In this document: one piece after another, positions 1 to 32,000 of the stretch | Layout: each line of letters starts with the position of its first letter | Numbering within the stretch: the stretch's first letter is position 1 | Assembly: GCA_030606485.1 (NCBI GenBank) | Contig: JAUWGH010000003.1 | Location: forward strand, 240,001 to 272,000 | Length of the DNA stretch: 32,000 nucleotides | DNA from: Promethearchaeota archaeon | GTDB lineage: Archaea; Asgardarchaeota; Lokiarchaeia; Sigyniarchaeales; SOKP01 | Direction of reading: 5' to 3' | Notes under the pieces: generated by a model | What the model was told of the DNA's origin: nothing | The model's database searches: none | What the model saw: only the letters and a program-made list of their open reading frames with translations | Program-made: the position numbers and the translations under genes

Positions 1-318
1 TTCGTGGGCAATTATTTGAGGCATCTCCCAACCTTTTTCCTTAATTTCTTCAATGAACGGTGCATACCCAAAACAATGGTCAAAATGTCCATGTGAATAG
101 ATAATATATTTAACCTGTTTATTCGTAAATTCTCGAACCTCTTTAAATGTCCTTGGGCCATATTGCACTATGGGAAGATCAAATATTACTAAACCGTCAT
201 CAGTTTCAATAACACCCGTATTACCCATGCCGGGGATTATATGGCATGAATTGTCTGCAAACGTGGAAGATGGAAACATTCCAAACCAATCACGCATACC
301 TTGATTTGTAACTCTCAT
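1..318 (-). CDS. MBL-fold metallo-hydrolase (alkyl/aryl-sulfatase-like), partial, runs off the left edge
   Basis: Not in the ORF track. Manual translation from ATG at 318: MRVTNQGMRDWFGMFPSSTFADNSCHIIPGMGNTGVIETDDGLVIFDLP...KYIIYSHGHFDHCFG...IIAHE, open to position 1. Contains the HxHxDH motif (HGHFDH) and the GN..VIETDDGLVIFD strand typical of MBL folds. Confidence 0.85.
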   Translation of the reverse strand, partial: MRVTNQGMRDWFGMFPSSTFADNSCHIIPGMGNTGVIETDDGLVIFDLPIVQYGPRTFKEVREFTNKQVKYIIYSHGHFDHCFGYAPFIEEIKEKGWEMPQIIAHE

Positions 319-762
319 AATTTTTACTTACTCAACATTTTTTTAATTTTTTATTAATTAAAACTATACTTCTTGACTTATATAAAAATTAAACTCATAA
401 TATAAAATCATTCAACTATTGAATTTTACTAAAAAATCAAATAAAGTAAAGACGATATAATTTCCCATTATTCAAAAATAGAAATTCATTACCTATTTAT
501 AAACTTGAGAAAAGAGCTATTCCAATTTGTAATATAAGAGTAAAAATATTATTGAATCTTTTTTTATGAAAAATTATAGTTCAAAAATTTACCATTTCAA
601 TTTAAATAACGGTATCAGAGTTATTAGTCTTAAACATTTTAAACATATTTTCTAAATGAAGATTTTATTGAAAATTCTTATTAATCAATTTTTTTCATTT
701 CTCTTGTAATTCTCAAATAAATAAGAGAAATCTTAAAATTTACTTAAAACGAAATAAATAGT

Positions 763-1500
763 ATGGTTAAATTAATTTATCATGGTTGTATAAACTTAAG
801 CAAATTACCAAATCTATGTGAAGCGGGAACAGAATTAATCAAATTTCTTGAGCCAGAATATCAAGAGTTAGAAGACCCTCCTTGTTGTGGCTCATTATTA
901 TTTCATACTGACGAGGAGGGGGCAAGAAAGAATTGTAATGAGGTCTATGATTGGTTAAAAAAGAATAATGTAACAGAATTAACAACTATTTGTGCGGGGT
1001 GTTATAATTATTTTGTAACGTTTTATCCACAATATATACCTGAATTTGATGTTAAAATAAATCACATATCACAGTTTCTTTCGAAACCAGAATATATGCA
1101 AATGCTTGATTTGAAATATCCCGGAGAAAAGAAAATAAAAATAACATATCATGATCCATGCCATATGAAAAATGCTCGGATTCCAATATTCGAAGAACCA
1201 AGAGTAATACTAAGTAATATAAAGAATGTTGATTTAATGGCTCTTGAGTGGGAGAGAGAATTATCAACTTGTTGCGGAGCAGGAGCTGGGGTATATTCTT
1301 CGTTTAAGGAGGTCAGTAATTTTACTACAGCAGATATTTTTAGGCAAGTTAAAAAGTCAAGAGCTAAAATTCTTATTACTCCATGTAGCTTTTGCTATGT
1401 ATCGTTTAAAAGACTTGAATCAGAAAAAAATCCACGATTTAAAATATTAAAACTTGAGGAATTCATAAATAAATTGAAAAAAGGAGAGGTGATTGAATAA
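763..1500 (+). CDS. CCG-domain (Fe-S)-binding protein, LutA/GlpC/HdrB-like
   Basis: Two cysteine-rich CCG repeats: PPCCGS...TICAGC and YHDPCH...CCGAGAG...TPCSFC. The stop overlaps the next start (TAATG at 1498-1502). Confidence 0.85.
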   Translation: MVKLIYHGCINLSKLPNLCEAGTELIKFLEPEYQELEDPPCCGSLLFHTDEEGARKNCNEVYDWLKKNNVTELTTICAGCYNYFVTFYPQYIPEFDVKINHISQFLSKPEYMQMLDLKYPGEKKIKITYHDPCHMKNARIPIFEEPRVILSNIKNVDLMALEWERELSTCCGAGAGVYSSFKEVSNFTTADIFRQVKKSRAKILITPCSFCYVSFKRLESEKNPRFKILKLEEFINKLKKGEVIE

Positions 1501-2780
1501 TGACATCAGGAAAAGAATTATATGAAAATAATAAGGAAAAACTTAAGAAACTTCTTGATGAAACGAGCGAAGAGTATCAATTTGCTGATTTTTGGGGTAA
1601 TCTTGCATCAGTTAAAAAGCACCGAGAATTTGATGAGGATACTAAAGAATATGTTGATAAATATGTAGATAAATTAAGACCAATGAGAGAAGAATTAGTA
1701 AATAATCTTGAAAAATATACTGAACAAGCAATGAAATCAATAGAAAAAACTGGCGCCAAAGTTTATCTAGCTAAGACTAATGAGCAAGCTCAAAAATTAT
1801 TTTTACAAGAATTAGGAGATGAACGAACTCTATATAAATCAAAAAGTGCAGATGCAAAAGAAATGGGCATTTTAGATGCTTGTAAAAAAAATGGAATAGA
1901 GGTTATCGAAACAGACCTTGGAGATGTTTTGGTGCAAATGTTTGAATATGAACTGCCATCATATCAATTAGCACCGGGAGTGCATTTTCACCCTAGTCAA
2001 ATTGCAAATAAAATAAAAGAAAAATATAATGTTGATGTAGAACCTAATGGTCCAGCAATCGTTAGTTTTTTTAGAAAAACTCATAGACCGAAGATCCTTA
2101 ATGCAAATATCTCACTAACGTCAGCAAATGCCGTAGCAGCAGATGATGGTTCCATTGTTTTAGTAGAAAATGAGGGAAATATAAGTTTATTAACCCGTCT
2201 GCCTCCTAAACATATTGTAATTTGTGGCATTTCAAAAATTGTTCCCACCGTTTATGATGCATTATTACAGGTAAATATGCAAGAAAGATGGAATACATTA
2301 ATTGGAAGTTATATTTCATTTATTAGAGGTCCGTCCTCAACAAATGATGTCTATGGTCAAAAAGTAATCGGCATGTATGGAGCTCAAGAAGTAGCAATCA
2401 TACTTGTGGATGATTGGAGGACAAAAGCAGTTAAAGAAAATAGCTTTCTTAAAGAATTTCTTCATTGTATAAGTTGTAAGGCGTGCAATTATGTATGCAC
2501 TGCAAGCAGAGCAGTTGGAAATATATACGCTTCAAAAATGGGCCTCGGGGCGTGCGGTATTATAAAAGATTATATTCATAATGGAATTGAATCTGCTGTG
2601 AAAAATGGGTTGTTTTTATGTACTTCTTGCGAAAATTGTAAAAATTTCTGCCCAGTTCAAGTTGATTTACCAAAAATAATGAGAGAATTAAAAAAAATTG
2701 CCGTCAGTAAAAATCTAGCGCCACCACCCTTAAAATCATATCTACAAAATATTACAACTAAAAAAAATCCATTTAAATAA
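1500..2780 (+). CDS. LUD-domain Fe-S protein, LutB/LldF-like (lactate utilization protein B family)
   Basis: LUD motifs KSKS...E, VIETDLGD, SANAVAADDGSIVLVENEGN, GISKIVPT, SFIRGPS, IILVDDWR. Two 4Fe-4S motifs, CISCKACNYVC and CTSCENCKNFCP. GGAGAGGTG SD-like site upstream; translationally coupled to the CCG gene. Confidence 0.85.
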   Translation: MTSGKELYENNKEKLKKLLDETSEEYQFADFWGNLASVKKHREFDEDTKEYVDKYVDKLRPMREELVNNLEKYTEQAMKSIEKTGAKVYLAKTNEQAQKLFLQELGDERTLYKSKSADAKEMGILDACKKNGIEVIETDLGDVLVQMFEYELPSYQLAPGVHFHPSQIANKIKEKYNVDVEPNGPAIVSFFRKTHRPKILNANISLTSANAVAADDGSIVLVENEGNISLLTRLPPKHIVICGISKIVPTVYDALLQVNMQERWNTLIGSYISFIRGPSSTNDVYGQKVIGMYGAQEVAIILVDDWRTKAVKENSFLKEFLHCISCKACNYVCTASRAVGNIYASKMGLGACGIIKDYIHNGIESAVKNGLFLCTSCENCKNFCPVQVDLPKIMRELKKIAVSKNLAPPPLKSYLQNITTKKNPFK

Positions 2781-2867
2781 TACTATTTCAAATTAAAAAC
2801 ACAAATAATTAAAAAAAAAAGAAAAAACAAAAAGAGATTAAATAATTTTTTTTTCTTAAATTTTATT

Positions 2868-4637
2868 CTACTTTGATTTCCAGAGAGAATCTGCCTCTTG
2901 GAGCGCTCTTCTCTGAACTTTTCCTAGAATACTCTTTGGAACTTCGTCAATAAATTCAAAAATTGCCGGACATTTCCATTTTGTTAGATTCTCTTCTGTC
3001 CAAGCTTTTAACTCATCTTCGGTAATCTTTCCTTTATATTCTGGTTTTATCTCCACCCAAGCTTTTGCAATTTCGCCTACTTTTCCTTCTGGATCGGGTA
3101 AACCTGCAACAGCCGCTTCGGAAACTGCTTCATGCTTCATAAGCATTGACTCAACTTCTTTCGGAAAGACGGAATGACCTGCTACTTTAATTAATTGTTT
3201 CTTACGATCTCGAATCGCTATTGTCCCATCTTCATTCATGAACCCAATATCTCCCGTGAGAAGCCATATTCGATTATCCCATTCTTTAAGAGTTTCGGCA
3301 GTTTCTTCTGGCTGGTTTAAATATTCTATCATAACTTGAGGTCCGCAACAACAAATTTCTCCCGAATATTCCTCACCGTATTTCGAACCGGGCAACCCAT
3401 CTGCAATTATACCTTTACTAAAATCTTCACCATCAAAAATAGCCCAGTCAGTTCCAGTAAATGGCATACCTATAGTGCCGATAGGACTTTCTCCAAATAG
3501 ATTTCCTGCACTAACAACGGGACTTGCTTCAGAAAGACCATATCCCTCAACTATTCTGCCGCCAGTATTCTTTTCAAATGCTTCTGCGACCGGTCCATGT
3601 AAAGGTCCCGCTCCTGAAACACACAACCTTAATTTACCCTTAATATCAAACTCTTTAATCAGTGGAAAATCAGCGAGACGTTTAAACAAAATTTCTGCGC
3701 CAGTATATAAAAAACCTTTTGGTGCCGGTAAATCTTGAATTGTCTCAAGTAATTCCTCAGTTGGAGGAGGTCTCGGAAATAGCATCATCCAACCACCGAG
3801 TGCAATACATGCATTCATAACCGTAGTCATAGCAAACGAGTGAAATAATGGTAAAACACCGACATCACCTATTCCAGGCTCTTCACCACCAAACCATGAA
3901 ATACATTGTCTTGCATTAGATACTAAGTTAAAATGAGTTAATACCGTGGCTTTTGGTACACCGGTTGTACCACCCGTCATTATGTATGTTGCGGGAAGAT
4001 CAATTGGGTCAATCTCGACATCAGGGAGATTTGGCTCAGTTTTTAATAGATCCAACAACTTATAAGCCGGCTCAAAATCAACTTTCCCTTTTGGAATCTT
4101 ACCGATCAATTTACCAATAAATTTAATCGCACCTGAAAGACCAGAAGCTAAATCTGCAACGTTTGTATATACTATAAACTCAATGTTGGTCTTAGCAATT
4201 ATAGGCTTAACAAATTCACCATACAAGGCATCCAATATAATTAAAGCTTTCGGATTAGTCGTCTCAATCTGATATAAAACTTCAAGAGGTTTGTAGGTAG
4301 GATTAATTCCAGTTGCAATAACGCCAATCTTTGCGCATGCATAGAAACTAATGATATATTGAAAACTATTTGGCAGAAGTAATGCACATACATCCCCTTT
4401 TTTTAACCCCAAATTAGAAAGAGCAGTCGCAAGGGAATCCATAGCCTTACCAGCCTCATCATACGTCATCCATGAATGCAAAAACCACATCATATTATCG
4501 TTTGCATATTTCCTTCTCTGCCCTTCAAAAAATTCTCCTAATGAAATCTTCTCAAATTCCATGTTCTTAGGACATTTTTCTGGCCACCATTTTTTAAACC
4601 AAGCTTTATCTTCATTTACTTGCCATTCTTTTGCCAT
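2868..4637 (-). CDS. fadD: Long-chain-fatty-acid--CoA ligase (AMP-binding/ANL family)
   Basis: AMP-binding motif YIMTGGTTGVPKAT, plus EGYGLSE, TGDIG, IRDRKKQLIKVAGHSVFPKEVE and the terminal PKSILGKVQRR catalytic Lys. Confidence 0.9.
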   Translation of the reverse strand: MAKEWQVNEDKAWFKKWWPEKCPKNMEFEKISLGEFFEGQRRKYANDNMMWFLHSWMTYDEAGKAMDSLATALSNLGLKKGDVCALLLPNSFQYIISFYACAKIGVIATGINPTYKPLEVLYQIETTNPKALIILDALYGEFVKPIIAKTNIEFIVYTNVADLASGLSGAIKFIGKLIGKIPKGKVDFEPAYKLLDLLKTEPNLPDVEIDPIDLPATYIMTGGTTGVPKATVLTHFNLVSNARQCISWFGGEEPGIGDVGVLPLFHSFAMTTVMNACIALGGWMMLFPRPPPTEELLETIQDLPAPKGFLYTGAEILFKRLADFPLIKEFDIKGKLRLCVSGAGPLHGPVAEAFEKNTGGRIVEGYGLSEASPVVSAGNLFGESPIGTIGMPFTGTDWAIFDGEDFSKGIIADGLPGSKYGEEYSGEICCCGPQVMIEYLNQPEETAETLKEWDNRIWLLTGDIGFMNEDGTIAIRDRKKQLIKVAGHSVFPKEVESMLMKHEAVSEAAVAGLPDPEGKVGEIAKAWVEIKPEYKGKITEDELKAWTEENLTKWKCPAIFEFIDEVPKSILGKVQRRALQEADSLWKSK

Positions 4638-4878
4638 TGTTTATCACTTTTAATATTAACTTTTATCAGATTATAAGAACAATAATAAAAAATTCGTAAA
4701 TAATCTTATTATTTTCAAATTATTGATATTTAAAGATCATCAAAATCAGTATCAAAAAGCCAAATCAGAGAATCAAATATTTAAATTTATTATAAATATT
4801 TAATTTTTCCTTATGTTATTTATGTGTTCTTATGAACTGATCTCTCTATCTTGTTAATCCATTTAGATTTTTAATAGT

Positions 4879-4910
4879 AAAAAAAGAAAAAAAAGAAAAA
4901 AAAAGAAAAA
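4879..4910 (-). terminator. Oligo-T tract (T5-C-T9-C-T8-C-T7 on the minus strand), likely archaeal intrinsic terminator
   Basis: The + strand reads A7-G-A8-G-A9-G-A5, 17-48 nt past the stop of the 4927..7152 gene. Confidence 0.55.
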
Positions 4911-4926
4911 TTTAAATTTAACTTGC

Positions 4927-7152
4927 CTATCTTATCAATTTATTCTTGCGTCGTGTAATTAAAATCGTTGCTACTCCAATTAAGGTAATACCACCTAAGA
5001 GGAGGACAATAGAAATAATGGATTGAGCCTCCCAAGTCATGAAAACGCTAAATACAGGGTCATGTAAGATTCCATCACCGCTCCCATCGAATGTTGGATA
5101 ATTTACAGAATATAACATTACATTGAATTCAGTTTGAATAAAGGCTTCAGAAGTAAATGATGCACTAGGAGTCTCTTCATCCATGTGAGTTGAGAAGTCT
5201 GAAACTCCAGCTTCGAATAATCCCAGAGGAATTATGCTCGTACTGGCGGGGTATTGAGTTGTATTAGTTGGGCTTACCTGGTCATAATAAGGTCCAGCAA
5301 TATCAACGAAAGGAACAACTGGGGCTTCTGGCATATAATTACCGATATATAAAGCGTGTTCTTCTTCGTGGTAATCGTCTTCGGTTAGCATCGGATGATC
5401 TCTTTGTTCATCGTAGGCTAGGATTTTTTCTTGAGATACTTCATCTAAACTTAGATTGAAATGAATGTGCAAAGCAGTCGAGAGATAAATAAATGCCATA
5501 TCTAGGCCAGAAATGTCGGCATTAGGTCCTTCACCATCATTCCATGGCGCAAAATACTGATCCAATTTAACTTTACCCGATGCTAATTGAATAGTCTTTG
5601 TGACTCCATCTTCTTTGATCTCAACAGAATCTGTGATATTTGGTATGAATGTAAAACCAAAGAATATAAAATCAAGGTTTTCTTCAGGGATATCTCCGAC
5701 ATAATCTTCCATTTCAACGCATAATGGCACAGTAGAGATATTAACGTCATTCATTTGCATACCCCAAGAAATAGATTCTGGAACATCAAACTCATTTTTA
5801 TTAATTGTTGGTTCTTTAACTTCGAAATCGTCTACTTCTCCAAGATGAATTCGATGAGTTACTTCTGTAGATTTTGGAACTTGGACATATGTATTATTTC
5901 TCATTATGGGATTCCCATCTTCATCGGTGACATTTACATATTCAACTGTAATTTTTCCATCTTCATTTTCATCATTATATAGGAAAGCTCCTGAAAGATG
6001 GTGAGTAAATAAGTAGAATTCAATATCACATCCATCGAAAATTGCAGCGGGATTAATACCTTCAAATGGATCTCCAGAATTACTATATCCATCCTGGGAT
6101 GTCATAAATGTCCCACCACCACCACCGCCATTACCTGTAGGTATAGCTTGACTAAGTAATTGCATTATGGCATTTGCATCAATTTCGACGTGAAAATTCT
6201 TAATCCACAACTGAATAAGGTCAAAAGTAAAGTGAGTCCATTTTTTCACACGTTTACTTGCAATATCTGGTTTTGAAAGGAGCCATAGCATATATTCATC
6301 ATTATGATCTTCAGCCATGGTTTTCCAGCCCCAACCAGCAATCAATGGCTCAGGTATTACAGACCCATTTGCATAATACCACGTCTTAGTTATTTCGAAG
6401 TCAGCACCAGTTGTAATCAACAACGTTTGATAAGTAATGGGGTTTAACATTATTAATTCATCGCCGTTGATAATATCATTAATGTGGATGAGTAAATAAG
6501 AAACAACATTAGCGATTTTTCCAACCATTTTTGTCGCCGCTTTTGTAGCTTCTGCTTCGGTTGGTGGATTTTCCTCGAAATGTTTAGCCATTCTAAATAA
6601 TTCCTTACCCACGTCAATAACTTTTTGCAGTGCTTTTATAAGTGAGCCATCACTATCCCAAATAATGAATGTAACTGCGGCACCAGATGTAAAGTTGTAA
6701 TGAACACTTCCTTTTTTGCCAACGACACAATAGGGATTGCCCCAACCAATTTCTTCTTCAGTACGATTAGATAGATATCCCCATGGAACCCAATAATGCC
6801 TTCCATCTTGTTCCTGATAATATTCAGTCCAATTATGTGTGTCTTCCATGGATGCGTTTAATACAAAAACCCCTGGAAGCATTTCTTTTGAAGATATGTC
6901 TAATCCTTGCATAAAAAGCGTCATTATTACTTTCCCAAGAACGTCTCCAGCAGGTCCAAATTGTCCAAACATTCCCATTGCTCTTCCCATTCCACCCCAG
7001 AGAGCAGAAGGATTGCCCATCATGCCTCCATCTGGGGTTCCAGGTGCAGATGAGACACCATATTCTTGTCCAGAAACCATCAGTGGTAATGAAATAGAAG
7101 AACTGATAAGAAAGGCGATAATCAAAAAGGTTTTAAATCCAATTTTTGCCAT
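4927..7152 (-). CDS. Secreted, C-terminally membrane-anchored surface glycoprotein (hypothetical)
   Basis: N-terminal signal-like segment (MAKIGFKTFLIIAFLISSSISLPLMVSG), acidic body, 11 N-x-S/T sequons counted by eye, DENEDG Ca-binding-like loop and GNGGGGGGT linker. Ends in HDP followed by a TM helix and basic tail (TRRKNKLIR). Confidence 0.75.
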   Translation of the reverse strand: MAKIGFKTFLIIAFLISSSISLPLMVSGQEYGVSSAPGTPDGGMMGNPSALWGGMGRAMGMFGQFGPAGDVLGKVIMTLFMQGLDISSKEMLPGVFVLNASMEDTHNWTEYYQEQDGRHYWVPWGYLSNRTEEEIGWGNPYCVVGKKGSVHYNFTSGAAVTFIIWDSDGSLIKALQKVIDVGKELFRMAKHFEENPPTEAEATKAATKMVGKIANVVSYLLIHINDIINGDELIMLNPITYQTLLITTGADFEITKTWYYANGSVIPEPLIAGWGWKTMAEDHNDEYMLWLLSKPDIASKRVKKWTHFTFDLIQLWIKNFHVEIDANAIMQLLSQAIPTGNGGGGGGTFMTSQDGYSNSGDPFEGINPAAIFDGCDIEFYLFTHHLSGAFLYNDENEDGKITVEYVNVTDEDGNPIMRNNTYVQVPKSTEVTHRIHLGEVDDFEVKEPTINKNEFDVPESISWGMQMNDVNISTVPLCVEMEDYVGDIPEENLDFIFFGFTFIPNITDSVEIKEDGVTKTIQLASGKVKLDQYFAPWNDGEGPNADISGLDMAFIYLSTALHIHFNLSLDEVSQEKILAYDEQRDHPMLTEDDYHEEEHALYIGNYMPEAPVVPFVDIAGPYYDQVSPTNTTQYPASTSIIPLGLFEAGVSDFSTHMDEETPSASFTSEAFIQTEFNVMLYSVNYPTFDGSGDGILHDPVFSVFMTWEAQSIISIVLLLGGITLIGVATILITRRKNKLIR

Positions 7153-7312
7153 GATTATCCCTATCTTTTTAAATTTTTTATTATAATTTATTTAGATTTA
7201 TATTTACATATAGAAAATTATCTTTTTATAAATTGAGTTTCTAATATATTAGAAAAATCAAAATTTGCCTTGCTGTGTGCATTTATGATTAAATTAATTA
7301 TTCAAATTCGAA

Positions 7313-7334
7313 TTATCAATTATATTTTTGATAA
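7313..7334. promoter_or_regulatory. Inverted repeat TTATCAA-N8-TTGATAA, similar to the 21163 element
   Basis: Arms at 7313-7319 and 7328-7334, spacer TTATATTT, about 160 nt upstream of the surface protein gene; an extra TTGATAA lies at 7358. Confidence 0.35.
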
Positions 7335-7460
7335 AAAGGTTCTTATATTTAAATATTTTGATAAATTTATAAAAAACTTTCTTATTTCTTTAAAAAGGCG
7401 GAATTTGGATACAATTTTTAATGCAAACAACAAATTGAGATTATTAATTTAGATTAAAAT

Positions 7461-8486
7461 TTAGCTTTCTACATCTTCTATTTTCAAAAATGTAATAAAA
7501 AATATTAAAATAAAGATAACTGCGGATAGTATTAGGCTCCAAGTTTTTATTGTGTTTCCCAAGTCAAAAATGGGGCCAATATCATAGGTAATTAGGCTTG
7601 AACCCATAAAAACTATTGCGATGAGGTATCCTAAAATGTATGATTTAAATGATCTATCTTCCATCTTTCCTTTAATAAGATTAGCTAATGCAACAAAACA
7701 CACAATAACAAATCCTGCATAATAAAATAAATCTATAATTGGAATTTCGAAAATTTCTAAAAATATAAAGAATAGGAAACAAAAGGCGTCAAAAACTTTT
7801 ACACCCATGAAAAAACTAGCGTCATCTGGTTTCATATATAATTGTTCGTATTCACTTATACCAGACTTCTTAAATATAATAATTAAAGACCCAATGGCAA
7901 GTGCAGTACATAATGCTCTTGAAATTATATAAATATAATCCAATAATGGAACCCAAATATTACTCCATAAATATATTGATAATGTGATAATTTCAGGAAT
8001 GATAATAATTCCGCATATAATAGGGAGAATAATTGCAATTATTACTGCGATTTTAGTTAATAAAGAAGTTTTAGATTGTTCATCCCATTCTTCTCGTCTA
8101 AAAGTAGTTAAACGCCATGCAAACGATGCAAATGCTAAAACTGAAATAATAGGAGTAACTAATGGATAAATTAAAATTAGTAGAACAAATATTGCATTAA
8201 GTCCATAGAAAAATTTCAATCTTAAAGGAACTACTCCAATGGTTTTATCCATCATATCTATTGATGAAGCAGTTCGATTTGCAAAAATTAATAAAAAATA
8301 CACCCAAGAAATGCTAAAAACAAGCGGAATCAGTATTTTTAATAAAAAAAATTGTGTTTGTTCGTCAGCCCATGCTAATTGAAATGGTATAAGGAAAAAG
8401 ATTATGAAAATTAAAATTGGAACTAAAAAAATAGATAAGAGGACTATTAACCTACTTACAATGATACCTTTTATTTTTCTGGACAT
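7461..8486 (-). CDS. Polytopic membrane protein, unknown function
   Basis: 341-aa ORF with about 9 hydrophobic segments and no recognised motif. Confidence 0.75.
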   Translation of the reverse strand: MSRKIKGIIVSRLIVLLSIFLVPILIFIIFFLIPFQLAWADEQTQFFLLKILIPLVFSISWVYFLLIFANRTASSIDMMDKTIGVVPLRLKFFYGLNAIFVLLILIYPLVTPIISVLAFASFAWRLTTFRREEWDEQSKTSLLTKIAVIIAIILPIICGIIIIPEIITLSIYLWSNIWVPLLDYIYIISRALCTALAIGSLIIIFKKSGISEYEQLYMKPDDASFFMGVKVFDAFCFLFFIFLEIFEIPIIDLFYYAGFVIVCFVALANLIKGKMEDRSFKSYILGYLIAIVFMGSSLITYDIGPIFDLGNTIKTWSLILSAVIFILIFFITFLKIEDVES

Positions 8487-8699
8487 TCTTAATCATCACA
8501 TTAAATATTTTATCTAATTGATTTATTTTATGATTAAATATTATTTGATTCTATATAAATTTAAAAGTTAAAAAGATGTTTAAACATTTGAACTCTATTA
8601 ATAAAAATGAAATTTTTGTTTGTATAATTAAAAAAAAGAAAGAAAAAATAGAGATTCTTAATAATTTTATTATTAATTAGAGGTTTATTAACTTATTCT

Positions 8700-9500
8700 T
8701 TAAGCTTTAGCTCCACACTTGGTGCAAAATGTGTCTTCTGGCTCTAATTTAGCACCACATTGCATACAAAAGTTTGTGGCTTCAGTGGATGCAATTGCTG
8801 CTTTCTTTTCTACTTCTCCTTTTTCAGCGGTGCCAAATTCCGGTTCTGCATAACTCTTAACTTTTCCTCCTTCTTCTCCCGGTTTATATTTCAGTGATCC
8901 TATAAATGCCCCAAACACACCACCGATTAAACAACCTTCTAAAATTGCTGTTATAACGGCCAATACAAACGGTCTATCCGTTAACCCTTCAAATATATCA
9001 TTAATTAGTTCAGTAATAAAACTTAAATCGATGGGTAAACCTACACCCCCGAGTAACATATTAAGAATTACAGGCATTAAAAGATAGATTACAATAGTTG
9101 GTATCATATAGCCCAAACCTATAGCTACCGAAGTTGTGAGACCTCCCTTTGGGCTATGAGCGAATATGGCTGCTGTAAGTGTACAGCATAATATCCAAGG
9201 GAGAACTACTGCCAGCATCATCATAGGCTCGTCCGGTCTATAAATAAGAATCCAATCTAGCGGAAAGAGCATTAATAAGATGATCCCAAAGGCAGCACCA
9301 CCTAAAATAGGTATTAATGCCCCTAAAGGTCCTAGCATAGATAGCATTGAACTAAGTGTACCTAGAGCTTCACCCAGATTTGTAATTACTCCGCCAGTAA
9401 TTGCTGACCCAAGGTCTAAAAACGTAAAACTGATCCAAGCCATCGGGATGAGACACAACATCCCCAAGCAGCCCGAACAAATTACTCTTTTTAATCCCAT
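8700..9500 (-). CDS. Membrane protein with C-terminal zinc ribbon
   Basis: About 5-6 Gly-rich hydrophobic helices, a charged linker, then CMQCGAKLEPEDTFCTKCG (CxxC-x10-CxxC zinc ribbon). Confidence 0.8.
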   Translation of the reverse strand: MGLKRVICSGCLGMLCLIPMAWISFTFLDLGSAITGGVITNLGEALGTLSSMLSMLGPLGALIPILGGAAFGIILLMLFPLDWILIYRPDEPMMMLAVVLPWILCCTLTAAIFAHSPKGGLTTSVAIGLGYMIPTIVIYLLMPVILNMLLGGVGLPIDLSFITELINDIFEGLTDRPFVLAVITAILEGCLIGGVFGAFIGSLKYKPGEEGGKVKSYAEPEFGTAEKGEVEKKAAIASTEATNFCMQCGAKLEPEDTFCTKCGAKA

Positions 9501-9609
9501 TATACATCTCTCATAAAATTAGATCTTGTTATTATCTATATTAAAAAAATTATCGTATTTAATTTCACGTATATTTTATATATTAAATAAAAAATAAGAT
9601 AAAAAGATT

Positions 9610-10299
9610 TTATTTTATAGAAATAATTCTTCCTTTATCCATTTTAATTAGTTGATCGCACCATTTAGATAAATCTCGATGAGAAACTATAATCATCGTT
9701 GTATCATAATCTTTATTTAGTTTTTTGAGAAGGTTCATTATCATTGTTTCGGAATCCGGATCTAAATTCCCGGTTGGTTCATCAGCTAGAATCACTCGAG
9801 GGCGATGTACAATTGCCCGGGCGATTGCAACTCTTTGTTTCTCACCACCAGACATTTGGACAGGAAAGTGGTCTTTTCTCTCTAATAAGTCTACATCGCG
9901 TAAAGCTGCGATTGCCCTATTTTCAACTTCTTTATTGCGTAATACCGTTGGCCATAGAGCAGATTCTACATTTTCAATAGCGGTTAAATTATTGATTAAA
10001 TTAAAATCTTGAAAGACAAAGCCAATTTTTCTTCTACGAATTCGGGCAAGACGATCTTCTGTTGAGCGGGAAATATTTTCACCATCTAATATAACTTTCC
10101 CACTATCGGGTAAATCTAGACCTGATAATACGTTTAAAAGTGTGCTTTTTCCGCAAGCAGTGGGTCCTTGTATGATTACGAATTTTCCTTCTTTAATTTC
10201 CAAATTGATATCGATAAGTGCTCTAATAATTGCACCTTCTCTTCTATATTCTTTATTAACTTCTTCGGCCTTAATCATAACATCTATATCTACCATCAT
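9610..10299 (-). CDS. ABC transporter ATP-binding protein, LolD/MacB/FtsE-like
   Basis: Walker [21 protein letters not shown]-loop, signature [14 protein letters not shown], Walker [12 protein letters not shown] and H-switch VSH. Confidence 0.92.
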
Positions 10300-10309
10300 A
10301 TTCGCCTCT

Positions 10310-10864
10310 TTAGGTTCCCACCTTCTTTAAAGCTATTATAGGTCTGACCTTTAAAACTCTCCTTGTGCCTAAAAAGATACCAATTAATTGAACTAAAATG
10401 AATAAGAGAAATGTAACAAACACAGAACCGAGAGAGATTAAAGGTAATCCTGATGCAGCAAAGGTAGGATCATATGCTGAATAGAAATATCCTAAAAATG
10501 CTACTACGTGAAATAAAATTTCAATCACGATAATAAATCCACTTAATGTAGTAAATATAATTTCGCCTATAATGATCGCTTGACAATTTTTATTGGTCCA
10601 ACCAATGCATTTGAGTGTGGCTATTTCACGTCTTCTATAATTCGTGATTATCCAGGCATATAAAAGCGATAAGAATATTGAAATACCCATTGCAATAAAA
10701 AATGAGGTAAGTCCAATGTCTCCTAAGGTCGGAGTTAAATCTAATGAAAATGAAGACCAAAAAATTAGTGCCGTATACATTAAAGTAAAGACTGTAAACC
10801 TTCTTTTGCTTCTTAGGGTAAGGACAACTGCCTTTTTCCACAATCGTAAAGCCATAATAGTCAC
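10310..10864 (-). CDS. FtsX/MacB-like ABC permease, minimal 4-TM form
   Basis: RRREIATLKCIGW matches the FtsX-domain RxxEIxxLKxxG motif and the C-terminal RRVLKVRPIIALK resembles the family end motif. Lies 10 nt upstream of the ATPase. Start could be 10864 or 10855. Confidence 0.8.
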   Translation of the reverse strand: MTIMALRLWKKAVVLTLRSKRRFTVFTLMYTALIFWSSFSLDLTPTLGDIGLTSFFIAMGISIFLSLLYAWIITNYRRREIATLKCIGWTNKNCQAIIIGEIIFTTLSGFIIVIEILFHVVAFLGYFYSAYDPTFAASGLPLISLGSVFVTFLLFILVQLIGIFLGTRRVLKVRPIIALKKVGT

Positions 10865-11040
10865 TTAAGAATTTTTTATAAATTTTTTTAGTTAGTTCCA
10901 AAATATTTTTGGATATATTAAATTAAAGAATAATGTATTTTATATATTTAAGCAATGGATAATAAACGAATTTTAAAATAATTTTTAGCTATTAATAATC
11001 ATTAATCGAAAAATCAAAAATTCAAAAGGGTTGAGAAATA

Positions 11041-11427
11041 TTGTCTAGTAAGATTAGTACTATTATAAATGTCTTATTAAATGAAGAACCAAATGTAATA
11101 GGGGTAGCTTTAATTGGTAGTGATAATCAAATAAGTTTTCAAACGGAGAACTGGGATTTATCACAAGATTTATCGGGTATATTGAACTTAATTCAAGCCC
11201 AAAGTGGAGTTGGAAGAATTACATTACAGGGGGTTAATTATATGGTTGTTGAGAATACTCCTGAACGAAAAATCGCAACTAATATTAAAGGAAAGGGGCA
11301 TATTATAATTTGTCCTACAGGTGATAACAACGCTGCATTAATGTGTTATATCAGTCCACAAGCCGGTCCTCGTGATGCGTTATTTAACGTGCAAGAATAT
11401 GCAAAAAAATTAAAAAAGAAATTGTAA
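11041..11427 (+). CDS. Asgard profilin (actin-monomer-binding eukaryotic signature protein)
   Basis: 128 aa with a TTG start (in-frame TGA at 11032-34 excludes an upstream start). Motifs QTENWD, QGVNYMVVENTPERKIATNIKGKGH and YISPQAGPRDALFNVQEYA match my recollection of Lokiarchaeota profilins. Confidence 0.85.
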   Translation: MSSKISTIINVLLNEEPNVIGVALIGSDNQISFQTENWDLSQDLSGILNLIQAQSGVGRITLQGVNYMVVENTPERKIATNIKGKGHIIICPTGDNNAALMCYISPQAGPRDALFNVQEYAKKLKKKL

Positions 11428-11510
11428 AGAATAAAAATTCTCTATTTTTTTTTGAATTTTTGAATATTTAAATTCTTTAGATCTTAAGTTAGAGGTTTTT
11501 ATAATATTTC

Positions 11511-11885
11511 TTACACCTTCATTTTCTTAAGTTGATTCAATGCATTACCATATCGTTCACTTTTATTAGCCCATTTTTTAAGTTTGATACAAGGAAATTC
11601 TTGACATTCATAGCAATACTCTAGATTTTTATTATTAACACAACATTCTCGAATCCAGCAATCCAGTGTCCAGCATTTTGTAATATCTCCCCTACAACCA
11701 TTACAATGGAAATCTTCAGCCTTTACATCTTCCCATGCACCATCAAACTGCTTTACCAATTGATGAGCTATTTCTGGATTATTTGAGGCGTTATATATAT
11801 TACAATTGCCGCAGTCCAAGCCGCAGACTGCAATCTTCTGCTGTTTTTTCTCATTTATTTTCTGATTATTTTTCAAAAATCTCAT
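11511..11885 (-). CDS. DUF3795 domain Cys-rich protein
   Basis: Pattern AVCGLDCGNC...CNGCRG...CWTLDCWIRECC...YCYECQEFPC, characteristic of DUF3795. Confidence 0.8.
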   Translation of the reverse strand: MRFLKNNQKINEKKQQKIAVCGLDCGNCNIYNASNNPEIAHQLVKQFDGAWEDVKAEDFHCNGCRGDITKCWTLDCWIRECCVNNKNLEYCYECQEFPCIKLKKWANKSERYGNALNQLKKMKV

Positions 11886-11950
11886 GCTTATATGTAATTT
11901 AAAATATATCGAGAAAATCTATACTCATTTTTTATTAATTAGCGCTAATA

Positions 11951-13045
11951 TTAAATGATATGCCAATAATCTCTTAATAAATCCTTTAATTCATCTTTTA
12001 TTTTAGTAATTACTTTTGAGATATCTAAATCCTCGGGAAATTCTATTTTTTCTTGAGAAGGTAGATTAACCAGTTCACCTAGAAGTGCTTTAATTATAGA
12101 GTAAGAACATATTGGTAATGCACTTAAGCTATATCCTCCTTCGAGTATAAATGCGATTTTCCCATTACACACATTATTGGCGAGTGTTAATAATTTTTGA
12201 GTAAGTTTAATGTATGAATTCGCTGTAAGCAAACAGTTTCCGATGGGATCTGTATAGTGGCAATCAAATCCGCAGGCAACAATTATTATTTCGGGTTTAA
12301 ACTCTGAAAATACTGCCTTTAAAATATCAAAAAACTCTAAATAATACTTATCAGTAGTTTTGGGAGGTATTGGAAAATTAATATTATAGCCTAAACCTTC
12401 ATTTTCTCCAAGCTCATGAATAAAACCCAGTTCTCCTTGATCAAAATCATATTCATGAATTGAAAAATAAAGGACCTCAGGGTCTTCATAAAAAAATTTA
12501 GCGATTCCATCTCCATAATGATTATCAATATCAATGATAGCAAACTTTTTAGCATTTTTTTTTATTTTTCTTAAATATTGAATGCCTACTGCGATATTAT
12601 TAAAAATGCACAGACCTGAAGCTACATCTCTTAATGCATGATGACCCGGAGGTCTTATGAAAGCAAATGATTGATTAATATCTCCCGATACGACGGAATC
12701 AAAAGCAGTGATAGTTCCCTCAACTGCTTTTTTTGCCAATTGAAATGTCTCTTCAGTAATGAATATAGATTCACCAATACTTCCAGAGCCCATATTTGAA
12801 AAATATTTTATTGAATCAACATGGTATCTGGTATGAACTAATTCAAGAATTGTCTCAATCTTTTCAAAACTTCTTATTGGAATCTTTTTTATCCTATTAT
12901 CTTCAAAGAGATTTTCTTTTTCAAAATAGTCCATAATGCATTTAATTCTTAAAGGTGTTTCAAATGCTTCAAAATAAGGTCGGGGGAAAGGTGGTTCATT
13001 TAAAATTTCAAAGTCTTTATCTGAGATTATTCCTATGTTATTCAT
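11951..13045 (-). CDS. Zn-dependent histone deacetylase family protein (HDAC/AcuC/APAH-like)
   Basis: RPPGHH, GLCIFNN, DIDNHYGDG, SIH, CGFDCHYTDPIG and LEGGY; all catalytic and Zn ligands appear present. Confidence 0.92.
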   Translation of the reverse strand: MNNIGIISDKDFEILNEPPFPRPYFEAFETPLRIKCIMDYFEKENLFEDNRIKKIPIRSFEKIETILELVHTRYHVDSIKYFSNMGSGSIGESIFITEETFQLAKKAVEGTITAFDSVVSGDINQSFAFIRPPGHHALRDVASGLCIFNNIAVGIQYLRKIKKNAKKFAIIDIDNHYGDGIAKFFYEDPEVLYFSIHEYDFDQGELGFIHELGENEGLGYNINFPIPPKTTDKYYLEFFDILKAVFSEFKPEIIIVACGFDCHYTDPIGNCLLTANSYIKLTQKLLTLANNVCNGKIAFILEGGYSLSALPICSYSIIKALLGELVNLPSQEKIEFPEDLDISKVITKIKDELKDLLRDYWHII

Positions 13046-13130
13046 CCAATTATCAGCAAATATTTATATAATCACATAAATAATTAACGTATATTATAAA
13101 TAATTTAATATAAAAAATAAGGCGTTATAA

Positions 13131-15386
13131 ATGGAACCGATAGAAATATTTTTCATGTTCTTTCTAAATGCATTGCCAATTATTTTTTTAGCAATTCCAA
13201 TACCTTTTATATATAAAAGATTAATTGGAAAATTATATTTAAGAGTTTTCTTAGGAATTGTTATATTCTTTCTAGTATATTGGGTTTTACCAATTACGTT
13301 TCAAACAAACATCGATCCTAAGGAGCTTCAATTACATCCCCAAGAACAAGAAAATATATTTATGGCACTTTTTTTCATATTTACCCATATGATATCTCTA
13401 ATTGGTTATTTTTTCCAATATCCTTTTGCAACTTTGACATTTATTTTTTTAGTAGGGCCCCTTTTATCGTTTCTCATATTATGGAGAAAATTGCGCAAAG
13501 AACCGGGAAATATGAGGGATAAACTTGCCGATCTAACTTTTGAATTTAAAAAAAGTCCTTCTGATATGATTAAAGAAGGACTAATAAAAAGTGATTGGTC
13601 GGAAGAAAAACAACTCATAAAATTATTAATTGTTCTTTTGCCGATATCTTTATACTTATTATCCGTTATAATCAAACTTTTAGGTTTAGAGAATATTGAT
13701 TTAACCACAGGTACAACAACTATGGGATGGTTTGTGGAAATTTTATTTGTATATATTGCCACACTATTACTTGGGATTCACTTGGTTTATAGTAGTAAAA
13801 TTTCCTTTAAAGGAGTATATATTGGAGAAAAATTGAGAGAAGATACATTTAGAAGTTTGTTTCAAGTAGGAACACCAATATCTCTTTTAAGTATTTTATT
13901 ATTTTTAGCGGATCCTAATACAAATCACGTTTTTATACTTTATTTCTTCGCATATTTTATGATGGGTGCTATAATATTTATTTTATTTCTTAAAATTTTT
14001 CAACCTATTGCCATTTTAATTTTTATAAAGTTAATTGATTTATGGAAAAGAACAAAAACGAAGAAAAAAAAGATAGATTGGACAAATTGGTATATTCCTT
14101 TAATTATTGGCGTAGGAGGCTGTTTAATTTTTATTATTATTTACCATTTTTTAATTAATCCATTACAGGTAGGGATAATTATAAGTCAAGAATATTTTGA
14201 TGAGTTGATATTAAAAGGTGATATTTCTTATGGAAATATTATATTTTTAGAAGATATGTTGAGATTGGACCTATGTAATATCACAAATACATTTATTTTA
14301 ATTTTTTCTGTTATCCTTTTTGCATATCTTTTCGCGAGAAGTATGCAATTTATAAAAAAGATAGCCATAACATCTTTTATCTTTCTAGGGATTGTCATTT
14401 TACTCTCAATAATGATTTTATTAGTAGGGCTCTACCCTCCAATCAATTTTGCTCCGGAAGAATATGAATATTGGATTACTGGTGCACCAGCTTATTTTTC
14501 ATTATTTGATAAAGATATTTACACAATAAGGACAGTTTTGTTTAAAGTCAACCTAGGTGAATTTCCATTATTAGTAATTATAGCGATTCCATTCACTTAT
14601 ACACGATATGTTTTTAATCTCTTAATCTGGGGATTAATTTTATATTATTTAAATAAAATTTTTATTATCAAAAATGTTCCAAAGGAAGGAGATATAATTG
14701 AACGGATATCCTTTTCGCGGATTTCTGAATTCCCAAAATATGAAGCATATGTTACAGATCTCTATCGATATTTAGTAGTAAAAACTCCTGAATCAGAAGT
14801 TAAGGCAGAAAAAATTGAAGAAAGAGAAGAAGTTAAAGAATTATTAGAAAAGATCAAGGATAATAAATTCTTGAAAGAAATTAGACCTATAGAGAAGGAA
14901 GAAATGCGTAGATTTTATTTTACTTTAAAATATCTATTTTATGATGGAAAAATCTCTTTTTGGATTCCAGAATTCACATATACTTCTGGAAAAGTCGAGC
15001 TTCAAGGACTTTATGTTATTTACAGTGATGGCAGAGACCTTTTCAGTTACAACTTTTCAGGTGTAGATTATGCAGACCCAGGATTGATTGCGGGTATGTT
15101 TACGGCTATTACGGCTTTTATTAAAGAGACAACAAAGAGTTCAGAATTACTGAAAACCATTGATCATGGCGATATCAAAATCTTGATAGAGTATGGAAAG
15201 TATATTTTTTCTGCTTTATTTATCAAAGGAAAACAGTCTTTAGAAAATAGGGGTATTTTAAAAGAGTTTGTTGAATGGTTTGAGGAAAAGCATAAACCTC
15301 ATCTTTTAGATTGGTCAGGAGCTCTACATCCTTTCAGAGATTCTAAAGATAAAGTAGAGGAAATATTTAAGGAAGAGGAGGAATAA
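13131..15386 (+). CDS. Large polytopic membrane protein with C-terminal longin-like domain
   Basis: About 500 aa of hydrophobic helices, then a soluble tail ending in LYVIYSDGRDLFSY...GLIAGMFTAITAFIKE...IDHGDIKILIEYGKYIFSALF...LKEFVEWFEEK, the beta-beta-alpha-beta-beta-beta-alpha-alpha longin-type pattern common in Asgard proteins. Confidence 0.7.
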   Translation: MEPIEIFFMFFLNALPIIFLAIPIPFIYKRLIGKLYLRVFLGIVIFFLVYWVLPITFQTNIDPKELQLHPQEQENIFMALFFIFTHMISLIGYFFQYPFATLTFIFLVGPLLSFLILWRKLRKEPGNMRDKLADLTFEFKKSPSDMIKEGLIKSDWSEEKQLIKLLIVLLPISLYLLSVIIKLLGLENIDLTTGTTTMGWFVEILFVYIATLLLGIHLVYSSKISFKGVYIGEKLREDTFRSLFQVGTPISLLSILLFLADPNTNHVFILYFFAYFMMGAIIFILFLKIFQPIAILIFIKLIDLWKRTKTKKKKIDWTNWYIPLIIGVGGCLIFIIIYHFLINPLQVGIIISQEYFDELILKGDISYGNIIFLEDMLRLDLCNITNTFILIFSVILFAYLFARSMQFIKKIAITSFIFLGIVILLSIMILLVGLYPPINFAPEEYEYWITGAPAYFSLFDKDIYTIRTVLFKVNLGEFPLLVIIAIPFTYTRYVFNLLIWGLILYYLNKIFIIKNVPKEGDIIERISFSRISEFPKYEAYVTDLYRYLVVKTPESEVKAEKIEEREEVKELLEKIKDNKFLKEIRPIEKEEMRRFYFTLKYLFYDGKISFWIPEFTYTSGKVELQGLYVIYSDGRDLFSYNFSGVDYADPGLIAGMFTAITAFIKETTKSSELLKTIDHGDIKILIEYGKYIFSALFIKGKQSLENRGILKEFVEWFEEKHKPHLLDWSGALHPFRDSKDKVEEIFKEEEE

Positions 15387-15458
15387 TTACCAACTTTATT
15401 ACTAAATATATTTTTTTTGGTTTATTTTGAAGATTAATTAATTTAATCTCAAAGAAAA

Positions 15459-16166
15459 TTACATTAATAACTTAAATTCAAAAATAGCTTTTAATTGTTC
15501 AGCAATTTTCTCTAATAAATTCTTTTCTTCTTCAAGGAAGGGCTTTTCCTCGAGATAATGTACAGAAATACATAATTCCTTATCCTTTATTAAATTTTTA
15601 ACTGTTAATTTCCAAGGGGTTTTTTTATAGTTGTCTGTTAAATATTCTTTTTTATCAAAAACTATTTTTGAACATATCATATCCGGAAATTTCCAGGCAT
15701 TTTGAATTTGCTTTTGAGTTTCTATTAGAATTTCTTCAATTGATATGTTAGGATTTTTTATGAGTTCAATAATATTAAATAAACAATTAAGTTCCTTAAC
15801 TCGTTCTTTTAATTTATTTTCTGCCTTTAAGATTTGCTTGCTTAAAATGACAACCACAATACCAATAAATAAAATTAAGACAGCTCGAAAAATATTTTCT
15901 ATAAGATTATTTAAAAACATATCCAATCCACTTAAAATGGAAAAGAAAATGAGTAATCCAGAGAGAAAGATTGGTACAACCAAACCTTTGTTTCTCCACC
16001 AAAGACATGCAAAAATAATAGGGATATAAAAGAAATGGGAAAAAATAATGCTTATTTTTAGAATAAATTGAAAATAATATTGTAAAAAAAGTGAAGCAGA
16101 TAACAGAATAAATATGATAAGAAATCTTAATTTTTCTTTAGAAATATTAGTTTTTAATCCACCCAT
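15459..16166 (-). CDS. Membrane sensor module (about 4 TM plus GAF-like domain) with no output domain
   Basis: FSHFFYIPIIFACLWW resembles the N-terminal TM module of archaeal sensor kinases. LKERVKELNCLF...AWKFPDMICSKI...PFLEEEKNLLEKIAEQL resembles the GAF-like segment that usually precedes PAS/HisKA domains. The stop follows directly. Confidence 0.65.
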   Translation of the reverse strand: MGGLKTNISKEKLRFLIIFILLSASLFLQYYFQFILKISIIFSHFFYIPIIFACLWWRNKGLVVPIFLSGLLIFFSILSGLDMFLNNLIENIFRAVLILFIGIVVVILSKQILKAENKLKERVKELNCLFNIIELIKNPNISIEEILIETQKQIQNAWKFPDMICSKIVFDKKEYLTDNYKKTPWKLTVKNLIKDKELCISVHYLEEKPFLEEEKNLLEKIAEQLKAIFEFKLLM

Positions 16167-16212
16167 AAATCTTCCTCAATCAGTATAATTCTTATATTAA
16201 AAGGTTTTAATC

Positions 16213-17517
16213 TTAATGGGTTGCACAAGAGATACATGGGTCAAACGATCTTATAATCATTTGCGCTTGTTTTTTTATCTGATTAAAATCCCCAGTTCTT
16301 TCATATAATTTTTGGCTTTGTGTTGTTAGGATTTCATCAATAATTGGCAAATTAATTTCAGTTGCAATAAAAAGCTTCACTTTATCAATTAATCTCTTTT
16401 TATTTACATGATAATAGTGTATGAGAGTTCCTCGAGGTGCTTCAACCATGCCGAGTCCTTCATTATTTCTTAAAAAATTAATGGGACGTATATCATTTTT
16501 TTGTGTCAATTCAGTATCGTCTAGAATTGATAACCCTTCGTAAGAAACAAACATCATTTCTATTAGCCTGATAACGTTTGAGAATAAAATACTATTTTGC
16601 CATTCTTTATTAAAAAGTCCAATATAGGATTGCAGTTCATCTATTCCATAATCATTAATTATTTTATATCGTGCGAGTGGGCCAACAAGAATGTTTTGGT
16701 TGTTTTTTAAATAGAAATCAATTCCACGTATATCCTCCTGCTTATCAAAATATTGCGAATGTTTATATACGGGAAAATCTGCGATAATTTTATTATTTTG
16801 TGCTAATCGTAAGAGTCCATTATACCGGTCATATTTCTCATCATTATGCATTCCCATATAAGCAGGATTTGGTAAGGAATAAACATCAGGAGGATCAAAT
16901 TGAGAAAATATCTCTTGGAATCGCTCAATAATCCATTTTAAATTATTTATAGAATTTTGCAGATATTTCCGTGCAATATTTATTTCTTTTTTGGAAGGAG
17001 AAAAAAATACACCACCGATAATGGGCGTTATTAAATGAACAGACCTTCCACCAAATAAATTCCCAATTTCATTGCCAATTTTTATTAATTCATACATATT
17101 TGAAGTTAATTTGGGATCAAAATGGATTAATTCATTCAGTGAGAGTGGTTTTGGTTGTTTATCCAAAATTACAAAAAGGTCGGGAAATGCTTGAAAAAAG
17201 AAATGCATTGAATGTGATCTTATCAACTCACCAATCATTAATAGTCGTCTCAAAAGAACTGATTGATTTGATGGTTCGACTTCATACATACTCTCTATTG
17301 CTTTACAACTAGCTATTGTCTGTGATGCGTGACACAATCCACATATTCTTGATGCAATTCTAGGAGTATCGATTAGCCTTTTGTCAAGTAAAATATTTTC
17401 AAACCCTCGAAATATCTCAAGATCAAAATTCACACTTGAAATTTCATCTTTCTGAAGTAAAATTTTTATATTTCCATGTCCTTCCACCCGAGTGCATACA
17501 TCAACTACTTTCTTCAT
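16213..17517 (-). CDS. mvhA: [NiFe]-hydrogenase large subunit, group 3 (MvhA-like), atypical
   Basis: TRVEGHG, RGFE, L1 RICGLCHASQ, SHSMHFF..AFPD, GGRSVH, VGPLAR, VEAPRGTLIH and L2 FDPCISCATH followed directly by TAA. Confidence 0.9.
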   Translation of the reverse strand: MKKVVDVCTRVEGHGNIKILLQKDEISSVNFDLEIFRGFENILLDKRLIDTPRIASRICGLCHASQTIASCKAIESMYEVEPSNQSVLLRRLLMIGELIRSHSMHFFFQAFPDLFVILDKQPKPLSLNELIHFDPKLTSNMYELIKIGNEIGNLFGGRSVHLITPIIGGVFFSPSKKEINIARKYLQNSINNLKWIIERFQEIFSQFDPPDVYSLPNPAYMGMHNDEKYDRYNGLLRLAQNNKIIADFPVYKHSQYFDKQEDIRGIDFYLKNNQNILVGPLARYKIINDYGIDELQSYIGLFNKEWQNSILFSNVIRLIEMMFVSYEGLSILDDTELTQKNDIRPINFLRNNEGLGMVEAPRGTLIHYYHVNKKRLIDKVKLFIATEINLPIIDEILTTQSQKLYERTGDFNQIKKQAQMIIRSFDPCISCATH

Positions 17518-17523
17518 AATTTT

Positions 17524-18285
17524 TTACCTCTTGGTTTTTGGTTTTGAATAACGATAGAAAATTCCTTTATATTTCCTTAGACCTTTGGCAAGATTTACAG
17601 TGCTCAAAAAATTAATGGCATTAGAGGTAAAATCGTTTTTAATTGGTCCCATGCACCCATCACAAGGAAGGTTCAATTTAATGCACTTAGATTCACAACC
17701 ATCTCTAGTTATTGGTCCCAAGCATAAAATTCCTCTTTCTAAAAAGCAACGTTTATCTTTATTTTCGATATCTAAGTTATATTCTCTAGGCATTAGTTTA
17801 TTAATTCGTTTCATAAATTTGCTTTCAATATTATCAGTTCTAAATTCGCAATCTACACAAACATTTTTTTCAGGCAAAATAATCTCTTTATTTTCTAGCA
17901 GTCTAATAATACAATTGCCTAATAATTTAGAAGGTGGTGGACATCCAGGAATTATTCCATCTATTTCTATATAATTGGATATGGGTTCTGCTTCTTTTAC
18001 AGTGGAAAGTGCAAGCATTCCACCAAAAGCAGCACAAGTTCCTAAAGCAATTACTCTCTTGGATTTACTCCGAATATTTTTAAGAATATCGATTTGTTTT
18101 TCCTCTGAAACACATCCCTCAATTAAAGCGATATCATTTTCAGAGATATTATTTTCATCTCTCATAAATGAACAACGAACGAGATTTACCTTTTCAAGAA
18201 ATTGAGGAAAGATATCTAATGAAATCATTGTTGAGATACAACCACTACAAGAAGTCAATGATTCGATTAAGAAACTAGGTTTCAT
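17524..18285 (-). CDS. mvhG: [NiFe]-hydrogenase small subunit, group 3 (MvhG-like)
   Basis: LTSCSGC, IEGCV, LGTCAAFGG, IPGCPP, CVDC and CFLERGILCLGPITRDGCESKC...PCDGCMGP; no Tat signal. Start moved from 18312 to the ATG at 18285, which has GAGGAG just upstream and overlaps the previous stop by 11 nt. Confidence 0.88.
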   Translation of the reverse strand: MKPSFLIESLTSCSGCISTMISLDIFPQFLEKVNLVRCSFMRDENNISENDIALIEGCVSEEKQIDILKNIRSKSKRVIALGTCAAFGGMLALSTVKEAEPISNYIEIDGIIPGCPPPSKLLGNCIIRLLENKEIILPEKNVCVDCEFRTDNIESKFMKRINKLMPREYNLDIENKDKRCFLERGILCLGPITRDGCESKCIKLNLPCDGCMGPIKNDFTSNAINFLSTVNLAKGLRKYKGIFYRYSKPKTKR

Positions 18286-20806
18286 TTTTAATCTCCTCTG
18301 ATAATCTTTCATAAAAAGAATTTACAATCTCTGCAAATTTATTGCCCTCAACTGCACTTAATGATTTACGAATTATTCGATTTTCAGCAATAGGACCTAA
18401 AACTTCATTTAAAAGTTTAACTTTTTGTCTTACTTGATCCACACTATTTATATATCGGCAGGAATCTTTTCTGCAACCAATAATCATTACTCCATCAAAT
18501 CCTAATTTGAAAGATTTAAAAATTAAACTCGTATCTACCCGCCCTGTGCATGGAACTTTAATAATAAAGATGTTGGGATTATAGGAAAGTTTCTTTAAGC
18601 CAGCTTCATCGGCTGCACCATATCCGCAAGAACGACAGCAGAATGCGATTATTTTTGGTCGTAAATTGAATTTAGAAAATACCTCAATTGATTTCAGTAT
18701 CTTTTCAGTAGTATCAATGTTTAAGTCAAGTGCATTTGTGGGACAAACACTTACACACGTTCCGCATCCTTTACATTTGAATTTATCAATCGCAATTTTG
18801 TCTGCCTCAATTGTGATTGCATTGTAAGGACAAGATAAAATGCATAAACCACACAATCCGCAATTCTCTTCTTTGATTTCGATACCGCTAAATTCTGTAA
18901 TTAAATAATCATTTGATAACAATGAAATAATTTTAATAGCTACATCATTGGAAGATGAGATCACTGAATTATAATCTAATGGACCTTTAATTGAACCGAC
19001 ACCAAAAATACCTGATGCCAGCGTTTCCTCACTCATAAAACCATGATCGTCTAATGTAAAATCTAAAGTCTTTCGAAGTTCTTTTAAATCTTTATTTGGA
19101 ACAAAATTGACATTTAACACGATCATATCGGAGGGATACTGCTCTGAATCAGAAATAATTATTTTCTTATTTCCTTTCTCTATGATTTCAATATTTTCAT
19201 AATAATGAAATCTTTCATCAGATGGATCTAACATAAATCCAGTAGATTTCTTAATTTTATTTAAATCAAAAAATATGTTAATTTTACAATCAGGAAGTTG
19301 TGAATAAATAGATTCTAAATACTTTATGGCGAGAGTACCACAATATTCCGCTAAATAATCAAATGGGCCTAAACATTGAATTATTGAGATTGATTTCGGT
19401 GGTTTTCCATCAGATAATTTCAAAATTTTACCTTCCGTTGGACCATCCGCTGATAAGATACGTTCAAATTCCGGTGATATAATTACATCATTTTGTGGAT
19501 TATAGTTATAAGGTTTTAATTCAGAATAAAAATCCGCACCAATTGCAATTACTTTTGTTCCAACTCTAATCCTTATTTTTTCAAATTTCTGATCCAAATC
19601 AATCGCATTATTATTGCAAGCTCGCTCGCAAATTCTACATTGTCGGCAAGTTTCAATATCTTCTTGGTCAATCACTGGAGCATATGGATAAGATTGAACA
19701 TAAGGAATATAAATTAACTTCCTTGGTGTTAATCCAAATTCATATTGATTACTTTTTTCTATACTGCAAATTTCAATACATCTTTTACATCCAGTACATT
19801 TCTTTTCATCAACATATCGGGGTTTTTTAACCAAATCAATTGAAAAATTTCCTACTTCACCTGATACTTTTTCTATTTCAGTATTAGTTAAAATTTCGAT
19901 ATTTTTTTCTTTAACAACCTCACCTATCATTTCTGACATAAGACAAATTGAACAATCACCCATTCCATAAATTTTACTCCACCTGGCAATTTTACCTCCT
20001 AATGTTGGGGATTTTTCAATTAAATAAACCTTAATCCCAGCCCTTGCTAGACTTAATGCAAGTGTCATCCCTGCAATTCCGCCACCCAAAATAGCACAAC
20101 TTTTTTCAATCTTAACTGTTTTTACTTGAACATCTTTTTGTAATGCAACACGCTCAACTGCTGCTTCAACTAAAATTTGTGCTTTTTTTAACGCCAGAGT
20201 AGGTTCTTTTAGATGCACCCAGCAACATTGCTCTCTAATATTGGCAATTTCAATATTAACTTTATCAATAACTCCATCAAAAATTCTTTCAAATATATGC
20301 AAATGAGTTTTTGGAGAACACGCAGCAATAACAATCTTATTTAAATAATTATCTTTAGACCATTTAGTAATCTTTTCTAAATTTTTCTCTTGACAAAGAT
20401 TATCAAAAATCTTCACAGCAACTACATTGGGAATTCTTTTAATATAATTTTCAAGTGCATTAATACTTATAAGATTAGAAATTTCAGTATTGCATTTACA
20501 AATAATAACCCCCACTCGATTAATCTCACTACCAACCTTATCCAAATATTCAATATCCTCCCCTGCCAAAATTTTTTTATCAATATTCATTAAATTTATA
20601 ACTCGTTTTCCGTCCTCCGTGAGAAAATAGGATTTTTTATCTTTATTTATTAAAGTCCCAAGTTTTTTAAGGTGAAAGTTTAATTGCCCTGTAGTCTCTA
20701 AACCTAACCTATCCATCAAATCCGTGTAAGGAATATAACCTTCTTTATCAAGAAGTAATAAAACCCTCCTCCTAAATGGATGAGATAAAATTGAATATAT
20801 ATCCAT
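18275..20806 (-). CDS. hdrA: Fusion: ArsR-like winged-helix DNA-binding domain + HdrA-like flavoprotein + MvhD [2Fe-2S] domain
   Basis: aa 1-75: LSHPFRRRVLLLL...YTDLMDRLGLETTGQLNFHLKKL...YFLTEDG (wHTH). Then HdrA motifs RVGVIICKC, AACSPKTH, NIREQCCWVH, GGGIAG, DCSIC, inserted 2x[4Fe-4S], EFER..GPTEG and C-terminal 2x[4Fe-4S]. The last about 128 aa are MvhD (FCCRSCGY, VPCTGRVD, GCRKDSCRY). GGGAG SD-like site upstream. Confidence 0.88.
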   Translation of the reverse strand: MDIYSILSHPFRRRVLLLLDKEGYIPYTDLMDRLGLETTGQLNFHLKKLGTLINKDKKSYFLTEDGKRVINLMNIDKKILAGEDIEYLDKVGSEINRVGVIICKCNTEISNLISINALENYIKRIPNVVAVKIFDNLCQEKNLEKITKWSKDNYLNKIVIAACSPKTHLHIFERIFDGVIDKVNIEIANIREQCCWVHLKEPTLALKKAQILVEAAVERVALQKDVQVKTVKIEKSCAILGGGIAGMTLALSLARAGIKVYLIEKSPTLGGKIARWSKIYGMGDCSICLMSEMIGEVVKEKNIEILTNTEIEKVSGEVGNFSIDLVKKPRYVDEKKCTGCKRCIEICSIEKSNQYEFGLTPRKLIYIPYVQSYPYAPVIDQEDIETCRQCRICERACNNNAIDLDQKFEKIRIRVGTKVIAIGADFYSELKPYNYNPQNDVIISPEFERILSADGPTEGKILKLSDGKPPKSISIIQCLGPFDYLAEYCGTLAIKYLESIYSQLPDCKINIFFDLNKIKKSTGFMLDPSDERFHYYENIEIIEKGNKKIIISDSEQYPSDMIVLNVNFVPNKDLKELRKTLDFTLDDHGFMSEETLASGIFGVGSIKGPLDYNSVISSSNDVAIKIISLLSNDYLITEFSGIEIKEENCGLCGLCILSCPYNAITIEADKIAIDKFKCKGCGTCVSVCPTNALDLNIDTTEKILKSIEVFSKFNLRPKIIAFCCRSCGYGAADEAGLKKLSYNPNIFIIKVPCTGRVDTSLIFKSFKLGFDGVMIIGCRKDSCRYINSVDQVRQKVKLLNEVLGPIAENRIIRKSLSAVEGNKFAEIVNSFYERLSEEIKNET

Positions 20807-21162
20807 ATTTCTAATCTCCCTTTAATTATTTTTACCAATCATTATTTGGAAATTTATAATTCTTTGTTGAAAACCGAAAATAAATATTTTTAAAAAAAAT
20901 AATTATTATTTTCACTATGACAAATAAAGTTATCAAAAATAAAAATCTTACTGATCAAAAATCTTCAAAGTGTAATTATTCTCATTTTTAAACTGAAAAT
21001 AAAATTAGTTAAAAAAAAAAAAAGAAAATTAAAGTTATTAAAAAGACAATTTTTTTCTTTAAAACCACATAAAAATGAAAGAAAAAAAGATGTATTTCAA
21101 TTCTTTTTAGAAATAACTTGTCAAAATAAAGATAAGTTGATAAATCACTTATGATAATGAAA

Positions 21163-21187
21163 ATTGTCAATTTTATATTTTGACAAT
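21163..21187. promoter_or_regulatory. Inverted repeat ATTGTCAA-N9-TTGACAAT, candidate operator enclosing a TATA-like spacer
   Basis: Perfect 8-bp arms at 21163-21170 and 21180-21187 with spacer TTTTATATT, in the divergent intergenic region between the hydrogenase operon and the Mtd cluster. Confidence 0.5.
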
Positions 21188-21312
21188 ATTAGTTGTTAAA
21201 ATGGAGATAATTCTTTTTATCAAATTATTTTTATTATATTGTTAAGGTTAATTACTCGGTAAAAGAAAAAATAAAAAATAATTAAATAATTAAACAAAAG
21301 GTCCTTGATTAA

Positions 21313-21972
21313 ATGGAAGTTTTAGAAATCGAGCCGATAAAAAATAAAAAAATTTTTCTTTATATAATAGAGAAAGAAGATTATAAAATATCGCACGTAA
21401 AAGCAAAAATTTTCGAGGACTTTTTAAAAAATTATAAATTTGATTTTGCTACTATTGACTTATTGGGTAAAAATTTAAAACCATTAAATAATTCACCCAT
21501 AGCGAAATTTTTAGAAGATTTTTCAATCGAATTTATCGGTATTGACATTCCTGAATACGCAAAAGGTTATTTATTGGTAGAAATATCCGATAAAAAAGAA
21601 CAAATTAAGGAATTAGAATCAGAATATGAAAGTTTATCCAATGATCCCTCTGGAAAAGAATCATTTAAGGGGCAAAATCTAAAATCTTGGATTGATTTAT
21701 TAAAAGAGGAAGTTAATGATAAAGAACAATATATAAAATTAAAAGTTAAGCCTCAATGGATCGTTAAAAAAATATTGGACAGGGCAAGAACTTATAAGAA
21801 AAATTCCTTAATTATTTTACATTTAAGTCCAGAAGAATTAGTTCCTGAATTACAAAAATTGTTTCAGGAACTCAAAATAAATGTTATTATAAATGATTTT
21901 AGCACTGGAGTTTCAGATCGAACTTTTGATGCTAAGAATAAAGTAATAATTTCAAATCAAATCATAAAATAG
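21313..21972 (+). CDS. Hypothetical protein (domain copy A1; paralog of 24101..24733)
   Basis: Clear paralogy with A2 (FATIDL, IPEYAKGYL vs IPDYAKIYL, QNLKSWIDLLKEEV vs QNLNSWIHLLKSEV), and weaker similarity to the N-domains of the following genes. Confidence 0.8.
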   Translation: MEVLEIEPIKNKKIFLYIIEKEDYKISHVKAKIFEDFLKNYKFDFATIDLLGKNLKPLNNSPIAKFLEDFSIEFIGIDIPEYAKGYLLVEISDKKEQIKELESEYESLSNDPSGKESFKGQNLKSWIDLLKEEVNDKEQYIKLKVKPQWIVKKILDRARTYKKNSLIILHLSPEELVPELQKLFQELKINVIINDFSTGVSDRTFDAKNKVIISNQIIK

Positions 21973-21985
21973 GAGGTAAAAAAAA

Positions 21986-23668
21986 TTGCAAGTATTAGAA
22001 TTAAAACCTTTAAAAAATAAAAAATTAGAAATAATATTAATGGAAAGTGAGTTTCCAATTAGTTGGTGGTTGGAACCAACAAAAGAACAGCTGGAAGAAT
22101 CTTTAAATTTCAGTTTTATGTCAAAGGATTATCTCAAGCTTATTGAAGACATGTTGCGGAAATATCAACCTAATTTTGTAGCTGAAGAACGAGGGTTGCG
22201 TGAAAGTGATAAACTTCATTATGATGATGCTTTTATTGATTTATTTAGAGATTTTAAAATACTATATAAAATGGTAGATATTAATGAAAATGCTTTGGGG
22301 TATCTCGCTTCAACAATAGATAAAAATGCAGATCTTCTAAATGGAATAAAAGCAGAAATTAAAAAAATCAAAAAAAAGGGAGGTTTTCATCCTAATGATC
22401 ACTATTTCCAGCAATTAATTGTTTGGGAGGACTATTTACAGAGTGAATACAAAAATCAAGAGGAAGAAATAAGGTATAAGATCCGAGAAGCTTGGATGAT
22501 GATGGGGGTTCTTGACATAGCAAAAGAACAGAAAGAGAAAAACTTAAAATGTCTATTTATTTGTGATAAAAGGCATTTTGATGGTATTACAAGCCTTGCA
22601 GATGATCTGGGAATAGAAGTTCAAAAATTTGAAGTTAAGAAAAGTATTTTAAATATTGGGGATTTAGCGAAGCCAAATACGATAAAAGAGTTTATAAAGG
22701 TATCACTTATGGAAGTCGCCCCCATTAAAATAAAGAAAACAAGTTCCTTAGAGAAAATTGTGTATTTTCTTGATACAGACGAGCATGCCTCTCCCTTTGA
22801 TATTAATATGGCCTATGATGCAGGATTTGATGTAGTTATTCCTATTAACAATGTAAAAGCTGAACAAGTGCCACAACTCGTGCAAGATGCGATATTCTCG
22901 CGAAAGCCAAAAGCTCCGACCAGTTTTTTCATTGGTGGAGCGAATGTAAGGGAAGGCGAAAAAATTGCAAAAGAAGTTGTAAAGTCGTTGGTACCACCCT
23001 TCGAAGTCCCTGTGGTCATAGACCCGCGAGGGTCTCATACTACGGCTTCGGCAGTTGTTGCAAAAACTTTGGAAGCAGCAATGAAAAATGGGATAAATAA
23101 TATTTCTGGAAAAAAAGCGGTCATATTAGGAACTGGTCCTGTCGGGCGAATTGCAGCAATAATTGCGGCAAAACAAAATTGTGAAACAGTTTTAGTTGAG
23201 ACATGGGATAAGGGAAGTGAAAAAGCTGTAAAGCAGCTTGCAAAAGAATTAACTAAAGGGGCAGGAGAAGGTGCTTCTGAAATACTTGGAGAATTCGCAA
23301 TAACGGATGAGAAAAAATTTGAAATAATAAAAGATGCTGATATAATCTGGTCTTTAGCAGCTGCAGGAGTTCAAATCTTATCAGAAGAATTGATGAGTAA
23401 ATTACCAAAAAATAAAATCGTAATAGACATTAATTTAGTTCCGCCATACGGAATTGAAGGAATAAAACCAAAACACGATAATAAAGAAATATATCCAGGA
23501 ATTTTTGGAATTGGAGCATTAGGAATAGGTCATTTAAAATCTAATACGGAAAGTTCTATTCTTAAAGAAGCTACCAAAACCAAAGGAAAGAAAATATTCG
23601 ATTATAACATTGCTTTTGAAATTGCAAAAGAATTATTATTTGGTAAAGAGATTACAATATCTCGTTAA
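21986..23668 (+). CDS. Unknown N-domain fused to NAD(P)-dependent methylene-H4MPT dehydrogenase (MtdA/MtdB family), copy B1
   Basis: TTG start with GGAGGT SD. From about nt 22754: DTDEHASPFDINMAYDAG, LVQDAIFSR, FIGG, PPF, DPRGSHTTASA (Mtd N-domain), then Rossmann GTGPVG and DINLVPPYGIEG. Confidence 0.85.
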   Translation: MQVLELKPLKNKKLEIILMESEFPISWWLEPTKEQLEESLNFSFMSKDYLKLIEDMLRKYQPNFVAEERGLRESDKLHYDDAFIDLFRDFKILYKMVDINENALGYLASTIDKNADLLNGIKAEIKKIKKKGGFHPNDHYFQQLIVWEDYLQSEYKNQEEEIRYKIREAWMMMGVLDIAKEQKEKNLKCLFICDKRHFDGITSLADDLGIEVQKFEVKKSILNIGDLAKPNTIKEFIKVSLMEVAPIKIKKTSSLEKIVYFLDTDEHASPFDINMAYDAGFDVVIPINNVKAEQVPQLVQDAIFSRKPKAPTSFFIGGANVREGEKIAKEVVKSLVPPFEVPVVIDPRGSHTTASAVVAKTLEAAMKNGINNISGKKAVILGTGPVGRIAAIIAAKQNCETVLVETWDKGSEKAVKQLAKELTKGAGEGASEILGEFAITDEKKFEIIKDADIIWSLAAAGVQILSEELMSKLPKNKIVIDINLVPPYGIEGIKPKHDNKEIYPGIFGIGALGIGHLKSNTESSILKEATKTKGKKIFDYNIAFEIAKELLFGKEITISR

Positions 23669-23680
23669 ATTCAAAACTCA

Positions 23681-23710
23681 CTTCTTTTTTTTTATTTTTT
23701 TTTATTTTAT
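23681..23710 (+). terminator. T-rich tract downstream of copy B1
   Basis: CTTCTTTTTTTTTATTTTTTTTATTTTAT begins 13 nt after the stop codon. Confidence 0.5.
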
Positions 23711-24100
23711 GTTTAATTAATATAGAGCATATTTTAATTAATGATAAAAAAAGAATTGTATAGTTGATTATTTTAATTATCAATTTTATCAAACTTCTTT
23801 TGTTATATTTTTTTCATAGTAAGTTCTAAAAAAGAAAACTTTTTAATTTTTGACAATAAGTTTTGTTATTTTGATTAGTGCAGTTGTCTATTTTTTCAAA
23901 ATTTTTTTATCAAAATTTTTTCATAACTAATTCTAAAATAGAAATCTTTTAATTGATGATAAAAAAAATGGTCAAAATGATAAATTAATTAGTCAAATTT
24001 CTTAAAATCTTTCTTATCAAATACATTAAATGATTGGATTTAAATTAATTAAATAGAAAAAAAAAATTTCAGAATATAATAAAATTTGGAATGGGTAAAA

Positions 24101-24733
24101 ATGGAAGTATTAGATTTTAAAAAATTGGAAAATAATAAGAAGGTTTCTCTATATCTAATAGAAAAGGATAAAAAAGAATTATCTGACGCAGAACATGAAA
24201 ATTTATTGGCTCTCTTAAGAAAACAAAAATTCAATTTTGCTACGATTGATTTAAGCGATGATGATTTAAAAAAGATTTACCTGACTCCTTTAGCACAATT
24301 TTTTGATAATTTTGGGATACCATATTATTATGTTAATATCCCTGACTACGCTAAAATTTATTTATTAAATGAAATCTCAGAAAAAAAAGAACAAATTGAG
24401 GAATTACAAGGAGAATATGAGAAACTCTGTTCAGATCCTGCCGAGAAAGAGTCATTAAAGGCTCAAAATCTGAACTCATGGATACACCTCTTAAAAAGTG
24501 AAGTAAAAGACAAAGAAAATCATTTAGATTTAAAGCTAACACCTTTATGGATCACAAAAAAGGTATTAGATATAATTAAGATGATTAATGACGATGAGAT
24601 TAGTATTATTCATTTTACCCGTAAAGAATTGTTTTCTGAATTGAAAAAGTTATTTGAATCTCAAAATATCAAGGTTATTAATCTTGAGACAAGCAAAATT
24701 ATGAAAAAAAAATCAATTTTAATTTTAACTTAA
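24101..24733 (+). CDS. Hypothetical protein (domain copy A2)
   Basis: Paralog of 21313..21972. The ATG at 24101 (MEVLDF, cf. MEVLEI) is preferred over the TTG at 24086 in the ORF track. Confidence 0.8.
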   Translation: MEVLDFKKLENNKKVSLYLIEKDKKELSDAEHENLLALLRKQKFNFATIDLSDDDLKKIYLTPLAQFFDNFGIPYYYVNIPDYAKIYLLNEISEKKEQIEELQGEYEKLCSDPAEKESLKAQNLNSWIHLLKSEVKDKENHLDLKLTPLWITKKVLDIIKMINDDEISIIHFTRKELFSELKKLFESQNIKVINLETSKIMKKKSILILT

Positions 24734-24751
24734 ATAGGAGGTAAGTAAAAA

Positions 24752-25450
24752 ATGCAAGTATTAGAATTAGAAAGATTAAAAAATAAAACTCTTAAATTGT
24801 TATTAGTAGAGAGTGAATTTCCAATAGATTGGTCATTGGAAGCATCTTCAGAGGAAGAAGCTATTGCTGCAAAATTATTTATTATGTCTAAGAAATATTT
24901 GCAGTTTATTGAAGATATAGTAAAAAATCACAAGCCAGATTTTATAGTGGAAGAAAAAGGAATGCGCTCAAGTGATGATTTACAATATGATGATGCTTTA
25001 GTAGATTTATTCAGAGAATATAACATTCGATATAAAATGGTTGATATTTCCGAGAATGCTTTAGGTTATCTTGCTTCGACAATTGACAGAAATGTAGGTC
25101 TTTTAAAAGACTTTAGAGTAGAAATTGAAAATTTAAAAGAGAAGGGTGGTTTTCATCCTAATGATTTTAAACTTGAGCAATTAGTTGCCTGGAGGGATTA
25201 TTTACAGGGCGAATATTCTAATCAAGAAGATGAGATAAGATATGAAGTCCGTGAATCTTGGATGATGATGGGGATTCTTGATTTAGCAAGGAAGATTGAG
25301 AAAAAGCATTTAAAAGCAATATTTATCTGTGATAAAGAACATTTTGATGGAATAAAATCTCTAGCAGATGATTTAGGAATAAATATTGAAGTAATAAATG
25401 TAAATAAAATTTTAAAAAAAATAGAACAGCATTCGACACAAATTAATTAA
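24752..25450 (+). CDS. Stand-alone copy of the unknown N-domain (N2)
   Basis: GGAGGT SD. Aligns end-to-end with the first about 230 aa of B1 and B2 (ESEFPIDW, PDFIVEE, ENALGYL, GGFHPND, RESWMMMG, FICDKEHFDGI) and stops before the Mtd part. Confidence 0.82.
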   Translation: MQVLELERLKNKTLKLLLVESEFPIDWSLEASSEEEAIAAKLFIMSKKYLQFIEDIVKNHKPDFIVEEKGMRSSDDLQYDDALVDLFREYNIRYKMVDISENALGYLASTIDRNVGLLKDFRVEIENLKEKGGFHPNDFKLEQLVAWRDYLQGEYSNQEDEIRYEVRESWMMMGILDLARKIEKKHLKAIFICDKEHFDGIKSLADDLGINIEVINVNKILKKIEQHSTQIN

Positions 25451-25474
25451 AAAATAAGAGGTAATTTTTATAAA

Positions 25475-27148
25475 ATGCAATCTTTAGAATTAAAACCTTT
25501 AAAAAATAAGACTCTTAAGTTAGTATTAGTTGAGAGTGAATTTCCAATAGATTGGTCGTTGGAAGAGCCGACAGGGGAAGAAGCCATTGCTGCAAATATA
25601 TTTTTTGTTTCTAAGGAATATATGGAATTTACTGAAAATTTGGTGAAGAAATACAATCCTGATTTTGCAGTAGAGGATAAAGGGATGAGGTCAAATGATA
25701 GGCTGCTTTATGAGGATGAATTTGTAGATTTATTCAGAAAAAATGAGATCCCCTACAAAATGATAGGCATCCCTGAGAATGCTCTAAATTATATCTCCTC
25801 GGGATTGAATGGTAGTAAAGAACTTATAGAGAAATTTACTTCGGAGATTAGGGAATTAAAAGAAAAAGGCGGAGTTCATCCAAATGATCCACATTATCAA
25901 CAATTAATGATGTGGAGAGAACATTTACGGGATGAGTATAATAAGCAGGAAGATGAGATAAGATATAAAATCCGCGAATCTTGGATGATGATGGGAATTC
26001 TTGAATTAGGAAAAAAAATGGAGAAAAAACACTTGAAGGCATTATTTATTTGTGATAAAAGGCATTTTGATGGCATTTCGACTTTAGCAGATGATCTTGG
26101 AATTGACATTGAACAAATAAATATCAAAAAAGTTGCTAAAGATTTTCATGATGATATTTCTTCGGTAAAAGAATTAGTAAATACATCTGTTCTCGAAATA
26201 ATCCCGATAAAGATAAAGAAAAAAGTGAAGGCGGAAAGTATTTTGTATTTTTTTGATACTGATGAATATGCATCACCTTTTGATATTAATATGGCCTATG
26301 ATGCAGGGTTTAATGTTGTTATTCCTTTTTGCAACATTACGGCTGATAGAGTCGCTAGATTGGTCCAAGATGCTATGTTTTCACGAAAACCAAATGCTCC
26401 AACCGTTTATTTTGTTGGTGGATCAGATGTTGAAGAAGGTGAGAAAGTTGCAGAAGAGGTACAAAATGCACTTGTTCCTCCTTTTGAGGCCCCTGTAATT
26501 ATAGATCCTCGTGGAGCTCATACTACGGCTTCAGCTGTTGTTGCTAAAACCATAGAAATTGCAAGAAAACACGGAATAACAGATTTTACAGGAAAGAAAA
26601 TAGTTATTTTAGGGGGTACGGGACCAGTAGGACAAATTGGAGCGATACTTGCAGCTAAATTTCACGCTACACCCGTAATAATCTCCCGTCGGGAAAAGGC
26701 TGTAAAAGAACTTGCAAAGAAATTAATGGAAAAAGCAGGAGAAGGCGCTTCTGAAATAATTGGAATAGCGGCAACCACCGATGAAGAAAGATTTGAAATA
26801 GTAAAAGATGCCGATATAATTTGGTCAGTTGCAAAAGCCGGAATTCAAATGATATCAAAAGAATTAATGAAAAAACTCCCGCCAAACAAGATTGTTCTTG
26901 ATATTAATTTAGTTCCACCTTACGGAATTGAAGGACTAAAACCAAATTCTAACGACGATGAGATTTATCCAGGGATTTATGGAATCGGTGCTTTAGATAT
27001 AGGACGTCTTAAATATAAAATTGAAAGCCAGATTTTTAAGGATGCAACCAATACCAAGGGAAAGAAGGTGTTCGACTATAACTATGCTTTTGAAACAGCA
27101 AAAAAGATACTATTCGGAACTGAAATTACAGTTACACACACAAAATAA
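25475..27148 (+). CDS. Unknown N-domain fused to MtdA/MtdB-family methylene-H4MPT dehydrogenase, copy B2
   Basis: Same architecture as B1: DTDEYASPFDINMAYDAG, LVQDAMFSR, DPRGAHTTASA, GGTGPVG, ISRR and DINLVPPYGIEG. GAGGT SD upstream. Confidence 0.85.
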   Translation: MQSLELKPLKNKTLKLVLVESEFPIDWSLEEPTGEEAIAANIFFVSKEYMEFTENLVKKYNPDFAVEDKGMRSNDRLLYEDEFVDLFRKNEIPYKMIGIPENALNYISSGLNGSKELIEKFTSEIRELKEKGGVHPNDPHYQQLMMWREHLRDEYNKQEDEIRYKIRESWMMMGILELGKKMEKKHLKALFICDKRHFDGISTLADDLGIDIEQINIKKVAKDFHDDISSVKELVNTSVLEIIPIKIKKKVKAESILYFFDTDEYASPFDINMAYDAGFNVVIPFCNITADRVARLVQDAMFSRKPNAPTVYFVGGSDVEEGEKVAEEVQNALVPPFEAPVIIDPRGAHTTASAVVAKTIEIARKHGITDFTGKKIVILGGTGPVGQIGAILAAKFHATPVIISRREKAVKELAKKLMEKAGEGASEIIGIAATTDEERFEIVKDADIIWSVAKAGIQMISKELMKKLPPNKIVLDINLVPPYGIEGLKPNSNDDEIYPGIYGIGALDIGRLKYKIESQIFKDATNTKGKKVFDYNYAFETAKKILFGTEITVTHTK

Positions 27149-27151
27149 TAA

Positions 27152-27190
27152 CTGTTTTTTTTTATTCTTTATTTTTTTGTTTTATTTTTC
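27152..27190 (+). terminator. T-rich tract downstream of copy B2, convergent with the SDR gene
   Basis: CTGTTTTTTTTTATTCTTTATTTTTTTGTTTTATTTTTC directly after the stop codon. Confidence 0.5.
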
Positions 27191-27264
27191 TTATTAGGCG
27201 TTCAATATGATTGTGCCGTAAAAGTAAGAAATAATTAAAAAATAAAAATTAAATTATTTAGATT

Positions 27265-28116
27265 TTATTCTTTCCCTAATTTTTTTCTAACTTTTTTTAA
27301 GTCCCTATCAGTAATCCAGTGAATCAATTTAGGAAAGTGTCTAAACATTCTCCATGCCAATTTTGACACACCAGGAGGAATTGTATATTTCTTTTTCAAA
27401 ATTCCCTCGACAAATGCGTCTGCAATTTCCTCGGGACTATAGATTTTACTTCGTTCCGACATTATAAGGGTTTCTTTAGGTTTGGTCTTATTTTCCCTTT
27501 CGAATGAAGGTGTGTCAGTATCTGGGGGGAAAAGTATAGATACATTTATATTATAAGGTTTTAATTCATTTCGTAGAATTTCGGTTAGTCCTAAAATTGC
27601 ATATTTAGCTGGTGCATATGCAGCGTAGCCTATTAATGGATAATAACAAACTGCTGAAGAAACAAATGCAATGTACCCTTTCTTATCTTTCATAAAATAT
27701 GGTAGCATAATTAAAGTTGGAATTAATTGTCCGTAATAATTTCCATCTATTTGTTTTTGAAAATCTTCGAGTTTATAGTTTTCGATATAATCTGGAAGTG
27801 CATATCCTACAAAATTAAATAAATAATCGGGAACACGATGTTTTTCTATAAATTCCGCTAAAAGGGGTTTTAATTGCTCTATTTTTGTTGTATCACAAGA
27901 AATCATCTCAACAAATTGTTTATCATTAGTTTTTAAACTTTCTATTTCTTTAACAGCTTTTTTTAAATTTTCCACATTTCTCGCAATGATACAAACACTT
28001 CCCCCTAATTGAACAATATTCTTAGCTGTAGCTTTCCCCATACCAGTAGAACCTCCACTTACAATAACAATTTTTCCATCAAACGGCTGTTTTTTAATCA
28101 ATTTTTCTTTTAACAT
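27265..28116 (-). CDS. SDR oxidoreductase, KDSR (3-ketodihydrosphingosine reductase)-like
   Basis: SGGSTGMG cofactor motif, IAR (NADP-type), VSS, catalytic YAPAK, and ELKPYNI.V...FPPDTDTPSFERENKTKPKET..MSE resembling the KDSR/Tsc10 subfamily signature. Confidence 0.8.
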   Translation of the reverse strand: MLKEKLIKKQPFDGKIVIVSGGSTGMGKATAKNIVQLGGSVCIIARNVENLKKAVKEIESLKTNDKQFVEMISCDTTKIEQLKPLLAEFIEKHRVPDYLFNFVGYALPDYIENYKLEDFQKQIDGNYYGQLIPTLIMLPYFMKDKKGYIAFVSSAVCYYPLIGYAAYAPAKYAILGLTEILRNELKPYNINVSILFPPDTDTPSFERENKTKPKETLIMSERSKIYSPEEIADAFVEGILKKKYTIPPGVSKLAWRMFRHFPKLIHWITDRDLKKVRKKLGKE

Positions 28117-28290
28117 AAAATCATCACTCTAAAATTATTATTTTTCAATTAAAATATAATTAAATTTTGATAATAAAAATATTAAACTTAATTCTTAAAA
28201 TTCTCTAAAAAAATTATTTTTAATAAATGATTCTTTATTCGATTTTCTAAATTTAAAAAATATAAATTTCATATTTCAATATTTAATTTA

Positions 28291-29571
28291 ATGGCTAAAA
28301 CAAGAACTATTGAAGAAATTACACAAAAAATCGAAAAAAACACCGCCGTCGTAATGACGGCGCAAGAATTCTTGGATAACATTGCAGAGGGTGAAAAAAT
28401 TGAATTCGAAGATGTTGATGTAATTACAACTGCGACAAAAGGATTAATGAGTGGAATTGCTGGAATATTTTCTTTTCGATTAGCTGAACCAAAAAAATAT
28501 AGAAAATTTAAAGAAATAACCTTAAATGGAATTCCCGGTTATGTTGGTCCATGTCCTAATGAATTTTTAGGCGTAATTGATGTAATTGTATATAGCACAG
28601 CTCATAGTAAAACGAGAACCAATTATACAGGTGGTTTTTTATTTAGAGATCTCGTTGAAAATAAACCAATTGAAATGAAAGCAGAAACTGAAGAAGGAGT
28701 CGTAATAGAGAAAATGTTGAGCTTAAAAGATATGCAATTTGCAAGACTAATGGGGACTCGTCAAGCAATTAAAAATTATAGTGCAATGATGAATCCAACA
28801 AAAGAATATGTAGAGACTATTTTTTCAGCTCTAAAATTTGAACCAAATAATTCTCAACTAACATTTTCTGGGTGTGGAGCATTAAATCCACTTCAAAATG
28901 ATCCTGATTTTGAGACTATTGGAGTGGGTACTCCTGTATTAGTTAATGGAAGTATAGGATATGTTATGGGACCAGGAACTAGAAATTATATTTTAAAACC
29001 AAATTTAATGACTATCGCAGATTTTGAGGGAATGAAACCCGAATATATGGGTGCATTTATGACATCATATGGACCAGAACCAATATGTTCTATTGCAGTA
29101 CCATTTCCTATTTTGAATGAGAAGATTCTAAACAATATGGTTAAATCAGATAAAGATGTTCCTCTTCAAATTTTAAACTTAGTTGGAAGAGAAAAAATGG
29201 GTGAAATTACTTATGGGGATGTCTGGGATAATAATTACCTAATAACATTTGATCCTAAAAAATGTATAAAATGTGAAACTTGTCCAGTTGAAACTGATTG
29301 CCCAACCCATGCATTTACTGTGGAAAAGGGTATTGATAAAACAAGATGTTATAATTGTGGAACTTGTATTCAAATGTGTCCTGAACCCGCTTTTATTGGT
29401 GATTTAAAAAGCATTAAATTTGAAGGTAAGGAAGTTCCAGTCGTATTACGTCAATCAGATAGATTCGGAGCAATAAAATTAGCGGAAGAATTAAAATCAC
29501 TAATTTTAAAAGGAGAATTTCCTTTAAAGGAGTCTATTGCAAAAATAAAATTTTATAAATATAAGATATAA
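28291..29571 (+). CDS. DUF39/HcyBio-domain protein with ferredoxin (methanogenesis marker 16 metalloprotein type)
   Basis: RTIEEI..KI....AVVMTAQE, VDVITTATKGLMSG, FSGCG.LNPLQNDP, IGVGT..LVNG..GYV.G.GTR, and two Cys clusters (CIKCETCPVETDCP; CYNCGTCIQMCP) before RQSDR..A.KLAEELK. Confidence 0.8.
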   Translation: MAKTRTIEEITQKIEKNTAVVMTAQEFLDNIAEGEKIEFEDVDVITTATKGLMSGIAGIFSFRLAEPKKYRKFKEITLNGIPGYVGPCPNEFLGVIDVIVYSTAHSKTRTNYTGGFLFRDLVENKPIEMKAETEEGVVIEKMLSLKDMQFARLMGTRQAIKNYSAMMNPTKEYVETIFSALKFEPNNSQLTFSGCGALNPLQNDPDFETIGVGTPVLVNGSIGYVMGPGTRNYILKPNLMTIADFEGMKPEYMGAFMTSYGPEPICSIAVPFPILNEKILNNMVKSDKDVPLQILNLVGREKMGEITYGDVWDNNYLITFDPKKCIKCETCPVETDCPTHAFTVEKGIDKTRCYNCGTCIQMCPEPAFIGDLKSIKFEGKEVPVVLRQSDRFGAIKLAEELKSLILKGEFPLKESIAKIKFYKYKI

Positions 29572-29581
29572 AAATTAAAGT

Positions 29582-30034
29582 ATGAAAAATATGTCTGAAA
29601 TAAAAATTCCTAAATTTGACCAAGTAGGTATTGTTGTAAAAGATATCGAAAAAGCTGCGGAGATCTTTGGAAAGCTTCTTAACTTTCGAGCTAAACTAAA
29701 TATCGTTGAACAAAGTAGCGATGTAAATTATAAAGGTCAGGAAGGAACTGTGAAAATGAAAAAAATTATGCAGCATTGGGGGGATAAACAGTTAGAAATT
29801 GTGGAAGTCGTAGAAGCCACAGGGCCTAATGTTTATTCCGATGCGATCGAAGCAGGACGATTTGGATTACATCACCTAGGAACATATACCAAAAACGCAG
29901 ACGAAATGTTAAAATTTTTCAAAGAAAAGTATAATATCGATGTTATCCAAAGCGGAAAAGCCGGGAAAGTTAATTTTTATTACCTCGATACCGAAAAAAT
30001 ATTAGGATTTATTCTAGAACTTATTAATATTTAA
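29582..30034 (+). CDS. VOC family protein (glyoxalase/methylmalonyl-CoA epimerase-like)
   Basis: DQVGIVVKDIEKA, LEIVE, GLHHLG and terminal LELI metal-ligand pattern (Q/E/H/E). Start may be 29591. Confidence 0.8.
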   Translation: MKNMSEIKIPKFDQVGIVVKDIEKAAEIFGKLLNFRAKLNIVEQSSDVNYKGQEGTVKMKKIMQHWGDKQLEIVEVVEATGPNVYSDAIEAGRFGLHHLGTYTKNADEMLKFFKEKYNIDVIQSGKAGKVNFYYLDTEKILGFILELINI

Positions 30035-30051
30035 TATTATTAATCAAATCA

Positions 30052-31812
30052 ATGAGAAAAATTATGAGTAAAGAAAAAAAAGAAGAAAGTTATAATGGTG
30101 GGGATTTATTTGTCCAATGCTTACTTAATGAAGGCGTGGAGTATATATTTGGCATTGTAGGAGGGCAATTATTAGCGATTTATGATGCGATAAATCGATG
30201 GGGTAAGGATAAAGGCATCGATACCATAATGACAAGACACGAACAAGCAGCAGGACACATGGCTGATGGCTACGCAAGAGTTACCGGGAAAATCGGTGTA
30301 TGTATGGGTACCGTAGGACCCGGAGTGACTCATTTAATACCAGCTGTCGCCGCCGCATACATGGATTCGATACCTCTCCTCGTTATAGGTGCCCAAATTT
30401 TAAGGGTACAAGACCGTAAAGGTTTTTATCAAGGCGATGTTCAACAAATAGAAATGTTGAGACCAATTACTAAGTTTCAAATTAGAGTAGAGGAACCTAA
30501 TAAAATCCCCGGTGCAGTTCGGGCTTGCTTTATTGAAGCTTTATCTGGAAGACAGCGCCCAGTTTTTCTAGAGATAAGGGAATCTGCTCTAACGGGCAGA
30601 GTTAGTAAAGAAGTTATGGAACAGATATGGAGTCCAGAATTGTACAGACCTCAAACAAAGCTTTTTGGGGATCCAAAACAAATTGAGAAAGCATTAGAAC
30701 TCCTTAAAAATGCGAAGAAACCGTTTTTAATAGTTGGGGGCGGCGTAATGAGGTCAGGAGCTTGGGAGGAGTTGAGGAAATTTTCAATTAAATACAAAAT
30801 CCCGATTGGAACAACACCCAATGGGGTGGGAGCATTAGGAAAGGATGACGAAACCTTTGTTGGTACGACCGTGGGACCAACTTATATGCAAAACACTGCT
30901 AAAACCGCGGATGTCGTGATGGCTGTGGGTTGTAAGTGGGATTTCACTTTATTTTTCGGAGGTGCGCCCTTATGGGGGTCCAATCAAAAGACTATACATG
31001 TGGACATTGATCCTCAAGTTATAGGATTAAACCGTAAGACGGATATCGGAATAGTAGCCGATGCAAAGGCGGCTTTAACCCAAATTTTAGAGAAAAGTGA
31101 TGAGTACCTAAAAGAAAATCAATTTTCTGAGTGGAACATTCAAGTTCAAGAATATAAGGAAAAACGAGAGCAATTAGAATTAAAACCAAAAATTTCGGAA
31201 AAAGTTCCTATTCAGACGCAAAGATTATTAAATGAAATCTTCGATTTCTTTCCAAAAGAAACGATTTTTGCAATAGATGGCGGTGATCTTGCTACATTTT
31301 GTTGGATGCAAGTTAATACAAAGCATAGACCTCCACGAAGTACTTTAGCTTCTATTTCAATGGGTCATTTAGGAGTTGGGATTCCGTATGTAATCGGCGC
31401 AAAATTTGCATTTCCGGATAAACCATGTGTAAATATAGTAGGTGACGGCTCATTCCTATTTAATGTACAAGAACTCGATACATCTATAAGATACAAATTG
31501 CCAATCATAAATATAATTGCAAATAATAGTGCGTGGGGCATGATTAAAAGTGGGCAACGATATGGCTGGAATAAACGATATTATAATGTAGATCTTATAG
31601 GAACTGACTATGCTCGGATTGGAAAGGGTTTTGGATGTTATGCTGAAACAGTTGAAAAACCAGAAGATCTCAAACCTGCCTTTCAGCGGGCGATAGATTC
31701 GAGATTACCTGCAGTAATAAATGTAATATTGGAGTTTAAAACACCAGTTGCTACAAAAATACTCCAAACAATGAAAAAAGCAACAATAAAAAAGGCGCAA
31801 AAAGCAAAGTGA
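30052..31812 (+). CDS. Thiamine-diphosphate enzyme, acetolactate synthase-like / 2-hydroxyacyl-CoA lyase (ILVBL/HACL) family
   Basis: TRHEQAAGHMADGYARVTG, GPG and the TPP motif GDGSFLFNVQEL...IIANNSAWG. Start may be 30064. Confidence 0.88.
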   Translation: MRKIMSKEKKEESYNGGDLFVQCLLNEGVEYIFGIVGGQLLAIYDAINRWGKDKGIDTIMTRHEQAAGHMADGYARVTGKIGVCMGTVGPGVTHLIPAVAAAYMDSIPLLVIGAQILRVQDRKGFYQGDVQQIEMLRPITKFQIRVEEPNKIPGAVRACFIEALSGRQRPVFLEIRESALTGRVSKEVMEQIWSPELYRPQTKLFGDPKQIEKALELLKNAKKPFLIVGGGVMRSGAWEELRKFSIKYKIPIGTTPNGVGALGKDDETFVGTTVGPTYMQNTAKTADVVMAVGCKWDFTLFFGGAPLWGSNQKTIHVDIDPQVIGLNRKTDIGIVADAKAALTQILEKSDEYLKENQFSEWNIQVQEYKEKREQLELKPKISEKVPIQTQRLLNEIFDFFPKETIFAIDGGDLATFCWMQVNTKHRPPRSTLASISMGHLGVGIPYVIGAKFAFPDKPCVNIVGDGSFLFNVQELDTSIRYKLPIINIIANNSAWGMIKSGQRYGWNKRYYNVDLIGTDYARIGKGFGCYAETVEKPEDLKPAFQRAIDSRLPAVINVILEFKTPVATKILQTMKKATIKKAQKAK

Positions 31813-31874
31813 TAAAAATTTTTTTATATTCTTTTTTATTAAATGGATACTTAAATTAGAAAAAAATCAATTTA

Positions 31875-32000
31875 TTAGATTTCAACAAGGATTTTAATAA
31901 AATCTCTTTCTCCGGGTTTAAGAAATCTTTCAAAACCTGTTTGAATCTTGTCTAAAGGTATCACATCTGTAATGAAATGAGAGGGATTAACTTTATTATC
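31875..32000 (-). CDS. 3' end of a probable medium-chain (Zn-type) dehydrogenase, partial
   Basis: Manual translation DNKVNPSHFITDVIPLDKIQTGFERFLKPGERDFIKILVEI* resembles the MDR C-terminus (P..IT..PL..I..GFE......IK.LV). Only 41 aa are visible. Confidence 0.55.
   Translation of the reverse strand, partial: DNKVNPSHFITDVIPLDKIQTGFERFLKPGERDFIKILVEI

Follow-up and report, generated by a model that had tools for sequence, protein, structure and literature searches.

HdrA2 of Methanosarcina partners HdrB2C2 and is not known to have a winged helix-turn-helix (wHTH) domain or an adjacent hydrogenase. SurR of Thermococcales is a redox-switched wHTH regulator of hydrogenase genes, and PutA is a flavoenzyme with a DNA-binding domain, in which the redox state of the flavin controls DNA binding. 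RbkR is an archaeal trigger enzyme combining a wHTH with a riboflavin kinase (PMC5397151), and HdrR of M. barkeri is an archaeal HTH regulator of the hdr operon (PMC11218639). In methanogens, MvhAGD-HdrABC, Elp-Hdr and Fdh-Hdr are electron-bifurcating complexes (PDB 5ODC, 8RVU, 7BKB; PMC13580544, PMC12350162). The bacterial group 2b hydrogenases HoxBC/HupUV have Gln for the His of the L1 motif and no C-terminal maturation peptide (PMC5665086); they work with a separate histidine kinase (PAS, HoxJ/HupT) and a response regulator, lack both a flavoprotein and a fused DNA-binding domain, and target catalytic hydrogenase genes.

The Asgard complex encoded here resembles MvhAGD-HdrABC in its MvhA/MvhG module, its MvhD [2Fe-2S] connector and an HdrA with FAD, Cys pair, N-domain cluster and two ferredoxin-domain pairs, but differs from it in the N-terminal wHTH, the fusion of MvhD to HdrA, the loss of the HA4 cluster, an operon without HdrBC, Gln in L1, a missing C-terminal extension, scores far under the NCBIfam cut-offs, and linkage to U220/Mtd instead of methanogenesis genes. 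The C-terminal fusion of MvhD to HdrA is shared with HdrA2 of Methanosarcina (NF040770), the L1 Gln and the missing maturation peptide with the group 2b enzymes, which belong to another hydrogenase group by sequence, and the joining of an enzyme to a DNA-binding domain within a single chain, plus an operator-like site on its own promoter, with RbkR and PutA. In contrast to these trigger enzymes, the catalytic portion belongs to a hydrogenase complex with many clusters, and unlike SurR and HdrR, which are stand-alone, the putative DNA-binding domain is fused to the enzyme that it would control. No published description of such a system was found.

Operon layout and distribution of the fusion

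The window, the whole 32,000-nucleotide stretch that was analysed, contains a minus-strand operon (15459-20806) encoding a wHTH(DUF7347)-HdrA-MvhD fusion, MvhG, a tail-less MvhA with Gln in L1, and a small membrane protein. The four genes, all on the minus strand, are P0001 (18275-20806, 843 aa), with Pfam, NCBIfam and PDB matches to HdrA and MvhD; P0002 (17524-18312, 262 aa from the first ATG), an MvhG-type small subunit (Oxidored_q6, VhuG-like); P0003 (16213-17517, 434 aa), an MvhA-type [NiFe] large subunit (VhuA/MvhA-like); and P0004 (15459-16166, 235 aa). The probable start of P0002 is MKPSF at 18285, which is the start in orthologs and gives an overlap of 11 nt with hdrA, followed by gaps of 6 nt and 46 nt; the genes, overlap and gaps described in the earlier note were thereby matched exactly by the minus-strand ORFs.

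Its statement that no hdrB/hdrC lies beside the operon was likewise borne out, since no CCG-domain (HdrB-type) gene adjoins it and the nearest one is a LutA-like gene at 763-1500. Among the 80 loci compared, mvhG follows hdrA in 76, hdrB/hdrC are absent from 73 as they are here, and an HdrD-like gene is found downstream in 7. Elsewhere in the genome there are about 25 CCG-domain genes, hdrBC and many HdrD-like genes, with hdrCB adjoining a second, canonical Vhu-type hydrogenase on contig C5.

P0004 was earlier described as a membrane/GAF-like protein and taken as a co-encoded sensor module. Its membrane part is clear and the GAF-like C-terminal half is a weak lead (feature score 0.88-0.89); neither Pfam nor NCBIfam gave a family match, and no kinase domain was found in it. 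In 7 of the 80 loci, kinases of 351 aa (TM+HATPase_c) follow mvhA, of which only the TM part of P0004 (residues 25-116) is a match. P0004 itself recurs only in the same-species locus L016 and is missing from nearly all orthologous loci; it is species-specific, a lineage-specific addition outside the conserved system.

Among the 400 Asgard genomes sampled, 120 contain the full wHTH-HdrA-MvhD fusion, which, in answer to the genome search suggested earlier, is not a one-off. It forms more than 120 orthologous protein clusters, all with PF24038, and its loci come from at least 80 species. An assembly chimera or mis-called gene fusion, in whose favour no point was found and which has practically no probability, is ruled out by unbroken frames of 830-870 aa in over 100 independent assemblies, closed chromosomes included, that cover several Asgard classes. 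The fusion was not found in single-contig genomes presumed to be those of cultured Lokiarchaeales, so published proteomics do not apply.

Hydrogenase and HdrA-MvhD modules

Residues 97-837 of P0001 are HdrA2-like, NF040770 being the best NCBIfam family match at 598.6 bits, below its cut-off of 1100 bits. The fused MvhD ([2Fe-2S]) domain, residues 713-843 (18278-18670, minus strand), was identified by FlpD/MvhD at residues 719-836 (PF02662, E 1.8e-34) and by a match to the MvhD chain 5odc_D; its Cys723, 724, 727, 753, 778 and 783 are invariant in the clade, together with the FAD motifs (GGGIAG), the Cys285/Cys288 pair and both ferredoxin-domain cluster pairs. The cluster ligands kept in HdrA amount to six [4Fe-4S] motifs' worth minus one, plus the MvhD cluster, the HA4 motif being the only loss. 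HA4 is the four-Cys cluster of the HdrA thioredoxin-reductase-like domain, feeding HdrC/HdrB (PMC13580544, PMC12350162). In the alignment to CVGSRD..YCSRVCC of M. marburgensis HdrA, the corresponding segment of P0001 (residues 470-500; 19307-19399, minus strand) has lost the four-Cys motif and retains two non-conserved Cys, the clade consensus has no conserved Cys, and the segment is the least conserved of all (51% identity). With the lost cluster named by elimination and from the published descriptions (PMC13580544, PMC12350162), not by coordinates, HA4, the exit towards HdrBC, is the only cluster gone from the fusion HdrA. The "eroded bifurcation site" of the earlier note is therefore not supported, since the FAD motifs, Cys285/Cys288, the other cluster ligands and the MvhD cluster are all invariant.

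In P0003, the L1 motif reads RICGLCHASQ (17320-17349, minus strand) against RICGICQVAH in solved MvhA, and the L2 motif DPCISCATH is directly followed by the stop codon (16213-16215), while MvhA 5odc_F runs 25 residues further. Gln occupies this position in 120 of 121 orthologs, and every complete ortholog lacks the tail; both traits are otherwise hallmarks of low-activity sensor hydrogenases. The best PDB match is MvhA 5odc_F with 175 bits, and VhuA scores 170 bits, below its cut-off of 800 bits. The best matches all belong to group 3 (Mvh/Vhu, NAD-linked, sulfhydrogenase), and a match to group 1, to which group 2 is close, is limited to the N-terminal ~110-180 residues, indicating that the large subunit, as far as best sequence matches tell, is group 3 (Mvh-like) and not a relative of the group 2b sensors. 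Of the sensor-type large subunit proposed earlier, the Gln and the missing tail are thus real and clade-fixed, but the affiliation with 2b is not.

The catalytic set is invariant: the Ni-binding Cys of L1 and L2 (Cys59/62 and Cys428/431), RVEGH, PRG, three small-subunit clusters (P0002 has 12 Cys, sufficient for three), the MvhD Cys, the FAD motifs, Cys285/288 and the ferredoxin-domain pairs. Judged by these residues, the catalytic apparatus is intact.

The wHTH-HdrA-MvhD fusions of other Asgard lineages have the four-Cys HA4 motif, L1 His and a tail of 7-13 residues, and in Jordarchaeia HA4 is lost while L1 His and tail are kept. From this pattern, the loss of HA4, then the Gln, then the loss of the tail are nested later, stepwise changes. 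The tail-less Gln form of MvhA accompanies the fusion within the clade but not in the other lineages, and the idea of four independent deviations serving one function fails, as distant fusions with the same operator core keep HA4, L1 His and tail.

The wHTH domain and its candidate operators

The N-terminal domain of P0001 (residues 1-82; 20561-20806, minus strand) matches DUF7347 at residues 2-71 (PF24038, E 1.5e-10) and, by profile, the ArsR-family structure 1y0u (E 1.2e-4). The AF2 topology comprises helices 10-22, 27-34, 39-52 and 64-81, a strand at 24-26 and a wing at 53-62, followed by a disordered linker (84-95). With 75.5% mean pairwise identity against 67% for the catalytic core, the wHTH is the best-conserved domain, and its recognition helix (residues 39-52, TTGQLNFHLKKL, within 20561-20806, minus strand) is the most conserved stretch at 86%, invariant in the clade consensus; Lys55 and Lys58 of the wing are also invariant. 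A dimer model of the wHTH scored 0.61 against 0.01 for the best control (partner pLDDT 85, three runs agreeing in at least 95% of contacts). Among proteins of solved structure, 20 of 30 one-chain pairs and 1 of 23 single chains attained this mark; the pass may reflect likeness to the ArsR dimers already solved. The predicted interface consists of residues 2-13 and 68-85 and leaves the recognition helix free, as in an ArsR/SmtB-type fold that dimerises via its N- and C-terminal helices. The model speaks in favour of DNA binding by the domain. By family match, predicted topology and conservation, this N-terminal region is a genuine and strongly conserved wHTH of the ArsR-like type, which confirms the wHTH reported in the earlier note.

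The promoters of the operon and of its neighbours, the U220/Mtd (methylene-H4MPT dehydrogenase) genes, carry an inverted repeat, TTGAYAA-N6-TTRTCAA. One site with 1 mismatch to the consensus (20917-20936) lies 111-130 nt upstream of the hdrA ATG, two (21151-21170 and 21180-21199) lie near the divergent U220 gene start within a TTRTCAA cluster, and a fourth (23764-23783), with a second TTRTCAA cluster (23764-24013), lies upstream of the second U220/Mtd gene set. The probably co-regulated plus-strand partners (21313-27148) are U220-family genes (21313-21972, 24086-24733, 24752-25450) and two U220::Mtd fusions (21986-23668, 25475-27148), assigned with the help of the Mpt_N domain; U220 has the predicted fold of the N-domain of Mpt_N proteins.

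The 4 matches in the window compare with 0.14 expected, and in the 3.75-Mb genome 4 of 23 near-matches and both TTRTCAA clusters (five or more sites each; two in the whole genome) fall in this locus. Over 80 loci (984 kb), 116 repeat sites have a spacer of 6, versus 3-5 at each of spacers 4, 5, 7 and 8. The operator moves with the first gene of the operon, be it hdrA or an upstream frhB-like gene, and its core is kept in fusions that are only 39-48% identical. In 40 loci U220 and hdrA are arranged divergently, and in 9 loci of distant lineages U220::Mtd stands downstream of mvhA within one operon. Three fusion-less genomes contain no TTRTCAA clusters, and U220 is likewise missing from three genomes without the fusion. 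Genomes without the fusion also lack the hydrogenase, so that the phylogenetic profile cannot separate the wHTH from an unlinked operator-binding factor. The position of this conserved palindrome on the promoter of the operon itself makes a DNA-binding (regulatory) role of the wHTH likely.

Proposed function and alternative readings

With a repressor-type wHTH and a matching conserved site on its own and on C1-pathway promoters, the enzyme probably controls its own genes and is probably not a dedicated hydrogen sensor. We lean towards a catalytic Mvh-HdrA complex that also regulates itself, a trigger enzyme like PutA or RbkR. It would be an Asgard-specific cytosolic Mvh-type [NiFe]-hydrogenase (MvhA, MvhG), wired via the fused MvhD to an HdrA-type flavoprotein with an N-terminal ArsR-like wHTH, in which electrons pass between H2, ferredoxin and the flavin of HdrA. 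The complex likely has another, high-potential partner that is not HdrBC, probably tied to the NAD(P)-type methylene-H4MPT dehydrogenase whose genes are co-regulated. The dimeric wHTH would act on the TTGAYAA-N6-TTRTCAA operators of its own and the U220/Mtd promoters. We infer that it is the wHTH, and no other factor, that occupies the operator, that the complex has catalytic activity and that the second partner is NAD(P)/Mtd; by analogy with PutA, DNA binding may respond to the redox state. Counting against the trigger enzyme are the loss of HA4, the absence of HdrBC from the operon with no high-potential acceptor in view, the L1 Gln and tail loss, and an operator that could belong to an unlinked factor.

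More tentatively, electrons from H2 may pass via MvhA-MvhG-MvhD to the HdrA flavin or clusters and switch DNA binding by the wHTH, making the complex a one-component H2/redox-responsive factor for U220/Mtd and itself. If true, archaea would have their first H2-sensing mechanism, and a hydrogenase would for the first time double as a transcription factor, whether or not it turns over substrate.

A dedicated one-component sensor, whose non-catabolic hydrogenase module would do no more than fix the redox state of the flavin or clusters in HdrA and thereby switch the wHTH on or off DNA at U220/Mtd and its own genes, is less likely than the trigger enzyme and in our view quite improbable. The L1 Gln and the missing extension recall bacterial regulatory hydrogenases, but the Gln of the latter "seems not to be involved in H2 sensing" (PMC5665086), and P0003 is group 3 by sequence, not 2b. 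The usual high-potential exit is gone with HA4, and the canonical Vhu-type hydrogenase with hdrCB is available for catalysis; against this, both ferredoxin-domain cluster pairs are invariant, though superfluous for a sensor, and operators were not found at that second hydrogenase locus. The membrane histidine kinases after mvhA are in line with sensing, and the wHTH and operator evidence fits it equally well. However, other lineages pair the wHTH, operator core and Mtd linkage with normal MvhA (His, tail) and HA4-bearing HdrA, indicating that regulation needs no "sensor" traits, and these traits were acquired stepwise.

It is also unlikely that the complex is purely catalytic, with the wHTH a structural, dimerisation or docking module off DNA and the palindrome bound by an unlinked transcription factor. 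Winged-helix folds often make protein-protein contacts, DUF7347 is also fused to an ATP-cone + NrdD enzyme in this genome, and the wHTH dimer interface is predicted with confidence, but in that predicted dimer the most conserved element, the recognition helix, stays free, and the wing lysines are invariant. Across the 80 loci, the neighbourhood contains no further DNA-binding gene that is conserved, and the fixed-N6 palindrome fits a dimeric wHTH and is essentially confined to loci encoding the fusion.

Operon content and spread of the fusion

The host is an Asgard archaeon (Promethearchaeota) with a genome of 3.75 Mb and about 30% G+C, in which the window occupies C8:240001-272000. The minus strand at 15459-20806 carries four genes (P0001-P0004) in head-to-tail order. 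P0001 (18275-20806, minus strand) encodes an 843-aa protein with a DUF7347 winged-helix domain (wHTH, residues 2-71), an HdrA2-like body (97-837; 598.6 bits, below the cut-off of 1100) and an MvhD/FlpD domain (719-836). P0002 encodes an MvhG/VhuG-type small subunit with cysteines sufficient for three clusters, P0003 an MvhA/VhuA-type large subunit, and P0004 a protein without a family match; hdrBC are absent from the operon. The Ni-binding L1 motif of P0003 reads RICGLCHASQ versus RICGICQVAH in the solved MvhA (5odc_F), and P0003 stops directly after DPCISCATH, where 5odc_F extends 25 residues further. The operon description in the earlier note, overlaps and gaps included, was thus borne out by the ORFs, the domains and the L1/L2 comparison with 5odc_F. 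A sigma-70 promoter and terminator scan was uninformative, the host being an archaeon. Elsewhere in the window, a LutA-like (CCG) and LutB-like (LUD plus 4Fe-4S) gene pair at 763-2780 is unrelated to the operon, its LutA-like member being the only CCG-domain gene within the window, and long ORFs without a Pfam match were found at 4927-7152 (741 aa) and 13131-15386 (751 aa).

The earlier note had allowed for a one-off assembly chimera, and the architecture is not a one-off. More than 120 clusters carrying the fusion were obtained by protein search, with 64-94% identity, a length of about 849 aa throughout and the DUF7347 domain in every case, from bins labelled Loki-, Hel-, Thor-, Hod-, Hermod- and Odin-. 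A genome scan yielded 80 species-level loci, Jordarchaeia and closed chromosomes among them, and matches that start at residue 1-2 or are cut by a contig end were present in 120 of 400 genomes sampled from the phylum. The closest paralog of P0001 among the approximately 10 HdrA genes of the same genome is just 37% identical. By sequence comparison, the wHTH-HdrA-MvhD fusion forms an orthologous group of its own with tight conservation, and no description of it was found in the literature on DUF7347 and on HdrA with a helix-turn-helix.

The single-contig genomes of Asgard family f3 (4.4 Mb and 6.0 Mb) contained no fusion, no MvhA whose L1 ends in Gln and no U220, the gene family beside the operon, and the hydrogenase clade is seemingly absent from cultured Lokiarchaeales. 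The hydrogenase expression figures for Lokiarchaeum and Prometheoarchaeum (PMC11216029) are inapplicable here because of what these f3 genomes lack.

At four loci (L041:6001, L053:6001, L068:6001 and L088:6001), the wHTH-hdrA frame opens with ATA, not ATG; such frames occur in several lineages behind a good GAGG-type ribosome-binding site, which implies a conserved non-canonical start codon. A complete Asgard wHTH-hdrA operon was also observed on a contig filed in a 'Candidatus Nanopelagicaceae bacterium' bin (L069, DATKTW010000111.1), probably a binning error.

The winged-helix domain and an operator-like repeat

The wHTH is the best-conserved domain of the P0001 orthologs, with a mean pairwise identity of 75.5% (86% in the recognition helix) compared with 67% in the flavin/inserted-ferredoxin core. 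In the AF2 model, a canonical winged helix is formed by helix 10-22, strand 24-26, helix 27-34, recognition helix 39-52, wing 53-62 and long helix 64-81, followed by a disordered linker of 12 residues before the HdrA start. Searched as a profile, the wHTH matches 1y0u (E 1.2e-4), the structure of an ArsR-family repressor. Residues 2-13 and 68-85 form the interface of a predicted homodimer of the classical ArsR/SmtB kind, which scored 0.61 against 0.01 for the best control, although this score may reflect resemblance to solved dimers; among proteins of known structure, 20 of 30 one-chain pairs and 1 of 23 single chains attained that mark. The pair model showed at least 95% contact agreement between runs and a partner pLDDT of 85, and the recognition helix is left exposed in it. 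HdrA itself is dimeric in solved complexes according to the literature. As modelled, the wHTH resembles a functional DNA-binding domain.

A DUF7347 winged helix with a different recognition helix is fused to an ATP-cone and anaerobic ribonucleotide reductase (NrdD) at L010:4381-6510 (G000:C5:185381-187510, contig C5 of this genome), which suggests that fusion of wHTH modules to enzymes is a recurrent theme of this Asgard genome.

In a k-mer survey, TTGTCAA/TTGACAA was found in 21 of 23 non-redundant hdrA-upstream regions against 1.6 expected, and the flanking positions revealed a 20-bp inverted repeat, TTGAYAA-N6-TTRTCAA. Across the 80 loci (984 kb, at most one mismatch), this repeat occurs 116 times at spacer 6 and only 3-5 times each at spacers 4, 5, 7 and 8. 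It tracks the promoter of the operon, lying 200-330 nt upstream of the hdrA ATG at loci with a divergent U220 gene, and about 60 and 230 nt upstream of the frhB-like gene where such a gene precedes hdrA; more copies lie on other U220/Mtd promoters (Mtd, methylene-H4MPT dehydrogenase). Within the window there are four matches, at 20917, 21151, 21180 and 23764, against 0.14 expected, and these make up four of the 23 near-matches in the whole genome. Clusters of at least five half-sites occur just twice genome-wide, in the hdrA-U220 spacer and in the spacer ahead of the second U220 set, and three fusion-less genomes contained scattered single matches only. The core GAYAA-N6-TTRTC persists upstream of fusions that are just 39-48% identical.

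The spacing, locus specificity and conservation of the repeat make a dedicated, locally acting regulator at this locus very likely. The wHTH borne on HdrA is the sole DNA-binding domain conserved at the locus and is the candidate binder of the repeat. No informative covariation was detected between recognition helix and operator: distant lineages have Leu, Lys or Ile in place of Gln41 and an unchanged operator core. One operator-like site at C1:60715, within an frhB-like coding sequence (encoding HDKGICQ), was judged to be due to chance.

Order of the traits and the sensor reading

The earlier note had read the operon as a one-component H2 sensor on the strength of four deviations taken as independent, namely the DNA-binding domain, an eroded bifurcation site, a sensor-type large subunit and a co-encoded sensor module. 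HdrA shows no general erosion. The FAD motifs (GGGIAG and a C-terminal G-rich motif), the N-domain cluster ligands, the MvhD cysteines, both cluster pairs of the inserted and C-terminal ferredoxin domains, and the pair Cys285/Cys288 are invariant in the clade, the last being equivalent to Cys202/Cys205 of M. marburgensis, for which MvhD-to-FAD electron transfer has been proposed (PMC13580544). The sole loss is the four-Cys motif of the thioredoxin-reductase-like domain, the least conserved segment (51%). Since published accounts place HA3 on the mobile arm and let HA4 pass the high-potential electron to HdrBC (PMC13580544, PMC12350162), the lost cluster is, by elimination, HA4, consistent with an operon without hdrBC.

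Among the large-subunit orthologs, 120 of 121 have the L1 Gln and the C-terminal tail is missing from all complete ones, so this part of the sensor-type description stands. By sequence, however, the subunit belongs to group 3, nearest to Mvh, and is no relative of the group 2b sensors, in which the Gln "seems not to be involved in H2 sensing" (PMC5665086). Nor does the wHTH fusion always co-occur with a Gln-type, tail-less MvhA. Fusions of families f19 and f31 retain the four-Cys HA4 motif, RICG(I/T)C..(S/A)H and a tail of 7-13 residues; in Jordarchaeia HA4 is lost, but the L1 His remains and the tail has 7 residues; the L1 Gln goes together with a tail of 6 or 11 residues in family f4 and one Helarchaeota genome. 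This nested distribution indicates that the likely order was wHTH fusion, HA4 loss, Gln and then tail loss, the deviations being no single package. A caution comes from a tree of Asgard sequences only, in which the f19 and f31 MvhA with L1 His group, on long branches, with the Vhu-type outgroup; whether these proteins are orthologous to the Gln-type clade is therefore unsure, and the hydrogenase module may not be orthologous throughout the wHTH-fusion lineages.

The supposed sensor module, P0004, was found again solely at L016, a locus of the same species, and is gone already where HdrA is 94% identical; on this distribution it does not belong to the system. Residues 25-116, its membrane part, are shared with 351-aa kinases of TM+HATPase_c type whose genes come after mvhA in 7 of the 80 loci, while its C-terminal half is unlike those kinases and without a family match. 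Paralogs of the membrane module were observed at G000:C8:45032-45439 and G000:C1:364929-365282 (about 50% identity over the first 120-150 residues), and the module heads histidine kinases of other Asgard genomes.

A dedicated H2 sensor is the less likely reading, since evolution has uncoupled the "sensor" traits from regulation; the L1 Gln and tail loss alone do not mark a sensor. The data fit instead, as far as sequences can tell, a catalytic hydrogenase-flavoprotein complex that would serve the H4MPT C1 branch as source or sink of reducing equivalents (ferredoxin and a second carrier), the flavoprotein also acting on the same genes as a repressor or activator, a proposed trigger enzyme comparable to RbkR (PMC5397151) or PutA. 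The analysis points to a widespread, uncharacterised clade of Asgard hydrogenases without the HdrBC branch and with a genetic tie to methylene-H4MPT dehydrogenase. Among prokaryotes the Asgard archaea are the closest relatives of eukaryotes, and H2 exchange is central to their presumed lifestyle and presumed entry into syntrophy. To our knowledge, almost nothing is known about the regulation of H2 and C1 metabolism in these archaea, for which an enzyme-borne predicted DNA-binding domain and a defined 20-bp putative operator offer a directly testable model; if binding is redox-dependent, this would be a new principle of H2 sensing.

Neighbouring genes and the second hydrogenase

U220 is the conserved partner family, the divergent neighbour in 40 loci and present in five copies at 21313-27148 of the window, two of them fused to Mtd; a U220::Mtd gene directly follows mvhA in nine of the f19 and f31 loci, and U220 is also missing from three fusion-less genomes. 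The protein has no cysteines and a confident predicted fold (pLDDT 83.5), which also forms the N-terminal domain of 560-580-aa Mpt_N proteins (NAD(P)-type methylene-H4MPT dehydrogenase) in Asgard archaea and Bathyarchaeota. No PDB match to the fold was found at E <= 0.001, and a lead to TraB/GumN at 0.84 was too weak. Ahead of hdrA, an FrhB/FdhB-like gene is present in 19-28 loci; such proteins feed HdrA via MvhD-like subunits in methanogens (PMC12350162). The commonest gene directly 3' of mvhA encodes a 340-346-aa protein (D343; 23 loci, e.g., L028:6414-7436) with no family or feature match outside Asgard, and a homolog in this genome (G000:C1:66948-67907) follows a different HdrA-MvhD cluster on contig C1.

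The other [NiFe]-hydrogenase of the genome is Vhu-type and lies on contig C5 (L009, G000:C5:244000-262000, genes at 5523-12260), with no adjoining hdrA or mvhD. The gene order is a sulfur-transport gene, three DsrE/DsrF/DsrH-like genes, an extended small subunit (435 aa), a VhuA-like large subunit (435 aa), hdrC and hdrB. The large subunit has the L1 His and ends ahead of the L2 motif, as in split VhuA/VhuU, and a separate VhuU, possibly selenocysteine-containing, may be encoded in a 300-nt gap of this locus.

Follow-up and report, generated by a model that had tools for sequence, protein, structure and literature searches.

Organization of the hydrogenase operon

The window analyzed here, a stretch of 32,000 nucleotides from the genome of a Promethearchaeota archaeon, carries on its minus strand an operon in which the genes are arranged in the order P0003, P0002, P0001, and P0004 (Table 1). 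The third gene, P0001, encodes a [NiFe] hydrogenase large subunit, as indicated by its match to the PF00374 (NiFeSe_Hases) profile (94 bits against the cut-off of 25.8) and by an HMMER search of all PDB sequences, in which the best match, spanning the full length of the protein, is MvhA (5odc_F, E 1.9e-50). The translation of this ORF contains PRIASRICGLCHASQTIAS along with the other hydrogenase motifs, namely, SHSMHFFFQAFPD, GGRSVH, VGPLAR, EAPRG, and the terminal DPCISCATH; the group 3-type motifs that were named in an earlier note on this DNA are all found there. The small subunit P0002, when aligned to MvhG (5odc_E, E 1.1e-35), retains all 12 cysteines for three [4Fe-4S] clusters. In the fusion protein P0003, the N-terminal winged helix is followed by HdrA (amino acids 94-709; E 3e-113 to 2e-120 against the solved HdrA) and by MvhD (amino acids 716-836, E 1.5e-27), with all MvhD cysteines retained. 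The NCBIfam scores of the operon proteins are far under all equivalog cut-offs: P0001 scores 170 bits with VhuA (cut-off 800), and the best match of P0003, NF040770 (HdrA2), reaches 599 bits (cut-off 1100).

Table 1. Coordinates of the operon genes and of the residues and motifs of P0001 considered in the text
Feature	Position in the window	Strand	Basis
P0004, 235-aa membrane protein, 46 nt downstream of P0001	15459..16166	-	kinase-less relative of a membrane histidine kinase
P0001, [NiFe] hydrogenase large subunit, 434 aa, Mvh-like	16213..17517	-	PF00374, MvhA match
C-terminal DPCISCATH with the stop codon right behind it; endopeptidase-type extension absent	16213..16242	-	ORF translation
Gln419 (QMIIRSFDPC), invariant in the family	16261..16263	-	position comparison
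Gln109 (HFFFQ), second gate site, equivalent to HoxC Phe110 and to Leu122 of the prototypical enzyme	17191..17193	-	alignment
L1 motif RICGLCHASQ, R57-Q66, including the Ni-binding Cys59 and Cys62	17320..17349	-	alignment to L1 of MvhA and HoxC
Gln66, codon CAG, at the position of the canonical L1 His	17320..17322	-	sequence and family alignment
Leu61 (CG-L-C), gas-channel gate site, equivalent to HoxC Ile62 and to Val74 of the prototypical enzyme	17335..17337	-	alignment
Cys8, four residues ahead of the proton-gate Glu12 of RVEGH	17494..17496	-	position comparison
P0002, MvhG-like small subunit, 262 aa	17524..18312	-	PF01058, alignment to 5odc_E
P0003, fusion of winged helix, HdrA, and MvhD	18275..20806	-	domain matches, alignments
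Winged helix of P0003, aa 1-75	20582-20806	-	DUF7347, weak HTH_24 and HTH_20 matches

Among the solved complexes, MvhAGD-HdrABC of methanogens (group 3c; PDB 5ODC and 9SW2) is the best match for all three proteins, which share with it the fold-level motifs, the FeS cluster ligands of MvhG and MvhD and, in HdrA, the FAD motif, the cysteine pair, and the HA1, HA2, HA3, HA5, and HA6 motifs. Of the features that characterize group 3c, we found a large subunit resembling MvhA/VhuA, a small subunit of the MvhG type, MvhD, and a genetic link to HdrA, but not the cooperation with HdrBC via HA4, given that HA4 is degenerate and hdrBC is absent from the operon. The Asgard proteins differ from MvhAGD-HdrABC in several further respects: they show about 30% identity and form a separate, well-supported clade; HdrA and MvhD are fused behind the winged helix; neither hdrB nor hdrC was found within the operon; and, often, an FrhB-like gene lies upstream. 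Compared to MvhA, the Asgard large subunit carries a glutamine at the end of L1, Gln109 in the gate, and Gln419 in place of a glutamate, and lacks a C-terminal extension. The HdrA-MvhD order within P0003 is the same as in HdrA2 of Methanosarcina, a protein that works with HdrB2C2 and without a hydrogenase partner; unlike HdrA2, the Asgard form includes the additional N-terminal winged helix and has lost HA4.

The order fusion-small subunit-large subunit is kept in every orthologous locus with enough DNA, and the winged helix is fused to HdrA in every such locus with enough upstream DNA. An FrhB-like gene is located directly upstream of the operon in 11 loci (about one-third of the relatives), and the genome from which the window comes encodes 11 FrhB paralogs elsewhere. 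Downstream of the operon, in four species (L015, L016, L024, and L025), 28-136 nt away and on the same strand, lies a gene for a membrane histidine kinase that combines a DUF4118-like membrane domain with HATPase_c. Altogether, only about 7 of the 33 loci encode the kinase, and the window, like the rest of its genus, carries the kinase-less relative P0004. No RNA run was found to contain the operon; its DNA occurs in metagenomes from some ten studies of cold seeps and marine sediments. Contigs from four of these DNA runs span positions 16213-17312 and so stop short of the Gln66 codon.

Glutamine in place of the L1 histidine

The earlier note had pointed out that, in the L1 motif of P0001, RICGLCHASQ, a glutamine (codon CAG, 17322-17320) takes the place of the histidine, and this substitution is real. 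In the HMMER alignments, Gln66 is opposite the histidine of RICGICQVAH in MvhA (5odc_F) and is also opposite a histidine in 7t2r_D and 9sfi_g. In the MAFFT alignment of 142 rows, it shares a column with Gln67 of HoxC, in which L1 reads RVCGICSVSQ; because the HoxC sequence was translated from the Cupriavidus necator megaplasmid pHG1, the claim that the Cupriavidus protein has a glutamine at this site is confirmed as well. P0001 thus lacks a characteristic feature of the PF00374 family, the histidine that closes L1 (RxCGxCxxxH). The same motif, with the same CAG codon, is found in independent assemblies from the same genus (L011 and L012, 97-98% identity), so that a local sequencing error is excluded. 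Both Ni/Fe-binding CxxC pairs (C59 and C62, C428 and C431) are present and invariant in the family, as is the GGRxxH motif in the Gln-type enzymes, and the proton-gate Glu12 (RVEGH), Arg362 of EAPRG, and the terminal His434 are invariant or nearly so. The L1 histidine has been described as conserved in all [NiFe] hydrogenases except the sensors (PMC5665086), and in the papers that we found on Asgard group 3c hydrogenases, which stay at the level of annotation, there is no mention of a glutamine.

Distribution of the glutamine among Asgard archaea

When 1.84 billion cluster representatives were searched exhaustively with HMMER, 2593 relatives of P0001 were retrieved, with the scores falling steeply after the top 18 or so matches. 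Among the 142 full-length relatives that were aligned using MAFFT, His occupies the L1 column in 127 rows, whereas 8 rows have Tyr and 7, including HoxC, have Gln. A denser search, at 90% clustering, yielded 120 close relatives with 52-97% identity; L1 ends in Gln in 119 of these 120 closest clusters and in His in one, and the terminal His is the last residue in all 119 readable C-termini of the family. Among the GTDB species representatives, every Asgard ortholog with at least 44% identity has Gln, which was found in none of the 129 other group 3 enzymes compared; the other group 3 relatives sampled contain His or, in one clade, Tyr. Among the 37 loci scanned for an L1 motif with CGLC, 35 have Gln. 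Both codons are in use: 32 related loci have CAA, and the genus of the window has CAG. The glutamine is, then, not specific to this one gene but rather is the rule across a large Asgard enzyme family.

By hand count, about 90 of the 135 genomes sampled from the window's family contain strong orthologs, which also turn up in two further families within the class. No strong ortholog is present in three single-contig genomes from this order, perhaps with the cultured Lokiarchaeia among them. The names given by the submitters to the records of the orthologs include Loki-, Thor-, Hermod-, Hod-, Heimdall-, and Odinarchaeota. Members of the family that carry His are rare (P0005 and P0165). The orthologs from Frey- and Jordarchaeia (38% identity) have the motif RICGLCSSAH along with a C-terminal extension of 7-8 residues. 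Judging by these alignments, the second-sphere replacement at position 66 has become fixed and defines a clade that is most likely an Asgard-specific branch of the Mvh (group 3c) enzymes.

It appears very improbable that this glutamine is a neutral or erroneous change that stems from misassembly, drift, or decay of the gene. The His and Gln codons are one base apart, and the rare His-carrying members of the family could be taken as a sign of such looseness; however, Gln is kept across proteins that are 44-60% identical, with both its codons employed, the reading frames are intact, the independent assemblies agree, and further positions of the pocket change alongside Gln (see below). Given that His is a single transversion away and Gln is nevertheless nearly universal in the family, the glutamine is maintained by selection.

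Loci with a His-type large subunit also contain the winged helix-HdrA-MvhD fusion, namely, L038 (Jordarchaeia), L044 (Bathyarchaeota), and other Asgard loci (L063 and L079). The fusion is, therefore, older than the glutamine and separable from it, which refutes the possibility that the two comprise a single coupled innovation.

Convergence with the bacterial sensor HoxC

In the maximum-likelihood tree of the 142 rows, P0001 belongs to a 7-row clade (SH-aLRT 99) in which six rows carry Gln. This clade is nested within an 18-row group 3 clade (support 100), and its nearest outgroups, P0009 and P0012, have His; among the rows sampled, the 18-row clade, in turn, adjoins one that holds the Vhu-type paralog from the same genome and HoxH. 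HoxC lies far from the P0001 clade and pairs with the group 1 membrane-bound HoxG (support 100). Constraining the tree to unite HoxC with the Gln clade gave a delta lnL of 103.9, and this union was rejected by the approximately unbiased (AU) test (p-AU 2.6e-12; 39-row subset, LG+G4, with the tested clade chosen after the first tree had been viewed). On the 142-row tree, the L1 residue underwent a minimum of four changes.

The separate placement in the tree, together with the rejection of the common clade, indicates that Gln66 is convergent with the glutamine of HoxC, as the earlier note had proposed, and the same two lines of evidence rule out acquisition of Gln by transfer from group 2b (we use this designation for the HoxBC sensor class, which is denoted 2c in PMC11023054). 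That note's assignment of P0001 to group 3 likewise stands; the enzyme is Mvh-like and lies outside group 2b. A whole family of Asgard enzymes thus breaks the L1 histidine rule by convergence. The likeness to HoxC of Cupriavidus necator extends to a glutamine nine residues ahead of the C-terminal Cys motif and to the end of the protein at the terminal His. Nevertheless, the two proteins differ in descent and at the gate, where Leu61 and Gln109 of P0001 correspond to Ile62 and Phe110 of HoxC.

Probable remodeling of the active-site pocket

We compared 119 members of the family with 129 other group 3 enzymes position by position and selected the residues that occur in at least 90% of the family and in at most 5% of the other enzymes. 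Few positions pass this threshold, Cys8, Gln66, Gln109, and Gln419 among them. Cys8 is present in 100% of the family compared to 2% of the other group 3 enzymes, and Gln109 in 94% of the family compared to 0% of the 129 others, in which Leu is found at this position in 72%. The equivalent of Gln419 is Glu in 74% of the other group 3 enzymes and Gln in HoxC (QHIVRSFDPC). At position 61, nearly all family members have Leu, whereas most of the other group 3 enzymes have Ile or Val.

The gate positions form the bottleneck of the gas channel, where substitutions alter O2 reactivation and catalytic bias, and in the sensors, the channel is narrowed by Ile and Phe at the gate (PMC11023054). This sensor pair is absent from P0001, which has Leu61 and Gln109 instead. 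Furthermore, the glutamine of HoxC is seemingly not involved in H2 sensing (PMC5665086). On both counts, Gln66 by itself does not support the sensor-type active site suggested in the earlier note.

The Ni-Fe center of P0001 would still be held by Cys59, Cys62, Cys428, and Cys431. The canonical L1 histidine forms a hydrogen bond with the sulfur of an active-site cysteine; by analogy with group 1 structures and with HoxC, the amide of Gln66 would take over this bond. Jointly, Gln66, Leu61, Gln109, Gln419, and Cys8, placed by alignment, would make a remodeled, more polar pocket, and such remodeling might tune the redox potential, the catalytic bias, or the access of inhibitors or H2 rather than abolish catalysis. 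The family therefore represents a natural experiment on the effect of a His-to-Gln replacement at the Ni-Fe site.

Loss of HA4 and the predicted path of electrons

The HdrA part of P0003 retains the FAD motif, the cysteine pair (DCSIC; DCSxC), and the motifs of all the HA clusters other than HA4. The C..C..CC motif of HA4 has degenerated in every Gln-linked fusion as well as in the Jordarchaeial sister, whereas the His-linked fusions retain it. Broad erosion of the flavin half of HdrA can be ruled out: the HA4 motif alone is lost, whereas the FAD motif, the cysteine pair, and the ferredoxin inserts align. According to a cryo-EM study published in 2026 (PMC13580544), the cysteine pair of HdrA is the entry point for electrons from MvhD, and HA4 belongs to the high-potential branch that leads from FAD to HdrBC. 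The loss of HA4 fits the lack of hdrBC beside the operon and implies that the Asgard complex is unable to feed HdrBC.

As far as the sequence motifs allow one to judge, the Asgard complex resembles a hydrogenase that delivers electrons to a flavin of the bifurcating type and has abandoned the HdrBC outlet. Electrons would pass through the three MvhG-like [4Fe-4S] clusters of the small subunit to the [2Fe-2S] cluster of the fused MvhD, and from there, via the DCSIC cysteine pair, to the FAD of HdrA. The low-potential branch from FAD (HA3, HA5, and HA6) would be intact, with only the HA4 branch gone, and with HA4 lost, the high-potential partner would be something other than heterodisulfide reductase. 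This partner is probably an FrhB-like flavo-FeS subunit, encoded either upstream, as in about one-third of the relatives, or elsewhere in the genome.

In published metabolic reconstructions, these genes are read as an ordinary MvhADG-HdrABC (PMC11291895). The loss of HA4, the altered pocket, and the domain of the DNA-binding type all argue against such treatment, which is current also in metabolic models of Asgard archaea that depend on H2 or evolve it; those models, in turn, have a bearing on syntrophy models of the origin of eukaryotes.

Maturation genes and the nature of the Ni-Fe center

Within the window's family, HypD was detected in 115 of the 135 genomes; of the 20 genomes without HypD, 15 have the Gln-type gene. 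The window's own genome encodes hypC, hypD, and hypF, with hypD and hypF located 6 kb apart and hypC on a separate contig, so that the absence of any one contig would not eliminate all three. HypC, HypD, and HypF were not found in four genomes of high completeness, G199 (99%), G209 (97%), G222 (95%), and G239 (92%), and neither HypD nor HypF was found in G264 (95% complete). Nevertheless, the Gln-type genes of G199, G209, G222, and G239 are intact and contain all the motifs, with two copies in G222. By hand counts, HypD is absent from 8 of the 18 genomes that have the Gln-type gene and no Sec-type paralog, compared to 8 of about 105 genomes with that paralog. Unless the bins are incomplete, the lack of these Hyp proteins in four or more genomes that are 92-99% complete is difficult to square with normal maturation of the Ni-Fe center.

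These observations raise the possibility that the enzymes of the P0001 family lack the standard NiFe(CN)2CO center or do not need Hyp, and function as a redox or scaffold module with another cofactor or ligand. The intact Gln-type genes in genomes without detected HypC, HypD, or HypF, the enrichment of HypD absence where the Sec-type paralog is missing, and the location of the three hyp genes on more than one contig in the window's genome are all compatible with this explanation, under which Gln66, Gln109, Gln419, and Cys8 would reflect the different cofactor or ligand. We nonetheless consider it improbable. No variation is seen in the four metal-binding cysteines, the proton-gate Glu, Arg362 (EAPRG), or the terminal His, and HypD is kept in ten genomes in which the Gln-type protein is the only [NiFe] homolog. 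G162, G180, and G273 keep HypD. Furthermore, many relatives have hypD at a distance of 3-30 kb from the Sec-type locus, and all these genomes are metagenome bins, from which the hyp genes and the nearby Sec-type locus may drop out together.

Enzyme or sensor

The partners of the two convergent large subunits are distinct: HoxC is coupled to a soluble PAS histidine kinase and a sigma-54 regulator, whereas P0001 is associated with the winged helix-HdrA-MvhD fusion and, in some relatives, with the membrane kinase. One can nevertheless envisage the Asgard complex as an archaeal sensor-regulator of H2 (or of H2 and redox state), in which a low-turnover hydrogenase with a HoxC-like pocket reduces the cofactors of MvhD-HdrA, and the redox state of HdrA then steers DNA binding by the winged helix or the activity of the adjacent membrane kinase, so that transcription follows the partial pressure of H2. 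Several observations are in line with this scenario, namely, the coincidence of three HoxC-like traits (Gln66, Gln419, and the lack of the C-terminal extension), the conservation on HdrA of a winged helix that has no obvious catalytic role, the histidine kinase gene that immediately follows the operon in L015, L016, L024, and L025 along with its kinase-less relative in the window, the loss of the HdrBC-feeding HA4, and the absence of hdrBC beside the operon. We regard it as unlikely, however, on several grounds. The winged-helix fusion serves His-type large subunits as well (L038, L044, L063, and L079), the gate lacks the Ile and Phe of the sensors, the glutamine of HoxC itself is reportedly dispensable for sensing (PMC5665086), and the kinase is found in a minority of the loci (about 7 of 33). 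In addition, the full set of bifurcation-type cofactors and the linked FrhB-like subunit exceed the needs of a sensor, and several near-complete genomes contain no other detected hydrogenase that could be regulated.

The more specific version, in which the operon is an archaeal H2-responsive regulator assembled from bifurcation parts, with the H2 signal relayed from a hydrogenase whose pocket has become sensor-like by convergence, through MvhD-HdrA, to the winged helix and, sometimes, to the kinase, seems somewhat less likely still; were it to apply, such a regulator would provide syntrophic Asgard archaea with a direct transcriptional read-out of H2.

We lean towards the view that the complex is a working hydrogenase that evolves or consumes H2, probably, by HdrBC-independent, flavin-based bifurcation or confurcation, rather than a sensor of the HoxBC type. 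This view accords with the complete electron-transfer chain, the linkage to an FrhB-like subunit, and the statement in PMC5665086 on the glutamine of HoxC. The Gln-type enzyme is the sole match to PF00374, PF00346, or PF02906 in G199 (99% complete), G264 (95%), and G239 (92%), and likewise in G162 (96%), G180 (93%), and G273 (93%).

Operons of the Gln-type large subunit

In the operons encoding the Gln-type large subunit (group 3 [NiFe] hydrogenase with Gln in place of the L1 His), the gene order is fusion, small subunit, large subunit, the fusion combining winged helix, HdrA and MvhD. The motif (C..C..CC) of HA4, the HdrA cluster that feeds HdrBC in methanogens, is absent from every Gln-linked fusion and from the Jordarchaeial sister; winged-helix fusions linked to a His-type large subunit, in Bathyarchaeota and at other Asgard loci, retain it. 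In four species, a membrane histidine kinase is encoded immediately downstream of the large subunit, and P0004 of the window is a relative of these proteins that lacks the kinase part. Another type of kinase lies 3-4 kb downstream in three loci (L014, L021, L024).

The Gln-type operon is intact in near-complete bins of the window's family (G199, G209, G222, G239, G264), in which the Ni-Fe maturation proteins HypD and HypF were undetected and HypC mostly so as well. G199, G264 and G187 do have a HycI-type protease, although no cleavable extension is present on the Gln-type subunit.

The 9.8-kb contig L013 (DATKTP010000041.1), labelled Candidatus Deferrimicrobium, carries an Asgard-type operon of the same order, at 60% identity and with the Gln present; most likely, this is a mis-binned Asgard contig.

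Features discussed in the text
Feature	Location	Strand	Description
HA4 motif region	P0003 residues about 475-499, within window 18275-20806	-	fusion protein
P0004	window 15459-16166	-	235 aa
Membrane histidine kinase	L015:1873-2943
Membrane histidine kinase	L016:7393-8463
Membrane histidine kinase	L024:7331-8437
Membrane histidine kinase	L025:7328-8434
Tyr clade	L068, L070, L081, L088		P0060, P0061, P0075, P0100, P0102, P0121, P0137, P0141
Split group 3 hydrogenase	L001 (own genome C5:251882-255118), 1384-2691 + about 2754-2900		two ORFs
NuoCD/group-4-like large subunit	L005 (own genome C10:855697-858891), 736-2280	-	514 aa
Profilin-matching ORF	window 11041-11427	+	128 aa; E 1.2e-5, at cut-off
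PF09176 ORF	window 21986-23668	+	560 aa

Other large subunits

A group-3b-like clade of large subunits (support 99), with records labelled Aquificales, Binatia, Gammaproteobacteria and Acidimicrobiia, has Tyr at the L1 His position (RICGICPVAY) and is a second natural exception to this 'invariant' residue.

The window's own genome encodes a second group 3 hydrogenase, with an orthologue at 80-90% identity in most genomes of the family. The L1 motif of its large subunit has the normal His (RICGICPIPH), and the C-terminal Cys motif is missing from the end of the ORF; a small downstream ORF encodes ...YDC-TGA-LSCAAH..., in which an in-frame TGA occupies the first Cys position. This split hydrogenase is a VhuA/VhuU-like selenocysteine [NiFeSe] enzyme. 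The group-4-like protein of the same genome keeps DLCFNCIDL at the C-terminus and has a degenerate N-terminal Cys pair (EKICSTSSFHH); this protein is unlikely to be a Ni-binding hydrogenase.

Other ORFs in the window

Profilin is an Asgard signature protein, and the ORF with the Pfam Profilin match is consistent with the Promethearchaeota labels on the closest records. The ORF containing the methylene-tetrahydromethanopterin dehydrogenase N-terminal domain (PF09176), located mid-protein, is divergently oriented relative to the hydrogenase operon.

Follow-up and report, generated by a model that had tools for sequence, protein, structure and literature searches.

An ArsR-like winged-helix domain fused to HdrA-MvhD in Asgard archaea and a palindrome associated with the fusion locus

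We found that in this Asgard archaeon an ArsR-like winged-helix domain is fused in frame to HdrA-MvhD, which we infer from homology and synteny to be the flavin and iron-sulfur subunit of a hydrogen-metabolising enzyme. A palindrome, WTGAYAA-N6-TTRTCAW, lies upstream of the operon in most sampled fusion loci. The fusion is likely a bifunctional "trigger enzyme", combining an enzyme subunit with the regulator of its own genes; its DNA binding is inferred, without binding data, and any redox control is conjectural.

The fusion gene is a minus-strand open reading frame (18275–20806) within the window, the whole stretch of 32,000 nucleotides of DNA that was analysed. It encodes 843 amino acids in a continuous frame with no internal stops, and a Shine-Dalgarno-like GGGAGAT is located 7 nt 5′ of its ATG. 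The protein consists of the following parts.

20567–20806, minus strand: ArsR-like winged-helix domain, aa 1–80, Pfam DUF7347 (Pfam, AlphaFold2, Foldseek, invariant residues), with the recognition helix at aa 39–52 (20651–20692), the wing at aa 53–62 and the putative dimerisation helix at aa 64–80
20519–20566, minus strand: flexible linker, aa 81–96, from the winged helix to the HdrA N-terminal domain (low pLDDT, low conservation)
18662–20518, minus strand: HdrA body, aa 97–715, in the order N-terminal FeS, FAD/thioredoxin-reductase, inserted ferredoxin and C-terminal ferredoxin domains (NCBIfam HdrA2, solved HdrA 8rvu)
18275–18661, minus strand: MvhD domain, aa 716–843, and stop codon (Pfam FlpD, solved MvhD 5odc_D)

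One rival explanation is that the fusion is an artefact, a separate regulator gene having been joined to hdrA by misassembly, loss of a stop codon or an incorrectly called start. We found no evidence in support of it and regard it as practically ruled out. The frame is uninterrupted, and contigs from three other studies cover the junction (20200–20677 or 20200–20818) with substitutions only and no indels; their intergenic cover is patchy. The architecture and the start are common to 152 protein clusters, with proteins of ~849 aa, a conserved internal start is lacking, and the short matches resembling stand-alone domains are contig-end fragments. As a possible internal start giving a domain-free HdrA, we considered GGGGAGGA followed by an in-frame TTG (Leu90) in this genome. 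It was rejected as a conserved feature, since most relatives have TTA or CTN at this codon; M73 likewise lacks conservation. Across 24 orthologues, no conserved in-frame start with a Shine-Dalgarno sequence was found in the linker. Two sets of candidate split forms were likewise rejected: 15 short matches are single-member, mostly "partial" contig-end fragments, and reading frames of 104–192 aa in fusion-less genomes of family f1 are only 24–39% identical and thus paralogs. No true split form, with the winged helix separate from HdrA, was found among the orthologues.

These results bear on a sequence-only reading, which had assigned 20582–20806 (aa 1–75 of the reading frame) to an ArsR-like winged helix fused in frame to HdrA-MvhD, with a Shine-Dalgarno-like site at its start and no Met at the HdrA boundary. 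All of these claims held. The fusion is conserved and does not result from a lost stop codon, profile and fold comparisons assign the domain to the ArsR/HxlR type, and M73 sits within the last helix at a position with consensus Ile. The same reading had named two observations that would refute it: a stop or frameshift across the junction, which was not found, and homologues always encoding the two parts as separate genes, which failed, as the orthologues are always fused.

Sampling 201 Asgard genomes, we detected the fusion in at least 45, from 5 families, with the match starting at residue 1. In a tree of the HdrA part alone, the domain-free paralogs form one clan (support 1.00), apart from the fusion proteins. 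The winged helix is conserved about as well as the catalytic domains or better in every family comparison (0.76, 0.61, 0.51, 0.44 and 0.45, versus 0.68, 0.57, 0.54, 0.39 and 0.35 for the FAD domain). The linker is the least conserved segment, with 6–31% identity outside its own family. The fusion is ancient, real and under selection.

Within the winged-helix domain, aa 2–71 match the Pfam winged-helix family PF24038 (DUF7347) with 46.8 bits (cut-off 27.6; E 3.6e-12), and HTH_24, HTH_20 and the NCBIfam ArsR/SmtB profile (22.4 bits versus 55) give weak matches below their cut-offs. When the isolated domain was compared by sequence with solved structures, only one marginal match emerged (1y0u, E 0.026), so that a fold search was needed. 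AlphaFold2 predicted for aa 1–105 a canonical winged helix (H-H-H-strand-strand-H) with pLDDT >90 for aa 11–80, followed by a linker with pLDDT <50 at aa 88–103, a disordered tether of ~16 aa. The best Foldseek matches were CadC, YodB, NolR-DNA, SmtB and QsrR-DNA (probability 1.0, TM ~0.6, E ~2e-3); without exception, the closest solved structures are those of DNA-binding regulators, in some cases determined with DNA (for example 4omy and 4hqe). Residues invariant in 27 orthologues include H9, R12, G40, H45, K48, K55 and Y60. In the recognition helix N43, H45, K47 and K48 are invariant, as are K55 and Y60 in the wing, and the net charge is +1 to +8. No Cys occurs in aa 1–80 of 20 orthologues, and an ArsR-type metal or thiol-sensing site is absent. 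DUF7347 is also found at the N-terminal head of MalT-like TPR regulators and in tandem-wHTH proteins; on DUF7347 itself, we found nothing in the literature searched.

The sequence-only reading had further inferred that a dimeric HdrA would suit a dimeric winged helix on a palindrome. A homodimer model of the winged helix (aa 1–90) passed the controls, with an ipSAE of 0.59 versus 0.00 for the best control, at least 86% of contacts agreeing between runs and pLDDT ≥84. In the calibration of this score, the mark was reached by 20 of 30 proteins whose solved structure is a pair of one chain and by 1 of 23 whose solved structure is a single chain. The dimer is only predicted, and the score may owe something to the resemblance to ArsR dimers of known structure. 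The modelled interface comprises aa 1–8, 13 and 68–85 and leaves the recognition helix free. Comparative support for the inference comes from the locus-specific 7-6-7 palindrome described below and from the Cys pair equivalent to Cys197 of M. wolfeii, which is retained in all clade members and in M. wolfeii makes HdrA an obligate dimer (PMC9012536). The DNA binding itself remains inferred.

The remainder of the protein is HdrA followed by MvhD. Position 1 of the NCBIfam HdrA2 profile falls at aa 97 (E 1.7e-179), with a score below the equivalog cut-off (598.6 versus 1100 bits), and the solved HdrA chains 8rvu (E 1.9e-120), 5odc and 7bkb align from aa 94–97. FlpD/MvhD was identified at aa 719–836 (Pfam 118.8 bits versus a cut-off of 22.3, E 1.8e-34; solved MvhD 5odc_D, E 5.6e-26). 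Alignment to 8rvu and paralogs showed that the FAD-binding GxGxxG motif (GGGIAG), the N-domain Cys and both ferredoxin Cys sets are kept in the HdrA body, with CHC replaced by CxC. The cluster of the thioredoxin-reductase domain (motif CxGSRD...YCSxxCC), which in HdrA passes electrons to HdrBC (PMC9012536), has two of its four Cys here and none in some relatives of family f1; all four are retained in f12, f7 and f16. Neither hdrB nor hdrC was found in the operon in the window or in any related locus examined.

Looking at both sides of the fusion gene, we identified the following neighbours.

17524–18312, minus strand: mvhG-like hydrogenase small subunit, overlapping the hdrA-mvhD stop (Pfam Oxidored_q6, NCBIfam VhuG)
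16213–17517, minus strand: mvhA-like [NiFe] hydrogenase large subunit (Pfam NiFeSe_Hases, NCBIfam VhuA)
21313–23668, plus strand: divergent putative target operon, with a 219-aa protein of unknown family followed by a 560-aa protein
24086–27148, plus strand: second paralogous set of 215 aa, 232 aa and 557 aa, the last with Mpt_N, and with operator-like sites 5′ of it

The mvhG gene follows the fusion gene in all 40 mapped loci, a count that omits three truncated loci (L006, L029 and L031) that could not be mapped. Of 13 loci retrieved with 4 kb of flanking sequence, 12 have mvhA downstream of mvhG; it was not seen in L040. The 560-aa protein of the divergent operon carries the same kind of N-domain fused to a domain resembling methylene-H4MPT dehydrogenase (Mtd; Pfam Mpt_N, E 6e-27). 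This Mtd-like operon is linked to the fusion operon in f1, f19, f12 and f7, in two different arrangements, and within genus g32 both were gained or lost together. Neither another conserved DNA-binding gene in the fusion loci nor a kinase in the locus was found.

In a second rival explanation, the winged-helix HdrA-MvhD, MvhG and MvhA form a dedicated H2 sensor with little or no catalysis that signals via the fused domain, as an archaeal counterpart of the regulatory hydrogenases HoxBC/HupUV. In its favour, the L1 motif of MvhA in this genome has Gln in place of His and the protein ends directly at the L2 His, HdrA lacks two of the four Cys of the cluster leading to HdrBC, and hdrBC is absent beside the operon. 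Against it, these marks are not clade-wide. MvhA of f19, f16, f12 and f7 has the His and a short C-terminal extension, the Gln and the missing extension occurring only in the copy of this genome, and HdrA of f12, f7 and f16 has all four Cys. Moreover, the large-subunit gene is one of only two group-3-like ones in the genome, the operon of some relatives includes an FrhB-like cofactor-reducing subunit, and the complex is co-inherited with Mtd-like enzymes. Together, these observations indicate a working enzyme, and we consider a dedicated sensor very improbable.

The palindrome has the 7-6-7 consensus tTTGACAA-N6-TTGTCAAa, with conserved half-sites and variable spacers. In the window we annotated the following candidates, none of which has an assigned strand.

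20917–20936: operator candidate O1, ATGACAA-N6-TTATCAA, 111–130 bp upstream of the hdrA ATG
21151–21170: operator candidate O2, 143–162 bp upstream of the divergent gene at 21313
21180–21199: operator candidate O3, 114–133 bp upstream of the divergent gene at 21313
23764–23996: four operator-like sites (23764, 23850, 23956 and 23977) that precede the second A-type gene, which starts at 24086

Using a matrix of 15 sites, all from other genera, we ranked the sites of the 3.75-Mb genome. O1 (24.1 bits), O2 (21.2 bits) and O3 (19.3 bits) ranked first, second and third, all within the 506-bp gap upstream of the fusion gene. O1 and O2 match the pattern exactly and O3 has one mismatch; the exact pattern occurs four times in the genome, twice within this gap. 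The sites in front of the second Mtd cluster, with one mismatch each, include genome ranks 8 (23977–23996, 17.1 bits) and 23. Allowing one mismatch at most, the window contains 8 matches versus 0.57 expected, a number reached in 0 of 100 shuffles. TTRTCAW direct repeats with 21-bp spacing were also seen near some f1 starts; genome-wide there are 11 at this spacing versus 0–11 (mostly <8) at other tested spacings, which is at most slightly raised.

To compare the relatives, we used leave-group-out matrices. In f1, f19 and f12, the highest-scoring site of most loci is found upstream of the operon, and in f12 and f7 the gap preceding the Mtd-like gene contains a strong site. Seven 10-kb loci of domain-free HdrA paralogs gave no site above 7.4 bits, and nine Mtd loci from fusion-less genomes (f8, f13, f2 and genus g44 of f7) none above 8.2 bits. 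The control Mtd loci of other families are richer in G+C (0.41–0.49), which lowers chance matches, yet G+C-rich f7 loci still have sites. In genus g32, each of the three fusion genomes has exactly one exact site genome-wide, 78–98 bp upstream of the fusion gene, and two fusion-less congeners (100% and 97% complete) have no exact site. The palindrome is thus specific to the fusion locus, with one exception. Genome G099 of the same family (99% complete, 320 contigs) has an A1/N1-Mtd operon with strong operator-like sites of 22.4, 19.8 and 17.7 bits, but its assembly yielded neither the winged-helix fusion nor an MvhA of the clade type. Possibly the operon is unassembled or was recently lost there, or another factor reads the site. 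The f16 sites are weak (≤13.6 bits) and arranged differently, and several f1 loci reach only 12–16 bits. In f16, Gln41 is also replaced by Lys, a mere hint of covariation between recognition helix and half-site that is too little to use. The compared genomes are kin, so that the counts overstate independence. Likely BRE/TATA elements are located downstream of the site in f19 and overlap it in f12; as the position relative to these elements differs between families, the sign of regulation cannot be read from it.

A third rival explanation is that the winged helix does not bind DNA and is instead a protein-docking or scaffold module that clips HdrA-MvhD to a partner, such as an FrhB-like subunit or the N-domain, of unknown nature, found in the Mtd-like proteins, while a separate regulator reads the palindrome. 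It draws support from BamF, an MvhD-type adaptor in an HdrA-like complex whose winged helix is the interface to BamI (bioRxiv 10.64898/2026.04.10.717634), and from G099, which retains operator-like sites without a detected fusion. Other DUF7347-type proteins, potential readers of the site, were present in every genome examined, and the strong conservation of the domain would also fit a fixed protein interface. Against this explanation, the domain falls by profile and fold in families of DNA-binding regulators, and its basic recognition helix and wing are retained. The tether is disordered and poorly conserved, and the domain is not packed onto the body. Furthermore, the occurrence of the operator follows that of the fusion, both among the genomes of one genus and between families, and no other regulator gene is conserved alongside. 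We therefore regard the docking explanation as unlikely and favour the trigger enzyme; that its winged helix binds the palindrome is inferred, in the absence of any binding experiment or RNA data.

In the mechanism that we propose for the trigger enzyme, HdrA-MvhD, MvhG and MvhA would form a [NiFe] hydrogenase complex, as judged from homology and strict synteny. The winged helix would hang on its flexible tether of ~16 residues. If HdrA is dimeric, as we infer, its two winged helices would pair via helix 1 and the last helix, leaving both recognition helices free for the two half-sites of the 7-6-7 palindrome. The putative operators lie 110–160 bp upstream of its own operon, the divergent Mtd-like operon and the paralogous copy of the latter; from these positions, the protein would control how strongly the linked C1 enzymes and the hydrogenase itself are expressed. 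Because the winged helix has neither cysteine nor an ArsR-type metal site, any signal would come from the enzyme body, which may be the H2-fed redox state of FAD and Fe-S clusters or the assembly of the subunit into the complex. The fusion has the layout of trigger enzymes of the PutA, RbkR and BirA type, joining an enzyme to a domain of DNA-binding type on a single chain, with putative operators at its own and the linked Mtd genes; that substrate or redox state modulates its DNA binding is conjecture. A bolder reading, which we regard as possible only, makes the complex itself a one-component sensor of hydrogen or redox state. H2-derived electrons would then run via MvhAG and MvhD to the N-terminal Fe-S cluster and the FAD of HdrA and would determine whether the tethered winged-helix dimer sits on its operator.

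Several known systems can be compared with the fusion. PutA of E. coli and Salmonella is a dimeric flavoenzyme with an N-terminal DNA-binding domain and operators in the divergent promoter of its own cluster, and a model for the coupling of flavin redox state to gene control. The fusion shares this layout, its dimer and DNA binding being inferred. However, PutA is a bacterial proline dehydrogenase with a ribbon-helix-helix domain and shown redox control, whereas the fusion is a hydrogenase-linked Fe-S flavoprotein with a winged helix for which redox control is only conjectured. RbkR, an archaeal wHTH-riboflavin kinase that regulates genes of its own pathway, was first identified via comparative genomics of its operator (PMC5397151). 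It is likewise an archaeal enzyme with an N-terminal winged helix, with own-gene control inferred for the fusion, but RbkR is a small soluble kinase sensing its own nucleotide ligands, whereas the fusion carries several clusters and would be one subunit of a large hydrogenase complex.

The domain order with a C-terminal MvhD recurs in HdrA2 of Methanosarcina and in further HdrA-MvhD fusions (NF040770). Like HdrA2 and the HdrA of MvhAGD-HdrABC (5odc, 8rvu), the fusion has an FAD motif, the N-domain Cys, two ferredoxin domains and a Cys197 equivalent. None of these known forms has an N-terminal DNA-binding domain, their profiles and structures starting at aa 94–97 of the fusion protein. In contrast to them, the fusion has no adjacent hdrBC, a sub-equivalog score, CxC for CHC and, in its own family, a degraded cluster on the route to HdrBC. 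The repressors of the ArsR/SmtB and HxlR (YodB, QsrR) families share the fold; they also dimerise via their first and last helices and bind a palindromic operator, features that for the fusion are predicted and putative, respectively. Unlike them, the fused domain has no cysteine, metal or thiol-sensing site and never stands alone in the orthologue group. BamF also has a winged helix inside an HdrA/MvhD-type electron-bifurcating complex, but there it is an internal interface, whereas that of the fusion is N-terminal, tethered, basic and matched by a putative operator. HoxBC/HupUV, regulatory [NiFe] hydrogenases of group 2b, signal via a separate histidine kinase and response regulator. They too tie a hydrogenase to the control of hydrogenase genes, as is inferred for the fusion, which differs in carrying the DNA-binding domain on the complex itself and in that its sensor-type marks are not clade-wide.

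In the literature searched, neither a DNA-binding domain on HdrA nor the combination of HdrA, winged helix and Asgard archaea is described, and a survey of HdrA evolution published in 2024 is silent on any DNA-binding fusion. Hydrogen metabolism is central to current models of Asgard life and of eukaryote origin. To our knowledge, no archaeal H2 sensor has been identified, and the regulation of hydrogen metabolism in Asgard archaea is almost unknown. If our interpretation is true, the fusion would be the first case in the Hdr/Mvh family of a core subunit with its own DNA-binding domain and a dedicated operator, and would provide a compact link from redox state to transcription. The 95-residue domain and the 20-bp site form a directly testable pair. 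Finally, the conserved link to Mtd-like genes suggests an unrecognised electron route from H2 to the archaeal Wood-Ljungdahl pathway.

In frame with HdrA-MvhD, as the sequence-only reading had claimed, a winged helix opens an ORF of 843 aa without internal stops; the reading had placed it at 20582-20806, which are codons 1-75 of this ORF. Pfam and NCBIfam domains bear the claim out. The winged-helix family DUF7347 (PF24038) matches at aa 2-71 with 46.8 bits (Pfam cut-off 27.6), alongside additional, weaker matches to HTH_24, HTH_20 and ArsR (Pfam, NCBIfam). The NCBIfam HdrA2 profile aligns from its position 1, covering aa 97 to aa 837; by its enzyme part, the protein counts as an HdrA2-type HdrA-MvhD fusion, yet it scores under the equivalog cut-off. 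Alignments to solved HdrA chains (8rvu, 5odc, 7bkb) begin at aa 94-97 and those to solved MvhD chains at aa 715-718. A Shine-Dalgarno (SD) candidate, GGGAGAT, lies 7 nt upstream of the ATG.

Features of the window around the fusion gene
15459-16166, minus strand: 235-aa ORF 3′ of mvhA, on the same strand
16213-17517, minus strand: mvhA
18275..20806, minus strand: fusion ORF (winged helix, linker, HdrA, MvhD)
19322-19379, minus strand: motif of the four-Cys cluster in the thioredoxin-reductase domain (fusion-protein residues 476-495)
20917-20936, 21151-21170 and 21180-21199: operator candidates in the 506-bp gap, ranking first, second and third in the genome
21313-27148, plus strand: five copies of an uncharacterised ~220-aa domain, two fused to methylene-H4MPT-dehydrogenase-like (Mtd-like) domains

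The check for misassembly or a lost stop codon proposed in the same reading was negative: contigs of three other studies, spanning 20200-20677 or 20200-20818, cross the junction with substitutions only and no indels. The first 100 residues are common to 152 protein clusters (463-1476 aa, 63-95% identity), nearly all of ~849 aa and carrying DUF7347, HdrA and FlpD domains, with source names of Loki-, Hel-, Thor-, Hod-, Hermod- and Odin-type Asgard archaea. As for separate genes, full-length orthologues are fused, and the only short matches to the N-terminus are 15 single-member clusters, mostly ‘partial’ fragments. Comparison of orthologues revealed no conserved alternative start: M73 is not conserved, and the linker lacks any conserved in-frame start having an SD. 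On the strength of the indel-free contigs, the 152 clusters and the fragmentary nature of the short matches, we rejected an artefact.

Among 201 sampled genomes of the phylum, requiring a match beginning at residue 1, we found the fusion in at least 45, belonging to five families: f1, the window's own (60-100% identity), f19 (58%), f16 (53%), f12 (40%) and one genus of f7 (37%). The remaining HdrA matches in these genomes are paralogs beginning at aa 94-100, two of them in the own genome. In a tree of the HdrA part only, the paralogs lacking the domain form one clan (support 1.00), so that the proteins with it make up the complementary clan, consistent with a single fusion event. Derived characters of the fusion clade are the change of CHC to CxC, the loss of 7 residues from the GSRD motif and the replacement of KTFPTxDC by RWxxIxxxDC. 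In every family comparison, conservation of the winged helix equals or exceeds that of the catalytic domains; no part of the protein is less conserved than the linker. Among 1.84 billion representatives, a profile search yielded about six 50%-identity clusters with the fusion architecture; other DUF7347 carriers were MalT-like TPR regulators, tandem winged-helix proteins and membrane proteins.

In the own genome, several HdrA paralogs appear as neighbouring ORF pieces (C8:216164-217801, C10:156577-158304, C1:56928-58580); this could be due to in-frame TGA (selenocysteine) codons, and TGA occurs within HdrA matches of related genomes too. A second DUF7347-like winged helix heads a 289-aa protein of the own genome (C8:370450-371319; plus strand of the fetched locus, L002:1459-2328), the rest of which looks like a polytopic membrane domain without an above-threshold Pfam match. 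In two other Asgard families, f13 and f2, a DUF7347 winged helix lies at the N-terminus of anaerobic ribonucleotide reductase (NrdD), possibly a second enzyme-regulator fusion of like kind.

L062:2968-5280, plus strand: 770 aa, in the order winged helix, ATP-cone, NrdD
L063:2971-5301, plus strand: 776 aa, winged helix and a weak NrdD match only, ATP-cone not reported

The further claim that the winged helix is ArsR-like also held, by its Pfam family, its modelled fold and its structural neighbours. AlphaFold2, given an alignment of 27 orthologues, returned a canonical and confident fold (H10-22, E24-26, H27-34, H39-52, hairpin 53-62, H64-80; pLDDT above 90), followed by a linker (aa 88-103) with pLDDT below 50. 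The closest solved folds are exclusively DNA-binding regulators of the ArsR/SmtB, HxlR and MarR kinds, among them CadC, YodB, SmtB, HlyU, BigR, and NolR and QsrR, both solved on DNA. HdrA of M. wolfeii is an obligate dimer, since the N-terminal cluster of each protomer is completed by Cys197 of its partner (PMC9012536); every member of the fusion clade retains both the corresponding Cys pair and the N-domain Cys. Modelled as a homodimer, aa 1-90 reached an ipSAE of 0.59 versus 0.00 for the best control, with contact agreement between runs of ≥86% and pLDDT ≥84; in calibration, 20 of 30 proteins solved as pairs of one chain reached the mark, as did 1 of 23 solved as single chains. The modelled interface (aa 1-8, 13 and 68-85) is like that of ArsR dimers and leaves the recognition helix unobstructed. 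It is thus conceivable that the winged helices pair as an ArsR-like homodimer, a prediction whose score may be inflated by resemblance to solved ArsR dimers.

In every mapped locus mvhG follows the fusion gene. Of the 13 loci fetched with 4-kb flanks, 12 have mvhA after mvhG, the exception being L040, where it was not seen. No adjoining hdrBC was found in the window operon or related loci. Linked to the operon is a gene pair encoding a ~219-aa protein of unknown family and a ~560-aa protein with a like N-domain fused to an Mtd-like domain, divergent upstream in f1 and f19 and immediately 3′ of mvhA in f12 and f7. In genus g32, four genomes have both the fusion operon and the Mtd-like gene, and two have neither. 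The ~220-aa domain of the window matches no Pfam family, and a language-model search returned just hypothetical proteins of Asgard archaea, plus one weak pointer (0.84) towards TraB/GumN. The 235-aa ORF has no Pfam or NCBIfam match, and BLAST found no counterpart for it in the related loci fetched.

A palindrome, WTGAYAA-N6-TTRTCAW, recurs in the regions upstream of the orthologues; its half-sites are conserved, whereas its spacers vary. Its exact form occurs four times in the 3.75-Mb own genome, twice within the 506 bp that separate the fusion gene from the divergent gene. The own-genome ranks derive from a matrix of 15 sites, all from other genera; with it, two sites upstream of the second Mtd cluster ranked 8th and 23rd. 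The window contains eight matches with at most one mismatch (0.57 expected), seven of them in these two intergenic regions, and operator-like palindromes precede both gene sets with the ~220-aa domain. With leave-group-out matrices, the top site lay upstream of the operon in most f1, f19 and f12 loci; f12 and f7 have a strong site in the gap preceding the Mtd-like gene, and f16 sites are weak and rearranged. Three fusion genomes of g32 have one exact site each genome-wide, 78-98 bp upstream of the fusion gene, and two fusion-free congeners (100% and 97% complete) have none. No site exceeded 7.4 bits in seven 10-kb loci of domain-less HdrA paralogs, or 8.2 bits in nine Mtd loci of fusion-free genomes (f8, f13, f2, f7-g44). 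These comparisons involve related genomes, and G+C content is higher in some of the controls. One f1 genome, G099, has strong operator-like sites at its A1/N1-Mtd operon (the Mtd-linked gene set); its 320-contig assembly yielded neither the fusion nor the accompanying MvhA.

C120:1425-9601 (locus L066 of G099): sites near 108, 2592 and 2700, before the A1/N1-Mtd operon and before an HdrA-like gene

In some f1 genomes, an FrhB/FdhB-like gene (2x[4Fe-4S] and FrhB_N/C) lies immediately 5′ of the fusion gene, and in such loci the palindrome is shifted upstream of it.

L011:4170-5303, minus strand: FrhB/FdhB-like gene
L020:277-1410, plus strand: FrhB/FdhB-like gene
L013:4132-5016, minus strand: FrhB/FdhB-like gene

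This position and the shift suggest that its product may be a cofactor-reducing subunit of the complex. The own genome has only two MvhA-like genes. Together with the strict mvhG/mvhA context, the linkage and co-inheritance of the Mtd-like gene and the FrhB-like gene, this leads us to infer that the complex is probably a functional enzyme supplying the C1 pathway. In methanogens, the four-Cys cluster of the thioredoxin-reductase domain leads to HdrBC (PMC9012536). All four Cys are present in f12, f7 and f16, two in the own protein and none in some f1 relatives; the loss, restricted to f1, agrees with the absence of an adjacent hdrBC and might point to an altered electron route. A pure regulatory hydrogenase appears very unlikely. 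In the own MvhA, Gln stands in the L1 motif (RICGLCHASQ) and the chain stops at the L2 His without an extension. Both marks are confined to this copy: orthologues in four other families have His in L1 and a short C-terminal extension, which makes these marks lineage-specific and weakens that explanation.

Alternatively, the winged helix could be a protein-docking module, as in BamF of class II benzoyl-CoA reductase, which uses a winged helix as a protein interface; we consider this unlikely, but it remains a rival. DNA binding is the preferred reading: the winged helix probably binds the palindrome, an inference made without binding data. The observation of the sequence-only reading is confirmed, and its interpretation, a dimeric winged helix on a palindrome, is supported with DNA binding still inferred. 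We found no description of a DNA-binding domain on HdrA in the literature searched. PutA, which joins an N-terminal DNA-binding domain to a flavoenzyme and has a divergent promoter, is closest in logic, and RbkR is the closest archaeal precedent (PMC5397151). Judged without binding or RNA data, the fusion protein would likely act in the manner of a trigger enzyme, an enzyme-regulator fusion.

Follow-up and report, generated by a model that had tools for sequence, protein, structure and literature searches.

Two genes, B1 and B2, encode paralogous enzymes (59% identity) of the MtdA/MtdB family, and it is probable (about 60%) that they serve as NAD- and NADP-preferring methylene-H4MPT dehydrogenases, connecting the C1 pool with the pools of both pyridine nucleotides. 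The window analyzed here, a stretch of 32,000 nucleotides (Table 1), comes from an uncultured Asgard (Loki-type) archaeon of cold-seep sediment. A search of the whole genome with Pfam Mpt_N (PF09176, cut-off 27 bits) returns exactly two genes, B1 (residues 270–347, 94 bits) and B2 (residues 268–345, 90 bits). Their catalytic halves (~255–555) align collinearly over the full length of MtdA from Methylorubrum extorquens (PDB 6TLK, 6TGE, and 1LU9; E ~1e-34), with E values against PDB MtdA of 9e-35 for B1 residues 256–554 and 3e-34 for B2 residues 254–545. Full-length B1 as modeled by AlphaFold2 (mean pLDDT 88) is superimposed by Foldseek on 6tlk with a TM score of 0.93 and an rmsd of 1.7 Å, the next, unrelated Rossmann proteins appearing only at E 1e-7. 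A comparison of 158 family members (Asgard, crenarchaeal, and bacterial) shows conservation of 95% or more at 30 positions, of which 17 belong to the substrate-side domain. As in MtdA, the catalytic half would transfer a hydride reversibly between the methylene carbon of methylene-H4MPT and the nicotinamide C4, the direction of flux in the cell being, like the substrate, a matter of prediction; methylene-H4F may be a substrate as well (sequence cannot separate H4MPT from H4F). Both proteins belong to an archaeal (Asgard/Bathyarchaeia) branch of this pyridine-nucleotide-dependent family, from which no enzyme was found to be assayed or described in the literature searched.

Table 1. Features of the locus, in window coordinates
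Feature	Position	Strand	Remarks
Divergent operon	15459..20806	-	Pfam; linked to Mtd-like gene
235-aa protein	15459-16166	-	no family (Pfam)
[NiFe] large subunit (MvhA)	16213-17517	-	Pfam
MvhG-like small subunit	17524-18312	-	Pfam
wHTH(DUF7347)-HdrA-MvhD fusion	18275-20806	-	Pfam
Divergent promoter region, hydrogenase operon/A1-B1	20807..21312	.	six TTRTCAA
A1	21313..21972	+	219 aa; distant paralogue of B1/B2 N-domain; leads A1-B1 operon, 13-nt gap to B1
B1	21986..23668	+	560 aa, TTG start; N-domain (1-252) plus MtdA-like dehydrogenase (~256-560); acidic subfamily
B1 glycine-rich loop, G382-T-G-P-V-G387	23129..23146	+	translation, alignment, model
B1 Glu405 codon	23198..23200	+	end of beta-2 in model
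Inter-operon region	23669..24100	.	poly-T run right after B1 stop, then AT-rich; five TTRTCAA
A2	24101..24733	+	small A1 paralogue; leads second operon
N'	24752..25450	+	232 aa; stand-alone N-domain copy
B2	25475..27148	+	557 aa; fusion layout as B1; Ser-Arg subfamily
B2 glycine-rich loop, G380-G-T-G-P-V-G386	26612..26632	+	form as AGTGPVG of MtdA
B2 Ser404-Arg405-Arg406	26684..26692	+	end of beta-2; HMMER alignment to 6TLK/6TGE

The sequence-only reading took the pair for duplicated MtdA/MtdB-type dehydrogenases; family membership is borne out by sequence and fold, but these are not plain duplicates of MtdA/MtdB size, and that reading overlooked the domain of ~250 aa that precedes an entire MtdA-like enzyme in both proteins. 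This N-domain, which matches no Pfam family, is specific to Asgard/Bathyarchaeia: its family comprises only 124 clusters among 1.84 billion proteins, and in the loci examined it is either fused to or located beside an Mtd-like enzyme. Three small paralogues of the domain, A1, A2, and N', adjoin B1 and B2. N' is 63% identical to B2 residues 1–222 (E 2e-105) and is also found in both genus-mates (L027 and L033), while A1, which falls in no family of Pfam or NCBIfam, shares 24% identity with B1 residues 1–255 (BLASTP, E 3e-10) and 48% with A2. For A2, the ORF lister gives a TTG start at 24086, and the homologous MEVL start is the ATG listed in Table 1. An A-type gene lies upstream of the Mtd-like gene in most loci of two Asgard families, f1 and f18. 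A contig from an RNA library, ~96.5% identical, spans 24795–25431 within the N' gene, a weak hint.

The two enzymes differ at the nucleotide-binding site, where the motifs previously read from the DNA proved exact to the codon. B1 reads ...GKKAVILGTGPVGRIAAIIAAKQNCETVLVETWDKG...; its glycine loop is a classical GxGxxG, one residue shorter than those of B2 and MtdA, placed by the model between strand 377–381 (beta-1) and helix 385–396. Glu405 is the final residue of beta-2 (strand 400–405) and is followed by a four-residue insert, TWDK, absent from the Ser-Arg type. B2 reads ...GKKIVILGGTGPVGQIGAILAAKFHATPVIISRREKA..., and its Ser404-Arg405-Arg406 aligns with Gly-Arg-Lys of MtdA, whose entry 6TGE is titled NADP-dependent. 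The difference exceeds chance and is a conserved subfamily trait. All 120 full-length Asgard homologues conform either to G[TAS]-GPV[GA]..[VI]ETW.. or to GGTGPVGQ..[IT]S-R[RSN], with the Glu of B1 position 405 kept in every acidic-type member, and the same dichotomy between an acidic (..VETW[DEN]) and a Ser/Thr-Arg (..[IT]SRR) type is found in loci from 45 Asgard genomes. The opposite cofactor marks that had been noticed in the pair are thus traits of whole subfamilies, parallel to the GRK of MtdA and to the Asp that methanotroph proteins of the MtdB type, named NAD(P)-dependent Mtd by NCBI, carry at the position of Glu405. On the tree, the Ser-Arg type, B2 included, forms one supported clade (SH-aLRT 96) inside the Loki clade (96 and 100 for the nested pair), and MtdB forms a separate bacterial clade, so the Asgard split arose independently.

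In Rossmann folds, an acidic residue ending beta-2 binds the ribose 2'-OH and disfavors a 2'-phosphate; binding of the latter relies on a small residue and then an Arg or Lys. By this rule, B1, a member of the widespread acidic subfamily (GxGxxG, Glu405), is predicted to prefer NAD(H), and B2, of the Ser-Arg subfamily (GGTGPVG, Ser404-Arg405-Arg406), NADP(H). The marks themselves are conserved, but an acidic residue does not ensure exclusivity for NAD, because MtdB, likewise acidic, accepts either NAD or NADP (PMC3227643). Glu405 may therefore confer dual use.

The surrounding metabolism is compatible with a C1 role. Genes of the H4MPT pathway are indeed present, the genome encoding Mch, Ftr, and CdhC (CODH/ACS) together with FolD and CofD. 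In several relatives, moreover, Ser-Arg-type genes are followed by genes for NfnA-like and FrhB-NfnB fusion proteins (NADPH-linked modules). The contrast formerly drawn with the F420-dependent route of methanogens is blurred, as the host genome also possesses CofD and an F420-dependent Mtd (PF01993; G000:C8:113690-114499, E 2e-108). With this enzyme encoded elsewhere in the genome, B1 and B2 would give a single C1-pterin pool access to NAD, NADP, and F420 alike, although the presence of F420-Mtd and FolD leaves the need for two extra dehydrogenases unexplained.

Other readings accept that both proteins are methylene-H4MPT dehydrogenases but differ on cofactors or on purpose. The paralogues might overlap in cofactor use, either because B1 accepts both cofactors, as MtdB does, while B2 favors NADP, or because both are mostly dual; the main differences between them would then concern regulation, partners, or kinetics. 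The MtdB precedent favors this, as does the lability of the motif, for which the Asgard tree shows four or more changes of state; moreover, close relatives manage with a single type at the same locus. It is nevertheless rather unlikely: the motif sets are strictly kept within each subfamily, down to the one-residue change in the glycine loop and the four-residue indel, which suggests selection for different pockets, and the Glu of B1 is followed by Thr-Trp, unlike the Asp-Pro/His of MtdB. The pair had also been proposed to act as a pterin-mediated transhydrogenase, one enzyme oxidizing methylene-H4MPT and the other reducing methenyl-H4MPT with the other cofactor, so that a hydride passes between NADH and NADPH. 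Here, the predicted specificities are opposite, both genes are retained in all three genomes of the host's genus, and they are probably expressed together, since their adjacent operons share the TTRTCAA promoter motif. Such a function is not a conserved one, however, because only 8 of the 45 Asgard genomes that have the gene carry both types (acidic only in 21, Ser/Thr-Arg only in 13), and because in close relatives, species of the genus g4, the syntenic position flanked by hdrA-mvh and cdc48 is filled by only one of the types, acidic in some species and Ser/Thr-Arg in others. The Nfn-type modules of the genome already interconvert the NAD and NADP pools, and a cycle of this kind would be a side effect of any two dehydrogenases with a common substrate, with no need for dedicated selection; as the role of the pair, it is quite improbable.

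What was taken for an H2 sensor on the opposite strand is a wHTH-HdrA-MvhD/MvhG/MvhA cluster that stays linked to the Mtd-like gene in three Asgard families, divergently in f1 and f18 and on the same strand in f12 (gaps of 62–191 nt). Given this conservation, including the one-strand arrangement, a metabolic partner or a shared regulon fits better than an incidental sensor. B1 and B2 might even be modules of a larger complex (HdrA-MvhD/MvhAG, or else Hdr/FrhB or Nfn/FrhB) rather than free-standing enzymes, providing an electron-bifurcating hydrogenase with its acceptor site for nicotinamide or pterin, and the N-domain and the small paralogues would be docking parts. The linkage persists despite a change in gene order, and an HdrBC-HdrA-MvhD-FrhB set occupies the same place in other genomes. 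By Pfam, no hdrBC lies within the Hdr/Mvh operon of the window, leaving HdrA without an assigned high-potential acceptor, and the rarity of the N-domain and its association with the enzyme in the loci examined point the same way. Yet neither B1 nor B2 has flavin or iron-sulfur motifs for taking single electrons from HdrA, the residues invariant among ordinary MtdA/MtdB enzymes are kept in the catalytic half, and about half of the dereplicated loci have no HdrA-MvhD neighbor within 4.5 kb, though many such contigs are short. A place inside the hydrogenase is accordingly quite unlikely, and a physical link would be putative; still, in view of the fused domain, the accompanying small paralogues, and how tightly Hdr/Mvh is linked, the proteins may serve some function other than that of dehydrogenases acting on their own. 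TTRTCAA arrays stand upstream of both operons, those between the operons at 23777, 23786, 23850, 23907, and 24014; the enrichment in the divergent promoter region recurs at the corresponding place in 24 further Asgard loci. With this shared promoter motif and the conserved gene linkage, it is likely that both of these operons belong with the divergent HdrA-MvhD/MvhGA operon to a single redox-balancing regulon.

Among known systems, MtdA of M. extorquens AM1, an NADP-dependent methylene-H4MPT/methylene-H4F dehydrogenase, resembles B1 and B2 over its whole length (31–32% identity) and has the two-domain fold of the B1 model; with B2, it further shares the xGTGPVG loop and the small-Arg-basic end of beta-2 (GRK versus SRR), marks replaced in B1 by Glu and the shortened loop. 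At 288 aa, it lacks the N-terminal domain and small accessory paralogues, and its host is an aerobic methylotroph rather than an anaerobic Asgard archaeon with the archaeal Wood-Ljungdahl pathway. The NAD(P)-dependent MtdB of methylotrophic and methanotrophic bacteria is 38–41% identical to the catalytic half of B1 and, like B1, closes beta-2 with an acidic residue (the Asp of VDPF/VDH), but it is unfused (~300 aa), retains GGTGPVG, and has no TW(D/E)K insert. The F420-dependent Mtd of methanogens takes the H4MPT-pathway step proposed for B1 and B2 with an unrelated fold and another cofactor, and neither protein matches it. For the linkage with HdrA-MvhD, MetFV-HdrABC-MvhD of Moorella thermoacetica, in which a C1-pterin oxidoreductase is tied genetically and physically to Hdr/MvhD electron-bifurcation modules, offers a functional analogy, although there the enzyme is a methylene-H4F reductase acting at another step in a bacterium, and a physical complex of the Asgard proteins would be putative. 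MtdA and MtdB occur together in methylotrophs, a precedent for two Mtd paralogues with differing cofactor use, and the Asgard pair, in its predicted NAD and NADP types, mirrors them.

Two large genes in the window, B1 and B2, encode proteins of 560 and 557 aa, about twice the size of MtdA, and sequence together with the predicted fold places both in the MtdA/MtdB family. Both carry an Mpt_N domain (PF09176), scoring 94 bits in B1 and 90.3 bits in B2 against a Pfam gathering cut-off of 27, and residues ~255–555 of each constitute a complete MtdA homologue, which phmmer aligns collinearly with chain residues 3–291 of the MtdA entries 1LU9, 6TGE, and 6TLK (E = 9e-35 and 3e-34). When searched with Foldseek, the AlphaFold2 model of B1 superposes on MtdA with a TM score of 0.93 and an rmsd of 1.7–1.8 Å over 299 columns, and the next matches, which are Rossmann proteins of a generic kind, trail it by 17 orders of magnitude. 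In a set of 158 family members from Asgard archaea, crenarchaea, and bacteria, 30 positions are at least 95% conserved, and B1 retains all of them, including S269, P270, F271, D272, D278, R306, D346, P347, G349, T353, D481, N483, and K518 (B1 numbering). This membership is not new, as GenBank/JGI names already say so: the closest homologues, from organisms named Promethearchaeota, Lokiarchaeota, Helarchaeota, Thorarchaeota, and Odinarchaeota, are listed as NAD(P)-dependent methylene-H4MPT dehydrogenases or Mpt_N-domain proteins.

Residues 1–250 form a separate α/β domain with a long helical hairpin in the model (pLDDT 83), for which Pfam and NCBIfam hold no family (30 members scanned against Pfam). 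In a set of 1.84 billion representative proteins, a profile of this N-domain retrieves only 124 clusters, and Foldseek finds no match in the PDB at E ≤ 0.001. A wide VIA-align search returns mostly helical hairpins, along with ChaN (2g5g, Z 7.7 over 150 residues), which lies within noise; comparison with an Atlas TraB cluster gives TM scores of 0.48/0.51 and a feature score of 0.80, and the TraB family of Pfam (PF01963) matches none of the 30 members scanned. These hints of kinship with TraB/PrgY/GumN (Tiki-like)/ChaN-like proteins are weak and concordant, and provide a lead only.

The N-domain recurs in three small paralogues, A1, A2, and N', which are arranged with the large genes in two operons, A1-B1 and A2-N'-B2, with a poly-T run and an AT-rich spacer between them (Table). 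For A2, the ORF listing begins at a TTG at 24086; homologues begin with MEVL, corresponding to the ATG at 24101, which is probably the true start. A predicted complex of A1 with the N-domain of B1 returned a score of 0.00, no answer and thus evidence neither way. A contig from one metatranscriptome run (X20), ~96.5% identical, spans 24795–25431, that is, most of N' and nothing else at the locus; B1 and B2 have no coverage in that run. This is a weak hint that N' is transcribed in a related strain, and DNA carry-over is possible. In many genomes of the same family (12 loci), a three-gene form is found, comprising A (~205 aa), the N-domain (~241 aa), and Mtd (~331 aa), in that order, so the fused form of the window and this split form are two architectures that can replace each other. 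Genus g3 (L032:8699-12196 and L060) has three tandem unfused Mtd-like genes, encoding a 304-aa protein of the Ser-Arg (S-R) type seen in B2, a 316-aa protein with the ETW motif seen in B1, and a 317-aa protein whose motif, ETL, is divergent; neither an N-domain nor an A gene was found in the stretches fetched from this genus.

Table. Features of the Mtd-like locus and its surroundings, in window positions
Feature	Coordinates	Strand	Description
Profilin-domain ORF	11041-11427		128 aa; Profilin E 1e-5, 25.8 bits against a cut-off of 25
Hydrogenase operon	15459-20806	-	wHTH(DUF7347)-HdrA-MvhD fusion, MvhG-like small subunit, [NiFe] large subunit, 235-aa protein
Divergent hdrA/A1 promoter	20807-21312		6 copies of TTRTCAA
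A1	21313-21972		N-domain copy, 24% identical to B1 N-domain
B1	21986-23668	+	Fused N-domain and MtdA-like enzyme
Upstream of A2-N'-B2	23669-24085		5 copies of TTRTCAA
A2	24101-24733		N-domain copy, 48% identical to A1
N'	24752-25450		Stand-alone N-domain copy, 63% identical to B2 N-domain
B2	25475-27148	+	Fused N-domain and MtdA-like enzyme
Downstream genes	28291-31812		HcyBio-family protein with ferredoxin motifs (homocysteine biosynthesis type); glyoxalase-fold protein; ThDP-dependent enzyme (acetolactate-synthase-like)

The sequence-only reading had credited B1 and B2 with opposite cofactor marks, and the translations and motifs lie where it placed them, with Glu405 of B1 encoded at 23198–23200 and Ser404-Arg405-Arg406 of B2 at 26684–26692. 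The B1 loop reads G382-T-G-P-V-G387, and Glu405 comes 18 residues past its last Gly. In the full-length AlphaFold2 model of B1 (pLDDT 88), β-1 spans 377–381, the dinucleotide-binding helix 385–396, and β-2 400–405, so Glu405 closes β-2; B1 accordingly carries the NAD(H)-type pattern, a GxGxxG loop plus an acidic residue at the C-terminal end of β-2. The B2 loop reads G380-G-T-G-P-V-G386, and Ser404-Arg405-Arg406, which end β-2, are aligned by HMMER with Gly-Arg-Lys of the NADP-dependent MtdA (the PDB title of 6TGE is bifunctional NADP-dependent methylene-H4MPT/methylene-H4F dehydrogenase). By sequence, B2 thus conforms to the NADP(H)-type pattern, in which the end of β-2 is not acidic and a small residue is followed by Arg. 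According to the classical Rossmann-fold rule, an acidic β-2 end selects NAD(H), whereas a small residue plus Arg/Lys holds the 2'-phosphate of NADP(H); therefore, the predicted preference is NAD(H) for B1 and NADP(H) for B2.

These two types cover all of the 120 best full-length homologues. The acidic type has a G[TAS]-GPV[GA] loop and a β-2 ending in [VI]ETW[DEN]K, and the S-R type a GGTGPVGQ loop and a β-2 end of [IT]S-R-[RSN], with four residues fewer. Both motif states recurred family-wide when ~100 stand-alone relatives were aligned with the loci surrounding all Mpt_N matches in a sample of 151 Asgard genomes (45 of which have a match): methanotroph MtdB-type proteins (NCBI name, NAD(P)-dependent Mtd) show VDPF or VDH, i.e., Asp, Methylomirabilis-type and crenarchaeal proteins G/T-S-R, and MtdA G-R-K. 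As a sequence trait, the split exceeds chance, and the opposite marks hold up, being conserved in both subfamilies across the 120 homologues and 45 genomes. In a maximum-likelihood tree rooted by midpoint only, in which the non-Asgard relatives are MtdB-type, Methylomirabilis-type, and crenarchaeal proteins (named MtdA and MtdC left out), the Loki family of the window (f1) forms a clade (SH-aLRT 100). Within it, the S-R type forms a subclade with a support of 96 amid lineages of the acidic type, to which the closest outgroup families, f18 and f2, also belong, so the S-R state looks derived within this clade. Other Asgard families show further states, an independent T-S-R in f12, A-E-P in f8, and S-P-N in f13; at least four state changes are required on the tree, which makes the β-2 motif evolutionarily labile.

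The genome is a 3.75-Mb assembly with a completeness of 100%, the window (G000:C8:240001-272000) has ~30% G+C, and at least eight metagenomic studies of cold seeps and marine sediments contain near-identical DNA. On these features, the Profilin-domain ORF, and the names of the closest homologues, the organism is an Asgard archaeon of the Loki type. A search of the genome for H4MPT pathway genes, which the sequence-only reading had proposed, proved positive: Mch (E = 1e-109), Ftr (2e-52), CdhC, the acetyl-CoA synthase (3e-59), and CofD (7e-94) are encoded, so both the H4MPT pathway and the synthesis of F420 are in place. Mer-like matches in this genome fall below the curated cut-off, and FTHFS was not found in it. 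A canonical F420-dependent Mtd (2e-108) and FolD are encoded too; given this F420 enzyme, B1 and B2 supplement rather than replace it, and the methylene/methenyl-H4MPT couple could trade hydride with F420, NAD, and NADP. About 2 kb from the F420-Mtd gene lie an NfnA-like gene (306 aa) and an FrhB-NfnB fusion (912 aa), in a region (G000:C8:107917-114499) ~126 kb upstream of the window. Such a pair also stands directly 3' of an S-R-type Mtd gene in six loci of relatives, which fits a link to NADP(H), in one clade only; an NfnA-like neighbor occurs in 3/15 S/T-R-type versus 0/25 dereplicated rows, a descriptive count that amounts to 3–4 independent contrasts and has no power. Rfam detects no RNA family anywhere in the window, the Profilin-domain ORF is a eukaryotic signature protein consistent with Asgard origin, and the genes downstream of B2 have no evident link to the Mtd pair.

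The operon divergent to A1-B1 encodes a wHTH-HdrA-MvhD/MvhG/MvhA hydrogenase, whose linkage to an Mtd-like gene is kept, in divergent orientation, in f1 and f18. In f12, HdrA-MvhD, MvhG, MvhA, and a fused Mtd-like gene follow each other on one strand with gaps of 62–191 nt, and in other f1 genomes the divergent position is taken by an HdrBC/HdrA/MvhD/FrhB set. The operon had been read as a putative H2 sensor; such conserved linkage is more in keeping with a metabolic partner than with an incidental sensor. The heptamer TTRTCAA, of which the whole window holds 43 copies versus 25.8 ± 5.6 expected, is arrayed upstream of both Mtd operons, and between hdrA and A in 24 further Asgard loci (f1 and f18), it reaches 3–16 per kb versus ~1 elsewhere. 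Given these shared arrays, all three operons, hydrogenase and Mtd alike, look like one regulon, with TTRTCAA probably serving as the conserved operator that unites them and the wHTH fused to HdrA as its candidate binder. In some relatives, FrhB-like proteins with a C-terminal TrmB-type HTH adjoin Mtd-like genes (L011:11765-13201 and L012:4136-5587), a second fusion of a DNA-binding domain to a redox subunit at an Mtd locus, beside wHTH-HdrA.

The reading we favor, with a probability of roughly 0.6, is that B1 and B2 are reversible MtdA-type methylene-H4MPT dehydrogenases with a preference for NAD(H) and NADP(H), respectively, working beside F420-Mtd in a redox-balancing network. Their substrate would be methylene-H4MPT, perhaps methylene-H4F as well, and the network, cytoplasmic, would include the HdrA-Mvh hydrogenase. 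The E0' of the methenyl/methylene-H4MPT couple is near -390 mV, so oxidation with NAD(P)+ is favorable, as in methylotrophs; flux in the reductive direction would require high NAD(P)H ratios or coupling. It is possible, if on balance unlikely, that the two enzymes overlap in specificity or are each dual: MtdB, despite its acidic residue, is reported to use either NAD or NADP (PMC3227643), and by this precedent the acidic β-2 residue of B1-like proteins may permit the use of both.

A cycle in which the pair runs in opposite directions as a pterin-mediated transhydrogenase, also raised from the sequence, is not borne out as a conserved function. Among the 45 Asgard genomes with Mpt_N, both types occur together in only 8; 21 have just the acidic type, 13 have just the S/T-R type, and 3 have a different motif. 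In this count, incompleteness of the MAGs could mask some second copies, but most of the genomes are 90–100% complete. All three genomes of the window's own genus are among the eight and share its gene order, and in genus g4, each species has one type or the other, in the three-gene form (A, N, and Mtd) and at the same site between the hdrA-mvh operon and cdc48. Such patchy co-occurrence argues against a dedicated two-enzyme transhydrogenase, which we regard as very unlikely, and wherever the two enzymes are both active, the cycle would still occur as a side effect. That B1 and B2 are not free enzymes and instead belong as modules to complexes of the Hdr/Mvh type seems equally improbable. Slightly less so, and still speculative, is a specific proposal in which the MtdA-like fusions would be the missing acceptor module of the HdrA-MvhD/MvhAG hydrogenase of Asgard archaea, which are without the methanogen-type heterodisulfide, and H2 electrons would be bifurcated to ferredoxin and, by way of this module, to the methenyl-H4MPT/NAD(P) couple; the NAD-type and NADP-type paralogues would then be two alternative outlets of the complex, and the N-domain and small paralogues its docking parts.

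If the favored assignment of B1 and B2 as NAD- and NADP-specific dehydrogenases is correct, the archaeal Wood-Ljungdahl pathway of these organisms would connect directly not only to F420 but also to both pyridine-nucleotide pools, and electron-balance reconstructions, which currently assume F420 at the methylene-H4MPT dehydrogenase step, would change. The two natural variants, whose Gly loops differ by one residue and whose β-2 regions differ by a four-residue indel, offer a clean system for cofactor-switch studies, and the conserved HdrA-Mvh linkage gives a concrete lead to what orphan hydrogenase/Hdr modules feed. In the literature on Asgard/Lokiarchaeota MtdA/MtdB-type dehydrogenases, no account was found of the archaeal fused branch, the cofactor-motif subfamilies, or the Hdr/Mvh linkage. 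Two Mtd paralogues with different cofactor use are already known from methylotrophs, which have MtdA and MtdB; the new element is the conserved NAD-type/NADP-type split together with its patchy co-occurrence. In addition, whereas MtdA and MtdB are single chains of ~290–300 aa with no extra domain, B1 and B2 each add an N-terminal domain of ~250 aa.
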